A DNA stretch of 64,000 nt from an uncultured cyanobacterium (GTDB taxonomy: Bacteria; Cyanobacteriota; Cyanobacteriia; Cyanobacteriales; Nostocaceae). The translations under genes and the position numbers were made by a program. Below the pieces are notes generated by a model. It saw only the letters and a program-made list of their open reading frames with translations, was not told the origin of the DNA and did no database searches. Position 1 is the first letter of the stretch. Every line of letters begins with the position of its first letter. Of the stretch, positions 1 through 64,000 are shown one piece after another. Location of the stretch: positions 4,736,001-4,800,000 of the forward strand of contig OY970166.1 of assembly GCA_963706595.1 (NCBI GenBank). The letters are read 5' to 3'.

Positions 1-196
1 ACACCCACCAGAGGCGGGGTATACACTCCAACACACTAATGACTACTTAATCAATGGTGATCCATAAGAGGTCACCAAAATTGTTTGAAGGAACATAACT
101 TAAGGGAAAAAATTCTGAGAAACTAAATCAACTTCACACACTGATTATATTTGCTAGCTAGTTGATGGCTACAAGAAATATTTTTCCTGCTAGGTA

Positions 197-2416
197 ATGG
201 GTATGATTAAGCATCTAGAAAAATCTCTTGTCAGATTAATTTTGAAACTCAAACAAACCTTTGGGCGAAGACATAAAGCATTGATTACAGCTTTAATTGT
301 GGCAGTTTGTATCTTGATTTTGCGTTCTGTAGGATTATTACAATCTTTAGAGTTAGCAGCGTTGGATCAATTATTTCACTTACGTCCAGAGGAACAACTA
401 GATCCTCGAATCACTATTGTCGCCATTGATGAGGCTTCTTTGAAGCAAATAGGTTCCTGGCCAATTCCAGATGGTGATCTGGCTGATTTATTACAAAAAA
501 TTCAAGCCTATAAACCCCGCGCTATTGGTTTAGATATCTACCGGAATTTTCCAGTTAAATATGGTTATGAGAAACTGGCCGCAGCTTATCGGTCAATGCC
601 TAACTTGATTGGCAATCAACTATTGGCAAATAGTCCAAATGGCAGTGTTTCACCTGCACAAAGTCTGAATAATCAACAAGTGGGTTTTAGTAATGTATTA
701 TTTGACTCTGATGGCAAAGTACGTCGCAGCTTACTATATTGGCACGTGGGTCAACAGCTACACGAAAGTTTTGCTCTGAAACTGGCTTTATTGTATTTAA
801 AATCGGAAGACATAATTCCCCAAAAAGCAGCTAATAATTCTGAGTCTTTACGGTTAGGTAAGGCGGTATTTACTCGATTTGAGGCGAATGATGGTGCTTA
901 TGTGCAAGCTGATGCTCAAGGCTACCAAATTTTATCTAACTTTCCTAAGCCAGGTTGTCACAGTTCATCTCAAGAATTATGTGGTTATCGTCAGGTGAGG
1001 ATCACCGATGTCCTGGAAAATAAAGTTCCAAAAAGCTGGATGAGCGATCGCATCGTCTTGATTGGTTCCACTGCTCCCAGTATCCAAGATTTTGTGTTTA
1101 TTCCTCATTCTAGTCGTCTGATAGGTACAGCAGAGCCTATTCCTGGCATTAAATTGCAAGCTTATTTTATCAGTGAGTTAATCTCAGCAGCTCTAGAAGG
1201 ACGACCTTTACTTAAAGTCTGGTCTCAAACAGGGGAATGCTTATGGATTTTTACTTGGTCTTATGTGGGTGCTGTAATCACATGGCGAATCAGATACCCA
1301 ATTCCAAGTATTATCAGTACCTTACTATCTTGCTTGGTGCTGCTTCTATTGACTTACTTAGCTTTTTTGTCAGGTTGGTGGATACCGATCATTCCTGCAT
1401 TATTGACCTTTGTTAGTTCCGCTATTTGGATTATCTCTAATATTGCCTATAAGCAAGACGAGTTAAAACGTTCTAAAGAGTTTTTGCAACAAGTGATCAA
1501 TACGATTGCTGACCCGGTTTTTGTGAAGAATGAACAATATCAGTGGATTGTTTTGAATGAAGCTTATTGTCAATTAATCGGTTATCCCAATACTGTCTTA
1601 ATTGAAAAGTCAGATTATAACTTTTTTCCTCAACATGAAGTAAATGTGTTTCGACAGCAAGATCATCTGGTTTTTCAAACTCAGCGACCGCAGGAAAACG
1701 AAGAAGAATTTACTGATGCTAATGGTACTACCCATCTGATTGCTACTAAGCGATCGCTCCACAAAGACGCGGCTGGTAATTTATTTTTGGTGGGGGTGAT
1801 CCGAGATATGACCCAGCGTAAGTTGATGGAAGATGAACTGAAGCGGACTGCGGCTGAGTTATCCCGCTCTAATAATGAATTAAAACTCAAAGAAGACCAC
1901 TTGCGTTATCTGGCTGATCATGATCCTCTTACAGGCTTAACGAATCGGAAATTTTTCGCAGAACAACTTCAAGAATCGTTAATTTGGGCGCAAGATCATA
2001 ACTTGTTACTGGGATTGCTGTTTATTGACCTAGATGGTTTTAAGCAAATTAATGATACTTTAGGGCATGATATAGGCGATCGCCTACTAATATCAATCGC
2101 TCAACGACTCAGCCAGACTTTACGCGGTAGCGATACTGTATCCCGATTGGGTGGCGATGAATTTATTATAATTTTACGGTCAATTCCTAACGTAGAAGTA
2201 GCAGCTAAAATCGCGGAAAAAGTTTTAGAAAGTATCATTGCGCCAATTGTTTTGGAGGGACGTACTACTAGGGTTTCTGCCAGTATTGGTATTAGCATCT
2301 ACCCAATAAATAGCCAAAATCCTAAAACATTGATTAGACAAGCAGATGCGGCTATGTACCGTGCCAAGCACCTGGGAAAAAATCGGTATGAATTTGCTGA
2401 AAATGCCGATAATTAA
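197..2416 (+). CDS. CHASE2-PAS-GGDEF membrane diguanylate cyclase
   Basis: CHASE2 motifs (DPRITIVAIDE, AIGLDIYR, DSDGKVRRSLL), three TM helices, PAS/PAC, GGDEF domain (HDPLTGL...RLGGDEF). Confidence 0.92.
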   Translation: MGMIKHLEKSLVRLILKLKQTFGRRHKALITALIVAVCILILRSVGLLQSLELAALDQLFHLRPEEQLDPRITIVAIDEASLKQIGSWPIPDGDLADLLQKIQAYKPRAIGLDIYRNFPVKYGYEKLAAAYRSMPNLIGNQLLANSPNGSVSPAQSLNNQQVGFSNVLFDSDGKVRRSLLYWHVGQQLHESFALKLALLYLKSEDIIPQKAANNSESLRLGKAVFTRFEANDGAYVQADAQGYQILSNFPKPGCHSSSQELCGYRQVRITDVLENKVPKSWMSDRIVLIGSTAPSIQDFVFIPHSSRLIGTAEPIPGIKLQAYFISELISAALEGRPLLKVWSQTGECLWIFTWSYVGAVITWRIRYPIPSIISTLLSCLVLLLLTYLAFLSGWWIPIIPALLTFVSSAIWIISNIAYKQDELKRSKEFLQQVINTIADPVFVKNEQYQWIVLNEAYCQLIGYPNTVLIEKSDYNFFPQHEVNVFRQQDHLVFQTQRPQENEEEFTDANGTTHLIATKRSLHKDAAGNLFLVGVIRDMTQRKLMEDELKRTAAELSRSNNELKLKEDHLRYLADHDPLTGLTNRKFFAEQLQESLIWAQDHNLLLGLLFIDLDGFKQINDTLGHDIGDRLLISIAQRLSQTLRGSDTVSRLGGDEFIIILRSIPNVEVAAKIAEKVLESIIAPIVLEGRTTRVSASIGISIYPINSQNPKTLIRQADAAMYRAKHLGKNRYEFAENADN

Positions 2417-2927
2417 CCAAAACCATCAGTGGGTGTTTAATTTTAATTTACACATAGCAAATATCAATGAGTTATAAAAATTATTGTTTAACTTTTGACG
2501 AATGCCCTGCGGTACTAGTCAGCTTACCTCCATACTGCAAATTCAATATACTTAAGTAATATTCTTTAAAGTAAATATTAATTAAAACTAGTAAATTTAC
2601 AGCTTTATCAGGCTTGTTATCTGAAATTTAGTTGTATTGGCTGTTGAATATAAGACTTTTAATTTTTTTCCAATCTTTAATATCGTATTTACACGGTTAA
2701 AAAATAAACGTTTAGTAAAAATTTATCGTTTCATATAATTTTTTTGTAAAAGCTTCTTAATTATCTCTGACTTTAGACTGATGTTTTCAACTGCTTTTTA
2801 GTTATATCTCTTAGATGTAGGTGATTTCAAGCTTTAGCTTTTGCCTAATGCGCCAGCTACTCAGCATTTATCAGTAGAGTCAGTATGAGTTTAGTTGTAA
2901 AAACAATGTAATTAAGATTTAAATTTT

Positions 2928-2957
2928 TCCGGAAGTATCACTAACACTGATGTAAAT
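2928..2957 (+). promoter_or_regulatory. Putative DIF1-type (heterocyst differentiation) promoter
   Basis: TCCGGA at 2928-2933, an 18-nt spacer, then GTAAAT; about 50 nt upstream of the small ORF at 3007. Confidence 0.5.
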
Positions 2958-3006
2958 ACAGAGAATCACGCAATGAAATTAGAATCAATGGAATTTACCA
3001 AGACTT

Positions 3007-3243
3007 ATGGGAACCAACTGGATAATTATGAGGGCTGTGCTATTTTTTATCAGTGCTTATTGGATGATTCCAAAAATAGCTGTCACCACAGTTAACGTCA
3101 ACGCTGTGACATTGGATAAGTTGAATCCCAGTAATCACAGCTATTTAATCACTGATCAGGTTAATAATCAGGATTCAAAAGATATGTATATTCCACCAAA
3201 TAATGGCGGACCTAACAGTAAGCATGGTAGTGGTACGCGCTGA
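3007..3243 (+). CDS. Small putative exported peptide ending YIPPNNGGPNSKHGSGTR
   Basis: 78-aa ORF alone in a large AT-rich intergenic space; hydrophobic N-terminus; Pro/Gly C-terminal motif; start may be 3028. Confidence 0.65.
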   Translation: MGTNWIIMRAVLFFISAYWMIPKIAVTTVNVNAVTLDKLNPSNHSYLITDQVNNQDSKDMYIPPNNGGPNSKHGSGTR

Positions 3244-3358
3244 TATAGCAAAGTGCTGTGCTTAGAGCAGCGTAATAATTATTGAGATAAACCTTGTTGC
3301 TTCATAGCGTTGACGAATTAACACTGTCCTCACTTCTGTAAAAATTCTGAGCAAATGT

Positions 3359-5044
3359 CTAATTTTTCAAGATCAGAGATTTCTGCCATTGGCGTTTTTG
3401 TACTAGGGTATGGACTTGCCAATTGGGATCTGATTGAGGATAGTCTAGGCGGTAATGTCCGCCACGGCTTTCAGTTCTAAAAGCTGCACTTTTAAGAATT
3501 AAATAGGCTACATCTAGTAAATTACGGGTTTCTGCCCAAAGTCGCAATTGCCTTTCTACATCTGGGATGTCAAAACTAACTGGTTCGTTAGGACTTAAAG
3601 AAAGTAAGAATTGACTCAAAGGTAAAGCAGCAAAATCTTGTTGCCAAGATTCAACAGTGGCGATCGCATCTGCTAAACTTGACTGTTCTCGACAAATCCC
3701 CGCACTTTGCCAAACTAAACGGGGTAGTTTTTCTCTAAGTATTTCTAATTGGGTTTTTTGGGTTTGCCATTCACCGACATTGGCGCTAAATTCTCGTAAT
3801 GGCAGGATTGGGACTTCTGAGAATGGTGCAGTATCTCCCAGATCAAGATTAGCCATTTGTGCGCCAAACACAATACATTCAAGCAAAGAGTTACTCGCCA
3901 AACGATTCGCCCCATGTACTCCCGTACTGGCGGTTTCTCCCACTGCGTATAAACCCGGAATATTTGTGCGATTCATTAAATCAGCCACAATACCACCCAT
4001 CCAGTAATGGGCAGCCGGGGCTACTGGAATGGGTTCCTGGAAGACATCAATACCCCAATATTGACAAACTTTGACAATGTTAGGAAAGCGATGACGAATT
4101 TTTTCCGGGGGTATAGGGCGCATATCTAACCAAACATGGGCAGTGGCTAGATCCACTGCTGTCTGTTGCAGATGGCTGAAAATAGCTCTGCTGACTACAT
4201 CTCTGGGTGCTAGTTCACCCGCAGGATGGTAGTCAAAGGCAAAACGCCGCCCTAGATCATCAATAAGGTGTGCGCCTTCTCCCCTGACAGCTTCACTAAT
4301 GAGAAAGTGGTCTGCACCCGCTTTAGTTAGGGATGTGGGGTGAAATTGCACAAATTCTAAATCCCGGAGTATCGCCCCCGCCCGCCAAGCGATCGCTACC
4401 CCATCGCCCGTACTGACAGCTGGGTTAGTTGTTTGAGCAAATACCTGACCACCGCCGCCGGTTGCCAAAATCACAGCCCTAGCTCTGACCCAGGTGATTT
4501 TACCTTGATAAAATAGGCTAATTCCTTGACATCTTCCGGTTTGGGGTTCTATCCACAAATTCAAAGCCAAAGCTTGTTGGATGACTTGAATGTTCTGGCG
4601 GCGCAATACTTGGTCTGTGAGGGTAGTGGTGACTGCCCTCCCTGTCGTATCGGCAGTATGGAGAACGCGATGACGAGAATGGGCAGCTTCTAATGTTAAA
4701 GCTAAAGCTTGACCGTGACGGTCAAAAGCTACTCCCAAGTTAACCAGAGATTGAATACACCGAGGGGCTTCTTCGGCTAAGAATTCTACGGCTGGGCGAT
4801 CGCATAAACCTGCACCGGCGTGTAATGTATCCTCAATGTGCAGTGAAGGCGAATCTTCCGGGGCGATGGCCGCCGCAATGCCTCCTTGCGCCCAATCGCT
4901 GGCAGATAGAGACACAGTTTCTTTGGTAATCAAGCCGACTCGTAAGTTCTCTGGTAGACAGAGTGCTGTGTACAGTCCAGCAGCGCCAGCACCGACTACT
5001 AAAACATCAAATTGGCTAGGGATATCTATTTGAGGCAAAGTCAA
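3359..5044 (-). CDS. nadB: L-aspartate oxidase
   Basis: GAGAAG FAD motif, SDWAQGGIAA, QFHPT, SEAVRGEG, HGANRLASNSLLE, ESRGGHYR. Confidence 0.96.
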   Translation of the reverse strand: MTLPQIDIPSQFDVLVVGAGAAGLYTALCLPENLRVGLITKETVSLSASDWAQGGIAAAIAPEDSPSLHIEDTLHAGAGLCDRPAVEFLAEEAPRCIQSLVNLGVAFDRHGQALALTLEAAHSRHRVLHTADTTGRAVTTTLTDQVLRRQNIQVIQQALALNLWIEPQTGRCQGISLFYQGKITWVRARAVILATGGGGQVFAQTTNPAVSTGDGVAIAWRAGAILRDLEFVQFHPTSLTKAGADHFLISEAVRGEGAHLIDDLGRRFAFDYHPAGELAPRDVVSRAIFSHLQQTAVDLATAHVWLDMRPIPPEKIRHRFPNIVKVCQYWGIDVFQEPIPVAPAAHYWMGGIVADLMNRTNIPGLYAVGETASTGVHGANRLASNSLLECIVFGAQMANLDLGDTAPFSEVPILPLREFSANVGEWQTQKTQLEILREKLPRLVWQSAGICREQSSLADAIATVESWQQDFAALPLSQFLLSLSPNEPVSFDIPDVERQLRLWAETRNLLDVAYLILKSAAFRTESRGGHYRLDYPQSDPNWQVHTLVQKRQWQKSLILKN

Positions 5045-5048
5045 ACAA

Positions 5049-5082
5049 TTTGGGATTTGGGATTTGGGATTTGGGATTTGGA
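5049..5082. repeat. STRR heptamer tandem repeat (TTTGGGA)n
   Basis: About five tandem copies visible. Confidence 0.85.
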
Positions 5083-5194
5083 ATTAACTCCACAGATAAA
5101 TCTGAGGGCTTGTAGCATTCAGGAACTATGGGAGAGCAAGGAATGGGGGAGAAAGAGATTATTCCCCATTTCCCATGCCTAATTTGCTTTTTAG

Positions 5195-5623
5195 TTATCT
5201 GTAGATACCGTTGTTAAAGCGGTCATCTCCGGCGTTGAAGATCACATCTCTTTCGGTGACAGCGAAATTATCTAAGTTGGCTTGCAAAAGTTGTTTTTGG
5301 CGATCGCTCAATCCTTCCAAATCCAATACATCCTCTACGTTCTTGTAAGGAGCATTAAGGACAATTTTCTTAGCTAGGGTAGGGTACAGACCAGGAAACT
5401 GTTGAAAAGCTCGCACATTGGTATTATTCAAATCAACTTTTTTCCCAAATGCTGTCCCTAACTTCGCGTCTGCTCCATTCTGTCTCTGAATTGCTAAAAC
5501 TGGAACTTGTCTAAAAGCAAAACTGTTGAGATTGGCAGCAGTGGCTATCTGAGTTGTTCCCAGCCATCCCCAAGAGCCAATTAATAAGCTAAATACTGTT
5601 AATAAACGTACCAATGTTTTCAT
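5195..5623 (-). CDS. psbU: Photosystem II extrinsic protein PsbU
   Basis: Signal peptide, [24 protein letters not shown]-terminal [17 protein letters not shown] before ATG at 5623/5626. Confidence 0.95.
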
Positions 5624-5995
5624 CATTTTTCTCCTGCTTTCCATCAAACTGAAATAACTACGTTAAGTCAAATACTATCAACTGTCAGATGAATTCAGAC
5701 CTATGAAGTCAAGCACAGCGATTATTACTGTGAGCTTCTACTTCGTCCTAGCCAAGATGAATAGACACTTTGAGTGTATATTCGTCTTGGCTCCTTCACC
5801 TTGGGTTGAGAGCTTCTGGCTTCTTCAACACACAGCAGTCATCAAAGACTAATATACAGCTTATTAATACCCGCAATATTTGCTGCTACTGGGTTTGATA
5901 CTATTTTTACAAAAAGTTATCTACACATCTGGGATAGTGGGAAAAAATTATTAATTATTCACTTTTTTGATACCATGCTTATTCTAAGTAAGTGT

Positions 5996-6775
5996 TTAGG
6001 CAGCATTTGCAGCTATTAAGAAGAGGCTATCTACCAAAATTGTACTTAACACTGCTCCACTAAAGGCGTACCAATGTTGTGATTTTGTACGTAAAGGTAA
6101 AATTCCTGCTGTTAACAGCAAGATAGCTAAAACTACTGCCCAGCCTTGTCCCCAAGGGGTTTGGACTTGGATTAAAGCAGTTTGTAAGATTGGTGGCACG
6201 CTATCCGGTTCTACTAGCATAATTTGCCGCCAATAGGGCATCAAGTCTACTAGATAAAAATACACATCAGTCAAAATAGTACCGAGTAAAGAACCTAAGT
6301 AAAACCAGTTACCAACTTTGCCCCAATTCCTGAATAGACACCAACAAGCAAAAGGTAAACCGATAGATTCTACAGGTAAATGCCAAAGAGGTTCCCAACG
6401 TAACCAACCCCAATAAATCGCTCCGGTTAACCAACTCCAGCTAAAGCCTAAGAGCAAATCTCCCCAGACATAAGTTGTGGGGCGTGACATTAAGACATAA
6501 CTTAGCCACACCCAAAATCCTGTGAGCGCTACACTCAAAACTGGCAGCGATCGCACTAATGGTGCTTCTATAAATACTGGGACTGATACCAAAAACACTG
6601 CGACCGCCAACACTAACCACGTTTGGCGTGTAGCCGTAGATATGGGTATAGAAGGAGACGATGCCAGTGTAGATTCTAACTGCCTGATGCTTTTTTGCCC
6701 AACTTCCGTTGTGGGTAAAACAGTATTGATTCCGTTAGCAGGAATGGTGTAGGAAGACAAGCTATTATTAATCAA
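5996..6775 (-). CDS. DUF3120 family membrane protein
   Basis: FLVSVPVFIEAPLVR, YWGWLRWEPLWHLPVE, multiple TM helices. Confidence 0.85.
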   Translation of the reverse strand: MINNSLSSYTIPANGINTVLPTTEVGQKSIRQLESTLASSPSIPISTATRQTWLVLAVAVFLVSVPVFIEAPLVRSLPVLSVALTGFWVWLSYVLMSRPTTYVWGDLLLGFSWSWLTGAIYWGWLRWEPLWHLPVESIGLPFACWCLFRNWGKVGNWFYLGSLLGTILTDVYFYLVDLMPYWRQIMLVEPDSVPPILQTALIQVQTPWGQGWAVVLAILLLTAGILPLRTKSQHWYAFSGAVLSTILVDSLFLIAANAA

Positions 6776-7031
6776 CGTTTTTAATATTTGTTACTAAACT
6801 TTATTTTACTTAAGATATCACATGAAAAATCCCCCCCCTGGGCATTTTTATTGTACCGAAATTTTGCGTAGATTGTTTATTGCACCCAAAGTAGGCAGAT
6901 CAACCGTGCTGGATTGTCTTATTGTGGGATTACTTTTCCCAATCTCCAATCCTCAATAAGTCGATGCTGTCTGAGGATATTTTCCTGGAAAGTTACCCAG
7001 ACAGCTGTTTGTGTAATTGGTTGTCAAAAGA

Positions 7032-7184
7032 AGCAGGGGAGCAGGGGGCAGGGAGCAAGGGGGAAAACTGAGCCGGAGCTTTTACTCCGTCCCAGTAAGA
7101 GCGCCCTAGAAGGGCGGGGCTTGTACCCATGTTCCGCTCCGCTTCACGGCTACTGGGCAGGGATTGCTCCCCCTGCTCCCTGCT
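7032..7184. repeat. Palindromic element with inverted heptamer arms (GCAGGGG/CCCTGCT)
   Basis: gcaggggagcagggggcagggagcaagggg ... ccccctgctccctgc arms around a unique core. Confidence 0.6.
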
Positions 7185-7251
7185 AGAAAGCCCCTCCGCC
7201 TCTTTGGTCATCAAAGCACAAGCTCCGCTTTCGCTATCACAGGTAAATTAA

Positions 7252-8217
7252 ATGGCTAGATCAAAACGTCAATGGTTCATGCTCTTAAGTGCAGCATCTG
7301 CCATTTTCTCAGTTGCAGCATTTCCTATAAAAGTTTTAAGTACCCAAGCTAACCCAGCTTTAGAGGAGATACAGCAACCAATGAATATCTTACAAGCGAT
7401 TTTTTTAGGCTTTGTGCAGGGAATGACCGAATTTCTCCCCATCAGCAGTTCAGCACATTTAAAAGTTGTGCCTGTAGCCCTGGGTTGGGGTGATCCGGGA
7501 GTAGCTTTTACGGCGATTATTCAGCTGGGTAGTATTGTCGCCGTGTTGTGGTATTTCTGGGATGATATGACGCAAATTATCAAGGGAGCAACAAAAGCGA
7601 TCGCTCTTAAAGATTACCAAAACCAAGACTTCCAGCTATTTATGGGCATTATCTTGGGAACAGTGCCGATCCTGGTCTTGGGATTGTTAATTAAAAGATT
7701 TATTCCAGATTACGATAATTCACCCTTAAGAAGCCTCACAGCGATCGCCATAGCCTCCATATTCATGTCGCTGTTATTGGGAATAGCAGAAAAACTCGGT
7801 AAACGTCAACGTGACTTCCAGCATTTAAGCATGAAAGATGGGTTATGGATGGGTTTAGCTCAAGCTTTAGCATTAATTCCTGGCGTATCTCGTTCAGGTT
7901 CCACCATCACCGGGGGGCTATTTATGAGTTTAGAACGAGAAACAGCCGCCAGATTCTCATTTTTGCTGGGAATTCCCGCCATCACCATCGCCGGATTAGT
8001 GGAATTAAAAGATTTTTTAGCAGTAGGTGTAGGTAACGTCGGTATAGTGCCGATGGTTGTCGGGACAATTTCATCTGGGATATTTTCGTATATAGCGATC
8101 GCTGGATTGATCCAATTCCTCAAAACCCAAAGCACCTGGGTATTTATTTGGTATCGCCTAGCATTTGGTATCGTCATTTTAGGTGCAATCAGCGCCGGAT
8201 TATTGAAAAATAGTTAA
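7252..8217 (+). CDS. uppP: Undecaprenyl-diphosphate phosphatase
   Basis: QGMTEFLPISSSAH and PGVSRSGST BacA/UppP signature motifs. Confidence 0.96.
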   Translation: MARSKRQWFMLLSAASAIFSVAAFPIKVLSTQANPALEEIQQPMNILQAIFLGFVQGMTEFLPISSSAHLKVVPVALGWGDPGVAFTAIIQLGSIVAVLWYFWDDMTQIIKGATKAIALKDYQNQDFQLFMGIILGTVPILVLGLLIKRFIPDYDNSPLRSLTAIAIASIFMSLLLGIAEKLGKRQRDFQHLSMKDGLWMGLAQALALIPGVSRSGSTITGGLFMSLERETAARFSFLLGIPAITIAGLVELKDFLAVGVGNVGIVPMVVGTISSGIFSYIAIAGLIQFLKTQSTWVFIWYRLAFGIVILGAISAGLLKNS

Positions 8218-8304
8218 TAGTCAAGCAATTTTGGATTTTGGATTTGCGATTTTAGATTGCAGTTCAATCCAAAATTTAAAATCTAAAATCTAAAATTCTC
8301 CACC

Positions 8305-9645
8305 ATGTCTACCATCAGTCCTGCCCAAATTACCAAAGTATTACCCGATTCCATCGCCGCAGAAGTTGGCTTTGACGCGGGGGATGCCATAGTTGCTATC
8401 AATGGCACACAACCCCGTGATTTAATTGATTATCAATTTTTGTGTGCTGATGAAATTCTCGAATTGGAAGTTTTAGACGCATCGGGAAATACTCATCATA
8501 TTGAAATTGAAAAAGATTACGACGAAGACTTGGGGCTAGAATTTGCCACAGCTTTATTTGATGGGTTAATTCAATGTAATAACCGTTGTCCATTTTGCTT
8601 TATTGATCAACAGCCACCAGGTAAGCGTTCCAGCTTGTATTTAAAAGATGATGATTACCGTCTCAGCTTTTTATATGGTTCCTATTTAACCCTTACCAAT
8701 TTGTCAGAAAGAGAATGGCAACGTATTGAACAAATGCGCCTATCTCCCTTGTTTGTTTCTGTTCATGCGACAGAACCCGAAATCAGAATTAGACTGCTGA
8801 AAAATCAGCGTGCAGGGCAAATTCTGTCTCAAATAAAATGGTTCCAAGATCGAAGATTGCAAATTCACGCCCAAGTAGTCGTTTGTCCTGGTATAAACGA
8901 TGGAAAACACCTGGAACAAACCCTCAAGGATTTAGCATCTTTCCATCATGGTGAAATACCTGCTGTGGCATCAGTCGCAGTAGTCCCCGTGGGCTTGACG
9001 CGGTTTCGCCCAGAGGAAGACGAACTCATCCCCGTAACCAGGGAAAAAGCTCAAGAAGTGATTTCCCAAGTGCAAAAAATTTCCCAGCAGTTTCGCCAAC
9101 AATTCGGTTCTGGCTTTGCTTGGTTAGCCGATGAGTGGTTTTTGATTGCAGGTGAGGAATTACCCAGTGAAGCGGACTATGAAGAATATCCGCAAATTGA
9201 CAACGGTGTGGGTTCCATTCGTTTATTTATTAAGCAATTTGCATCTACAGCCGCCGAATTATTACCGCCTAAGCTTTACCATCCCAAGAAATTAACGTGG
9301 GTAGTTGGTAATGCGGTAGAGCAAGCATTTCAACCAATTTTGAAGCGTTTAAATGCGGTTGAAGGTTTAGAAGTTAATATGCAGGCTTTATCTAGTGATT
9401 ACTGGGGACAAGATATTAGTGTGACTGGGTTAATTACAGGTCATGATTTACTTTTAAATCTCTCAAACAAAGATTTAGGCGATGGAATTTTACTGCCAAA
9501 ACTGATGCTAAAAAATGGCGAGTTGATATTTTTGGATGATATGAGTGTTGCCGAAGTTACTGAAAAACTTAAGACACAAATATTCCCAGTTGCAGGGATT
9601 GAAGAATTGATAAATGCTTGTATTAATGAACAAGTTCTAGTTTAG
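8305..9645 (+). CDS. TIGR03279-type PDZ / radical SAM / DUF512 protein
   Basis: N-terminal PDZ-like segment, CNNRCPFC (CxxxCxxC), YLKDDDYRLSFL, YPQIDNGVG. Confidence 0.9.
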   Translation: MSTISPAQITKVLPDSIAAEVGFDAGDAIVAINGTQPRDLIDYQFLCADEILELEVLDASGNTHHIEIEKDYDEDLGLEFATALFDGLIQCNNRCPFCFIDQQPPGKRSSLYLKDDDYRLSFLYGSYLTLTNLSEREWQRIEQMRLSPLFVSVHATEPEIRIRLLKNQRAGQILSQIKWFQDRRLQIHAQVVVCPGINDGKHLEQTLKDLASFHHGEIPAVASVAVVPVGLTRFRPEEDELIPVTREKAQEVISQVQKISQQFRQQFGSGFAWLADEWFLIAGEELPSEADYEEYPQIDNGVGSIRLFIKQFASTAAELLPPKLYHPKKLTWVVGNAVEQAFQPILKRLNAVEGLEVNMQALSSDYWGQDISVTGLITGHDLLLNLSNKDLGDGILLPKLMLKNGELIFLDDMSVAEVTEKLKTQIFPVAGIEELINACINEQVLV

Positions 9646-9760
9646 TGAGTAAATATCAGTCGTTTTTCGGAGGTCATTTATGGATATATAGGACGATACT
9701 AAATAAAACGTGAACATTTCTCTTTTTTCTCTTTCTCTGTGATCTCTGTGGTTCGTTTAT

Positions 9761-9901
9761 AGGACTTACGCATAATCTACGTTTTCTTGGCGTTCTTCTC
9801 CCAAGGGGAGACGCTACGCGGTAAGCGAAGCTATGCCGAAGGCTTTAGGCGACTTGGCGGTTCGATAAATCAAGATTTTTGGCAATTGTTGCGTAAGTCC
9901 T
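9761..9901. mobile_element. MITE-like element with 12-bp perfect terminal inverted repeats and nested short repeats
   Basis: AGGACTTACGCA (9761) ... TGCGTAAGTCCT (9901); interior resembles 61141-61198. Confidence 0.7.
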
Positions 9902-9994
9902 GGTTTAAAAAAGTCCTGTTCAAAACTCAAATAGGATTCCTATAGAACGATAAATAAACAAAAGACTGGTAAATAATAAATTTAGGAGTGAATA

Positions 9995-12641
9995 GTGAAG
10001 AATCACAATAGATACCATAAGAAAATCAAAAAAGCTGGATTCTTCATTGTCACTTTTAAACTTTTAATTTTTCAGAGCTTGGGGATTTTACCAGCAACGG
10101 CGACTACTGAGGAACCTGTCTTAAGTGTGGTATATAGTCAAGAAAATCAGCAGCAATGGGCAGAAATTACCCAGCGTTTGCAAGCCATAAATGTGAAATA
10201 TTGCGTTATTCCCATAGCTAATGTCAGGAGTGCCGCAGATTGGGGCGATCGCAAGGTGTTATTTTTACCTAATGTTGAGAGATTAACACCAGTTCAAGCG
10301 ATCGCTCTCCAAGAATGGATGAGCCGGGGCGGAAACCTGATTGCTAGCGGTCCTATAGGTAGTCTGTCAGATCCAGGAGTCCGTCAGTTAATGCGATCGC
10401 TCCTGGGAGGTTATTGGGGTTTCAGTCAAAATCAGACGCAACAGATACAACCCTCAAAAACTCAGAATTATCAATGGGAAAACCAAAACGGACTTTTCGG
10501 TAAAGTACATGGCGGGGTTTTAATTCCTAACAATGTTACCAGTCACGCTGCTGCTGTCTGGAATTCCCCAGATAATCCGGCCGCAGTCGTCACAACAGAG
10601 CGTTCTACCTTCTTAGGTTGGCGTTGGGGAACAAATACAGCCTCAGTCGCAGATTTAGATAACAGCTGGTTAAAAGCTGCCCTAACTCGCCATAGATCAA
10701 AGTCATCACAACGCCAGAACAAAATACCCGGAGGTTCCCCAACCTGCTCAACATCACTAACCGCCGCTATCTCATCCCCCCCCACTCCCCACTCCCCACT
10801 CCCCACTCCCCCTTCCCCCGACGAACTCGATCAACTACAACAAGCAGTACACTGGGATATTTCACCCAACTCCAATGCACCGATTAATCAAAATCAAGCG
10901 ATCGCCCTTCAACAAGAATTAAAAAACCTGATTGGTCGGGTAGAAAGCGCTCATCTAGCCGCATCAGCATATAGTAGCCTGGGTGAAGCCATGACTAACA
11001 ACCCATCTCTCAAGGGACAAACATCTCATAGAGCCAGAATTGGCAGTCTCAGCAAAGAACAAGATCTATCACAGGCTAGGGTATTTGTCAATAAAATACC
11101 TCAATTAATTGCCCAAAAAAAATACGCCTTAGCTCGCCAACAATGGCTAGCAACCAAAGCAAATTTATGGAAACAGTTTCCTCTCAATAGCAGACTAGCT
11201 CAAGCCGAAATTCGGGCTGTATGGTTAGACAGAGGCACAATTGTTCAGGCTGGTAGCGAAAAAGAACTAGCCAAAATCTTTGACAGGTTAGCAAAGTCGG
11301 GAATTAACACCGTCTTTTTTGAAACTGTCAACGCTGGTTATACTATTTATCCCAGCCAAGTTGCACCCCAACCCAACCCATTAATTCGTGGTTGGAGACC
11401 CCTTGGCGGCTGGAGTGAAATTAGCCCACCAACGGGGAATGGAGTTACACGCTTGGGTTTGGGTTTTTGCGGCTGGTAATCAGATGCACAATCAGCTAAT
11501 TAATGCCCATCCTAATTATCCTGGACCAGTTTTAGCAGCCAATCCTGATTGGGCAAACTATGATCATCAAGGTAAAACAATTCCGGCTCGACAAACCAAG
11601 CCATTTTACGACCCAGCTAATCCCGAATTGCGGCAATATTTACTCAAACTGTATGAAGAAATTGTCACCCGCTATCAAGTAGATGGTGTACAACTAGATT
11701 ACATTCGCTATCCCTTCCAAGACCCTGATGCTGGACGCAGTTATGGTTATGGTAAAGCTGCTAGAGCGCAGTTTCAGCAACTGCATGGCGTAGATCCAGT
11801 CAATATTTCTCCTAGTCAACGGGACTTGTGGCAAAAGTGGACAGCATTTCGGACCGAACAAGTTGACAGCTTTGTTACCCAAGTCACACAGCAACTACGA
11901 AAAAAGCGTCCAGATTTGATTTTTTCTGTAGCTGTCTTTCCTCTCCCGGAAAAAGAACGCATTCAAAAACTTCAACAAAATTGGGAAGTTTGGGCAAAGC
12001 GAGGAGATATAGATTTAATTGTGCCAATGACTTATGCTCAAGACACTTCTCGGTTCCAACGATTAGCCCAACCCTGGATAACTTCCAGAAAATTAGGTTC
12101 TACCTTATTGTTGCCAGGTATTCGCTTACTTTCTTTGCCCAATGTGGGAGCATTTGACCAACTGCAATTGATTAGAGATTTACCAATCAGTGGTTATGCA
12201 CTATTTGCGGCTGAGAATTTTAATGATCAGTTAGAACAAATTTTTCATCATACCCAAGGACAGGTTTCATCCAGAACTAATGAACCTATTCCTCACCGCC
12301 AGCCTTTTAAAGCTGCTGCTGTCCGTTACACGGCGTTACAAAGTGAATGGCAATTAGTTCTGCAAAATGACCAATTACAAATGTCTGCTGCCACAATTGC
12401 TGATTTTAATCAGCAGGTAAAAGTTGTCCAAGGTGCTTTAAATCAATTAGCAATTTCACCTTCTACTGGTAATTTAATAGCTGCAAGAGCAACATTGACT
12501 CGATTTCAGTCTCAGTTTCAGATATGGATGCGCCAACCAGCTACAGATCATCCCTATCAAGTCAAAGCCTGGGAAAATCGCCTTGCAACTATAGAAAAGT
12601 TATTGCGTTATGGCGAAAGGCGATCGCCAGGAACGCGATAA
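9995..12641 (+). CDS. GHL10 (DUF187) glycoside hydrolase; split by a +1 insertion near 11396
   Basis: EIRAVWLDR ... ELHAWVW ... DGVQLDYIRYP; removing one base restores RGWDPLA and joins ORFs 9995-11479 and 11388-12641. Confidence 0.85.
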
Positions 12642-12818
12642 ATTAACAAGGGTAGAACTAAATTGCCCTGTCTTACCCAGTATCTAAGCTTTAGTGTAAA
12701 TTTACATAACTTTTAATTTAAATATTATTGTTTATTTTGCACCAAAATATTAGAAGATTCTGAGATCAATAATTTGCTTTAATTAACTATTTATTGATGA
12801 TAGCTATCATAATTCTCT

Positions 12819-15800
12819 ATGCAAGCTTTACCTCACTTTACCTGCCTACAGTGCTTCAAGTCAATAATTGACTTGAATCCAGTAACGGTAGATCCAGAAA
12901 CTTTAGTGTTAGACGCAGTATTGCTGATGGCAAATCATGCCGTTAGTCTCTTGGTTGTGTCAGTATCACAGGTAGTAGGATGGTTTACGCACAAAGATGT
13001 GGTGCAGCTTTTAGCTGACGGGGTTAACTTGAAAACAACCACCATTTCTGAAGTTATGCAATCTGTGACAATTACCCTAAAACTTGCAGAATTTCAAAGT
13101 ACAGCAACTGTAATTACACTGTTGCAGCAGCATCAATTGGATATTTTGCCAGTTATAGATGATCATAATCAACTTGTGGGGACTGTAACTCCTACAAGTA
13201 TTTGTCAAGCCCTAGCAAAAGCAGAGGAAGAAACTCAAGGCGAATATTCACAAACTCCAGCCGAAAAATTGCGTTTGCTAGAATCTGCAACGCTAAATGC
13301 TAATGACACTATTCCTGTAAATCATCAAAAAGGAGAACTTTACGGTTTTGTTGGAATTGCTGAAGATATTACCGAACTCAAACAAGCACAAGCAGCCCTA
13401 ACCCAGGTGAACCAAGAGCTAGAAATGCGTGTGGCCCAAAGAACTATCACTTTAACTCAACTGAATCAGCAGCTAGTCTCTGAAATTACCGAACGCCATG
13501 AAAGCGAAGAACGGTTTCGCTTTTTGGCAGAATCCATCCCGCAACAAGTATGGATTGCAAATGCTAACGGTGAGCTGGAGTATGTTAATCAACGCGCTGT
13601 TGATTACTTTGTTTGTAGTTCAGAACAACTTATAGGGGTAGGATGGCAGCAATGGATACATCCTGATGATTTGCCAAATACTCTGTCTGGCTGGCAAGAA
13701 TCTCTCAGGATGGGTACACCGCACGAAATTGAATTTCGTTGTCTGAGAGGAAGTGATCAAACCTATCGCTGGCATCTGATCCGAGCTTTGCCTATGCGTA
13801 ATGAACAAGGTAAAATTGTCAATTGGTTCGGTACTAATACGGATATTGACGATCGCGTATCCACAGAAATTACTCTGCGACAAACACAACAACAGCTACA
13901 GGCAATTTTAGATAACTCTCCGGCAGTGATTTACCTGATCGATCTTCATGGTAAAAACCTGCTGGTCAACCGCAAGTATGAACAGCTATTAAACCTCACT
14001 AAAGAGCAAATTGTCGGCAAAAGTATACACGAACTTTGGCCTGATGATATTGCATACGAGTTTGCCACAAACAATCGTCAAGTAATTGCAGATGGTGTGT
14101 CCATAGAAACAGAAGAAATTATTCCTCAAAAGGATGGTTTACACACCTACTTGTCGGTCAAGTTTCCTTTAAAAGATGCTAATGGCGTTGCTTATGCTGT
14201 TGGTGGTATTTCTACTGACATTACACAACGCAAGTTAGCTGAAGAATCACTACTACGTTTTCGCAAAGCCTTAGAAAGCATTAGTGATGCTGTAATTATT
14301 GGAGATATCACAGGTGCAACAATCCACGTTAACCCAGCATTTATCGAACAGTATGAGTATACATTGGAGGAATTACAGGCGGCTGGGGGATGTACAGTAA
14401 TTTACGAGCATCCAGCAGTTTATGAAAAAATTCGCGCGACTGTTGAGATTAATCAGTCTTGGCGTGGTGAAGTAAAGTTTCGAGCCTGTAGTGGTCGCCT
14501 GGTACAAGTTTACTTGCGTTCTGATGCCATTAAAGATGCCACAGGTAAATTTGTCGGTACAATCTGCATTCATACGGATATTACTGAACGCAAGCGAACA
14601 GAAGAAGGTTTAAGATTACGTAATCGAGCCATGGCTGCCAGTAGTAATGGCATTATTATTGCTGATGCCAGTCTTCCCAACAGCCCGATTATCTATGTTA
14701 ATACTGCCTTTGAGCGCATAACTGGGTACTGTGCAGCAGAGGTGATTGGCAGAAACTTTTGTTCGTTCCAAAGTGCTGATATTAATCAATCTGGCTTAGA
14801 AGCACTCTCTGCTGCCATGGAAGCCGGAACAAACTGTACTGTCACTTTAAGCAACTACCATAAAGATGGCAGGCTATTATGGAATGAGTTGAGTATTTCT
14901 CCAGTCTATGATGCTGCTGACAAACTCACCCACTACATCACCATTCAAACAAATATCACTGAGCGTAAGCAGGCAGAAACAGCCCTACTAGTGAGCCAAC
15001 AACGGCTACAATATCTACTCTCCTCCAGTCCTGCTGTCATCTATACCGCTATGACTACTGGTGATTTAGGTAGTACCTTCGTCAGTGATAATGTCACTGC
15101 CATGACAGGATATGAAGCCGGGGAAATTGTCGAAAATTCTCACTTTTGGACTGCTCATATCCACCCAGAAGACTTGCCTTATGTCTTGACTGAGGTTTCC
15201 CAGACACTGAAGAAAGAACATTACGCTCTTGAATATCGCTTTTTACATCAAGACGGGACTTATCGTTGGCTATATGACAAAGGCAAGCTAGTGCGCGATG
15301 AAACTGGAAATCCATTAGAATTTGTCGGTTATTTGGCAGATATTACAGAGCATAAGCAATTAGAAGCAGAACTGAAAGTAGCACTAGAGACTGAAAAAGA
15401 ACTTCACGAACTCAAATCCCGTTTTGTTTCCATGACTTCTCATGAATTCCGCACGCCGTTGAGTACCATTCTTTCTTCGTCGGAATTACTAGAACATTAC
15501 CGCCACAAATGGACAGAAGAAAAACAACTTACTCACTTGCATCGCATTCAAGCTGCTGTTAAGCGGATGACAGAAATGTTAAATGATGTGTTGGTTATTG
15601 GCAAGGCGGAAGCGGGAAAACTAGAGTATAGACCAACGTGCTTCGATTTGGTCGAATACTGCCGTTATTTGTTGTCAGAGGCACAAGTGAATCAAAACAA
15701 TATGTGCGTAGTTTATTTTACTAGTTTACATAAATCTATTCCATGCTGCATGGATAAAAATTTACTAGGACATATTCTAAATAATTTACTTTCAAATGCT

Positions 15801-16112
15801 ATCAAATATTCACCAACTGAAAGCACAATCCAGTTTACTCTGGCTTGTCAAGATCAGCAGGCAATATTTAAAATTCAGGACCAAGGAATTGGCATTCCCG
15901 AAGAAGACCTTCCACGCTTGTTTGAATCTTTTCATCGCGCCAGGAATGTTGGCAATATTTTAGGAACTGGACTAGGATTGGCGATTGTCAAAGATTGTGT
16001 AGATTTACACCAGGGTAAAATCTCTGTCATCAGTAATCTGGGCATTGGTACGGTATTTACTGTTACATTACCATTAAATAACCTGATGGAGGTTGAGGTG
16101 ACAAATGACTAA
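12819..16112 (+). CDS. CBS and multi-PAS/PAC sensor histidine kinase
   Basis: CBS pair, about five PAS domains, H-box SHEFRTPL, NLLSNAIKYS, DQGIGI, GTGLGL. Confidence 0.93.
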   Translation: MQALPHFTCLQCFKSIIDLNPVTVDPETLVLDAVLLMANHAVSLLVVSVSQVVGWFTHKDVVQLLADGVNLKTTTISEVMQSVTITLKLAEFQSTATVITLLQQHQLDILPVIDDHNQLVGTVTPTSICQALAKAEEETQGEYSQTPAEKLRLLESATLNANDTIPVNHQKGELYGFVGIAEDITELKQAQAALTQVNQELEMRVAQRTITLTQLNQQLVSEITERHESEERFRFLAESIPQQVWIANANGELEYVNQRAVDYFVCSSEQLIGVGWQQWIHPDDLPNTLSGWQESLRMGTPHEIEFRCLRGSDQTYRWHLIRALPMRNEQGKIVNWFGTNTDIDDRVSTEITLRQTQQQLQAILDNSPAVIYLIDLHGKNLLVNRKYEQLLNLTKEQIVGKSIHELWPDDIAYEFATNNRQVIADGVSIETEEIIPQKDGLHTYLSVKFPLKDANGVAYAVGGISTDITQRKLAEESLLRFRKALESISDAVIIGDITGATIHVNPAFIEQYEYTLEELQAAGGCTVIYEHPAVYEKIRATVEINQSWRGEVKFRACSGRLVQVYLRSDAIKDATGKFVGTICIHTDITERKRTEEGLRLRNRAMAASSNGIIIADASLPNSPIIYVNTAFERITGYCAAEVIGRNFCSFQSADINQSGLEALSAAMEAGTNCTVTLSNYHKDGRLLWNELSISPVYDAADKLTHYITIQTNITERKQAETALLVSQQRLQYLLSSSPAVIYTAMTTGDLGSTFVSDNVTAMTGYEAGEIVENSHFWTAHIHPEDLPYVLTEVSQTLKKEHYALEYRFLHQDGTYRWLYDKGKLVRDETGNPLEFVGYLADITEHKQLEAELKVALETEKELHELKSRFVSMTSHEFRTPLSTILSSSELLEHYRHKWTEEKQLTHLHRIQAAVKRMTEMLNDVLVIGKAEAGKLEYRPTCFDLVEYCRYLLSEAQVNQNNMCVVYFTSLHKSIPCCMDKNLLGHILNNLLSNAIKYSPTESTIQFTLACQDQQAIFKIQDQGIGIPEEDLPRLFESFHRARNVGNILGTGLGLAIVKDCVDLHQGKISVISNLGIGTVFTVTLPLNNLMEVEVTND

Positions 16113-17322
16113 AATTTTAGTGATTGAAGATGAAGAATCAGTTCGTGAAAACTTATTAGATTTGCTAGAATCTGAGAATTTTGAAACTATTACAGCTGCT
16201 AATGGCGCAATGGGCATAAATTTGGCTGTATCTGTCATGCCTGATTTAATTTTGTGCGACATGATGATGCCGGAAATTGATGGTTATGGAGTGCTAAAAG
16301 TATTGCGTCAAGAACCTTTAACTGCAACTATTCCGTTTATTTTTTTGACGGCTAAATCTGCTAAAGCTGATTTTCGTCAAGGTATGGATATGGGTGCAGA
16401 TGATTATTTAACTAAGCCATTTACTCGCGCTGAACTTTTAGGTGCAATTATAAATCGCTTAGAAAGACAAGCTACTTTAAAAAAGTATTTATCTGTATCC
16501 CATCAAACTGCAATTAAAACATTATCCCCGAAAATGCAATTGCTGGAAATGAATTTACACCGAGTTATCCACCAGAAAAAATTTGAAGAATTGGAAATTT
16601 ATTATCAACCCATCATTAATATCGCTTCCGGAAAAATAATTGCTGCCGAAAGTTTATTGCGTTGGCATAGTCCGGAATTGGGTTCTGTTTCTCCATCAGA
16701 ATTTATTCCGGTGGCAGAGTCTACAGGTTTAATTATTTCTCTGGGGCAATGGGTATTACAAAATGTATGTAAGCAAATTAAAATCTGGCAAGATATTGGG
16801 TGTATTTCTTTAAGAATTGCGGTAAATATTTCAGTAATTGAATTTAATCATCCAGATTTTATTAGAAAATTAATTGAGCTTCTGAAGATAAATAATTTAG
16901 AACCAAAATGTTTAGAGTTAGAACTGACTGAAAGTATGATTATGCAAAATGCCAACGTGGCGATCGCTACGATGAATGAATTACAAAATTTGGGGGTGAG
17001 AATTGCTATTGATGATTTTGGTACGGGATATTCTTCTTTAATTTATCTAAAAAACTTACCAATTAGTACGTTAAAAATTGACCGTTATTTTATTCATAAT
17101 GTTGGTCATGACTCCCAAAAATCTGCTATTACCAAGGCATTAATAGAAATGGCTCACAATCTCAATATCCAAGTAATTGCCGAAGGTGTAGAAACAGAGT
17201 CTGAACTATCTTTTTTACGGCAAAATAACTGTGATGCCATACAAGGTTTTTTATTCAGCCGTCCATTACCAGCCGCCGAATTGGAGAATTTCCTGTGGAA
17301 CAATAGCAGCTTATCTGTATAA
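16105..17322 (+). CDS. REC-EAL response regulator (putative c-di-GMP phosphodiesterase)
   Basis: REC (ILVIEDE, CDMMMP, KPF) plus EAL domain (AESLLRW, ELTES, DDFGTGYSS, IAEGVE); overlaps kinase stop. Confidence 0.92.
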   Translation: MTKILVIEDEESVRENLLDLLESENFETITAANGAMGINLAVSVMPDLILCDMMMPEIDGYGVLKVLRQEPLTATIPFIFLTAKSAKADFRQGMDMGADDYLTKPFTRAELLGAIINRLERQATLKKYLSVSHQTAIKTLSPKMQLLEMNLHRVIHQKKFEELEIYYQPIINIASGKIIAAESLLRWHSPELGSVSPSEFIPVAESTGLIISLGQWVLQNVCKQIKIWQDIGCISLRIAVNISVIEFNHPDFIRKLIELLKINNLEPKCLELELTESMIMQNANVAIATMNELQNLGVRIAIDDFGTGYSSLIYLKNLPISTLKIDRYFIHNVGHDSQKSAITKALIEMAHNLNIQVIAEGVETESELSFLRQNNCDAIQGFLFSRPLPAAELENFLWNNSSLSV

Positions 17323-17433
17323 CTAAATTCACTAAAAATAAATTTTTAGATGGCTTATTTTCACCCTAACTTCATCTGATTTAAGCTAAATTACTAATGG
17401 ATCGTGATAGTCATCTGGTTGAGAAATTTATTT

Positions 17434-17847
17434 ATGTCTCCAATTGAGAATGATAATCAGTTAAATATGAATGAATCTTCTTCCCATTCGGGTGAGAGAT
17501 ACTGGGGTACGGTGGATGTCATAGAAGAAGGGGAAAGCTATAGAATTAGTCGTGTTGAAATTAAGCCTAGACACGGCATTAAACCACAAATTCATTATCA
17601 CCGTAATGAACATTGGGTTGTAGTCTCCGGTGTAGCTAAGGTAACTTGTGGAGACGAAGAAAAATTGCTGAATCGAAATGAATCAACTTTTGTTCCCGCA
17701 GCGACGCTGCATAAGGTAGACAACCCAGGACAAATTCCACTGGTGATTTTAGAAATTCAAAATGGTGAATATTTGGGTGAGGATGACATTGAACGACCCT
17801 ATGAACTGAATGTAGTTAAGGCTACGACTGAAAATAAACAAGTTTAA
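17434..17847 (+). CDS. Mannose-6-phosphate isomerase type II C-terminal cupin protein
   Basis: RYWG, QIHYHRNEHWVVVSG, EIQNGEYLGEDDIER. Confidence 0.88.
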   Translation: MSPIENDNQLNMNESSSHSGERYWGTVDVIEEGESYRISRVEIKPRHGIKPQIHYHRNEHWVVVSGVAKVTCGDEEKLLNRNESTFVPAATLHKVDNPGQIPLVILEIQNGEYLGEDDIERPYELNVVKATTENKQV

Positions 17848-17900
17848 ATCAATCAACAGTTAAGTAGTTGACATAATTAAACATAAAACCTTGACGATAT

Positions 17901-17933
17901 AGATCCCCGACTTCTCAAAGAAGTCGGGGATCT
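17901..17933. terminator. Palindromic repeat / probable bidirectional terminator
   Basis: AGATCCCCGACTTC-TCAAA-GAAGTCGGGGATCT between convergent genes; second copy at 55346-55374. Confidence 0.6.
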
Positions 17934-18025
17934 GGGTATTAGATATTCCTATCTGAGACAAAATTTTCTGTCATCTGTAACAGTGTAGGAACTAAAATTT
18001 ATTGTAATTACGAATTACAAATTAT

Positions 18026-18784
18026 CTAAAACCATCCCTCTTGTTCTAGGGTTTCAATCAACTGTAAACCACGAGGATCACCCACTCCTAAAAGTGAGGC
18101 TTTAGCGTCTTCGCGGACTCCTAAATCTTGGTCTTCGGCAAAGGCTTGAATCAGCGCATCGATGGCTGTGGCATAAACTATGTTAGATGGCAATTCTCGG
18201 CACAATTGCCCAATTGTCCAAGCACAGTTACTCCGTACGGCTGCGACGGGATCTTGAACTAAAGCTTCAATTAGGGCGGGGATGGCTCCCACAACGGCTT
18301 CATAACCTACGTCTGCCATCTGCGCTAAGGCACTAGCCGACCATAAGCGGACTGCGGAAATATCAGTTCTTAAGGCATCTGCTAGGGGTGCTAAAGAACG
18401 GCGATCGCGGCAATTTCCTAATGCCCAAACTATACCTTTACGGACATAGCCATTCCAGTCCTTGTGAAGCTGAATAATTAAGGGTTCCACTGCTTCCGGA
18501 CTGGGATTGCGGCCAATGCCATAGGCTGCACTGACGCGCACCAAAGGACAGGTGTCAGTTAACAGGCGAATTAAATGGGGTATCGCCCGTTTATCTTCGA
18601 TGTCACAAAAAGCACGAGCCGCTAGCATTCGTTGCTGCGGTTGATGATTTTCCAAAAGTGCTAGCATCACTTCTGGATCGGGCTTTGGCACTTCAGATTC
18701 AGCAGTTAGCGGCGCTATTTTATCCAGGGGGCTTTCTAGTTCCACCTCGGCATCTAGTAAGCTTAGGTCTTCTTCGTCATACAT
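18026..18784 (-). CDS. HEAT repeat (PBS lyase-like) protein
   Basis: Repeated VRxxAAxALG / xLIxxLxD units. Confidence 0.88.
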   Translation of the reverse strand: MYDEEDLSLLDAEVELESPLDKIAPLTAESEVPKPDPEVMLALLENHQPQQRMLAARAFCDIEDKRAIPHLIRLLTDTCPLVRVSAAYGIGRNPSPEAVEPLIIQLHKDWNGYVRKGIVWALGNCRDRRSLAPLADALRTDISAVRLWSASALAQMADVGYEAVVGAIPALIEALVQDPVAAVRSNCAWTIGQLCRELPSNIVYATAIDALIQAFAEDQDLGVREDAKASLLGVGDPRGLQLIETLEQEGWF

Positions 18785-18971
18785 ATTTTATATAAATGCG
18801 CGAGTAGGATTTAATTTAACTCCCCGTGCTAATAAGTCAAACAATTTTAGATTTTGGATTTTGGATTTTAGATTGATTCCACAGATAAATATCGGGGTTT
18901 GTACCATTAAGAAACTATTGGTTAAAACTTGATAGATATATAAGTATAAAATATTGTACATCTATATCAGT

Positions 18972-19454
18972 TTATTTATAGTGGAGTGATTTGACCATCG
19001 ATAGGGATTCGGTTTGATAACCTAAGTGATTGTAAAGATTTAAGGCGGCTGAGTTAGATTGAAAAACTTGCAAACCGATTTGGCGATCGCCTCTGTGAAT
19101 TGCCCAATTTTCGACATACTGCATCAAAGCTGTACCCACACCCCGTCGCCGATGTTCTGGGACGACGTAGAGCAAAAAAATGTGAGCATGGCGATCGCCC
19201 TTTACTTGATCTATCGCATTTCCCACCCAAAGGCAAGCAATGGGAGGTTGGGGGGAATCTTTCTCACGCAAATACTCTACCCACCACAAGGGCGTGTCCG
19301 GGGATAAATATTGCTCAACGGTTCGAGCTAGATGGGCAAAATCTTGCTGAGGAAATAGATCCTGGTAAGTTTGCTGCATAAACTTTACTAGCAGCGATCG
19401 CTCTAGTGTGGAACCGCGACGAATATAATAACCGGGTAGCAGTTGCTCAGACAA
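18972..19454 (-). CDS. GNAT family N-acetyltransferase
   Basis: LYVVPEHRRRGVGTALM and NSAALNLYNHLGY motifs. Confidence 0.9.
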   Translation of the reverse strand: MSEQLLPGYYIRRGSTLERSLLVKFMQQTYQDLFPQQDFAHLARTVEQYLSPDTPLWWVEYLREKDSPQPPIACLWVGNAIDQVKGDRHAHIFLLYVVPEHRRRGVGTALMQYVENWAIHRGDRQIGLQVFQSNSAALNLYNHLGYQTESLSMVKSLHYK

Positions 19455-19469
19455 ACTCAGTTCCCATGA

Positions 19470-19670
19470 CTATAGTTCTAGGGAAAGCACAGCCAAAGAC
19501 ACCAATGTAGTCTCCTGGTTTCCCCATTGCCCGATCTCTCTATTTTCTTCAATGGGTGCGGGTGCGGCCATATCAGAGGGTAAAAAGATGCGGGCGCTGA
19601 CTGCCACAAGGGCTAAGGAAAATATCAACACTGCCACCAATGGGGCAATGTATTGACGAATTATACTCAT
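19470..19670 (-). CDS. Small membrane protein, hypothetical
   Basis: ATG ORF with one TM helix followed by FLPSDMAAPAP; in line with the neighbouring genes. Confidence 0.7.
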   Translation of the reverse strand: MSIIRQYIAPLVAVLIFSLALVAVSARIFLPSDMAAPAPIEENREIGQWGNQETTLVSLAVLSLEL

Positions 19671-19762
19671 AGTTTAATTGAAATCGGCTAGGATCTGGTT
19701 TAAGAATCTAGCTAAAGATTTGTGAAGTTTTCTTGATTTATTTTAGCGACTTTTGAGCCTGA

Positions 19763-20176
19763 TTAACGTTGATCCCGTTCCAAGTCATCAATTACTCTCT
19801 CGCAATACCAAGTTTCTGGCATTTCCGGATAGTTGAGCTTGGCCTGCTCAATCAATCGCTCGGCTGCGGCCACATCACCTCCTAACTTGGCAATGAGTTT
19901 ATTTTTGAGATGGCTATCAGCTATTTGCTCAGTGATTAGTGTCTCTGCTGGCGCTGGTCTTTCTTTTGGTACTACTTGTGTTTGTTCTCGACGTAGCTGC
20001 CAAAATAAAACGTAATAAAGTGTACCAAAAATTAAAATTAGGCTGAATGTGCCAAACAGAGTTAAGAGGTTAAACGCTAGGAATCCCAAAACTAACTGTG
20101 AGAGAACATAGCCGAGTAACAAGCCAGTAATTAAGAGAATAAATGTACCGACAATAATAACTACTTGGTTCCCCAT
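19763..20176 (-). CDS. Hypothetical membrane protein
   Basis: Two TM helices; C-terminal GDxxAAERL...WY..ERVI.DL.RD motif; overlaps ampG end. Confidence 0.75.
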   Translation of the reverse strand: MGNQVVIIVGTFILLITGLLLGYVLSQLVLGFLAFNLLTLFGTFSLILIFGTLYYVLFWQLRREQTQVVPKERPAPAETLITEQIADSHLKNKLIAKLGGDVAAAERLIEQAKLNYPEMPETWYCERVIDDLERDQR

Positions 20177-21453
20177 AAATCCTCGTCTTCTTCCTCTAGT
20201 CCTGGTCTGGATATTGCCACTGGTTTAGGGTTCCAAGGGGCAAAGAATGGTAACAGAAGTAGTCCTGGAATAGCAGCGACTATACTAATAATGAAAAATA
20301 ACGGCCAACCTGTGCTTTTTGCTAAAGTGCCAGCTGGCGCAACTAGAATATCACGACTTACAGCCATAAAACTGGATAATAAAGCATATTGTGTGGCAGA
20401 AAAGCGCTGGTTACACATATTCATCAAAAAGGCCACAAAGGCTGCTGTTCCCAAGCCACCACAAAAGTTTTCAATGTTGATTGTGAGTACTAGCGCCTGG
20501 TAGTTTTGACCTACATTGGCTAGAACATAATAAGCTAAATTACTCACGGCTTGCAAAGCCCCAAACAACCAAAGTGAGCGATTCAGACCAATTTTGCTCA
20601 AAATTACGCCCCCGGAGAGCGTACCAACAATTGTAGCAATTAGCCCCATACCACCTTGAATAGCCCCGATATCGGTTTGGGTGAATCCAGTTTGCAACAA
20701 AAAGGGTGTAGACATATTGTTGACAAAGGAATCGCCCAGTTTATAGAGGACGATGAACACCAGGACTAAAATGGCTTGGACTACACCCTGGCGCTGAAAA
20801 AATTCCCCAAAGGGTAAAATTACCGCCGCAGCTAAAGATTCTGGGGGACTGGTTTCTTGGGGTTCTGGGGCAAATAAGGTGGCAATAATTCCAATTCCCA
20901 TGCCTAAAGCCATCACTAGGTAAACTGATGACCAAGGTAAAATATCGGCGAGGATTAATGCTAAAGAACCTGTGAATAAAAGTGCTATGCGATAACCTAA
21001 GACAAAAACAGCAGCACCTGCTCCCAATTCTAATTCTTCGAGAACGTCGGTGCGGTAGGCATCAGCAGCAATGTCTTGACTGGCACTTAAAAAGGCGATC
21101 GCTACAGCATTGACCGCTAATAATTGTAGTGCTTGTTTGGGTTGTTGGAAAGCCATGAGGGCGATCGCAATCAATAACCCAATTTGCAGTGTAATTAGCC
21201 AACCGCGTCGCCTCCCCAATATTGGCACGGCAAACCTGTCTATTAAAGGCGACCAAATAAATTTCAACGAGTAGGGTATACCCACAAGGCTAAATAAGCC
21301 AATGGCGGTTAAATCTACCCCTTCCACAGTCATCCAAGCTTGTAGGGTTCTACTGGTTAAAAACAATGGTAAACCGGAAGAAAACCCGATCAATGTCAAA
21401 GCCGCCATTTTACGGCTACCGAAAACTGTCAGTAGCGATCGCACTGGTTTCAT
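20161..21453 (-). CDS. ampG: AmpG family muropeptide MFS permease
   Basis: GFSSGLPL, KFIWSPLIDR, GRRRGW, SASQDIAADAYR, SATQYALLSS. Confidence 0.93.
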   Translation of the reverse strand: MKPVRSLLTVFGSRKMAALTLIGFSSGLPLFLTSRTLQAWMTVEGVDLTAIGLFSLVGIPYSLKFIWSPLIDRFAVPILGRRRGWLITLQIGLLIAIALMAFQQPKQALQLLAVNAVAIAFLSASQDIAADAYRTDVLEELELGAGAAVFVLGYRIALLFTGSLALILADILPWSSVYLVMALGMGIGIIATLFAPEPQETSPPESLAAAVILPFGEFFQRQGVVQAILVLVFIVLYKLGDSFVNNMSTPFLLQTGFTQTDIGAIQGGMGLIATIVGTLSGGVILSKIGLNRSLWLFGALQAVSNLAYYVLANVGQNYQALVLTINIENFCGGLGTAAFVAFLMNMCNQRFSATQYALLSSFMAVSRDILVAPAGTLAKSTGWPLFFIISIVAAIPGLLLLPFFAPWNPKPVAISRPGLEEEDEDLWGTK

Positions 21454-21594
21454 CTTGTGCAGGTTCCTCTCAATCTTGTGAATTGCAGTTATATTGCCAT
21501 AGCTGCTGTGTCATTCTACGCAAACATGAGAATTTGCCCAGGTTTTCACCACTAAGATAATCATCAAAGATGCCGTCACAGCCTCAGTAATTCC

Positions 21595-23052
21595 TTAATT
21601 TTCCTGAATTTGCTCAATTTCATGATCTACAATTTCTACCCCGTGTGCAGCCAGACATTTTTCCCAACCTGCACGAGTTCCTATTTCGCTTTTCTGCTTG
21701 AGTAGTCCTAACTGCTGTTCTTTTTGAGTCAGTTGAGCAAATTCCTCATAGCGGGGGTAGTTGGGAGTGACAAAATTTTCTTTGCGGTGCAGAATTGGCG
21801 GATTAGCCCTATCTGCATAATCACGGTGAGTTATGTATAAACTTTTTAAGTCAATAGTGATACTAGCTTTTAAAGCTGGATGGGGATCACTGTCAAAATC
21901 TGGGTAAAACAAATAGGATATTTGCGGTTTTTCAATGTTGTATTTAATTAATGTCGCCCCATCAACACGCCCAATAGTGCGGCTGGCACAGCTTTCATAA
22001 ATTCGTAATAGGGGATCTAATGCTGGGAGTGCGGAAACATGAACATAAAGTGCGCCCCGTGTGTGTTTGCCAATTTTGCTTTTTTCACAAGCTGTTTGCA
22101 CAACTTTGGGATTACCTAAACTAAATAGTTTTTGGTCGGCGACTTCACAAGCTTCTGCATAGCTACCAAAAAAGGCTTTGATATCGTGACGCATTTCTGG
22201 CGCTAGTTTTTGCCATGATGGACGTTGCTCAAAGTGGCTGAGGGCAAGATATACTTGGATATCTAAAGAACGACGATAGGCGATCGCATCCCATTCAGCT
22301 TCATCGGTAGCTTGTAACACCACATTAAAAGCCCGGCGGAAGTTTCCAAATTCACTGAGTAATTCTGTTTGGTTCGCTAATTCGCCTTTAACGGGTAATC
22401 TGCCCCGTTTGGCAAAAAAGTCCATCAGAGGTTGCAGTTGCTCTTGATAGTCCTCAAAGCGCTTGCTGGGGATACGAACTCTGGGTGTAGCAGTGCTAGA
22501 AAAGAAGCGGATGGCTTTGAAATTTTCTTTTGCAGCTTCATCACGAAAGACGAAATACACACCCAATGCTACAGGTACTGCATCAACGTTGAGAACTTCA
22601 TTAATATAACTTCTCAGTTCTTGTTGTTCATAATATTTCTGAAAAGTATTCCGGCGCGTGACAATCCCATCACTGTAAGCTAGTTGTGCTTTGCTGGGGG
22701 CATTAATTAATACTTGAGCCGAGACAATTAACACCTGCTGAGTCAGTTCCCAAGCGTGGATGAGACTTTGACGGCGTTCCTCTTGGTCTTCAATGACATT
22801 CAGGACATAACCTAAATTGACCACATCGGCGGGGGTAATGGTGTCATGGGGAAAATAATAAGGGTCCCAGCCAGCGCTGGTGTAGCCTAAATTGCCGACT
22901 CGCTGCACATCACCACCGTAGCCGCAGCCGTAATCAAAGAATGAGGTTTCCTGATGAAGGATAGCCCATTCTATTGCTAAACGTACGGGGCGAGAGATAT
23001 CATTACGAGCGATCGCGACTCGATGACGCTCAATTTCTAAAGATTCAGGCAT
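21595..23052 (-). CDS. DNA phosphorothioation-associated putative methyltransferase (TIGR04096-like)
   Basis: SAM motif FFDYGCGYGGD, GWDPYY, VNLGYVLNVIE, NTFQKYY, NPPILHRKE; directly downstream of dndE. Confidence 0.88.
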   Translation of the reverse strand: MPESLEIERHRVAIARNDISRPVRLAIEWAILHQETSFFDYGCGYGGDVQRVGNLGYTSAGWDPYYFPHDTITPADVVNLGYVLNVIEDQEERRQSLIHAWELTQQVLIVSAQVLINAPSKAQLAYSDGIVTRRNTFQKYYEQQELRSYINEVLNVDAVPVALGVYFVFRDEAAKENFKAIRFFSSTATPRVRIPSKRFEDYQEQLQPLMDFFAKRGRLPVKGELANQTELLSEFGNFRRAFNVVLQATDEAEWDAIAYRRSLDIQVYLALSHFEQRPSWQKLAPEMRHDIKAFFGSYAEACEVADQKLFSLGNPKVVQTACEKSKIGKHTRGALYVHVSALPALDPLLRIYESCASRTIGRVDGATLIKYNIEKPQISYLFYPDFDSDPHPALKASITIDLKSLYITHRDYADRANPPILHRKENFVTPNYPRYEEFAQLTQKEQQLGLLKQKSEIGTRAGWEKCLAAHGVEIVDHEIEQIQEN

Positions 23053-23078
23053 ATCAGTTATCAGTTAACAGTTAACAG

Positions 23079-23486
23079 TTAACAGTTATTAATATCCTTT
23101 CCATCTTTCAGCGCCAATTGGATTAAATCTTCAATTTTCTTGATATTTGGATCTCCGGCTAAATAACCAATCCCCCGATGCAAATGCAGCCGAAATTGGC
23201 TAGCGAGGCTGTCTTTATCAATGGGGTAGCCGTCGTTGTGACAGCGTTGTTTCAAAGCGAGGAGGAGGATATCAGACATTTCGCCGCCAAATACCCGCCA
23301 AGTCATTTCCACGTTGCTATCTTGGGGAATTGGTACCGGTGAGGGTGCGGTTGGTTCGGCGAGGGAACGACAAAAAGCCCAACGACATAATATATTCCAT
23401 TGGTCAATTTTTGTAGTGCGCCTGAGTTTAAGAAGTTGGTCTTTCGCAGTTTGGGAGAGTTTAATTCTTTCTATTGGAGATTCCAT
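23079..23486 (-). CDS. dndE: DNA sulfur modification protein DndE
   Basis: QLLKLRRTT..WNILCRWAFCRSL, FRLHLHRGIGYL; dnd context. Confidence 0.93.
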   Translation of the reverse strand: MESPIERIKLSQTAKDQLLKLRRTTKIDQWNILCRWAFCRSLAEPTAPSPVPIPQDSNVEMTWRVFGGEMSDILLLALKQRCHNDGYPIDKDSLASQFRLHLHRGIGYLAGDPNIKKIEDLIQLALKDGKDINNC

Positions 23487-23630
23487 AATAATTCCATTAT
23501 ATTAATTTTTACTTGATAACATTTCTTTATGAGGCATTTCCCAGTCTAATACAGTACACAATTATCTGCGTTCATCTGCGTCCATCTGCGTTTAATTATT
23601 ACTGCTTGTACCTCAGTTGAATGGGAATTG

Positions 23631-23978
23631 CTATAAACCCAAACAGTAGCGAACCGCAGCTTCAACTTCAAGCATCTTAGAATCAGAAATTTTGCCAGTT
23701 GATTTAGCCACAAAGCGATTTGGATCTAAAGACCGAATTTGAAAACATAAAAATACAGTTTCTATCAGCAGTCCACTGTCACTGGGAGATATCCTAATAT
23801 TAGTGGGATAATCGCGCTTAATATTTGTGCCTTTCGTCCCTACAACTACAGTCACTACCAAAGGTAATTGGTTAATAGCGTCTACAGATAAAACTAATAC
23901 AGGTCTTGTACCTGACTGTTCTCGACCTATGACCGGATTAAGATTAACAAAATAGATTTGCCCTCTTTCGATATTCAC
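23631..23978 (-). CDS. mazF: PemK/MazF family toxin endoribonuclease
   Basis: RGQIYFVNLNPVIGREQSGTRPVLVLS, QIRSLD. Confidence 0.92.
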   Translation of the reverse strand: MNIERGQIYFVNLNPVIGREQSGTRPVLVLSVDAINQLPLVVTVVVGTKGTNIKRDYPTNIRISPSDSGLLIETVFLCFQIRSLDPNRFVAKSTGKISDSKMLEVEAAVRYCLGL

Positions 23979-24226
23979 GGCTGTGATAAACCATCCATTT
24001 CGGTAACAATAAATTCCTGATTAATATTGGATATTTCTGTTTGTATATCTGGATCAATAGCCATTGCAGCTAGTTGTTCTTGCATATATTTCAAATTAAT
24101 AAATCTATCTGATGTTTGCTGCTTTTCTTTCATTTGTTTTTGGATACGTTCTAAAAGCCATTCTAGTTCTTCTAATGACAAACCACTTAAGTCACGTTCT
24201 ATTTCTCGTAAATTTGATGACATCAT
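23975..24226 (-). CDS. Putative antitoxin of the MazF toxin
   Basis: Small acidic ORF overlapping the toxin start by 4 nt; C-terminal AMAIDPDIQ.E...EF....DGL. Confidence 0.75.
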   Translation of the reverse strand: MMSSNLREIERDLSGLSLEELEWLLERIQKQMKEKQQTSDRFINLKYMQEQLAAMAIDPDIQTEISNINQEFIVTEMDGLSQP

Positions 24227-24283
24227 ATTTAACTAGCGATTTTTACCTGTGTGTGAGATATCTATTATTTTAAACAACATCTA

Positions 24284-26269
24284 CTACCAAAAATATTTAT
24301 TTTCTATGATTGTAGTTTGGCGGGTTGAGGAATCGTATTTGAGCAGATATTCACGAGCGATCGCTTCATTATTTCTCAGTGTTTCTACTTCGTGTTTACC
24401 AATCTCAGTATCAGTGGATAACAGTATTACTTGATGACTAGCAGAGGGAAAATAGCGTTCTACGAGGTTTCCCCGGTGGGATGAGTCTAATCTCCCCAGA
24501 GGCGTGTCTATGGCTACGGGTAAGCGGTGTCCAGAGACTCGCGCTAATCCCCAGAGGAAGGCGATCGCTAACAGTTGTTTTTCGCCGGCTGAAAGTCGAT
24601 GTTTAGGAACTGGTTTACCATTGAAGTCATACAGGGAGAGGCTAAAGCTATCAGTATGAATGGCGACACGATGCACTAAATCTGATTTGTGTAGCAGGTA
24701 GCGGAAACATTCTGTAACTTCAACTTCTAGTTTATTCAGTTTGCGTAGAGTCAGTTTCTCCCGAAAAAGTTTGAGTGTATCTTGAACTTTAGCCGTTGCC
24801 GTAATAATATGTTCGTTATATTTGCGATCAATATTGGTTTCTGTATATTTTTCTAAGGTTTTTTTAGTAGTCCGAATTTCAGTTTCTAATTCGTTTAAAT
24901 TTTGTTTCGCTATTTCACAAGCTGCTTGCGCTTCTGCAACTTCTTTTTGTGCTGCTTGCAATTCATCTACCAACCTTTGATAATCTTCTGGAGATGCGGC
25001 TGTTTGAATTTGTCTTTCTAGGGTAATTACTTCTTCTTCTTGAGTTTGGTGTAGTTCTAGCTGCTTTTGAGTAGCGTTTTTTGTATGAGGTAAATAATGA
25101 TGAATAGTATTATCTAAATGATGCAGGGTTTCCGTGTCAGATAATAGCCAAACGTCCCCTGTGGTATCTTGCTTAATTAAATTATTTTCTTGATCAATAA
25201 AATCTTGAATTTTTTCTACTTGTTGATCAGCAATAGTTAATTGTTTAATTAATTCAATTAAGCGGTGATCTCGTTCTAATAATAAATTATATGCTACCTT
25301 AGCTTGTTGAGTCCGAAATTCCTTTTGTCCTTGGATATAAGTTTCATTTAGCAAAGGTTCAATTAAAGCTAACGGTAAAATATCCGCAGCTAATCCGCGC
25401 ATGGCTTGACGGGTATTTTCTGACTCCGTAATTAGTTGAGATTTTTGTTTTTCTAAATAAGTGCGATCGCCTGCAATTTTACCACCTTCAGAGATGAAAT
25501 TATCCACAGCTTCTTGCTGCTTCTTTTCCGCTTCTCCCAAATTATCAGTCAGTTCATTTAATCCAATTTCAACTTCCTGATATTCCTCTTGTTGTAGCTT
25601 GAGTTCTTGTTCAATTTCTTCTAAATTAGCCAAATCTTGAGTATCAGCAATTTCTTTTCTTTTACGGTTGACGATAATTTCTAAATCACCGCCTAAACGT
25701 TCAGCTAATTCTAAACCTAAAAGTCCGCGAATTGCATCAACTACAATCGATGGAGGTGTTTCTTGTTCTGCGAGTTCCTTAACTTGTTCACCATCAAATA
25801 AAAACAGATTAGAAATACCTAAAGGTAAGAGATTTTCTATATACTCATCCCAAATATTAACTAAAGCCGTATCCAGCCATTCTTGAGCATCTAGAATACC
25901 TAAGTGGTCTTTACCATCTTTAGGGTTTTTTGTCCAGCGCCGGACAACTCTATATTTTACTGGTTGGTCATTTTCAATATGTTCAAAAACCAATTCAATG
26001 CGAGTATCTTCAGTGGGTGAACTGTGGCTATTAACGCATTGGTTGAGAAAGTCATTATAACTCAAGTTACCACGAGTGGAACATTGGGCGCGATGACCAT
26101 ATAATGCTAGGCGAATTGCATCCATCAGGGTAGTTTTTCCGCCCCCATTCATCCCACCTAAGAGGATAATTGGATAAGAATTTTCTTCATCAATTTTTGG
26201 ATCAAGGTTGATGACCTGACGACCACAGTAAGGGCCAAAGTTTTGTAATACGAGTTCGAGAAATATCAT
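24284..26269 (-). CDS. dndD: DNA sulfur modification protein DndD (SMC-like ATPase)
   Basis: Walker A GMNGGGKTT, LFLFDGEQ, coiled coil, LSAGEKQ, IDTPLGRLDS, LSTDTEI. Confidence 0.95.
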   Translation of the reverse strand: MIFLELVLQNFGPYCGRQVINLDPKIDEENSYPIILLGGMNGGGKTTLMDAIRLALYGHRAQCSTRGNLSYNDFLNQCVNSHSSPTEDTRIELVFEHIENDQPVKYRVVRRWTKNPKDGKDHLGILDAQEWLDTALVNIWDEYIENLLPLGISNLFLFDGEQVKELAEQETPPSIVVDAIRGLLGLELAERLGGDLEIIVNRKRKEIADTQDLANLEEIEQELKLQQEEYQEVEIGLNELTDNLGEAEKKQQEAVDNFISEGGKIAGDRTYLEKQKSQLITESENTRQAMRGLAADILPLALIEPLLNETYIQGQKEFRTQQAKVAYNLLLERDHRLIELIKQLTIADQQVEKIQDFIDQENNLIKQDTTGDVWLLSDTETLHHLDNTIHHYLPHTKNATQKQLELHQTQEEEVITLERQIQTAASPEDYQRLVDELQAAQKEVAEAQAACEIAKQNLNELETEIRTTKKTLEKYTETNIDRKYNEHIITATAKVQDTLKLFREKLTLRKLNKLEVEVTECFRYLLHKSDLVHRVAIHTDSFSLSLYDFNGKPVPKHRLSAGEKQLLAIAFLWGLARVSGHRLPVAIDTPLGRLDSSHRGNLVERYFPSASHQVILLSTDTEIGKHEVETLRNNEAIAREYLLKYDSSTRQTTIIENKYFW

Positions 26270-26312
26270 TTATCTTTGAGTTTTTAAGATACGGGGCGAG
26301 CGAGAGAATCCG

Positions 26313-26428
26313 GGCGAATGGAATTCGCGGCTACACAGGCGAAGTCCACCTTCGTGGACTAATAGAAAAGTGAAGTTTTTAACCCGCGTAGGCGGGTTTT
26401 GTTTGTATAGCCGCGAATTCCATTCGCC
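26313..26428. repeat. REPIN-like inverted REP pair with internal hairpins
   Basis: 21-bp perfect inverted arms GGCGAATGGAATTCGCGGCTA / TAGCCGCGAATTCCATTCGCC enclosing AGTCCAC-GTGGACT and AACCCGC-GCGGGTT hairpins. Confidence 0.85.
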
Positions 26429-26437
26429 AGGGCTAGT

Positions 26438-26845
26438 TTAAGTAAGTTCCCATAAAGGAATGATAGATTTTTCACTATGATGTATGCCTTGATTTCTAAT
26501 ATAATTAGCTACGTTGTCAATAGCATCATGACTAACAGTAAATGATCCATAACTACCTTGCCATTTAAAAAATTCATCTGGCTTAACTTCATGAGTAATA
26601 AAATGAGAAGAACTACCCTTAATTTGTTTAATCAATTCCGATACACTAACAGTTGTTGGGAAACCTGTTAAAAGATGAACATGATCTTCAACACCACCGA
26701 TTGCAATAACCGTGCATTTTAATCGTTCACATTCTCGAATAATTGCCGCATAAACTAATTTTTGAATATCAGGTGTAATTAGCGGTAATCTATCCCATGT
26801 AGCCCAAACATAATGTAAATACAATTGCGTAAAATTTGCTCTCAT
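26438..26845 (-). mobile_element. tnpA: IS200/IS605-superfamily Y1 (HUH) transposase, REP-associated (RAYT-like)
   Basis: LYLHYVWATWDR, HUH motif DHVHLL, KWQGSYG, catalytic Tyr in NYIRNQ; no tnpB; flanked by REP-like palindromes. Confidence 0.9.
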
Positions 26846-26976
26846 TTCTCCCTAACCCGCGTAGGCGGGTTTTGTCTGTGTGGTTCTGCGATTTCCATTG
26901 TCCGGGTATTTTGTTCATTTCTCTTTAACCCGCGCAGGCGGGTTTCGTTTGTGTAGCCGCGATTTCAATCGCCCGG
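26843..26976. repeat. Two ~73-bp tandem REP-containing units upstream of tnpA
   Basis: CATTTCTC..TAACCCGCG(T/C)AGGCGGGTTT.GT.TGTGT.. repeated at 26843 and 26916. Confidence 0.8.
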
Positions 26977-27012
26977 TACTTTATAATCTTTATAATCAAT
27001 ATTCATTTCTCC

Positions 27013-28616
27013 TTAACTCTTTTTAAATTTCATATTTCCCCAACTTGGCGGTTTATCCCTTGCGTCGTCGCTTTCGTCCACAGCGTCGCCCAAAGTCAAC
27101 TGCTTGACCTTTTTCACATCCCCTTGGTCAATGGCTTCTTTTAAATCGCGTTTTAAATGAGCATTTTTAATCGCTTCCTCTGGAGAATGGGAACTGGTGA
27201 CAAAACATTTCTCTAGACTTTCATATATTCCCACCCGACGACCTTTTTTGCGATATTGGCGTTCTGTGTCTAACAGCTTAGACATCAGTTCTAAGTGCAT
27301 AGCATCATCGCCACAAATTTCCTCTAGCACTTCCCATTCATCGCTACCCAGTAGACTATAGCCAGCACCAGGACGAGGGTCTTGGAAAACTTCACCAGTC
27401 ACTTCTTGATAAATCCGGGGTAAACTATCATCAAATTCATGCTTTTCTTCTAGCCAAATGCGGCGAATTTCACTAAGTTCCTCTGGAGTTATTAGCGTAA
27501 TATCGCGCATATTCTCTGGTGCTGTCAGCCTGATTTTAGTTTGTGCTTCTAGTAACTTTCTTAACAAATGTTCTCGCCAAGATTTAACGTAGGGTCCAGG
27601 TATTGGCTCAATAGAAACTTCCCCGTCCAAGTTACGCTCAAATAGTTGAACTTCTCCCCAAATACGGCGAAAGTCTCGCTTACTTCGGTCTTGGTCAATA
27701 TTTAATTCTTTAAACGAATATCCAGTCAGAGGTTGCATCCATTCTTTCTCTTCATCATTTTGGATCATGGCTTGCATAGACTTATCACTATTAACTAATG
27801 TACAAACCCAGCATCCAAAACGAGAGCTACCACAACTAGGAGTAGAAGTATCAACGACTAAAGGACATTCATTATCTGCTGTTGCACCTCGATACATAGC
27901 AAATAAGTCTTTGTTGCTATATCCCCAAGGATTTGCCCATTGCATCAAATACATCCAAACTTCATCAGTACGCCAATCTTCGATGGGAGTATAAAGCAGT
28001 GAGTTAAGCCAGACTAGGATTAGGACTAAGGCGCTCTCGGACTCTACCAATTTCACGCTTGGCCATAATAGCCGCACGATTGGTACTTTCAGCTCTTGCG
28101 AGTTCCTAAGACTACAATTGTTTCACCACTAGCCCGGACAACATCACGAATGAAGTTGTTAGAAGGGTCAATTTTCAACCTTCCGGTACACCAACGGAAT
28201 TTGTGACGTGGTGCTGGGTAGCCTTTACCAATCAAACCTACCCAGAAACTCTGTTTAGTCTCTGGTTTCAATAAATGCGGTTTTATTGGCATTTTTTGCT
28301 CTTGAGCCGCTACTTTCATCTGTTCTAATGAATTACGTACCCAAGTAGCAACATAAGGATTCTCAACTCCTGTATCAGTTGTAATTACATGAATTGGTTT
28401 AATCCGTTTTTCTGGTGGAAGTTCCTGTATTGCTTTCCAAATAAGCTGTAAGGTTGCTGTGCTATCCTTACCTCCGGAATAACCAATAACCCAAGGTATC
28501 TCGTCTAAACAATACAATTCTTGTATTTCAGTGGTGAGAACTTGGATATAGTCCACTAACTCTGCTACAGTACGTGTTTGCGGAACTTTATTTTCTGGTT
28601 GTTGTGCTGTAGTCAT
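27013..28616 (-). CDS. dndC: DndC sulfurtransferase (PAPS reductase-like); interrupted by apparent insertion frameshifts
   Basis: GYSGGKDS, FRWCTGRLKI, LGTRK, PIEDW, CGSSRFGCWVCT; +1 insertions near 28094 and 28010, compensated +1/+2 near 27712-27727. Confidence 0.92.
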
Positions 28617-28803
28617 AATCTCTCTATATTTTTAAATATGGGTGTGAATTCATTTTTACTATCCCAGTCAATGGTATTAGCTGGTATACAGGCAAAATTT
28701 ACCTATGTGGGTGCAAAATTTTTTTAAAAACCTTACTACTCTTACTCAATTTTTAGACAATTAGACTATCCTAACACCATTTTGTTTTTAAAAATTAATA
28801 AAT

Positions 28804-30402
28804 ATGAAGAAGAATGTATCTGATCAAACTGCTGACATCGCTCAAGAGTATCTGGAACGAGAAAACAAGGATAAACAGGTACTCGCCTTACTGCTAGAGA
28901 AGTTCATGGGGAAGAAAGACCAGATTCTAGTCCAAAAAACCGAGATGGGCGGTACTGAGGCTTTTGTTGGTTCTGTCACCTTGGAATGGTTGGCTGGTCG
29001 TGTTCATTTCGCCTCTGGTTTACCCTTGCTTGAGAAAAAGTACAATTCAGACACTGGTAACATCGAAATTGACGCAGATAGCATTGATGAAATTCAGCAA
29101 CGTCCCATTGACTGGACACGTCAAGCGCCCCTAGTACAGTATTTAGCAGCGCGGAAAAGTCACAAATTCCCACCTGTGCTGGTAGTAATTAATCAACCTT
29201 GGGTGGATAATCCCAAAGCGGCTGAGTGGGATAGTCAGGGAATAGCCTTAAAATCTACTACTGATTTCACCGCTTTAGATAAAGATGGTAAAGTTGGTCT
29301 GCTGAATATTTCTGAAGATAATGTGACAATTTATGCTTTGGATGGTCAGCACCGACTCATGAGTGTACAAGGGTTGATGGAGTTAATCAAAACTCGCAAA
29401 TTGCAGCGCTATAAAAAAGATAAAACTGCTGACGATAACTTTATTACCTTAGATGATTTGAGAGATCAGTACCAAGTAGACCTTGATTACTTGCAAACCT
29501 TACCCAAAGAAAAAATTGGGATTGAATTTATCTGTGCGGTTGCGGCTGGGGAAACTCGCACCGAAGCCAGAAGAAGGGTGAGGTCTATCTTTGTTCATGT
29601 TAACTTAATGGCTGCACCATTGACTAAAGGTCAGTTAGCACAGCTAAATGAGGATGATGGGTTTTCAATTGTGGCGAGAAAAATTGCAGTTACTCATCCG
29701 CTTTTGGAACAACGAAAAGAGCGCAATCCTCGTGTTAATTGGAATAGTGGAACAGTGGCATCTAATTCTACTGTTTTAACCACCCTGCAAGCTCTCCATG
29801 ATATGTGTGAGCGATATTTGGGGCAAAAATTCCCTCATTGGAAACCTCTGGAAAAAGGCTTAATTCCCATGCGTCCAGAGGATGAAGAACTTGAGGAAGG
29901 AATTGCGGAATTTAGCCAGCTATTTGATAATTTAGCCAGCCTTCCCAGTTATAAGCTGTTGGATGAAGAAGACACTCCAGCTTTGCGACGCTTTAGTTTT
30001 GAAAAAGATGGGGGGGAAGGAAATCTGCTTTTCCGTCCTGTTGCTCAAGTGGCTTTAGCGCAAGCTTTGGGAATCTTGGTTTTTCAAAAAGGTTTTACAC
30101 TAGCAAATGTCTTTAAGAAGTTGCGGAAATTTGACCAGCAAGGCGGTTTGAGTGGTATGGAGTATCCACAGTCTTTATGGTATGGCGTTTTGTATGACCC
30201 TAATAAAAAGCGAGTCCAGGTTTCTGGACGGGAATTAGCGGCGAAGTTATTCATTTATATTTTGGGTGGAGTTCAGGATCAAATGGAACGTGCTGAACTG
30301 CGTAAGGCTTTGGCTGATGCCAGAACTATAGAAAATAAAACAATAGGTTTTGATGGTAATTTTGTTGAACCCAAGCAAGTAGGACTTCCACCCGTGCTGT
30401 AA
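28804..30402 (+). CDS. DGQHR domain protein (DndB-related), divergent from dndC
   Basis: IQQRP, FPPVLVV, LDGQHRL, IFVHVN; located in the dnd cluster. Confidence 0.88.
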   Translation: MKKNVSDQTADIAQEYLERENKDKQVLALLLEKFMGKKDQILVQKTEMGGTEAFVGSVTLEWLAGRVHFASGLPLLEKKYNSDTGNIEIDADSIDEIQQRPIDWTRQAPLVQYLAARKSHKFPPVLVVINQPWVDNPKAAEWDSQGIALKSTTDFTALDKDGKVGLLNISEDNVTIYALDGQHRLMSVQGLMELIKTRKLQRYKKDKTADDNFITLDDLRDQYQVDLDYLQTLPKEKIGIEFICAVAAGETRTEARRRVRSIFVHVNLMAAPLTKGQLAQLNEDDGFSIVARKIAVTHPLLEQRKERNPRVNWNSGTVASNSTVLTTLQALHDMCERYLGQKFPHWKPLEKGLIPMRPEDEELEEGIAEFSQLFDNLASLPSYKLLDEEDTPALRRFSFEKDGGEGNLLFRPVAQVALAQALGILVFQKGFTLANVFKKLRKFDQQGGLSGMEYPQSLWYGVLYDPNKKRVQVSGRELAAKLFIYILGGVQDQMERAELRKALADARTIENKTIGFDGNFVEPKQVGLPPVL

Positions 30403-31344
30403 TTAGGCTTGAAATATATTTTGGCGATGCCATTGAAGTGCTTCCATTTCTGGAAAGTATTGTTCTGTATTTGGTAGAAGTATTTTTTCCCCATGAAAAT
30501 CTTTCATAGGTTTAGCGTAGGGAGAAACTTCTGCCAAGTCTTGGCTAACTAAAATTTTGTATTGGTCATCTATGGTAAACCAACCCCGGTCAAATGCCCA
30601 ATGATGATTTTTACACAGTGCTATTCCATTAGGGATTCTGTTGTCATAAAACTGGGAAAATGGTTTAATGTGTGCGCCATCAATAATATTTTGATTTATG
30701 GCTTTAGTTACTTTCATTCCACAAAAAGCACACCTAGAATCATAAACATATACAATAGCTTTCCTGAAAAAAGCATTTCTAATTGCTGCTCGCTTTAACT
30801 GCCATCTTGGCTCATAATTTGCATTATCAGATTTAAGTAATTTTTCTATTTCTACAGTTTGGTCATCAAAAGTATCATTGATTTTCAAAATAACTTCTAT
30901 ATCACTTTCATTCTCAGAAAAGAAGGCTACCACGAGTGCATCAATTAAATATTTTCGAGAAGTTTCATCTTGGAGGAAGTTAAATAATTCAATATCTAAA
31001 TAGGCATATTCAATAGTTTCTTTCAGTTTTTTAGTCGTTTTTGGACGCAACCCATTAAAATGAGGTGTAAACGCTAAGTACCAAAATCCTTCATTTTTTA
31101 GATGGTAGAAAGGATAGTGTAAACCACCTTTGTGATACGCAGACCCTATAACATTCCAGTAATTAGTAAATGTTTTAATTAATTCTTGTGAAATATAAAT
31201 TTTATTATCGTTAATAATACCTCTGCTAATTAAGTCAACCACAGATAAAAGTAATATAGGTTTATATAAAGCATTACCAAGCTTCCGGCTAACACTAACA
31301 TTTAATTGTGAAAATTTTTGACGATAATATTCTAAATTCTTCAT
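30403..31344 (-). CDS. HNH endonuclease with SBD-like N-terminal domain
   Basis: N-terminal YKPILLL...YPFYHL..EGFW; C-terminal RCAFCG, GAHIKPF, NGIALCKNHHWAFD, LQWHR. Confidence 0.85.
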   Translation of the reverse strand: MKNLEYYRQKFSQLNVSVSRKLGNALYKPILLLSVVDLISRGIINDNKIYISQELIKTFTNYWNVIGSAYHKGGLHYPFYHLKNEGFWYLAFTPHFNGLRPKTTKKLKETIEYAYLDIELFNFLQDETSRKYLIDALVVAFFSENESDIEVILKINDTFDDQTVEIEKLLKSDNANYEPRWQLKRAAIRNAFFRKAIVYVYDSRCAFCGMKVTKAINQNIIDGAHIKPFSQFYDNRIPNGIALCKNHHWAFDRGWFTIDDQYKILVSQDLAEVSPYAKPMKDFHGEKILLPNTEQYFPEMEALQWHRQNIFQA

Positions 31345-31369
31345 TTTGAAGCTTTTTTAAAGAAATAAT

Positions 31370-31841
31370 TTAACTTAAAAATTTACTGAGATCAAATTCT
31401 TCGTCTGACTGTTCTTGAGCATCTTTTTCGGAAATGAGAACCAATAACAGACGTTCTGAATAATCAACGGCTCCTCGTAATTCATTTTGTAAAATTTCCA
31501 GCCCTCCATTAGCATACTCTTCAAATATTTGGGTACGTTGGTCTTCATACTCTTCTTCTCTAGAAGAAAGTATTTGTATATCTTTGGTTTCAGTTATTCC
31601 TAATAATTTGATAATGAGGTCATGTCCTAGAGAAGCAAAATTTTCTTGTGGAATTGGTGAAGGTTCCCTTTTTGTAAATTCGCTTAGAGGAACACGCTTT
31701 TTATTTTTCACACCTAAAGCCGCCGCAAATACCATTACTTCCACATAAGTTTGAAAAGGTCCAGTTGTGTCTTTTGATGCTAATAACTGTTTTACCAACT
31801 CAGCCTTATCTTTAGCAACCCTGATTCTAGTTTGCAGCCAT
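31370..31841 (-). CDS. DNA phosphorothioation-associated protein 4 (TIGR04062-like); +1 insertion near 31830
   Basis: Restored N-terminus MAANRIRVAKDKAELVK; GPFQTY.EVMVFAAALG; IFEEYANGGLEIL. Confidence 0.85.
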
Positions 31842-31899
31842 AATAATGATATCTATATTGTGACTATTTTAACCGAATATTAGATGCGATCGCCTATTC

Positions 31900-32505
31900 C
31901 TATTCCCCCTTCCTCTCTGTGTCCTCTGCGCCTCTGTGGTTCGTCAACTCCACATCCTCATAAACCAGAGATAGAGGAAAGCGAAAATCAACACTACTTA
32001 AATGAACCTCATCCCCCTCAGCGTAAGGATGTAACTCCCATAAACCCCTGTCATTCAATCGAAAACAATCCAAACTCATTTTTTGAGCATCAATCAGCAC
32101 ATACTCTTGCAAAGTTGCTATCCGACGATACTGCGTAAACTTACCCCCTCTGTCGTAAGCTTCCGTACCAGGAGAAAGAACCTCAACAATCAGACAAGGA
32201 TACTGAATAAACTTAATAGCTTTTTTATCCCTTGGATGACAACTGACAACAACATCTGGATAATGAAATGGACCATTTTGCGATACACCTACTTTTGCAT
32301 CTGCAATATTTACACGACATCCTCCCCCGCGTAAGTGTCCTTTTAACGCCGAAGCCAAATTGAAAGCTATATCATTATGAGGAATAGTCCCCCCAGTCAT
32401 GGCGAAAACTTCACCATTAATATATTCGTGCTTAACCTCCTGCGTCTCCTCCCATTCCAAATACTCCTGGGGAGACATATAACTTCCTTCTCGACTCGCA
32501 ATCAT
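31900..32505 (-). CDS. Uma2 family endonuclease
   Basis: KHEYINGEVFAMTGGT, YPDVVVSC, LIVEVLSPGT, LQEYVLID. Confidence 0.92.
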   Translation of the reverse strand: MIASREGSYMSPQEYLEWEETQEVKHEYINGEVFAMTGGTIPHNDIAFNLASALKGHLRGGGCRVNIADAKVGVSQNGPFHYPDVVVSCHPRDKKAIKFIQYPCLIVEVLSPGTEAYDRGGKFTQYRRIATLQEYVLIDAQKMSLDCFRLNDRGLWELHPYAEGDEVHLSSVDFRFPLSLVYEDVELTNHRGAEDTERKGE

Positions 32506-32581
32506 AACCCCACCTCGAAAACAACCACCCATCTCAACTCTACCTCTTCCCTCCGCGCCTCTGCGCCTCTGCGTGAGAAAT

Positions 32582-34478
32582 TCACCCCTGTGTCCTCACA
32601 GTCAAAACCTGCGGTGGAGTAGCATCAGGAGGATACAAAAAATCCACCTCAACTTGTCGCCTCTCTCCCCCTTGCATTTCCAACCTCAGCAAAGGTTCAC
32701 CAGTTTGTCCCCGTCGCTGTACCAAATGCACATAGCGGGTTCTTTCCACGCCATTATCATCGGGATAACGCACCCTCACCGTTCCCCGAAAAAATACCTG
32801 TTCCACCCGTGGCTGTAAAAACAGTAACCTATCACTACCCCCTTCATCCTTCACAGGAGTTTGAATAGATACAGTAACAGTCCGGGTTTGACTGCTAGAA
32901 TTACGTAAAGGCAAACTGAGATTGTATTCTATGCCATAGTTACTGTGAGCATAATAAGCCGTATCTACATAGCGTTTCAACATCGGCGCACTCTGAATTT
33001 GCCCAGTACCTGAGAGTAACTAAATGTATAGTCGCCAAAGGATAAGAAAACGCCTGTCCTCGCTGCGGTATCGTCAAATCTGGTACACTAGAATTATCTG
33101 TAATTTGGGCTTGCCATTGCGTCCCTTGGGAGACACCAGCCACCCGACTAAATACTGTGGGTTCTCTGGGAGGATCGAGAGGCGTAGGAATAGCATCGCG
33201 CTTTCCTGCTAAACTGCCAGTATCCAGAAGTCTTTGCCACTGGGCTAAACTGGGCGGAGTACTGCTACTCTGAGATAATTTTGCCATATAAAGCGGGCGA
33301 TCGCTCTCCAATCTAATCATCGTACTGCGACCACTAGAAGATGGCGATCGCACAGGAATCTCTAAATTCGCTAATATTTGGCTTTTCCCTGGTTCTATTA
33401 CCAATGTTTCCGGGAAATTAGCTTGTCTGACACCCCGCAAGACATCATTCATGGTCCGACTACCAGGGCCAGCGTAAACTGTACCTTGGGGATTATCTAC
33501 CATATCCGGCAAACTGATAAACGGTGATTCTCTGGTAAGATAACTAGCAGCTTGTAATACTTGCAATGTTGCAGGTTGATTTCCAGGATTATGGACAATA
33601 ATACCTTGGTAAACCGTGCGGCTTTGAGACGGTGTTTCTGCTCTAACTATATGATGGGCGAAGACATCAAATCTGCCTTGAAAAGAATAATTTAAATGTG
33701 CTTCTGGTGCTTGTTTGCCTTCTGGGGGAAAAGTTGATAGTAAAATGCCGTCAGTTGTCACCAATTCGGGGCTATTACTGTTAAATGTGGGAATAAGATT
33801 CAGTTTTCCTGGTAAACGCCGCACCTCTTGGGGATGAACTTCTATTCCCGCAATATATTCTGGGGGGACAGTGTAGATATTTAACGCCCGACACATTAAA
33901 GCGGCAACTTCCCCTCTTGTAGCACTTTGTAGAGGTTTTAGCTGTTTAATGTTAGGATAATTAACAATAATACTATTAATTGCCCCTTGAGCGATCGCAC
34001 CTTGGGCATAGTTAGGAATTTGCGCCGCATCATCGAAATACTGTCGTAATGTTTGTACTGGGTTAGGTACAGAGTTATAATTTTTCGCCCCAGCTAAGAC
34101 ACCGATAATTTGCGCCCTGGGAATTGCTTGATTTGGTTGAAAAATTTGCCCTGGATAACCAGCAAAGAATCCTTTTTGATAAGCCCTAGCAATAGCTTGA
34201 TTTGCCCAATGATTGGGAGGTACATCTTTAAATATAATGGCTGGGCGCTTTATTGGTGCGTCGGGGAAAGCATTTAACATTAATACAGCTGCTTCGGCGC
34301 GGGTGACGGTTGCATTGGGGCGAAAACTTCCGTCGGGGTAGCCTGTAATTAGTTTGCGTTCTCCTAATTGTTGCAGACAATCTTTTCCCCAGTGGTTTTG
34401 GGTGTCAAGGAAGGCGAGGGTGTGGGTGTGGGATAAGGTTAAGAGAAAGGTGAGTGTTATTAGGATATATCGGTTCAT
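32582..34478 (-). CDS. SLH-domain plus DUF3370 secreted protein; +1 insertion near 33011
   Basis: Signal peptide, three SLH repeats (GYPDGSFRPN..TRAE), FNSNSPE, AHSNYGIEY, FLYPPDATPPQVLT; removing one base restores TLGTGQIQSAPM. Confidence 0.85.
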
Positions 34479-34641
34479 GATTGTTTCACGCAAAGGCGCA
34501 AAGGCGCAAAGAAGAGAGGAAGAAGAATTACAGCAGGTTGCAGGTATATCAGGTACAAAAGCAATAGTGAAACTCTTGTGGGGTGGGCATCTTGCCCGCC
34601 CTTCTGTACCTCATCAAAATGAAATAATTCGTAATTACGAA

Positions 34642-36715
34642 TTACGAATTACGAATTATTTCTATGATTTCGGTATATTCAAATTCGTTGGGACTTTGCT
34701 TGACTAAGGGGTATCTTTGTCCTGCCAATTGGATATAATTTTGTTCACAATCTGGTTTTGAGGAATAATAGGTAAGTACGTATTCTCTACCTATTCTTTC
34801 TGTCATTTCTTCTTCTACTTCACCTCGCCATTGAGTTTTACTGGCTAAGACAATTAATTGGTTAGCTAATTTGGGAATTGTTCGGGCTATATGTCTCCGT
34901 GACATTTCATCTAAGCTGCCAAAGGGGGAATCCATAACAATAGGAAATGTGCTACTATCGGGAAGCATCATCATTTTGCGTTTTTGACTCCACTCTCTCA
35001 CTTTATCGATGATGCTGGCAATAAAGGATAAGCTGAGAATTTGATTTTCTCCGGTGGAAGCTGCAACTGGTGCTTCTATTCCCGCAGTATGTTCTACTAA
35101 GGTTAATTCATATTTTTCGCTGATTTTGGGAATATATGGTTTGACTGAAAGCTGGTTAAATATTTCTTGGACTCGTTTTTCTAGTTGCAGACGAAATTGT
35201 TTTTCTTGCCGATTTTTAACTTCGGTTAACCGTTCAATTGCATCTTGAGTAGCGTTAATGCGTCGCTGTGCCAATATTTGCCTTTCTTCATTCAGTTTCT
35301 GCTTGGATATTTGTTTACCTAAAGCATCAATTTCTGTTTTTAATTGAATAATTTTCTGCTGGTTTGCACCTTGTTCTCGATTTAATTCATCAATTTTGCT
35401 GGAAATCTCATCTAAGCGTTTTTGTAAACTGCTAATTTCTTCATTCGCATCTTTTCGCAGTTTGTCTTGAAGGTTATCTAATTCACCCTCAACTTGGGAT
35501 ATGGTTTCTCTTAACTGCTTAATTCTGGCTTGTTCTCTATCAACTTCTTCCCAAAAAGCCGCAGCTTGTTTATCAATTTCATCGACTTGAACACCCATGC
35601 GAATAGCGGTTTCTTCAACGGCGGAAGAACCAGCTTTATCTAGCCAAGTTCGGACATTTTCATGATTATCACGTACCTGCACTTAAGTCTGCACCACAAA
35701 TACAACGCTGGGATTTTAATAATTCGTTGACAAATTCTCGTGAAATTCCAGAGGTTAACTCACCTCGCTGTTTTAAGTCATCAATGATTTGCCGAAATTG
35801 TGATGTCGTCTCCCCCAGCAATACTGTATAACCCCGTGAGGAAATGATTTTTTTTAGGGCTTCTTTATTTTTCTTGAATGCTTCCTGGTTTTCGGCTTTC
35901 TGCAATTCTAAATTTTGCCATCTGTCTTCTATTTCTTTGGCTTTGACAAGTTCCAATAAACGGTTACTTGTCTCTTTTTTAAAGGTTTGCTGATATTCTA
36001 ACTCTTGTTTAATTTCTGTTTGGCGGTTGGTGAGGCGTTCACTTTCTTGTTCTATCTGTTCTTGCTGTTTTAGCAGTTTCTTCGTTTCTGCATCACCAAT
36101 GGCTTTCAACTCATTCTCTAAAGTTTTTTTCGCTTCTCCTAAATGTCGAATAGAACGGTTAATCACTTCTACACCCAAGAAAATCTTAGTCGCTTCCGCA
36201 ATTTCAGCTTTTTTATCAGAACGCACTATTTCTTCTATCCGTTCACCGTCAAAGAAAAAATATTGATGTAAACTTGCAGGTAAAATCTGATTAATAATAT
36301 CATCTGGCTGTTGTGGTGGTAAATACCATTTACCATCATCTTCACCTACCCACATCCGTAACTCGGTTTTACCAGCTTCAAAGTCACTGTCATTTTTATA
36401 AACCCGACAGGAACGTTTAACTTTGTAGCGTTTACCTTCGTGTTCCCAACCAACTTCTACCCAACATTCTACGGGTTGACCTTTTTGGGCTTCAGCAATG
36501 GAACGCTTATTAACTAACTGTTCGGCGGAGGCGAAAGCGGCACTAAATTTTTCATATAATACCCAAGTGAAGGCATTGAGTAAACTGGTTTTTCCAGAAC
36601 CGTTATTACCATGAATAATTGTGGTGTTCAGAGTATATCCCACCGCGAGGAGTATTTCTGGGGTTGTACCATAAAAGGAGCGAAAGTTGCACAGCTTAAT
36701 TGAAGTCAGCTTCAT
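34642..36715 (-). CDS. SMC/Rad50-like ABC ATPase with CxC hinge (DndD paralogue, PbeC-like); +1 insertion near 35672
   Basis: GNNGSGKTS, YFFFDGERI, central CICG, STGENQ signature, MDSPFGSLD. Confidence 0.88.
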
Positions 36716-36885
36716 TGCACTTCTTCCTTGACAATATCTAATATCTCTTCGTTAATATGGCTATTGATTTTTTTATCTAGTCTGCCTTTTTCCAATTTCC
36801 AAACTCGCTCAATAATCTGTCGCACTTCTGGCGACGCACTGGAAATTGGTTCCTGCACATCTTCAATATTTGTGTCTGGGAGCAT
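36712..36885 (-). CDS. Small helical protein translationally coupled to the ATPase (PbeB-like position)
   Basis: 57-aa ATG ORF; its stop overlaps the ATPase start (ATGA). Confidence 0.7.
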   Translation of the reverse strand: MLPDTNIEDVQEPISSASPEVRQIIERVWKLEKGRLDKKINSHINEEILDIVKEEVQ

Positions 36886-37269
36886 TTGGCGGCTTTTCAA
36901 TAGGTTTTCTTTATATTTTAGCTGCTAGAAGTCCTGCATTTACATCCGTGAAGCTACTATTACTCTTGGTTTTAGGTATTGCGGGAATTTTTGCAATTTA
37001 TTGCCGAAAAAAAAGAAAGCTTTATTTTGCGTTTTGGGTGTGGTAGATTAAAGATAGATTTACATTATAATCGGATGCAGGCTAAATTTTTAGAGCAAGC
37101 TACATCCCATTATGATCAACCTTAATATTATTCTCCCACACTTTCTGCTATTTACTACAAATTTTAAAAAATTTTTTGTTAAAGAGGAACGAACCGCCTT
37201 CGCGCAGCGTATGCCCCTTGGGCTTTAGGCGCAAAGAACGCCAAGAAAGAGGAGGAGGAGGAAGTATGA

Positions 37270-38745
37270 TCAAATATCTAATAATCCGTAACGTTTTTGT
37301 AAGTTGAGTAGTTTCATTCTGGCTTCGCCGGCGTTATCGGCTAAGTCGGCAAATTCTACGAAGCGGCGTAGTTCTTTTTTTAAGAGGTTGCGTTCTATTT
37401 CTATGGTTTCTCTATCTAGGTCTGGTGGTAGGACTATCATATCGAAGATGGTGGCGCGTTCTTTACCAATGTGAGGACGTAATACTCTCCCCCGGCGCTG
37501 AATGAATTGGCGCGGGTTTCCAGAACTTGATAAAATTACGGCTGTTTGAATGGCTGGTATATCAACTCCTTCGTCTAAACAGCGTATTGCGACTAAACCT
37601 TGCAATTCTCCACTTTCAAATTGACAGCGTAAGGTTTCCCGTTCTTTGAGGGAAGTGTGGGCGGTGTAGGTGCTGACTCTATATCCTAAGTCTACACCGA
37701 GAATTTTGGCTACGGCTTTGAGTTGACGCAAGGATGAACGTTGTCCGGTTTCTTGGGAACCATCGCTACAGTAAAATAATGTGTGGGTGCTTTCTCGCCG
37801 AGTTGTCATTAATTCTCGCAAAGCGGTTAATTTATTTTCTGCTGTACCAATTAATCTGGCGCGTTGCATTAATAAGGGTTTTAAGTCTTCGTTGTCTTCA
37901 AAGTTTCTGGCTTCGCCATTTTCTCGTTCTCTATATAATAGAGCGCGCCCAATTTTTTTGGTTAACTTTAAATAAGCCAGACTTTCCGCTTCAGTCAGTT
38001 CTACAAGTATGGGATAATACAAATAATGTACTAAAGCCCCTTGAGCGATCGCATCCTTTAAGTTAAACTCTGGTTGTAGCACTGAACCAAAGTAATCAAA
38101 TAACGATTGCGTGCCATAATCATCAAAATATCTTTCTGGTGTCGCGGATAAAGCCAGTCGTAACCCCACCCGACGCGGTAAATTTTCTTCTAATTTCGGT
38201 GCGCCTAAATTATGCGCCTCATCACCAATAATTAATGTTTTGGCAGGAAAATACTTCATTTGGGACTGAAAACCATCACCAATTAATGTGGAGTTGGTAG
38301 TAATTACCGTGAGAAAGTTTTGCGAACCGGAACGCAGATTATACAGTTGGGTAGACAGTTGACTTTGCCAAGTGCGTAAATTCTCGAAAGCTAAGATAGG
38401 CTGTAAATTAAACTTCTCACATTCTCGCGCCCATTGGGTGACAAGATGACGATAAGGACACACCACTAATAACACTTGTAAGTTAATTTGCTGGTATAAT
38501 TCACAGGCGATCGCTAAAGCTGTAATAGTCTTACCACTACCAGTAGCCATTTTCAGCGTTCCTCTACCATTGTTAGCAAACCAGCTAGTAATAGCCTGTC
38601 GCTGATATGGACGTAATTGCAGAGATGCAGGCAAAATTGGACATCCTGGTAATGGTTGACGAGTTTGATAACTCCCCTGACGTTCCCTCACAAATGGAAC
38701 TTTTAGCCTAAAAGTAGATTGTTCCTGTACTAAATAATTAATCAT
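37270..38745 (-). CDS. PT-system-associated SF2 helicase ('DNA phosphorothioation system restriction enzyme', TIGR04095-like)
   Basis: LRPYQ, MATGSGKT, DEAH, LSATPER, CLDEGVDIP, FIQRRGRVLR. Confidence 0.9.
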   Translation of the reverse strand: MINYLVQEQSTFRLKVPFVRERQGSYQTRQPLPGCPILPASLQLRPYQRQAITSWFANNGRGTLKMATGSGKTITALAIACELYQQINLQVLLVVCPYRHLVTQWARECEKFNLQPILAFENLRTWQSQLSTQLYNLRSGSQNFLTVITTNSTLIGDGFQSQMKYFPAKTLIIGDEAHNLGAPKLEENLPRRVGLRLALSATPERYFDDYGTQSLFDYFGSVLQPEFNLKDAIAQGALVHYLYYPILVELTEAESLAYLKLTKKIGRALLYRERENGEARNFEDNEDLKPLLMQRARLIGTAENKLTALRELMTTRRESTHTLFYCSDGSQETGQRSSLRQLKAVAKILGVDLGYRVSTYTAHTSLKERETLRCQFESGELQGLVAIRCLDEGVDIPAIQTAVILSSSGNPRQFIQRRGRVLRPHIGKERATIFDMIVLPPDLDRETIEIERNLLKKELRRFVEFADLADNAGEARMKLLNLQKRYGLLDI

Positions 38746-38836
38746 CAGTTATTAGTCATTGGTTATTGGGAAGTTACCCTCTTCTCCCCCCTGCACCCTG
38801 CACCCTGCACCCCTGCCTCTTCCCCCCACTCCCCAA

Positions 38837-39439
38837 TTAATAACCGCGCCAAACTCCCACCAGAGAACCCTGCACCTGCACTTGTGTAGCGAGTACCTCT
38901 ATGGGCTTATACTTAGGATTTGCAGGTTTGAGGGTGACGCGATCGCCTTGGCGATAAAAACGTTTTAAAGTAGTACCATAGCCATCAACTCTCGCAGCGA
39001 CAATAGTTCCATTCTTTAACTGGTCTGGTTCTAAGACTGGATGCAGAAATACCAAATCGCCATCAGCAATTAAATCTTCAATCATGCTATCGCCCGCTAC
39101 CCGTAAACCGTAGCTTTGGGGAGGTAAAGAAATATTAGAAAAGTCTAAATGGTCTATAGCATCAGTAAACGGTTCAATTAAACCACCAGCCGCAATTGTG
39201 CCTAAAATGGGAATACCTTGCTTAACAGGATGCAAAATCCGAATCGTTCGCGCCTTTCCTTCATTCCAATCTATATAGCCTTTAGTACGTAAATGTTCTA
39301 AACGACTTTGAATCGGTGCAGGCGATTTCAGCTTCATTGCTTCCATCATTTGCCGAATGGAAGGAGAATACTGGTGAATTTTGATATATTCTACCAACCA
39401 ATCGTATAATTCTTGTTGAGCTTCTGTGAGACGTTCCAT
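38837..39439 (-). CDS. lexA: LexA repressor
   Basis: LTEAQ, YSPSIRQ, LGTIAAG cleavage region, GDSM serine, TLKRF lysine. Confidence 0.96.
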   Translation of the reverse strand: MERLTEAQQELYDWLVEYIKIHQYSPSIRQMMEAMKLKSPAPIQSRLEHLRTKGYIDWNEGKARTIRILHPVKQGIPILGTIAAGGLIEPFTDAIDHLDFSNISLPPQSYGLRVAGDSMIEDLIADGDLVFLHPVLEPDQLKNGTIVAARVDGYGTTLKRFYRQGDRVTLKPANPKYKPIEVLATQVQVQGSLVGVWRGY

Positions 39440-39471
39440 AAATTTATCGGGAATTAAATACAAATGCCTTT

Positions 39472-39485
39472 AGAACATTAGTACT
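39472..39485 (-). promoter_or_regulatory. Cyanobacterial LexA box
   Basis: AGTACTAATGTTCT on the minus strand matches RGTACNNNDGTWCB, about 33 nt upstream of the lexA ATG. Confidence 0.85.
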
Positions 39486-39570
39486 ACAAAAAATCCCAGA
39501 TAACAAGATAAAAGTAAAAATATGAAAGGCAAAAGAAAGATAAATCTCTTTGCTTTTGCCCGATAAGTTT

Positions 39571-40492
39571 TTACTCTGCGCCTAAAATACTAGCAAGCAA
39601 AGCTTTTTGGGCGTGTAAGCGATTTTCGGCTTGTTCCCAAACTCGCGACTGAGAACCTTCTAAAACTGCTTCGGTAATTTCTTCACCACGATGGGCTGGT
39701 AAGCAGTGTAAAACAATTGCCTCTCGGTCAGCAAGACTTAATAACTCTTCAGAAATTTGATAAGGTTGAAAAATTGGTAAGCGATTATCAGCTTCTGTTT
39801 CTTGCCCCATACTTGCCCAAACATCAGTGTAAAGCACAGCAGAACCCTTGGCGGCTAATTCTGGGTCATGAGTCAGCATCACTTCAGTTTTATCACCTGC
39901 AATGGCTCGTGCTTGTTCTACAATACTCAAATCAGGTTCATATCCTGGAGGGGTGGCAATTCTCACATTCATTCCGGCCAAAGCGCAACCTAGCATGAGC
40001 GAATTAGCGACATTATTACCATCACCGACGTAGGTCAAAGTTAAACCAGAGATATCACCAAAGCATTCTTGAATGGTCAATAAATCAGCTAATATCTGAC
40101 AAGGATGTTCTAAATCGGTAAGAGCATTAATTACAGGAATCTTGGCGTAACTAGCAAAAGTTTCCAAATCTTGCTGTGCAAAGGTGCGAATTGCTAAAAC
40201 ATCTAAATATCGGTCTAATACCCGTGCTGTATCCTGCAAAGGTTCGCCACGACTAACTTGAGTCACATTAGGGTTAAGGTCAATTACCTGTCCACCCAAT
40301 TGGTACATTGCTACTGTAAAACTGACTCGCGTGCGAGTTGAGGCTTTAGAGAATAACAAACCCAACACCTTGTTGCAATGCAACTTCAACTTCTTGTGAT
40401 TTGAGTTGGGTTGCTAGTTGCAGGAGTTCTTGAAGTTCCTGGGGACTGAAGTCCGCTAGACTTAATAAATCTCGTCCTATCAACGCTGCCAT
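39571..40492 (-). CDS. argF: Ornithine carbamoyltransferase; +1 insertion near 40394
   Basis: STRTRVSF, HPCQILAD, YTDVWASMG, HCLPAHRG; N-terminus MAALIGRDLLSLADF lies in the adjacent frame. Confidence 0.94.
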
Positions 40493-40818
40493 GCTTCCGA
40501 TTTGTAAAGAACAATCATCTATTTCTGTTCCTTGACCTAGCTGGGTCAAAAAAAGTACAGTTTTAAACCTGTACCTCATATTTTTGCATCCAGCCCAGTA
40601 TTTGAGTTAGTTTTTGCTATGCATATTAATTTAGCAACTTTACCAGTAATTCAAATCACTAATATTTTCGGGTTGACTGCGCTTTCATCACACCGTTAAC
40701 TATAGGTTCCCCGGTCAGGATATCAATAAATATTTTTTTTGCCCTTGACTATAGACAATCAAATTATATATGCTAAAATAGGAAGTCGGTTAACGCGTTG
40801 AACGCAATAACCATGCTC

Positions 40819-40890
40819 GCCAGCATAGCACAGTGGTAGTGCATCCGACTTGTAATCGGAAGGTCGTCGGTTCAAATCCGACTGCTGGCT
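40819..40890 (+). tRNA. trnT: tRNA-Thr (UGU)
   Basis: GCCAGCA/TGCTGGC acceptor stem, D loop AGTGGTA, anticodon arm TCCGA-CTTGTAA-TCGGA, T loop GGTTCAAATCC; no encoded CCA. Confidence 0.97.
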
Positions 40891-40959
40891 TTGGTGTACA
40901 TTCGCACATTATATGTCGCAGTTCGCAAAAATTCTGCCGTAAATTCAAATTCTTCGTCA

Positions 40960-41340
40960 ATACTCACCGATTTTGAGAGTTACCTCCAATGGAACCCATT
41001 TATGAGGGAGGCTGAGGGTGAGATTAAGAAAGGACAAAAATTAACCGTTTTTATTCAGCCTTCAGAGAGTGGAGGAATGAAGTTTAAACCTACTATCTTA
41101 GGATCTGAGACAAATCGAGAACTGCGCTGGCGAGGTAGTCTTCCCATCCCTGGATTATTTACAGGTGAGCATATTTTTACGATTAAACAATTAGACAAAA
41201 ATCGATTCCAGTTCATTTACCGATAAATCTTTTCTGGTTTATTGATTCCCTGGATGAAAAAATCGCTGAATACAGATACTAACAAGGGTTTTCAATCAAT
41301 GAATCAGGCGTTAAAAATCCAAGCAGAAAGTATCACCTAG
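40960..41340 (+). pseudogene. SRPBCC (polyketide cyclase-like) gene remnant
   Basis: ILTDFESY.QWNPF...ELRWRG...GEHIF; 5' end missing; in-frame TAA at 41224, after which homology continues (IFSGLL...GFQSMNQALK). Confidence 0.75.
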
Positions 41341-41363
41341 TTGATTCAAATAGGAACTGTTGC

Positions 41364-42650
41364 ATGGCTAATACAGACGCAAACCCAAAGCAGCCACTAT
41401 TACCAGCGCTGAGGTCAAGAAACTATCGTCTGTTTTTCGCCGGACAAGGCCTTTCCTTGATTGGTTCATGGATGACACATATTGCCACAATTTGGCTAGT
41501 ATATTATTTAACTAACTCCCCAATCATGTTGGGAATTGTGGGATTTTGTAGTCAAATTCCTAGCTTTTTTATTGCACCTTTTGGTGGAGTCTTTGTAGAT
41601 CGGTTTTCGCGATATCGGACTTTAATTGGGACACAAATATTTTCGATGATTCAGTCATTAGCCTTAGCAGTGCTGGCGTTAACTGGGACGATTCAGGTAT
41701 GGCATATTATCGGCTTAAGCTTGTTCCAAGGTTTAATTAACTCAGTCGATTCACCCGCGCGACAAGCATTTGCGCCCGAATTAGTGGAACGGAGAGAAGA
41801 TTTAGCCAATGCGATCGCGATGAATTCAACTATGATTAATACAGCGCAATTAATTGGTCCAGCAGTGGGAGGTTTACTCATAGCCAGTATTGGTGCTGCT
41901 TATTGTTTCTTAATTGATGGATTGAGCTATATTGCTGTCATCAGTGCTTTATTGGCAATGAATATTAAACCCAGGCAAATTGCAGTAACAATCGGTAATC
42001 CTTTCCAAAAAGTGGCAGAGGTATTTGTTTATGCTTTTAATTTTCCAGCAATTAGAGCTATATTATTATTATCAGCCTTAGTCAGTTTTATGGGACTGCA
42101 ATATACAATTCTGCTGACAATTTTTGCCGAAGATATTCTCAAAGGTAGTGCCGAAACATTGGGATTTTTGATGACCGCATCAGGAATTGGAGCTTCATCT
42201 GGTGGTATTTATCTAGCTACACGCAGAACAATCATCGGAATTGGTAAATTAATTGCCTTAGCACCAGCAATTTTAGGAATTAGTCTAATTGCTTTTTCCT
42301 TATCTCGGTTTTTACCCCTTTCTTTATTCATCATGCTGTTCGTGGGCTTGGGAACAATTCTACAAATCGCTGCTAGCAATACATTTCTCCAAACAATTGT
42401 CGAAGATGATAAACGTGGGCGATTGATGAGCTTATACACAATGTCATTTTTAGGCATTTTACCTTTAGGAAATCTAGTAGGTGGCTTCTTAGCAAATCGC
42501 ATCGGCGCACCTAACACATTAATTATTGATGGTATAGTTTGTATTTTAGGATTTATATTTTTTTACAAAAAACTCCCTGTATTAAAGCAAGCTATTCGTG
42601 CAGTTTATGAACAAAAAAGCATTGTATTAATTAAAAACCCTGCCCAATAA
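41364..42650 (+). CDS. MFS transporter (H+ antiporter / MFS_3-like)
   Basis: RNYRLFFAGQ.LS..GSWM, D.PARQAF, RGRLMSLY; about 12 TM helices. Confidence 0.92.
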   Translation: MANTDANPKQPLLPALRSRNYRLFFAGQGLSLIGSWMTHIATIWLVYYLTNSPIMLGIVGFCSQIPSFFIAPFGGVFVDRFSRYRTLIGTQIFSMIQSLALAVLALTGTIQVWHIIGLSLFQGLINSVDSPARQAFAPELVERREDLANAIAMNSTMINTAQLIGPAVGGLLIASIGAAYCFLIDGLSYIAVISALLAMNIKPRQIAVTIGNPFQKVAEVFVYAFNFPAIRAILLLSALVSFMGLQYTILLTIFAEDILKGSAETLGFLMTASGIGASSGGIYLATRRTIIGIGKLIALAPAILGISLIAFSLSRFLPLSLFIMLFVGLGTILQIAASNTFLQTIVEDDKRGRLMSLYTMSFLGILPLGNLVGGFLANRIGAPNTLIIDGIVCILGFIFFYKKLPVLKQAIRAVYEQKSIVLIKNPAQ

Positions 42651-42729
42651 ATTTTAGGTAGTCAAAGAAAAGGGCATAGGGAGTTGATTTAATTTGTTGC
42701 GAGACTGGAAACCGCTAAACAACCAGTCC

Positions 42730-43389
42730 TCACGAAATGGCAGGTTCATCGGTTGTTTTTAACCGTTGCAAAAATTGTTCAATTTGAAAAACTCTGTCAT
42801 TTCTACTTTGTGATTTAAAGATATCTAAAGCTTTTTCTAAAGCAGCTATCCCCTCATTTTTTTGATTGCTTTGTAAAAGTGCCACGGCTGAATTAGCCAG
42901 AGCATCGGCATATTTAGGATTAATTGCTAAAGCTTTCTGATATGCTGTAATAGCTTCTTCCCAACGACTTTGACTAGCATAAACTAGACCAATACCGTTG
43001 TAAGCCAGAGCATGATTTGAATTGAAGCGAATGGCTTCTTGATAAGCCTTGATAGCCTCCTCTGCCTTATCTTGTCGAAATAAGACATTTCCTAATTCAA
43101 AGTGTCCAAAGGCGTATCTGGGGAATCTCTTAATTAATTTGCGTAAGTTTTCTTCTGCACCTGCGAAATCGCCCTGACTGGATAAACTTTTAGCTTGTTG
43201 TATCAGTTGCGATCGCTCTTCTGGCTGTGAACCGCCAAATTGAGCTATTTTTTCAACTCTACTGTTGACACGTTCGGGTGAATTGACAGGGACTTTTCCA
43301 GGATGCGCTAATGCTAATGGTGATAGAGCAATTGTAGTGACAATACTCAGCGTTATGTAGCTCAGAGTGGGAAAAAATCCTGATTTCAT
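42730..43389 (-). CDS. Secreted tetratricopeptide repeat protein
   Basis: Signal peptide followed by TPR units (EEAIKAYQEAI, EEAITAYQKAL). Confidence 0.88.
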   Translation of the reverse strand: MKSGFFPTLSYITLSIVTTIALSPLALAHPGKVPVNSPERVNSRVEKIAQFGGSQPEERSQLIQQAKSLSSQGDFAGAEENLRKLIKRFPRYAFGHFELGNVLFRQDKAEEAIKAYQEAIRFNSNHALAYNGIGLVYASQSRWEEAITAYQKALAINPKYADALANSAVALLQSNQKNEGIAALEKALDIFKSQSRNDRVFQIEQFLQRLKTTDEPAIS

Positions 43390-43464
43390 TTGGCTATTTA
43401 CCTCAATAATGTTCTATAGGTTCAAAATGAGTAGATATGGAGTAGGAAAGAAGAATCACCGATG

Positions 43465-43506
43465 AACCTCACCCCCAACCCCTCTCCTTGGTAAGGAGAG
43501 GGGAGA
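43465..43506. repeat. Dispersed CCCCTCTCCTT/AAGGAGAGGGG palindromic repeat
   Basis: AACCTCACCCCCAACCCCTCTCCTTGGTAAGGAGAGGGGAG; inverted copy at 59222-59263, relatives at 53698-53740 and 47330. Confidence 0.75.
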
Positions 43507-43543
43507 TTTAGATGTAGGGTAAAAAAATCGATTTGCAGGTTAT

Positions 43544-45514
43544 TTAAGCACCTTCGCGCAATTTATCTAAAACACTGCGATCTTCTAAAGTAGAAGTATC
43601 ACCAGATATCTCTTGACCGGATGCGAGATTCCGCAACAAGCGCCGCATAATTTTACCCGATCGCGTTTTGGGCAAAGCATCGGTAAAGCGAATTTCTCCC
43701 GGACGGGCGATCGCCCCAATTTCTTTGACAACGTGCTGCTTCAGTTCTTTACTCAGTTCCTCACTGGCTTGATATGTCCCTTCTAACGTAATAAAAGCCA
43801 CAACTTCTTCACCCTTAATTTCATCTGGCTTACCCACTACCGCAGCTTCCGCAACAGCTGGATGAGAAACTAACGCTGATTCGACTTCCATTGTTCCCAA
43901 TCGGTGTCCTGAGACATTCAAGACATCATCAACCCGACCCATTACCCAGAAGTAGCCATCTTCATCTTGTCTCGCACCATCACCAGCAAAGTAGATATAG
44001 TTACCATCTTTGGGGGGGATATGTTCCCAATAAGTGCGACGGAAGCGTTCTGGGTCATTATAAACTGTCCGCATCATTCCCGGCCAGGGATAACGTACTG
44101 CTAAATAACCGCCTTCGTTGTTGGGGACGGTATTACCTTCTAAATCAACGATATCTGCAAGAATACCAGGGAAGGGCAGAGTTGCTGAACCTGGTTTGGT
44201 GGGAATGGCTCCGGGTAGTGGTGTAATCATAATACCGCCGGTTTCTGTTTGCCACCAAGTATCCACAATTGGACAACGTTCACCACCAATGATTTTGTGA
44301 TACCACATCCAAGCTTCTGGGTTAATTGGTTCGCCCACTGTTCCTAACAATCGCAAGGAAGATAAATTACGGGCTTTGGGATGGTGTTCACCCATCTTGA
44401 TAAATGCCCGAATTGCCGTAGGTGCGGTATAAAAGATATTTACCCCATATTTCTCAATTACATCCCAGAAGCAGCCAGGATTAGACGCACGAGGCGCACC
44501 TTCATACATTAAAGTCGTTGCACCGTTGGAAAGTGGTCCGTAAACGATGTAGCTGTGTCCAGTAATCCAACCGACATCGGCAGTACACCAATATACATCT
44601 GTATCTTGCAAGTCAAAGATCCATTTGGTGGTGATATGACTGTATAAGTTATAGCCACCAGTGGTATGGACAACACCCTTTGGTTTGCCGGTGCTACCAG
44701 AAGTGTAGAGAACAAACAGCATATCTTCGCTGTCCATTGGTTCTGCTGGACAATCGGCTGATACACCTTTTTGTAAATCATGCCACCAATGGTCGCGCCC
44801 TGGTTCCATCTGTGTTTGCTGACAGGTGCGTTTGACTACTAGCACATCTGTAATGGAGGGGACAGCATGATCAGCTAAGGCTTTATCTACTTCTACTTTC
44901 AGGGGAACGATCGCATCTTTACGCCAACCACCATCAGCAGTAATCACTATTTTAGCTTCTGCATCGTTGAGGCGATCGCGCAAAGCTTCGGCACTGAAAC
45001 CACCAAATACGACGCTGTGGGGTGCGCCAATTCTCGCACAGGCTAACATGGCGATCGCCGCTTCGGGAATCATTGGCATATATATCCCAATGCGATCGCC
45101 TTTTTTCGCTCCCAATTGCTTCAGCACATTGGCAAACTGGCACACTTCCCGATGTAATTGGGCATAAGTTAGTGTACGAGAATCTCCTGGTTCTCCTTCC
45201 CAAATCAGCGCCGCCTTATTTTTGCGCCAAGTAGTCAGGTGTCGATCCAGACAATTATAAGAAATGTTAATTTTACCACCGCCAAACCACTTAGCAAAAG
45301 GTGGTTGCCAATCTAGCACCGTGTCCCATTTTTGGAACCAATCTAATTCAGTTTCGGCTAATTCTGCCCAAAATTGCTGCGGATTAGCTTTGGCTTTGTC
45401 GTATAATTGTTGATAGTCCGCCAAACTTTTGATTTGAGCGTTTTGAGCAAATTCGCTGCTAGGAGGGAATGAGCGCTTCTCTTGTAGGATTGATTCTATC
45501 GTTGGCTGAGACAT
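43544..45514 (-). CDS. acs: Acetyl-CoA synthetase
   Basis: [38 protein letters not shown]. Confidence 0.97.
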
Positions 45515-45737
45515 AACTAACCTTTCCCTGTAATAGCGTTGTGACTGATAACTATCTTGTACTGAAATTTATGCACGATTGCTTTGAATTTCAATAAGAG
45601 ATACAGTATTTTAGGCATAAGTAATTCCACACCAACTGTTTTGGTATGGCAATTAGCCAAAAATTCTGATATCCTGCCCAGGATAGAATAGAATATACAG
45701 TCTATGGTGCATTGTTTTTTTACCAAAGCGTTAGTTA

Positions 45738-46448
45738 TTGAAAGTAGGGAATCGTTTGCAAGCACAAGAGATTAAGGATCAGTTAAAACACCTTATCGAG
45801 CAAGCTTCCTCGATAGACCCTAACTTGTCGAAAAAATTAGATGAAATTAATCGTTGGGTAAAAAATACTAGGCCAGGTTCCTTGACTGCGAAACCATTTG
45901 TCCTCGCCTTTCTCCTAGAAGTAATTACAGACTCTACCATTTGGCTGATGATTAAATCATCATCTTGTGAAGCAGAACAAAAAGCTAAGTTCGAGCAGAT
46001 GACTCCAAATGAGAAATATTGGTATGGCTGTCTTTTTCCCAGATGGATAAATGCTAATGACTCCAAATTTTACATTTGGAAACAAAAACTCATGGCAGGG
46101 GAATTTAATCAGGAAGATGATGATATCATTAAAGCTATAGCTCAAGATATTGTGCAGCGTGAAGGTAGTGTTTGGAAGCGTTATATTGCCGACCTGTCTA
46201 TGGCAACAGATTTGATTGTGAGTAGTCGTCAGCACAAACCACTATGTATTCAAGTTACCAGCGTATCCGAAGAGTTTAATCATCAAAAGTATCATTTTTG
46301 GCAAAACACACTGCATTCATGGGAAATCGAGAGAGGAATATTTTTAAGTTACAATCCCAAAGATGCCAATTTCATTCAGCAGTTAGTCAACATAGCACTG
46401 CATAACAGTGACTATCTTTCTGGTGGCAAGTATTTGAAATTTGATTGA
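45738..46448 (+). CDS. Hypothetical protein, possible PD-(D/E)XK-like C-terminal domain
   Basis: 236-aa ORF; D..MATDLIV...CIQVT pattern. Confidence 0.7.
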   Translation: MKVGNRLQAQEIKDQLKHLIEQASSIDPNLSKKLDEINRWVKNTRPGSLTAKPFVLAFLLEVITDSTIWLMIKSSSCEAEQKAKFEQMTPNEKYWYGCLFPRWINANDSKFYIWKQKLMAGEFNQEDDDIIKAIAQDIVQREGSVWKRYIADLSMATDLIVSSRQHKPLCIQVTSVSEEFNHQKYHFWQNTLHSWEIERGIFLSYNPKDANFIQQLVNIALHNSDYLSGGKYLKFD

Positions 46449-46519
46449 TACTCTCAACAGTTCAATAATTCCAGATTTGTATTTTTACCCTACATACTCA
46501 TCAGCTAATCATAGCTTTT

Positions 46520-46966
46520 ATGGCTCACCTACAAAAAACTCACAGCTACGAAACTCCTGTGGAAGAATTTGCTCAAGCTTTGACAACAGCGCGCAGAATG
46601 CAGCATGACTGGCTAACTTACGGGGTAGATTATGTTAATTTTTATGTTGAAGATGCAGATAGTAATTGGCTAGAAACTTGGGGAGATGAGGACATATTAG
46701 GGAATAGGTTATTAGATGATATTAAGGAATTTTTAGTCAGCAGTGATGATGTTGCGATCAGAATTAGGCAAAATTTAGGAGAGCGTTCTTTGTTTGATTT
46801 AGCTGTAAATTTAGAAGTATGTTGGAGAATTGGCGAAAGTAGTGACAGGTTATGTCTGGTGAGAAATCTGTTAGCTGGTGAGGACAAGAATGTTGATTTA
46901 AATAATGGGGAGTTATTAAATTTAGCAGAGAGTCTGTTGGAAAAATTGGCAGAGTTTTCTGAGTAA
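46520..46966 (+). CDS. Hypothetical acidic protein
   Basis: 148-aa ATG ORF, D/E-rich, co-oriented with 45738-46448. Confidence 0.7.
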   Translation: MAHLQKTHSYETPVEEFAQALTTARRMQHDWLTYGVDYVNFYVEDADSNWLETWGDEDILGNRLLDDIKEFLVSSDDVAIRIRQNLGERSLFDLAVNLEVCWRIGESSDRLCLVRNLLAGEDKNVDLNNGELLNLAESLLEKLAEFSE

Positions 46967-46974
46967 ATAGTTCA

Positions 46975-47640
46975 AGGTTCGTAGCGAGGACTTCAGTCCT
47001 CTCTATTTTTTTTAACGATAGCGTAGCGCATACCGCCAAGAACGTCAAGGAAGCAACAGAGAAAGAAGCCGAAAGTCAAAGGCTTATTATGTCAAGGGAT
47101 ATTTAAAGCGATCGCTCTAAATATCCTGAGAAAAATTTGAATTTTTTGGATTAAAATGTAGGTTTTCCATGACTTCTGTCCCAAAAATTATCCCTAATGA
47201 TATTGACAAATCCTCCCTCCTTATCGAATGAAACAGCCCTGCCCTTGAGAAGGGGGGAAATTTTCTTCAAGTCCCCCTTTTTAAGGGGGATTTAGGGGGA
47301 TCAAATCACTTGTGTGTACACCGTAGTTAGTAAGGAGAGGGAGCAGGAATAGTTGGGTAGTGGCGTGTTGTCGCGCAGCGCAACGCACCGGCAATAATTC
47401 CAGATGCGCTCACACCCCTACGAATAATTTATATTTCTTCATAAACGTATCTCAAGACATTTTCAAACCCAATATTTGCGTTGCTTTGTGGGGTTGCGCT
47501 ACGCTTAACCCAAGCTATTTTTCGAGTTTGAAAACAGGACTACCCTATCGCTCTTTGTCAGCCTACACGTAGCCTGTGTTTGCATCGGGGTTTAAATCCT
47601 CGTCGGAAACATCTTCAGTTTTGAATTGTGAATTGTGAAC
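46975..47640. repeat. Repeat-rich intergenic region (REP-like hairpins, CCCCCTTT/AAGGGGG palindromes)
   Basis: GTAGCGAGGACTTCAGTCCTC at 46981; CCCCCTTTTTAAGGGGG at 47273; GTAG-hairpin at 47357. Confidence 0.65.
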
Positions 47641-47726
47641 TCTCACACTCTGGCTGTAGAACAAGAGCATTTTGTTTTTAAACACTTCTTTATCATGAAA
47701 ACAAAGCCTGTCAATAAAATAGAGTA

Positions 47727-48902
47727 ATGCTAACCCATATTAAAGACTTAGCCACAAAATTAGCGCCTCGCTTAATTGAAATTCGCCGCCATATCCACTC
47801 GCACCCAGAACTCAGTGGTCAGGAATACCAAACATCTGCTTTTGTGGCGGGTGTGTTGTCCTCTAGTGGTCTCCATGTGCAAGAGGGGATTGGTAAAACC
47901 GGAGTGATTGGAGAATTGCCAAATAAGGCCACAAATGAGCGTGTATTGGCAATTCGTACTGATATGGATGCTTTGCCGATTCAAGAACGGACAAAATTAG
48001 AATATGCTTCTCGGACAGAAGGTGTGATGCACGCTTGCGGTCACGATGTTCACACCACAGTGGGCTTAGGAACTGCAATGGTACTGTCTCAAATGGCGGA
48101 GGAATTGGGCGGGAAAGTCCGGTTTTTATTTCAACCAGCTGAGGAAATTGCTCAAGGCGCAAGCTGGATGGTAAATGATGGGGCGATGGAAAATGTCTCA
48201 GCTGTATTAGGGGTTCATGTTTTTCCTTCTATCCCCGCCGGATCTATTGGTATTCGTTACGGCGCATTGACGGCTGCGGCTGACGATTTAGAGATTATCA
48301 TTATCGGAGAATCTGGACATGGGGCGCGTCCTCATGAAGCGATTGATGCCATTTGGATTGCGTCACAAGTGATTACTTCGTTGCAACAGGCTATTAGCCG
48401 CACACAGAATCCTTTGCGTCCTGTGGTGTTGAGTATAGGAAAGATTACTGGTGGCCGAGCGCCCAATGTGATTGCTGATCATGTACAGTTGTTGGGAACA
48501 GTGCGATCGCTTCACCCGGAAACCCGGAGTCAACTCCCTAATTGGATTGAAAATATTGTGGCTAATGTCTGCCATTCCTTTGGGGCGCGTTATCAAGTTA
48601 ATTATCGCCAAGGCGTGCCGAGTGTGCAGAATGATTATGCGATCACCCAATTATTACAATCATCGGCTGAAGAGGCCTGGAGTAGCGATCGCGTCCAAGT
48701 TTTACCTGAACCTTCTCTAGGTGCTGAAGACTTTTCCGTTTATTTAGAACACGCCCCCGGTTCCATGTTTCGCTTAGGTGTCGGCTACAAAGATAGAATT
48801 ATTAATCACCCATTACACCATCCTGAATTTGAAGTTGATGAATCTGCCATTATTACCGGAGTTGTAACTATGGCTTACGCCGCTTATAAGTATTGTCAGT
48901 AA
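47727..48902 (+). CDS. M20D family amidohydrolase
   Basis: HSHPELSGQE, RTDMDALP, MHACGHD, FQPAEE, GAEDF. Confidence 0.93.
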   Translation: MLTHIKDLATKLAPRLIEIRRHIHSHPELSGQEYQTSAFVAGVLSSSGLHVQEGIGKTGVIGELPNKATNERVLAIRTDMDALPIQERTKLEYASRTEGVMHACGHDVHTTVGLGTAMVLSQMAEELGGKVRFLFQPAEEIAQGASWMVNDGAMENVSAVLGVHVFPSIPAGSIGIRYGALTAAADDLEIIIIGESGHGARPHEAIDAIWIASQVITSLQQAISRTQNPLRPVVLSIGKITGGRAPNVIADHVQLLGTVRSLHPETRSQLPNWIENIVANVCHSFGARYQVNYRQGVPSVQNDYAITQLLQSSAEEAWSSDRVQVLPEPSLGAEDFSVYLEHAPGSMFRLGVGYKDRIINHPLHHPEFEVDESAIITGVVTMAYAAYKYCQ

Positions 48903-48982
48903 TTGGTGTTTAATCAGTAAAACCCACCTGTGTGGGTTTCACAACCTTTATTTCTAGTTAAACGGCTGATGATGGCCAATTA

Positions 48983-50038
48983 CTAAACATTCGCTCCGGT
49001 TTTAGCACCTCCCAATCTTGCTTGAATTTTGCTCTTAGCGGCTTTAAATTGTGTCGCCAGTTGTTCAGTTTGTTCAGAACTACAGTTGTTACGAATAGCT
49101 GCAAACATTGTGCTTTCTTCTTGACGAATATGATCGCCGACAAGATCCATCAAATTTCTGACTCTATCTTTAAATTCAGGCGCAGAGGGATTAATAGCGC
49201 GGATTTCTTCTAACCATCGTTTCATTTGGGCTTGTTCGTCATAAAGTTCTTGAGTATCAGCCTCACCGTAGAAAGAACGCACTCTGGGGTAAACTACTTC
49301 CTCTTCAGCTTCAGCATGAGCAGTTAAATCTTTGTAGATTTGACCGAAATACTCTTGAATCTTTTGCGGATCATTGCTTTGCAATAATTCTGTAAACAGG
49401 ATATTCACCTTATTGTGATCCATGCGAATCACATCCTGGATATTCATATCCTTTTTGTCGCTGGTTTGAGTCACAGCGCTACCTACAGCGCCACTAAAAG
49501 CGGCGATCGCATCTTGAACTCTTCCCCAAATCCCCTGGTCTGCATCTTGTCCAGTCAGTTCACGCACACCCAAAACTTCTAGAATACCTTTAAGCTGCTC
49601 TTGGTGAGCGCGGTTTTCAAAGTTAACAGTATTTAAAGGACTAATCGCCGCCATTACGTCAGCACCAACTTTTTGAGCAGCCTTGTGAATTGTAATCCCA
49701 GACATTACTTGTTGATGCTTTAACAATTCATGCTGAAATATTTTTTCATAGAAACTCAATTCAGAGCCTTGCATCAATTGACTGATTTTCTGGTACATTT
49801 CTTGAACTATTTTTTCTGGCTCTTTTTGGATACCATACTGAACCATCACAGTTTCTAGAACGCCTTGATTTTTCTGGTCATCTTCTAGCATCTTGCGGAT
49901 GCGATCAGAAATTTCGGCATCAGTTGATTCTCTTAAAAAAAGTTGCTCGTTTTCAAGGAACAACTGTTGGATTAATTTCATATTTGCCAATTTCATGGCA
50001 ATAGCATTTCTTTTGGTGTCATCTAATGTTGTCACCAT
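48983..50038 (-). CDS. Hemerythrin (HHE) domain protein with ferritin-like N-terminus
   Basis: RMDHNKV, HAEAEEEVVYP, HIRQEESTMF. Confidence 0.85.
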   Translation of the reverse strand: MVTTLDDTKRNAIAMKLANMKLIQQLFLENEQLFLRESTDAEISDRIRKMLEDDQKNQGVLETVMVQYGIQKEPEKIVQEMYQKISQLMQGSELSFYEKIFQHELLKHQQVMSGITIHKAAQKVGADVMAAISPLNTVNFENRAHQEQLKGILEVLGVRELTGQDADQGIWGRVQDAIAAFSGAVGSAVTQTSDKKDMNIQDVIRMDHNKVNILFTELLQSNDPQKIQEYFGQIYKDLTAHAEAEEEVVYPRVRSFYGEADTQELYDEQAQMKRWLEEIRAINPSAPEFKDRVRNLMDLVGDHIRQEESTMFAAIRNNCSSEQTEQLATQFKAAKSKIQARLGGAKTGANV

Positions 50039-50441
50039 GCTCAGTTCTCCTCTGAAAAGTGTTCGGATTATTACTCTGTTTCAGAGTGACATACAATTTA
50101 GGTAGATTCCATCTTACTTTTGAATGATCACTGGCGTAACTCTAGATAGAATCTTCAGATATTTACCACCACTAATTTCATACTTCTACTTGGCGAAAGA
50201 TAGCTTGATAAATTGGAATACATCGCTAGGTAGATAAAATTTCTAGGGTATTTTTCTAAATTGACTCAAGGATAATTAAATAGGACTTATAGCAATTTGA
50301 AAACATTGTGATTTATCGGCGTTGCTCGGCGGTTAATTATGCTGATTCAAACCAGATATAAATAAAATTGGAGACATTAATATTGTCCATTGAAGCCAAT
50401 AGTCAATAAATTGCTTTTAGCTAAAAATAGGATACTAAATA

Positions 50442-50990
50442 ATGGAAACTACAGGAACAGAACCCAATTCTACACCGTTCCCAAATATCCCACCGATTAT
50501 AGAAAGTGACGACAGAGAATATCGGGATAGTGGCGTACCCAGCACAGTGGCGATCGCGGGACATCCCCTACACCCCCTGACCATCATTTTTCCCATTGCT
50601 TTTTTAGCTGCTGCGTTGGGAAGCGACTTCGGCTATTGGTTAACAAATGATTTTTTCTGGGCTAGAGCATCCCTATGGTTAATTGGACTGGGACTTCTAG
50701 GGGGTATCATCGCCGCCATCACAGGGATGAGCGACTTTTTAAGAATTGAACGTGTTCGCAAGCGCACCGCCGGCTGGACGCATTTAATTCTGAACGTCAT
50801 GATTTTAGCCTTGACAGCCCTTAATTTGATTTTACGTCTCGGATCTCCAGAATCACGAATATTACCCTGGGGATTCTTTCTCTCCCTGGTAGTGGGTACG
50901 TTAACTAGCATCACGGGCTGGTTTGGGGCTGAACTTTCCTATCGACACAAAATTGGTGTAGTGGGTGCTGGTAGTAGAAGGTATCCTTAG
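50442..50990 (+). CDS. DUF2231 membrane protein
   Basis: GHPLHP..IFPIAF, WTHLILN, GWFGAELSYRH. Confidence 0.88.
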   Translation: METTGTEPNSTPFPNIPPIIESDDREYRDSGVPSTVAIAGHPLHPLTIIFPIAFLAAALGSDFGYWLTNDFFWARASLWLIGLGLLGGIIAAITGMSDFLRIERVRKRTAGWTHLILNVMILALTALNLILRLGSPESRILPWGFFLSLVVGTLTSITGWFGAELSYRHKIGVVGAGSRRYP

Positions 50991-51186
50991 AGGATGTTTT
51001 AAAAGTTTGAGGCGAATATAATATGGCTACGCTTCGCATTAGCGATACGCTACTACACAGGTAAAGTCCACCTGCGTAGACTAATACAAAATCAAGATTT
51101 TCAAACCCACGCAGGTGGGTTTCGTTTGTGTAGCCGCGACTTCCAGTCGCCAGGGCTGTAATAAATTAGACTTTTCAAACACATTC
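50988..51186. mobile_element. Nested MITE-like element containing a REPIN copy
   Basis: Imperfect TIR GAGGATGTTTTAAAAGT / ACTTTTCAAACACATTC around a homologue of 26313-26428 (51011-51151). Confidence 0.7.
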
Positions 51187-51306
51187 GTGCCACACTCATA
51201 GGAAGATTATTACTGGGTACTACCTTTGCTTGGTGGGATTTTCCTCATTATGTGTTGGGTTGTGTTTGCGGATATTTCTGGCTACAACAACTACAAGTAA
51301 TGAGAT

Positions 51307-51534
51307 ATGCAAAAAAGAGTTAAAGTTAAACCTAATTCCAAAGAACAAAAAATTGAAGAACAATCTGATGGTAGTTTGACTGTCAGGTTAAAGTCTCCGC
51401 CAGTAGATGGGAAAGCAAATGAAGAGTTAATTAAACTATTAGCTGAGAAATTTGATGTCCCTAAATCTCACATCACAATTAAATCTGGTTTATCCTCTCG
51501 GCAAAAGCTGATTGAAATTGATACAGATATTTAA
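51307..51534 (+). CDS. DUF167 (YggU-like) protein
   Basis: [27 protein letters not shown]. Confidence 0.92.
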
Positions 51535-51591
51535 TTTTCCAGTTTTGTGTGGATGATTTATTAAATATTTCTGGAAAGAATACACAAGTAT

Positions 51592-52218
51592 TTATTCAGC
51601 AAAATTTTTATCTTGTGTAATCGAGAGATATCTAGGCTGAGATTTAACTCGTTCAATCCAAGCTTGGATAGCTGGGAATTTTGTTAAATCAAATCCACCT
51701 TCATCAGCCACATGAGTATAAGCAAACAAGGAAATATCAGCAATCGTATAACGCTCATTGACAAAAAAATCATGGGTCATTAAATGATTTTCCATAACCT
51801 TTAGTGCTGCATAACCAGGTTCACGTTTTTGCTCTATGGCTGGGCGATATTCTTCAGCTTTGCCTAAAATAGAGATCCAAAATCTTGATGTAGCGATAAA
51901 CGGTTCATGGCTATATTGTTCAAAAAATAACCATTGCAAGACTTGCGCTCTTAAAAAGCGGTCATACGGTAAAAATTCTGTGCCTTCACTCAAATACACT
52001 AATATGGCATTTGATTCTGCCAAATATTTGCCAGTGTTAACTTCCAAAACTGGTATTTTACCGTTAGGATTTTTAGACAAAAACTCTAGTGTACGTGTCT
52101 CTCCTTGCAAAATATTAATCTCTATTCTCTCAAAAGGTATACCCATTTGTGTCAATAATAGTCGGATCTTATAACTATTACCTGATGGTAAGAAATCATA
52201 CAATTTTAGTGTTTCCAT
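51592..52218 (-). CDS. Glutathione S-transferase
   Basis: SGNSYK, NPNGKIP, ESNAIL, TIADISL. Confidence 0.92.
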   Translation of the reverse strand: METLKLYDFLPSGNSYKIRLLLTQMGIPFERIEINILQGETRTLEFLSKNPNGKIPVLEVNTGKYLAESNAILVYLSEGTEFLPYDRFLRAQVLQWLFFEQYSHEPFIATSRFWISILGKAEEYRPAIEQKREPGYAALKVMENHLMTHDFFVNERYTIADISLFAYTHVADEGGFDLTKFPAIQAWIERVKSQPRYLSITQDKNFAE

Positions 52219-52436
52219 GTCAACAAATATAATTAATAATGAATGCCGAGATACGTGAGGGGCTAAAATACAATATATTACAAAATAATCTAAGGAAAAC
52301 AGGATAATTTTTATTTATTTTAAGTATATGCGTACAAGGCAAAAAAATCGAGAAAATAAAAAATCAGATAAACAATACTATTCTTGATTCCTTGTATGGA
52401 AAATTTTGATTTTATTCAGTGTAGTCAAATAAAAAT

Positions 52437-53150
52437 ATGTGTGGAAGATTTACTTTAAATCAGTCATCATCGGCTTTAGCCCAATTTTTTCTGGTAGAGA
52501 AAATTCCAGATTTAGCTGCTCAATATAACATTGCACCTACACAAAATGTGGCAACAGTGCTACATAATCCTCAAACTGACAAGCGGGAATTTCAGCAGTT
52601 ACGTTGGGGGTTGATACCCTCGTGGGCGAAAGAGCCAGGAATTGGTGCGAAGCTAATCAATGCGAGAGCCGAAACAGTTGCGGAAAAACCAGCTTTTCGG
52701 TCAGCATTCAAGCACCGACGCTGTTTAGTGCTAGCTGATGGTTTTTATGAGTGGAAACGGCAAAATGGTAAAAAGCAACCGTTTTATTTTCGGCTTTCGG
52801 ATGGACAACCCTTTGGCTTTGCGGGGTTGTGGGAAAAATGGCAACCTCTACAGGGAAAGCCTGACGATGAGGAAATTATATCTTGTACAATTTTAACAAC
52901 GGCAGCTAATGAATTAGTCCAACCAATTCATGATCGGATGCCAGTGATTGTGTCTCCACAAGATTACGATTTGTGGTTAAATCCCCAAATGCCAACACCA
53001 GAGCGACTACAGCAGCTATTGTGTCCATATCCCGATCAAGCAATGACTGGCTACCCAGTTAGTAGCTTGGTGAACAACTCTCGACAAAATAGTTCTGAGT
53101 GTATCATCCCTCTGGGTGAGGATAAATCACTTCCTGAGAATATCTTTTAA
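52437..53150 (+). CDS. SOS response-associated peptidase (SRAP/YedK)
   Basis: MCGRF N-terminus, YNIAPTQ, INARAET, GFYEW, IHDRMPV. Confidence 0.95.
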
Positions 53151-53166
53151 AACCATAGAAGCAAAT

Positions 53167-53688
53167 ATGCCAAGAACCCAAAAAAACGATAATTTTGTTG
53201 ACAAATCCTTCACAGTCATGGCGGATCTGATCCTGAAACTTCTGCCAGCCAACAAAAAAGCTAAAGAAGCATTTGTGTATTACCGCGATGGGATGTCAGC
53301 ACAGGCAGAAGGTGAATATGCCGAAGCTTTAGACTATTACGAGGAAGCTCTGACGTTAGAGGAAGACAGTTACGATCGCAGTTATATTCACTATAATATG
53401 GGGCTAATCTATGCCAGTAATGGTGATCACGATACAGCTTTAAAAATGTATCACCAAGCGATTGAAATGAACCCACGTTTACCCCAAGCGTTAAATAACA
53501 TTGCGGTGATTTACCATTATCAAGGCGAAAAAGCCAAAGAAGCCGGGGATAATGACGCTGGTGAAGCCCTGTTTGATCAAGCCGCAGATTATTGGATTCG
53601 CGCTATTCGCATGGCTCCCAATAACTACATTGAGGCTCAAAACTGGCTGAAAACCACTGGACGTATGCAAATTGACATATTCTTTTAA
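53167..53688 (+). CDS. ycf3: Photosystem I assembly protein Ycf3
   Basis: [34 protein letters not shown]. Confidence 0.97.
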
Positions 53689-53761
53689 TATAAGAAAGAA
53701 CCCCACCCCCAGCCCCTCCGGTGCAAGCGAGGAGGGGAGCAAGATGTGGATAATCTAGAAT

Positions 53762-53793
53762 GGTGCGTTGCGCTACGCGACAACACACCCTAC
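53762..53793 (-). repeat. GTAG-type REP-like element
   Basis: GGTGCGTTGCGCTACGCGACAACACACCCTAC, identical at 55471-55502; variant at 47357-47389. Confidence 0.8.
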
Positions 53794-53963
53794 AAAAGTA
53801 GAACCCCACCCCCAGCCCCTCCCATATCAAAGGTTTATCGTTTTCTTCCCAGCGTTGCGGGGGGATTTCGGGGGGTCCGAGGAGGGGAGCAATATCTAGT
53901 TTTGGCGGGGTGTATTTTTGTTGAGAATTAACCAGAGGAAAGAAAATTAAGGATTGAGAAACC

Positions 53964-54254
53964 ATGATTGACCGCGAACAAGTTCACAAAGTAGCTCTTT
54001 TAGCTCGTTTAGAATTGACTTCAGAAGAAGAGGAGCAATTTACTACCCAATTGGGAAGTATTCTGGATTATATTGAACAGTTGAATGAAGTAGATGTCAC
54101 TGATGTGCTGCCGACAACACGGGCAATTGATGTCAGTAATGTGACTCGAAAAGATGAGTTACAACCATATCCGGAGCGAGAAGCGATCCTGAATGGTGCG
54201 CCTGAACAAGAAGGCGAGTTTTTCAAAGTACCCAAAATTATGAATAGCAATTAA
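53964..54254 (+). CDS. gatC: Asp/Glu-tRNA amidotransferase subunit C
   Basis: [28 protein letters not shown]. Confidence 0.96.
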
Positions 54255-54373
54255 ATCAGTGAACAGTGAACAGTGAACAGTTATCAAGCAGATTTAGTCA
54301 GAAATTTCTACCCAATGATGTCTCTTAACTGATAACTGATAACTAATAACTGATAACTGAAAAGGAGATATAT

Positions 54374-55342
54374 ATGGGTTTGGGAATCCTCCAGGATGGT
54401 AAGTGGATATCTAGACGGGATCAAGAAGATTCACAAGGTAAATTTATTCGCCCATCCACAACTTACCGGAATCAAATTACCGCCGATGGCTCTAGTGGTT
54501 TTAAGGCGGAACCGGGGCGCTATCATTTATATATCTCCTGGGCTTGTCCTTGGGCTTGTCGGACGGCAATTATCCGCCAATTAAAGGGACTAGAAGATGT
54601 AATTGGGTTATCCGTAGTTGGGGCGGAAATTGATCAAAACAGTTGGGAATTTACTGATGAACCGGGGGCGATTCCTGATTCTGTAAATGGTACTCAATAT
54701 CTTTGGCAACTTTATCTGAAAGCTGATTCCAACTACAGTGGACGGGTAACAGTGCCAGTTTTATGGGATAAAGAAAAGGGGACAATTGTTAATAATGAAT
54801 CCCGCGAAATCATCCGGATGTTTGATACGCAATTCAATGATTTTGCTCAACAAGATATCAACTTTTATCCCGAAAATTTACAACAACAAATTGACGAGAC
54901 GATTGATGCTATTTATCAACCGATAAATAATGGTGTATATCGGGCAGGATTTGCTACTTCTCAATCAGCTTATGATGAGGGGGTGACAGATTTATTTGCA
55001 GCCCTTGATGACTGGGAGAAGATATTAGGAAAACAGCGCTATCTCTGCGGGGATCAAGTGACTGAAGCTGACTGGTGTATGTTTACTACTTTGTTGCGGT
55101 TTGATGCTGTTTACTATGTGCATTTTAAATGCAATTTACGCCGGATGGTTGAGTATCCTAATTTGTGGAATTATCTCAAGGAACTCTATCAATTACCTGG
55201 TGTGAAAGAAACTTGTAATTTTGACCATATTAAACGGCATTATTACAGGAGTCATCCGAATGTAAACCCGACTCGCATTGTGCCTAAAGGTCCGGTGATT
55301 GATTTTGATGCACCCCATAACAGGGATGAAGTGGGTACATAA
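54374..55342 (+). CDS. Glutathionyl-hydroquinone reductase (YqjG / GST-Xi type)
   Basis: GRYHLYISWACPWA, RVTVPVLWD, IVNNES, NNGVYRAGFA, HIKRHYY. Confidence 0.93.
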   Translation: MGLGILQDGKWISRRDQEDSQGKFIRPSTTYRNQITADGSSGFKAEPGRYHLYISWACPWACRTAIIRQLKGLEDVIGLSVVGAEIDQNSWEFTDEPGAIPDSVNGTQYLWQLYLKADSNYSGRVTVPVLWDKEKGTIVNNESREIIRMFDTQFNDFAQQDINFYPENLQQQIDETIDAIYQPINNGVYRAGFATSQSAYDEGVTDLFAALDDWEKILGKQRYLCGDQVTEADWCMFTTLLRFDAVYYVHFKCNLRRMVEYPNLWNYLKELYQLPGVKETCNFDHIKRHYYRSHPNVNPTRIVPKGPVIDFDAPHNRDEVGT

Positions 55343-55345
55343 AAT

Positions 55346-55374
55346 ATCCCCGACTTCTTCAAGAAGTCGGGGAT
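55346..55374. terminator. Palindromic repeat / probable terminator
   Basis: ATCCCCGACTTC-TTCAA-GAAGTCGGGGAT just after a stop codon; sister of 17901-17933. Confidence 0.6.
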
Positions 55375-55502
55375 TTGAGCTATCCTAAGTTGACGTAAGA
55401 AGTAAATGTCTAGCTTTGTCTAGTATTTATATAGCAGTCTCTCGGTGTAAATCATAGTTGAAAATTATCCGGTGCGTTGCGCTACGCGACAACACACCCT
55501 AC

Positions 55503-56855
55503 TCAATGAGGAAGCACTTTTTTGAGGGTGGCGGTGAAGTCGGGGTAGGAAATGGCGGCTGCTTCGGCGCGGTGAATGGTGGTGATTCCTGTGGAAACTA
55601 AAGATGCGATCGCCAGACTCATGGCAATGCGATGATCTGTATAACTATCGACATCAGTACCTACTAAGGGCGTACCGCCAGTAATTTCCATACCGTCGGG
55701 TAATTCACTGACTTTTGCGCCCATTTTATTCAGTTGCTGCGCCATCACGGTAATGCGATCGCTTTCTTTAACTCGCAATTCCTCTGCATCCCGAATCACA
55801 GTTGTACCTTCGGCAAATACTGCCGCTACTGCTAAAATGGGAATCTCATCAATCATTCTGGGAATGATATCTCCAGCAATGGTGCAGCTTTTTAACCGAC
55901 TGGAACGCACTCTGATATCCGCCACTGGTTCCCCAGCTACTTCGCGCTGATTTTCTAGTTGAATATCAGCCCCCATCAGTTCTAAAGCTTCTAAAATCCC
56001 GGTACGAGTGGGATTAACACCAACATTTTCCACTACCAATTCCGAACCGGGGACAATTGCGCCAGCGACTAACCAAAAGGCTGCTGAACTGATATCCCCA
56101 GGAACGATGACTTTTTGTCCCCGCAGTTGCGCTGGTCCAATGACAGTAACGCTATTGGTGTCTGGATCAATACTCAATTCTGCACCAAAAGCCCGTAACA
56201 TTCTTTCGCTGTGATCACGAGAAAGGGCGGGTTCGGTGACGGTGGTTTTTCCGGCTGTTAATAAACCTGCTAGTAATATACAGGATTTAACTTGGGCGGA
56301 AGCGATGGGGGAATGGTAATGAGTTGGTTTGAGGGCTTGTCCTTGAATTGCTAAGGGTGCTAAAGAATTGCCTTTACGTCCCCAAATTTCTGCGCCCATT
56401 TGTTGCAACGGTTTAACTACACGGGACATCGGACGCGATCGCAAAGAACTATCCCCTGTGACTGTAAAAAACCGCCCTGGATGAGAAGCTAAAAGCCCTA
56501 ACATCAGTCTGAGTGTAGTCCCAGAGTTGCCAGCATTCAAGACATCCAATGGTTCTTGCAATTGTCCCAAACCAATACCCTGAACTGTGACTAATTCGGT
56601 ATTGAGTTCCGAAATTTGCGCCCCCATAGCTTGAAAACAGCTTGCAGTGCTGCGGGGATCTTCGCCTAAAAGCAGCCCTTGGATCTGTGTTTCACCTTGA
56701 GCGATCGCACCTAACATTAAAGCCCGATGAGAGATGGATTTATCACCAGGGACACAGATACAACCCTGTAAAGACAGCCCAGCCGAGGGACGCTGGATAA
56801 TTAACTTTTGCGAAAGGTCTGGTTGAGTTTCTACAGTGATGACAGCAGCCGACAT
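55503..56855 (-). CDS. aroA: EPSP synthase
   Basis: [40 protein letters not shown]. Confidence 0.97.
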
Positions 56856-57213
56856 GAGTTTACACTTCTTGGATACACCGGAAGTTCATCAGCGACTAAA
56901 TTTGTCCCGACTGGACACTTCCTGCCTAGTATCCTATCGCTTTTTGTTCGCGTAAATTTACCAAAATCTACCCAATAGATGATGAATCTTCACTGTATAC
57001 TTTTTTCCTCGACAAAAATCACTCTCAGGGGTCTTGTGTTTCTTGCCACTGTCATTTCATAATTTCCCCCAAAAATTTTCCAAATAACACCAGAGAAAGT
57101 GTTTAAATTTATAATCTTTTATTTATTTTTAGGTTGATTTATTGGGCTTACCAAATCAGCATCATCAGTTAATATGAAGGATGTTTGACTATTTACCAAA
57201 GAGGCAGAGGGGA

Positions 57214-57264
57214 AGGGGAGAAGAGGAATGGTTGTTAAGTAACCGGAAGTTTAAAGTAATTTCT
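57214..57264 (+). repeat. 51-bp dispersed repeat, copy 1
   Basis: AGGGGAGAAGAGGAATGGTTGTTAAGTAACCGGAAGTTTAAAGTAATTTCT; one mismatch to 58654-58704. Confidence 0.85.
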
Positions 57265-57403
57265 TGCTCCCTGCTCCCCTACCTCTTAACTCCCCCCTGC
57301 TCCCTGCTCCCTGCTCCCCTGCTTCTTTTGACTGGCTGCTCCTGACTGTTAAAGATACTGGTGTTAATTTCACGTTCAATAGCTTTTAGCCCCTATCGCT
57401 CCC

Positions 57404-57916
57404 ATGCTGACCCATCACCGTAAGCCCGTATGTTTATCACTTATTTCCACTGACCTGCCATTCTGGTCTGTTGTGGAGACTGCGGGAACATTGTATCAAA
57501 AAGACAATCATAAATTTCATTTACTATTGACAGCACCGCCTTTAATTACCTGCGAACTGGCAAGTTCTCTGAATTCAGAAGAAATCCTGCTTGAAAATCA
57601 GAGTAACTCTCAAGCCTCCAGCAGTCCCAGAATTTTGTGGCTAGAGATTTCCCCCTACCGGGTAATTATGACTATGCAAGGTAACGGTCAAGTTAGTTAT
57701 CGCCATTTTTGGGAACAAGGCGTTTATGGTGTCAGCCGTTATTGGCTACCTAGTGAGTCATTGAAACCTCATAATCCGATTCGTTTACGAAATTTCACCA
57801 AAAATCTGTCGCTGAAGGGACACCGCTTACCAGAGCATTTACGGCTGGAATATGAATTGTGGGCAGATAAAGTCCAGATGGGAAGCTACATTCTCAATCT
57901 GGAAATTAAACACTAA
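57404..57916 (+). CDS. Hypothetical protein
   Basis: 170-aa ATG ORF (LWLEISPYRVIMTMQG, SYRHFWEQG) filling the gap between aroA and the thioredoxin-like gene. Confidence 0.75.
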   Translation: MLTHHRKPVCLSLISTDLPFWSVVETAGTLYQKDNHKFHLLLTAPPLITCELASSLNSEEILLENQSNSQASSSPRILWLEISPYRVIMTMQGNGQVSYRHFWEQGVYGVSRYWLPSESLKPHNPIRLRNFTKNLSLKGHRLPEHLRLEYELWADKVQMGSYILNLEIKH

Positions 57917-58015
57917 CGCCGCCGCTAGGCGGAAGTCAAAAGTTTACCCTGAGAGCAGCCGAAGGGTCAAAAGTCAAAAGTCAAAAGTCAAAAACTTATT
58001 TTTGACTTGGTATGA

Positions 58016-58597
58016 TTAACCGAAATAACTGGGTTCGTTACTGGGTTTCCACTTAATATTGCAACCAATACTGGGCTTTTGTGCAATTGTCACGGGTTGA
58101 TCTGCCAATACGGATGCGATCGCCGCGCGTAAATCTGCACCAGTCACGGGTTTACCATTACTGGGACGGCTATCATCCAATTGTCCCCGATAAGCTAGTT
58201 TGCGTTCTGCGTCAAATACAAAAAAATCAGGTGTACAAGCTGCTGTATAAGCTTTGGCTATTTCCTGCGTTTCGTCATAACACAAGGGAAAGTTAAAATC
58301 AAGTTTTATGGCCATGGCTTTCAAAGACACTGGCGCATCATCTGGATATTTCTCCGCATCATTGGCGCTAATGGCTACGATTCCTAAATCCTTGGAGGAG
58401 TAATCGTTTCCTAGACGCGCTAATTCTTCTTGGATATAGTTGACAAATGGGCAATGCTGACAAATGAACATGACCAACAATGCTTTTTGATCTGCAAAAT
58501 TAGCCAGGGAAATCTTTTTTCCAGATACCACTTCGGGTAGATGAAAATCTGGTGCTTGCGTGCCTAATGGCAACATAGTAGATGCAGTTAAAGTCAT
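58016..58597 (-). CDS. Thioredoxin-fold (AhpC/TSA-like) protein
   Basis: APDFHLP, CQHCPFV, YTAACTPDFF, YRGQLDDSRP, SIGCNIKW. Confidence 0.92.
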   Translation of the reverse strand: MTLTASTMLPLGTQAPDFHLPEVVSGKKISLANFADQKALLVMFICQHCPFVNYIQEELARLGNDYSSKDLGIVAISANDAEKYPDDAPVSLKAMAIKLDFNFPLCYDETQEIAKAYTAACTPDFFVFDAERKLAYRGQLDDSRPSNGKPVTGADLRAAIASVLADQPVTIAQKPSIGCNIKWKPSNEPSYFG

Positions 58598-58653
58598 AGA
58601 AGTTGGGGAGTAGGAAGTGGGGAGAAGAGGAACAGGTGCAGGGGGCAGGGGGC

Positions 58654-58704
58654 AGGGGAGAAGAGGAACGGTTGTTAAGTAACCGGAAGTTTAAAGTAAT
58701 TTCT
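58654..58704 (+). repeat. 51-bp dispersed repeat, copy 2
   Basis: Near-identical to 57214-57264; flanked by inverted GCAGGGG/CCCTGCT arms. Confidence 0.85.
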
Positions 58705-58890
58705 CACTCCCCCTTGCTCCCTGCTCCGGTGCGCCCCTGCTTCTTCTGGGGAGTGGGGGACAATTCTTAGTTTCTAGCCCTTTTTTTGTCTGTTAATAGT
58801 TTAAGCATTATTGATGCATATACATAAAATTAAAGACGGGAAAATTCCCGTCTCTACATTTTTTAAATATTAAGTTATCAATATTAGTTT

Positions 58891-59106
58891 TTACAGGCTT
58901 GCCAAAAGGCCGATTATACCATGTCCTGTGAATACCTCTAATGCGATCAGAGACACGAAACCAATCATTGCTAAACGACCGTTGAGCAATTCGGCGTAGG
59001 GAGTGAACCCGGTGCGATCGCCTTGCTCGTCTATATAAACCTTTGGTTCAATTGCAAAGTTGTTCATTAGACCTTGGTCATCAACAATGGCTGTATTGGT
59101 ACGCAT
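58891..59106 (-). CDS. High-light-inducible (CAB/ELIP/HLIP) protein
   Basis: [18 protein letters not shown] chlorophyll-binding motif; MNNFAIEP leader. Confidence 0.93.
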
Positions 59107-59131
59107 CTGTTTTTTCCTGTCTTTTCTTGTG

Positions 59132-59170
59132 TATGTAAACAACTGTAACAAAGTTATTAAATTTTGTAAA
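59132..59170 (-). promoter_or_regulatory. Putative HLR1 (RpaB-binding) direct repeats
   Basis: Minus strand GTTACAGT-TG-TTTACATA and TTTACAAA-AT-TTAATAAC upstream of an hli gene. Confidence 0.6.
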
Positions 59171-59351
59171 GTATCTGAGACAAATTTTTTCAAATCATCG
59201 ACAAATCTGGTTGGTCTCCTTCTCCCCTCTCCTTGCTAAGGAGAGGGGCTGGGGGTGAGGTTCTTTACTTTATTTTCTCCGGCCTCCTGAACGAGATATT
59301 ATAGTGAATCGGGTTCACAAAGACGTTTCACCAACAGGTTGCAATTTATCA

Positions 59352-61064
59352 ATGCATCGATTTCGAGTAGAGGTTATTGCCAAAACACCAAACCCGCAGC
59401 AAGTGGTTTATGCTGCGATGCACCAAGACTATAGCGATGGCTTTGTGTATGACGAGCGCGATTCTTGGCCTTCCGAGTCACAATGCGGCGAAATTATTGT
59501 TAAGCGACTTTTAGCAGGCGATCGCGGACACTATGGCTGCTATACTCCTGACACTGAAGTATTGACCCGCAGAGGGTGGGTAAAATTTCCCCACCTGTTA
59601 CCTCAAGAAGAAGTTGTTGCTGTAAATATTCAAACTGGTCAGGGACATTTTGAGTCTCCCATTGCTTACCAAAAACATACAATCAACGACAAACTTTATC
59701 AGGTAAAAGGTCAAAATTTAAGTCTAGCCGTAACCCTAGACCACCGTATGGTTGTTGCACATCGCCAAAAAGGTGGGAGTTGGACAGACTATTATTTTGC
59801 ATCAGCAGCCGATGTAGCAGGTAAACCCAGAAAATATCTCAATTCTACCTGTCTCAAATTCGATCAGCGTTGCAGTTATCCTCTAGATTTACCTCCTGGA
59901 TATGATCCTGAAAATTTAATGAAATTGGCTGGTTTTTTTATTGGAGATGGCTGCATCAATAACGCCAGTATTTATACTAGATTTCGGCTCAGAAAGCAAA
60001 ACAAAATTGACTATCTTTATGAGTTAGGGTTTGAGATTAAAGAACACCCAAATGACCGATACAGCCTCACAGATTCCAAGGTAGCGGCTTGGTTGCAGAA
60101 AACCTTTACCCATAACCAAGAAAAATTTATTCCTTGGTCTTACTTAAACTTAACGCCGGATTTGATTGTTTGTTTGTTAGAAGGGATGCGAGTCACTGAT
60201 GGCACTCAAAAAAGAAGCAGTTGGTCTTATGATTCTACAAGTGACCAAGTTTTAGACTTTTTACAAGCGATTCTACATCTAAATGGCGAATCCGGTTCGT
60301 ACAGTCTCAATCATCCCAATCAAGGCGAAGAACACAAAAACCACAAACCTTGTGGCAGAATCCATATATCTAAACGCAGAGAACCTAGAGTAGAAATCTC
60401 TCAGAATAATCGCTCTCGTAGTTATGTTGAAAGCATCGAATCATATCAAGGTGATGTTTTTTGCGTGACGGTTTCAACCGGGGCGTTGCTGGTGCGAAAA
60501 GACAGAAAAGTTGTTGTTTGTGGGAACTGCTTAGAGCATCCTCAAATAGTTTTTAACTGTGGTTATTTTCCCCACAGTGTGATGCAGCAGGCTCGTACTC
60601 ATCGGGTAGGGGTATCATTTGATGTGCAATCTTTTAGGTACACTGGGAACCAATTTATTGATGTAGTAGAAAGTAAAAAAGATATAGAAGATGTCTTTTA
60701 CCTGCGTCCTGTTGGTGATTACTCTGATAGACAAGGCAAAAAATATTACTATTCACCAGAACAACGAGCAACAGATTTAGAATGGTGTCTCGAAGCAGCG
60801 AAGCGTTACAAAGCTGATTTTGAGGGGGGAATGTCTGAGGAACACGCAAGAGGTAAAGTACCTTTTGACTATCGTCAGCATTTTGTCGTCAGTTTTAATT
60901 TAAGGTCTTTCATGCACTTTTGTGACATGAGAAATAAAAAAGATGCTCAACTAGAAATTCAACAGTTGTGTGAAATGATGTGGCCTCACTTTGCAGAATG
61001 GACACCTGCGATCGCACAATGGTATGAGAAGCAGCGTCAAGGTAAAGCCAGATTAGCACCTTAA
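59352..61064 (+). CDS. thyX: Flavin-dependent thymidylate synthase ThyX, interrupted by an intein
   Basis: GHYG|...|CLEHP, QARTHR..SFDVQSFRY, NLRSFMHF..MR...AQLEI. Confidence 0.93.
   Translation: MHRFRVEVIAKTPNPQQVVYAAMHQDYSDGFVYDERDSWPSESQCGEIIVKRLLAGDRGHYGCYTPDTEVLTRRGWVKFPHLLPQEEVVAVNIQTGQGHFESPIAYQKHTINDKLYQVKGQNLSLAVTLDHRMVVAHRQKGGSWTDYYFASAADVAGKPRKYLNSTCLKFDQRCSYPLDLPPGYDPENLMKLAGFFIGDGCINNASIYTRFRLRKQNKIDYLYELGFEIKEHPNDRYSLTDSKVAAWLQKTFTHNQEKFIPWSYLNLTPDLIVCLLEGMRVTDGTQKRSSWSYDSTSDQVLDFLQAILHLNGESGSYSLNHPNQGEEHKNHKPCGRIHISKRREPRVEISQNNRSRSYVESIESYQGDVFCVTVSTGALLVRKDRKVVVCGNCLEHPQIVFNCGYFPHSVMQQARTHRVGVSFDVQSFRYTGNQFIDVVESKKDIEDVFYLRPVGDYSDRQGKKYYYSPEQRATDLEWCLEAAKRYKADFEGGMSEEHARGKVPFDYRQHFVVSFNLRSFMHFCDMRNKKDAQLEIQQLCEMMWPHFAEWTPAIAQWYEKQRQGKARLAP
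59538..60527 (+). mobile_element. Intein (330 aa) with LAGLIDADG homing endonuclease
   Basis: Block A CYTPDTEVLT, block B VTLDHRM, LAGFFIGDG and LEGMRVTDG, block F VFCVTV, C-terminal CGN followed by Cys+1. Confidence 0.92.
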
Positions 61065-61175
61065 ATAGTCGGTTTTTTTAACGCAGAGGGGCGCTAAGGT
61101 AACGCAAAGGAACGCAAAGTTTTAATTATCCCTCTTTAACTTGGCGTTCTTGGCTTCTTCTCCCAAAGGGAGAGG

Positions 61176-63998
61176 CTAGCGCCAAGGCGGTTCGATAATC
61201 TTATTTCCTTTCAACAAAGCTACAGGAAAATGTTTGAGTACATCACCAATTAACAGAATTTTATCAGCGCTGACCATTTCCCCAGTAATAGTATCTTGCC
61301 AAACTGAAGGCGCTACTGGTGGTAACTGAATATATGTATCATCCCAGACTTGCTGACTTAAAGGATATTCTCCCGGTTGAATTAAGCTAGTAAAAAAGCG
61401 CGGTGCAATGGTAATCATTGTCTGATGATTATAAACCCTCGCAAAAGCAATGATATGATTTGCAAACTTTCCCCTAGCTTCTAAAGGTAAATAGTCACCT
61501 TGCTGAAAAACTGTTAAATTTTCTCTTCTCGCTTTTAACGCTTGAGCAATTAGAAACAGTTTTATTCTACCATCTTGTTTAGTTGCTAATAATTCATCTA
61601 TCAATTTTAAAATATCAGTTTCGGCTTGTTTTTTAATGGCTTTGAGATAAGTCTCTCGTAGGTCAAAATCAACCGGACGACGATTATCAGGGTCAACCAT
61701 ACTAAAATCCCAAAGTTCTGTTCCTTGATAAAAGTCGGGAACTCCAGGAGAGGTGATTTTTAATAAAGTTTGAGATAAGGAATTAAAAATACCATAGTAG
61801 GCTATGCGTTTCTGAAAAGGGATAAATTTATGCAAGAATTCATCTTCTTTTAAAACTGCTGAAACAAACTGAGTCAAAGCATTTTCATAAGTTTCATTAG
61901 GTCGCAGCCATGCTGTATAAACTTTAGCTTCTCTAGCAGCTTTGAGGACATAATCTTGAATGCGTTGGTAAAAGTCATTATATTCACTTTCAAAAAAGGG
62001 AAATGCCCCAATCAGCATCTGATAAAATTGGTATTCCTGGTTTCTAGCTGGGTTATGTAAACTTTTATTTAAACTGGTTTTGTGAACATGATTAATTTCA
62101 CAAAATGCGTAAACTTGTGTTTTCCATTCTTCGGGGATTTCTGATAATACATTTAATCTGGCGCGGATATCTTCACCACGTTTAGTATCATGGGTGGAAG
62201 TAGCATTCATTGAGTGTAACCAATGGGTTTGTCGCTGTTGATTAAACTTGTGAAAATCGGCAATACTTACGCCAAATTTATCGGGATTTCCACCAACTTC
62301 GTTTAAGGAAATAAAGCGGTTATAAACGTATAAAGCTGTGTCTTCCACGCCTTTAGCCATTAAGGGACCAGTATACTGCTGTAGTCGCATGACAAAATCA
62401 AGCCATTGCTGTTGATCCTCTGGTGTGAGATAATTTTCATATTCCAGTAACAGCAATTTTTCAATGAAGTTTAATTCATGGTGTAGCAGGGGAAGATTGG
62501 ATTTTGCTTGTTGAATTACATCTTGGATATATTCACGGTCTGCTGCTAAGATACCGTCTGAATTTGTGTAAGTTCGATAGATAGGAAAGAGAGTTAATAT
62601 TTCTGCGATCGCACGTTTTAAGCCATTAATGGTAAAATCATTACCATAACGATGTTTGCCTGCTATTTTTTTTAATATATAAGTTAAATTATCAACATCT
62701 CCGGCTAAATTTCGTTCTAAAATTAAATGCTTTTTCTCAATAGCTAGTTGTTCATAAGCTGTTCTAAAACCTGTCACATTCCAATAGATTTTAGTAAAAG
62801 CTTCTTCGCTTGCAGTTTGACAAAAACTACCATTCAGATAATTCAAGAAATCATAACCTGTAGTCCCTTGAATCGACCATTGGTGAGGTAAATCTTCCCC
62901 TGATTGCAAAATCTTTTCGGCGATGATATATGTATTACCTACTTTTTCTTTTAGTCTCTGTAAATACTGAGTTGGATTATAAAGTCCATCAATATGGTCA
63001 ATTCGTAACCCAGTAATTTGATTTTGTTTAACTAACTTTGTAATCAAAGCATGGGTATTTTCAAATACCTGAAAATCTTCGATATTCACAGATATTAATT
63101 CATTGACTGTAAAAAACCTTCTGTAATTAATCTCTTCTGCGCCGACTTTCCAAAAAGCCAAGCGGAAAAACTGTTCAGAAAGTAAACTATCTAAAAGATT
63201 AAAGCTTTCGGGTTTACCTTGTTCACCATTAAACAGTTTGAGGTTTTCGTCAATAAATCTTTGGACTTCTGTATTATCTGTATAAAGTTCCCATAACAAG
63301 CCTTTGACAAAATCTATTTGGTCTTGTCTCTCTTTTGGTGTAGCATCAGCAGGTATATGTTTGACCATATAAAGAATACCAAGCAAGCGCACAAATATGG
63401 GATTATTTCTCCCTAATATTTGAGATAATTTGCCTATATTATGATTGAGAAATATAGCATAAGATTCTAATTTTAGGGGAAATCTGAAATCATAATAATT
63501 CACACTCAAGCCATTTTGGTCATATTTGAGTTGAATTTCTCCATTTTCTAAGGATTCACCGTAAAAATTGCCCAGCAAAGGCGCTAAAATTGGTTTTTGA
63601 CTATCAGCAATTCCATTGTTTATGGGAGAATTCCAGGAAATATCAAAGTAGTTAGCATAAATAGAATTAACACCATTTTCTAGAACATTCATTAGATATT
63701 GATTTTGGCTATCATAAGCCATGTGGTTGGGGACAATATCTTGAAGCCAACCGATATGATGCTGTTTTAATTCTTCAACTAAAGCGGTAAATTCTTCTGG
63801 TGTTCCTAATTCTGGGTTTAATTGATTGGGGTCAACTATATCATAGCCGTGGGTGCTACCTGTTCTGGCTTTAAATATTGGTGATGCATACAGGTCGGAT
63901 ATTCCTAATTCGTTAAGATAGTTGATGATTTTTTTGGCTGAGTTAAAATTAAATTGGGTGTTGAATTGAATACGATAGGTTGCTGTTGGTATTCGCAT
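61176..63998 (-). CDS. treY: Malto-oligosyltrehalose synthase
   Basis: PTATYRIQ, GSTHGYD, DIVPNHM, INYRRFF, LRIDHIDGL, TSTHDTKRGED, LVDPDNRRPVD-like motif. Confidence 0.96.
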   Translation of the reverse strand: MRIPTATYRIQFNTQFNFNSAKKIINYLNELGISDLYASPIFKARTGSTHGYDIVDPNQLNPELGTPEEFTALVEELKQHHIGWLQDIVPNHMAYDSQNQYLMNVLENGVNSIYANYFDISWNSPINNGIADSQKPILAPLLGNFYGESLENGEIQLKYDQNGLSVNYYDFRFPLKLESYAIFLNHNIGKLSQILGRNNPIFVRLLGILYMVKHIPADATPKERQDQIDFVKGLLWELYTDNTEVQRFIDENLKLFNGEQGKPESFNLLDSLLSEQFFRLAFWKVGAEEINYRRFFTVNELISVNIEDFQVFENTHALITKLVKQNQITGLRIDHIDGLYNPTQYLQRLKEKVGNTYIIAEKILQSGEDLPHQWSIQGTTGYDFLNYLNGSFCQTASEEAFTKIYWNVTGFRTAYEQLAIEKKHLILERNLAGDVDNLTYILKKIAGKHRYGNDFTINGLKRAIAEILTLFPIYRTYTNSDGILAADREYIQDVIQQAKSNLPLLHHELNFIEKLLLLEYENYLTPEDQQQWLDFVMRLQQYTGPLMAKGVEDTALYVYNRFISLNEVGGNPDKFGVSIADFHKFNQQRQTHWLHSMNATSTHDTKRGEDIRARLNVLSEIPEEWKTQVYAFCEINHVHKTSLNKSLHNPARNQEYQFYQMLIGAFPFFESEYNDFYQRIQDYVLKAAREAKVYTAWLRPNETYENALTQFVSAVLKEDEFLHKFIPFQKRIAYYGIFNSLSQTLLKITSPGVPDFYQGTELWDFSMVDPDNRRPVDFDLRETYLKAIKKQAETDILKLIDELLATKQDGRIKLFLIAQALKARRENLTVFQQGDYLPLEARGKFANHIIAFARVYNHQTMITIAPRFFTSLIQPGEYPLSQQVWDDTYIQLPPVAPSVWQDTITGEMVSADKILLIGDVLKHFPVALLKGNKIIEPPWR

Positions 63999-64000
63999 GG

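Follow-up and report, generated by a model that had tools for sequence, protein, structure and literature searches.

Within the window (the whole 64,000-nucleotide stretch of DNA analysed), we see the following genes and features between positions 21,595 and 39,485, with lexA lying directly upstream of pbeA.

21595..23052, reverse strand: dnd-associated putative SAM methyltransferase (TIGR04096, E 1.8e-213)
23079..23486, reverse strand: dndE (TIGR03184, PF08870, PADLOC DndE)
23631..24226, reverse strand: MazF/PemK toxin (23631-23978; PF02452) and probable antitoxin (23975-24226); accessory
24284..26269, reverse strand: dndD, ABC ATPase, intact (TIGR03185 above cut-off)
26378..26969, reverse strand: Y1/IS200-like tyrosine transposase (26438-26845) with three flanking REP-like hairpins; accessory
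27013..28616, reverse strand: dndC (TIGR03183 in two pieces), +1 insertions near 28093 and 28008
28804..30402, forward strand: long DGQHR/DndB-family protein (TIGR03187, PF14072), divergent from dndC
30403..31344, reverse strand: SBD(wHTH)-HNH nuclease (PDB 8H0L SBD match, HNH_2), in the variable slot after pbeD
31370..31841, reverse strand: pbeD (dnd_assoc_4; TIGR04062), DndE paralogue, first codons split off by a +1 insertion near 31829
31900..32532, reverse strand: Uma2-family protein (PF05685); accessory, patchy among relatives
32582..34493, reverse strand: SLH-DUF3370 protein, unrelated cargo, +1 insertion near 33010
34642..36715, reverse strand: pbeC, CxC ABC ATPase with RCICG motif (PADLOC PbeC PDLC02753), +1 insertion near 35672
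36712..36900, reverse strand: small protein in the PbeB position, its stop codon overlapping the pbeC start
37270..38745, reverse strand: pbeA, SF2 helicase without N-terminal HKD/PLD (TIGR04095; PADLOC PbeA positions 241-681 only)
38837..39485, reverse strand: lexA (38837-39463) and LexA box (39472-39485)

The genes named by the sequence-only reading all lie where it had placed them: dndC, dndD, dndE, the divergent DGQHR gene and the methyltransferase, together with a second module of SF2 helicase, small protein, CxC ATPase, dnd_assoc_4 protein and HNH nuclease. The interior of the dnd operon holds the MazF pair, found in only some relatives and with its probable antitoxin judged from position, and the transposase, which is missing from close relatives; pbeC and pbeD are kept apart by the Uma2 and SLH-DUF3370 genes. 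A promoter scan stayed at chance level (44 versus 43.8). Contigs from RNA runs of relatives span the genes, which by its nature says nothing on transcription or strand.

A DndCDE set without dndA or dndFGH

The modification genes dndC, dndD and dndE are all present; 38 relatives have dndC, and in 37 of these it reads as an unbroken long frame (one of them a partial match). As had been claimed, there is no desulfurase within the locus; the DndA model finds seven matches outside it, three full length and none above the cut-off. The reported absence of dndFGH likewise holds: TIGR03238/37/36 matched nothing in the genome, which is a single contig and 94% complete, the DndF model having been validated on a control plasmid and the G and H models being covered by tblastn, which returned nothing at E 1e-3 with the DptF/G/H proteins of that plasmid. 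A dndFGH set elsewhere, serving as the cognate restriction arm, was the counter-possibility originally named, and none was found genome-wide; nor was DndF found in any of 151 genomes of the order.

The methyltransferase, a TIGR04096 family member found in 38/41 related genomes, had been put forward as an additional effector. We find a named family without evidence of action on DNA: there is no PADLOC or Pfam match and no significant PDB sequence match, and a low-confidence model (pLDDT 57) shows weak likeness to class I small-molecule methyltransferases (best E 8e-3).

A PbeABCD-like module with a nuclease-less helicase

The proposal that the second module resembles PbeABCD is supported by PADLOC profiles and by fold comparison. 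PbeC, with its C-I-C motif, is matched by PDLC02753 in two halves here and at full length in a relative, and the gene is present in 39/41 related genomes. For PbeD, which matches none of the PADLOC profiles, fold comparison ranks two structures of DndE first (Z 5.8, rmsd 3.4, 83 aligned; Z 5.7, rmsd 4.1, 96 aligned), the next match having Z 4.1; judged from this predicted model (pLDDT 65) and these modest Z scores, PbeD is a DndE-fold cognate. The candidate PbeB, a 62-aa ORF between helicase and ATPase with 87-100% identity in the genus, matched no profile and is assigned by size and position.

The helicase module of PbeA is present (PADLOC PbeA, E 3.7e-164), with Walker A, Walker B and motif VI kept in 63/63 rows. 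Positions 1-240 of the PADLOC profile, corresponding to the N-terminal HKD/PLD nuclease, are without a match, and an outgroup HKD domain gave 0 matches in the whole genome; the lack of this nuclease makes the system a variant of PbeABCD/CxC rather than a full member. A separate HKD partner gene split off from PbeA was considered and rejected, there being no such gene in this genome; its three PLD genes sit elsewhere, outside the locus. Across the order, the HKD domain was matched in 45/151 genomes, mostly in long frames (580-1440 aa) and in a few cases in short or broken ones, and all five HKD-bearing genomes examined carry a nuclease-less PbeA copy too.

Nuclease-less PbeA occurs in 80/92 order genomes, nearly always as a single copy. 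These copies form one clade, grouping by family, with SH-aLRT of 95 (63 rows) and 82 (39 rows) in quick trees and support of 94/89 in a careful 39-row tree. To reach 39 rows, 14 rows of the family and 10 distant ones with HKD were dropped.

Frameshifts in this assembly

Four system-gene lesions (two in dndC, one each in pbeD and pbeC) and that of the SLH gene are +1 insertions, and those in the system genes are probably assembly error. Saying this, they could be real mutations that have left the system truly dead in this genome alone, a reading we consider unlikely. Six +1 insertions fall within 12.4 kb, four of them in system genes, against 0.8 predicted by the genome-wide rate; yet all six are single-base gains, there are no private stop codons, and the unrelated SLH gene and the sole argF copy bear the same lesion. 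Private changes in dndC (9 nonsynonymous / 16 synonymous, versus 2/11 and 4/12 in two relatives) point towards decay, those in pbeC (16 synonymous versus 1 nonsynonymous) away from it. Reads of this strain were not found (best share 0.29), which leaves room for true mutation, but 10/126 genes sampled elsewhere in the genome are frameshifted too, and in contigs from four runs of relatives, dndC, pbeD and pbeC are all free of the four extra bases.

A near-core locus of the lineage

Although described originally as an 'island', the locus is near-core and not a mobile defence island, because its core genes are found in 38-39/41 related genomes; there is also no GC anomaly. Among 92 genomes of the order, dndC and pbe occur together in 76, neither in 11, pbe only in four and dndC only in one, the Pbe module being missing from 12/92. 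Outside the family the arrangement loosens: 7/8 of the 20-kb loci had pbeA without pbeC. In one genome (G034) the genes are scattered, with pbeA at 3.04, pbeC at 3.17, pbeD at 0.24, dndC at 0.63 and the methyltransferase at 4.06 Mb. Within the family pbeA follows lexA in 28/28 loci, as against 1/20 outside it, and the LexA box at 39472-39485 is identical to that tabulated for lexA of Nostoc PCC 7120 (PMC3091678).

The variable slot after pbeD

The position after pbeD carries defence-type genes among relatives (HNH, GIY-YIG, AIPR and DndB paralogues). The HNH nuclease, earlier taken as an extra effector, is better described as exchangeable cargo than as a fixed part. SBD-HNH occupies the slot in 23/55 family genomes, the other 32/55 being without HNH in the fetched locus, and it follows PbeD class (PQENF 14/15, PQEQF 6/7, RLETF 3/3, others 0/30), as do its pocket residues; this linkage of pbeD and slot is trivially explained by adjacency. 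The SBD here matches PDB 8H0L (E 8e-21) and keeps the Pro, Tyr and Lys of the pocket, the His being replaced by Tyr; the protein scores 123 bits against NF045808, under the 180 cut-off, and its HNH motif (HNH_2) is intact. For two more distant homologues, the nearest 1.5 kb is free of dnd genes.

Matched alleles of DndC and PbeD

Within the genus, pbeD falls into allele classes sharing 60-73% identity (90-99% within a class) and dndC into classes sharing 66-81% (93-99% within), whereas lexA, pbeA, pbeC and the DGQHR gene hold 88-100% across classes. In 20 family genomes PbeD distance correlates with DndC N-terminal distance when pbeA is controlled for (partial Mantel r 0.45, p 0.001), and the link recurs when 29 other genomes of the family are compared (r 0.22, p 0.004), both p values overstating the significance because kin genomes are not independent. 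The DGQHR gene, which lies between dndC and pbeD, tracks neither (r 0.04 and 0.03): it stands outside the allele sets, with 95-99% identity within the genus. The DndC C-terminus is followed by pbeD as well when the sets are pooled (r 0.24) and in the non-family set (r 0.29). From these comparisons the DndC N-terminus, PbeD and whichever gene follows pbeD appear to travel as matched alleles. A complex prediction for DndC and PbeD of an intact relative scored 0.00 and counts neither way.

At the residue level, class PQEQF occurs with DndC loop RNR in 8/8 genomes and RQDYF with RNQ in 6/6; PQENF pairs with four different loops. The loop here, GYPAP-RHK-FRW, predicts GpsGCC by the published rule; only 44/85 DndC loops fit R-x-K/R, and 41/85 fit none of the published rules. 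Avoidance of GGCC was tried as support and rejected: no tetramer is rarer here (O/E 0.24), but it also ranks first in two genomes without dndC and has an O/E of only 0.89 in one genome having dndC, and cyanobacteria are reported to methylate GGCC too (PMC6560206).

Discussion

The basic gene set is already known: DndCDE beside PbeA/PbeC without dndFGH, in some cases with a methyltransferase, is listed for Nostoc, Anabaena and Nodularia in the supplement of Xiong 2019 (PMC6459918; entered there as dndCD + PbeA + PbeC), and Rakesh 2024 (PMC10853773) treats it as a common class, the CxC system standing in tandem with DndDE in 936 bacterial taxa; the arrangement is therefore not 'non-canonical', as the sequence-only reading had it. 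Beyond the published accounts we found are the HKD-less PbeA, the near-core status and the matched alleles. The remark of the sequence-only reading that the mechanism was not known to be characterised stands, in that our literature search found no experimental study of the cyanobacterial system, and a search by guessed Nostoc locus tags found no papers.

Compared with DndCDEA-PbeABCD of Haloterrigena jeotgali A29 (PMC6459918), we see the same order of helicase, small protein, ATPase and ~150-aa protein beside dndCDE, again without dndFGH; unlike it, the present PbeA is without PLD/HKD, there is no linked dndA, a variable slot is present, the locus is near-core and vertical rather than sporadic, and GGCC is predicted in place of a GATC motif. 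The CxC ABC-ATPase/clade-2 DndE systems of Rakesh 2024 (PMC10853773), whose main text nowhere mentions cyanobacteria, share the CxC ATPase, DndE cognate, small protein, SF2 helicase and neighbouring wHTH-HNH; they differ in that the vast majority have an HKD-SF2 fusion, in the extra SAD/SRA domain of their HNH protein and in their methylases, described as cytosine DNA methylases. The account of Jian 2021 (PMC8569181) agrees with ours on a monophyletic, vertically evolving DndC/DndD in Cyanobacteriales without dndFGH, but gives the system no partner for restriction, a claim on which the present locus bears; its main text nowhere mentions 'pbe'.

We lean, if only slightly, towards a lineage-resident DndCDE-PbeABCD system that would tell DNA apart by its phosphorothioate (PT) mark and, with no nuclease built in, restrain incoming DNA that lacks the mark. 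Going by homology, sulfur would reach DndC from a housekeeping IscS/NifS-type desulfurase, and DndC with DndD-DndE would write PT on a short motif; the paralogous PbeC-PbeD pair, PbeB and the nuclease-less PbeA translocase may then scan DNA, the PbeD allele being matched to the DndC allele to keep reading and writing on a common site. On the haloarchaeal precedent, phage or plasmid DNA without the mark would be held or replication-blocked rather than cut; any cutting would come from the exchangeable gene in the slot, here SBD-HNH. The motors would be inherited vertically and the specificity parts exchanged through recombination.

Pointing this way are the homology to PbeA, PbeC and a DndE-like PbeD, the co-occurrence of writer and putative reader, the matched alleles and the defence-type slot genes. 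By analogy, so does the haloarchaeal PbeABCD, reported to block replication in a PT-requiring manner with cleavage not detected and to retain weak activity without pbeA (Xiong 2019, PMC6459918). Against it, Rakesh 2024 (PMC10853773) argues that the HKD domain, missing here, must cut as part of the mechanism, which is at odds with that observation; a 2025 review (PMC12707154) calls the PbeABCD anti-virus event obscure. Near-fixation and the scattering of genes in other families are also unlike typical defence islands; dndC, pbeC and pbeD are frameshifted in this assembly; and the allele matching is imperfect, with a weak replicate correlation (0.22). A single transferred block followed by homogenisation of DGQHR, whose four-fold divergence is low (0.13-0.14), could give the same pattern.

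A rather unlikely alternative is a domesticated housekeeping machine. Having lost its nuclease, it would use the Pbe motor and the Dnd writer to look after the chromosome, whether by controlling replication or by responding to DNA damage or oxidative stress, and any defence would be secondary or gone. The single-copy, one-clade PbeA, the retention of genes even where scattered and the antioxidant origin proposed for cyanobacteria by Jian 2021 (PMC8569181) all speak for it, although the module's absence from 12/92 order genomes does not, and neither the deep matched allele classes nor a nuclease-filled slot is predicted by it. The position of pbeA behind lexA, after a characterised type of LexA box, fits too, but is largely confined to the family and implies putative co-transcription only.

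It is possible, though we rather doubt it, that SBD-HNH acts on its own as a type IV, PT-dependent restriction enzyme against foreign PT patterns, simply lodged in the slot and no effector of the Pbe core; this is compatible with the restraint of unmarked DNA favoured above. Like EcoWI, Mae9806I and SBD-Hga (PMC7461809, PMC6224610, PMC10602919), it combines SBD and HNH with the pocket Pro and Lys; unlike them, it lies inside a dnd locus, has Tyr for the pocket His and falls under the NF045808 cut-off. The characterised enzymes are reported to cut GpsAAC/GpsTTC and to lie rarely (<3.6%) beside dnd genes (PMC7461809), the host loop predicting GpsGCC, and both the many family loci without HNH and the two distant homologues away from dnd genes suit independence. 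Its tie to PbeD class speaks against this, though adjacency alone could suffice, as does the report of 698 taxa whose Dnd locus includes related wHTH-SAD-HNH genes (Rakesh 2024, PMC10853773). Least probable to us is an abortive-infection or addiction module, in which the slot nuclease or MazF would be turned on the host once a phage inactivates PbeB or the mark is lost. Such a module would explain retention too, a suicide model has been put forward for CxC systems (Rakesh 2024, PMC10853773) and the locus holds both a MazF pair and HNH; the HKD effector of that model is missing, however, MazF and HNH are patchy, and archaeal pbeABCD without dnd is non-toxic.

Returning to the system without a built-in nuclease, we would go further only tentatively. 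The order's ancestor may have lost the PbeA nuclease once, with Dnd-Pbe becoming fixed as core 'two-clamp' machinery for DNA surveillance that in Nostocaceae is linked to the LexA regulon. The DndC loop (writer) and PbeD second strand (reader) would make up a naturally occurring collection of matched specificity pairs that can be exchanged, perhaps including undescribed PT motifs. Type I restriction loci offer a parallel, with exchangeable hsdS specificity alleles at a fixed chromosomal site and conserved motors alongside swapped specificity parts; here, by comparison, two separate proteins, DndC and PbeD, would need swapping in step. If true, a PT system could arrest foreign DNA, or manage the chromosome, with no cutting involved, and would give direct access to the question of what sets PT specificity. 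A naturally nuclease-less PbeABCD, order-wide in genetically tractable cyanobacteria, allows a direct test of how PbeABCD blocks viruses. In the matched alleles, pairs are already at hand for probing the specificity-loop rule of DndC and for asking if PbeD recognises the site that DndC does.

Architecture of the Dnd-Pbe locus

Working from the high-coordinate end of the locus downwards, the genes form two blocks on either side of a DGQHR gene:

lexA, minus strand
37270-38745, minus strand, SF2 helicase (pbeA)
36712-36900, minus strand, 62-aa ORF (putative pbeB)
34642-36715, minus strand, CxC ABC ATPase (pbeC)
SLH-DUF3370 gene, minus strand
Uma2 gene, minus strand
31370-31841, minus strand, dnd_assoc_4 (pbeD)
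SBD-HNH nuclease, minus strand
DGQHR gene, plus strand
then dndC
transposase
dndD
MazF pair
dndE
TIGR04096 methyltransferase

The sequence-only reading had proposed a PbeABCD-like module, and for the most part this stands: the ATPase matches the PADLOC PbeC profile, and the two best fold matches to the predicted structure of dnd_assoc_4 are both DndE structures, a likeness predicted for PbeD by Rakesh 2024 (PMC10853773). The helicase aligns with the PADLOC PbeA profile at positions 241-681 only, leaving positions 1-240 unmatched, and the 62-aa ORF fits a putative PbeB by size and place only. The same reading's absence of dndFGH is borne out, since neither a profile search for DndF, DndG and DndH nor tblastn with the DptFGH proteins of a control plasmid (on which the DndF model scores positive) finds a match in the genome (single contig, 94% complete), and DndF is found in 0/151 genomes of the order, taken to be Cyanobacteriales as GTDB defines it. 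Three full-length desulfurase homologues, all scoring below the DndA cut-off, are encoded outside the locus. At 26378-26969, between dndC and dndD, lies a RAYT-like Y1 tyrosine transposase flanked by three REP-like hairpin copies; an insertion seen in some relatives only.

Such an arrangement, which had been taken as ‘non-canonical’, was already known: the supplement of Xiong 2019 (PMC6459918) catalogues Nostoc, Anabaena and Nodularia genomes with dndCD, PbeA and PbeC and without dndFGH, some entries among the rows listed also having a methyltransferase, and Rakesh 2024 puts the number of bacterial taxa with such tandems at 936, with wHTH-HNH nucleases described as neighbours. For this same group of cyanobacteria, Jian 2021 (PMC8569181) reports that the dnd genes evolve vertically and that dndFGH is missing, its main text leaving Pbe unmentioned. 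We found no paper on the nuclease-less, order-wide form described below, nor on allele matching, cases of either of which the supplement of Rakesh 2024 or its reference 24 may already list; and no experimental study of cyanobacterial Dnd-Pbe.

Frameshifts within the locus

Compared with relatives, the window carries six single-base gains, all between 28.0 and 40.4 kb: in dndC (near 28008 and 28093), pbeD (31829), the SLH gene (33010), pbeC (35672) and argF (40390); comparison of genes on either side, at 17.4-27 and 41.3-46.9 kb, showed none. We think a badly polished stretch of assembly very probable. The four extra bases of dndC, pbeD and pbeC are missing from the contigs of four runs of relatives, the frameshifted argF (39571-40560 region) has no second copy in the genome, and the private changes of pbeC (16 synonymous, 1 nonsynonymous) show no sign of decay, those of dndC (16 and 9) being less clean. 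Real inactivation in this strain is less likely, though the local excess (6 observed vs 0.8 expected) speaks for it and a search for reads of the strain found none. Elsewhere in the genome 10/126 orthologous genes sampled (~8%) are frameshifted, so other ‘pseudogene’ findings here call for caution.

A near-core system of the order

Rather than the ‘island’ first supposed, the system is near-core: among 41 genomes (this one and 40 relatives) pbeA is found in 38, pbeC, pbeD and dndC in 39 each and the methyltransferase family in 38. Across 92 genomes of the order the same 80 have pbeA and pbeD, and 77 have dndC; both modules are present in 76, neither in 11, dndC only in 1 and pbe only in 4, all of the last being drafts of 130-250 contigs. 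In genomes that do not belong to the family the genes frequently lie apart, and pbeA follows lexA in 28/28 family loci vs 1/20 outside it. Upstream of lexA-pbeA in the window is a LexA box with the same sequence as that of lexA in Nostoc PCC 7120.

Two genomes of 2.8-3.1 Mb (G224, G230) are without pbeA, pbeD and dndC, all three being present in G226, of the same genus and 4.8 Mb; this suggests loss with genome reduction.

The methyltransferase, which looks like a putative class I SAM enzyme from modelling, has its closest named homologues in Nodularia, Anabaena and Nostoc. TIGR04096 proteins from beyond the family commonly measure 680-920 aa, their C-terminal domain being repeated at the N-terminus (examples include G033:C186, G026:C400, G032:C111 and G029:C125), and some genomes there have both short and long forms.

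Loss of the PbeA nuclease domain

Of 251 genomes surveyed across the phylum, those of the order gave strong helicase matches in 80/92 cases (best-hit open frames 383-553 aa) and those outside it in 5/159 (all 714-745 aa), the latter copies having an N-terminal PLD-like domain and matching the full-length PbeA profile. This domain has no match in the present genome; order genomes that do have it also keep a nuclease-less copy (5/5 checked). Helicase motifs are intact in 63/63 rows. Nuclease-less rows occupy one side of a branch (support 94/89 in a careful 39-row tree) and group by families: placements consistent with, though not proof of, one loss of the nuclease and vertical inheritance thereafter.

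One genome outside the order (G262, L111:6301-18485) has an HKD-bearing pbeABCD with HNH genes, dndD, dndE and a long methyltransferase; its dndC is a short fragment only, and a distant PAPS-reductase-like gene is present.

Matched alleles of pbeD and dndC

Across the genus (ten genomes), identity is 88-100% for lexA, pbeA, pbeC and DGQHR, and pbeD and dndC sort into the same four classes. At four-fold sites (eight genomes), pbeD diverges by 0.49/0.24 between/within classes and dndC by 0.41/0.15, the DGQHR gene lying between them by 0.14/0.13; the dndC excess spans approximately codons 30-390. One genome (G006, L035:9527-17405) has two DndB paralogues and other genes in place of the long DGQHR gene together with a divergent dndD allele (62-63%), and so exchanged a larger block. 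Partial Mantel correlations of pbeD with the N-terminal part of dndC, controlled for pbeA, are r 0.45 in the 20 family genomes having all five genes and 0.22 in 29 further ones.

The variable segment of DndC contains the loop linked to motif choice by Fu 2025, in which R-x-K/R goes with GpsGCC; that of the window is RHK. In 85 genomes R-x-K/R fits 44 loops and the GAAC or GATC rule 0. With PbeD classes assigned visually on these very sequences, and related genomes not independent, PQEQF pairs with RNR (8/8), RQDYF with RNQ (6/6) and PQENF with four loops.

The slot after pbeD and a possible mechanism

The position after pbeD holds, across relatives, HNH, DndB paralogues, GIY-YIG + DGQHR or AIPR genes. 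Homologues of the HNH gene occur in the fetched loci of 23/55 family and 7/30 other genomes, some regions being too short to show the slot, and match in 8/41 whole genomes. A GIY-YIG-like gene together with one for a 664-aa DGQHR protein fills the slot in two genera (L042:10145-12826, L045:7183-9867), the orientation being opposite in the two.

Gene content, homology, distribution, HKD loss and co-variation are observed; from here the mechanism would run as follows. Dnd proteins would write phosphorothioate (PT) at a predicted GGCC-type motif, PbeD would be the reader and, by analogy with archaeal data, the block would proceed without cleavage. On balance we lean slightly towards PT-dependent, non-cutting defence with exchangeable specificity, and consider a mainly housekeeping role rather unlikely. 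The HNH protein, which may have a role in the system, keeps the critical Pro and Lys of the SBD pocket, with Tyr replacing His. Its relatives of known activity cleave PT-modified DNA and are seldom encoded next to dnd genes (PMC7461809); the protein here may therefore either target a foreign PT pattern or use PT as a self signal, as reported for DndI (PMC11662687).

Of all tetramers in the genome, GGCC falls furthest below expectation (O/E 0.24), a feature shared beyond dnd carriers.
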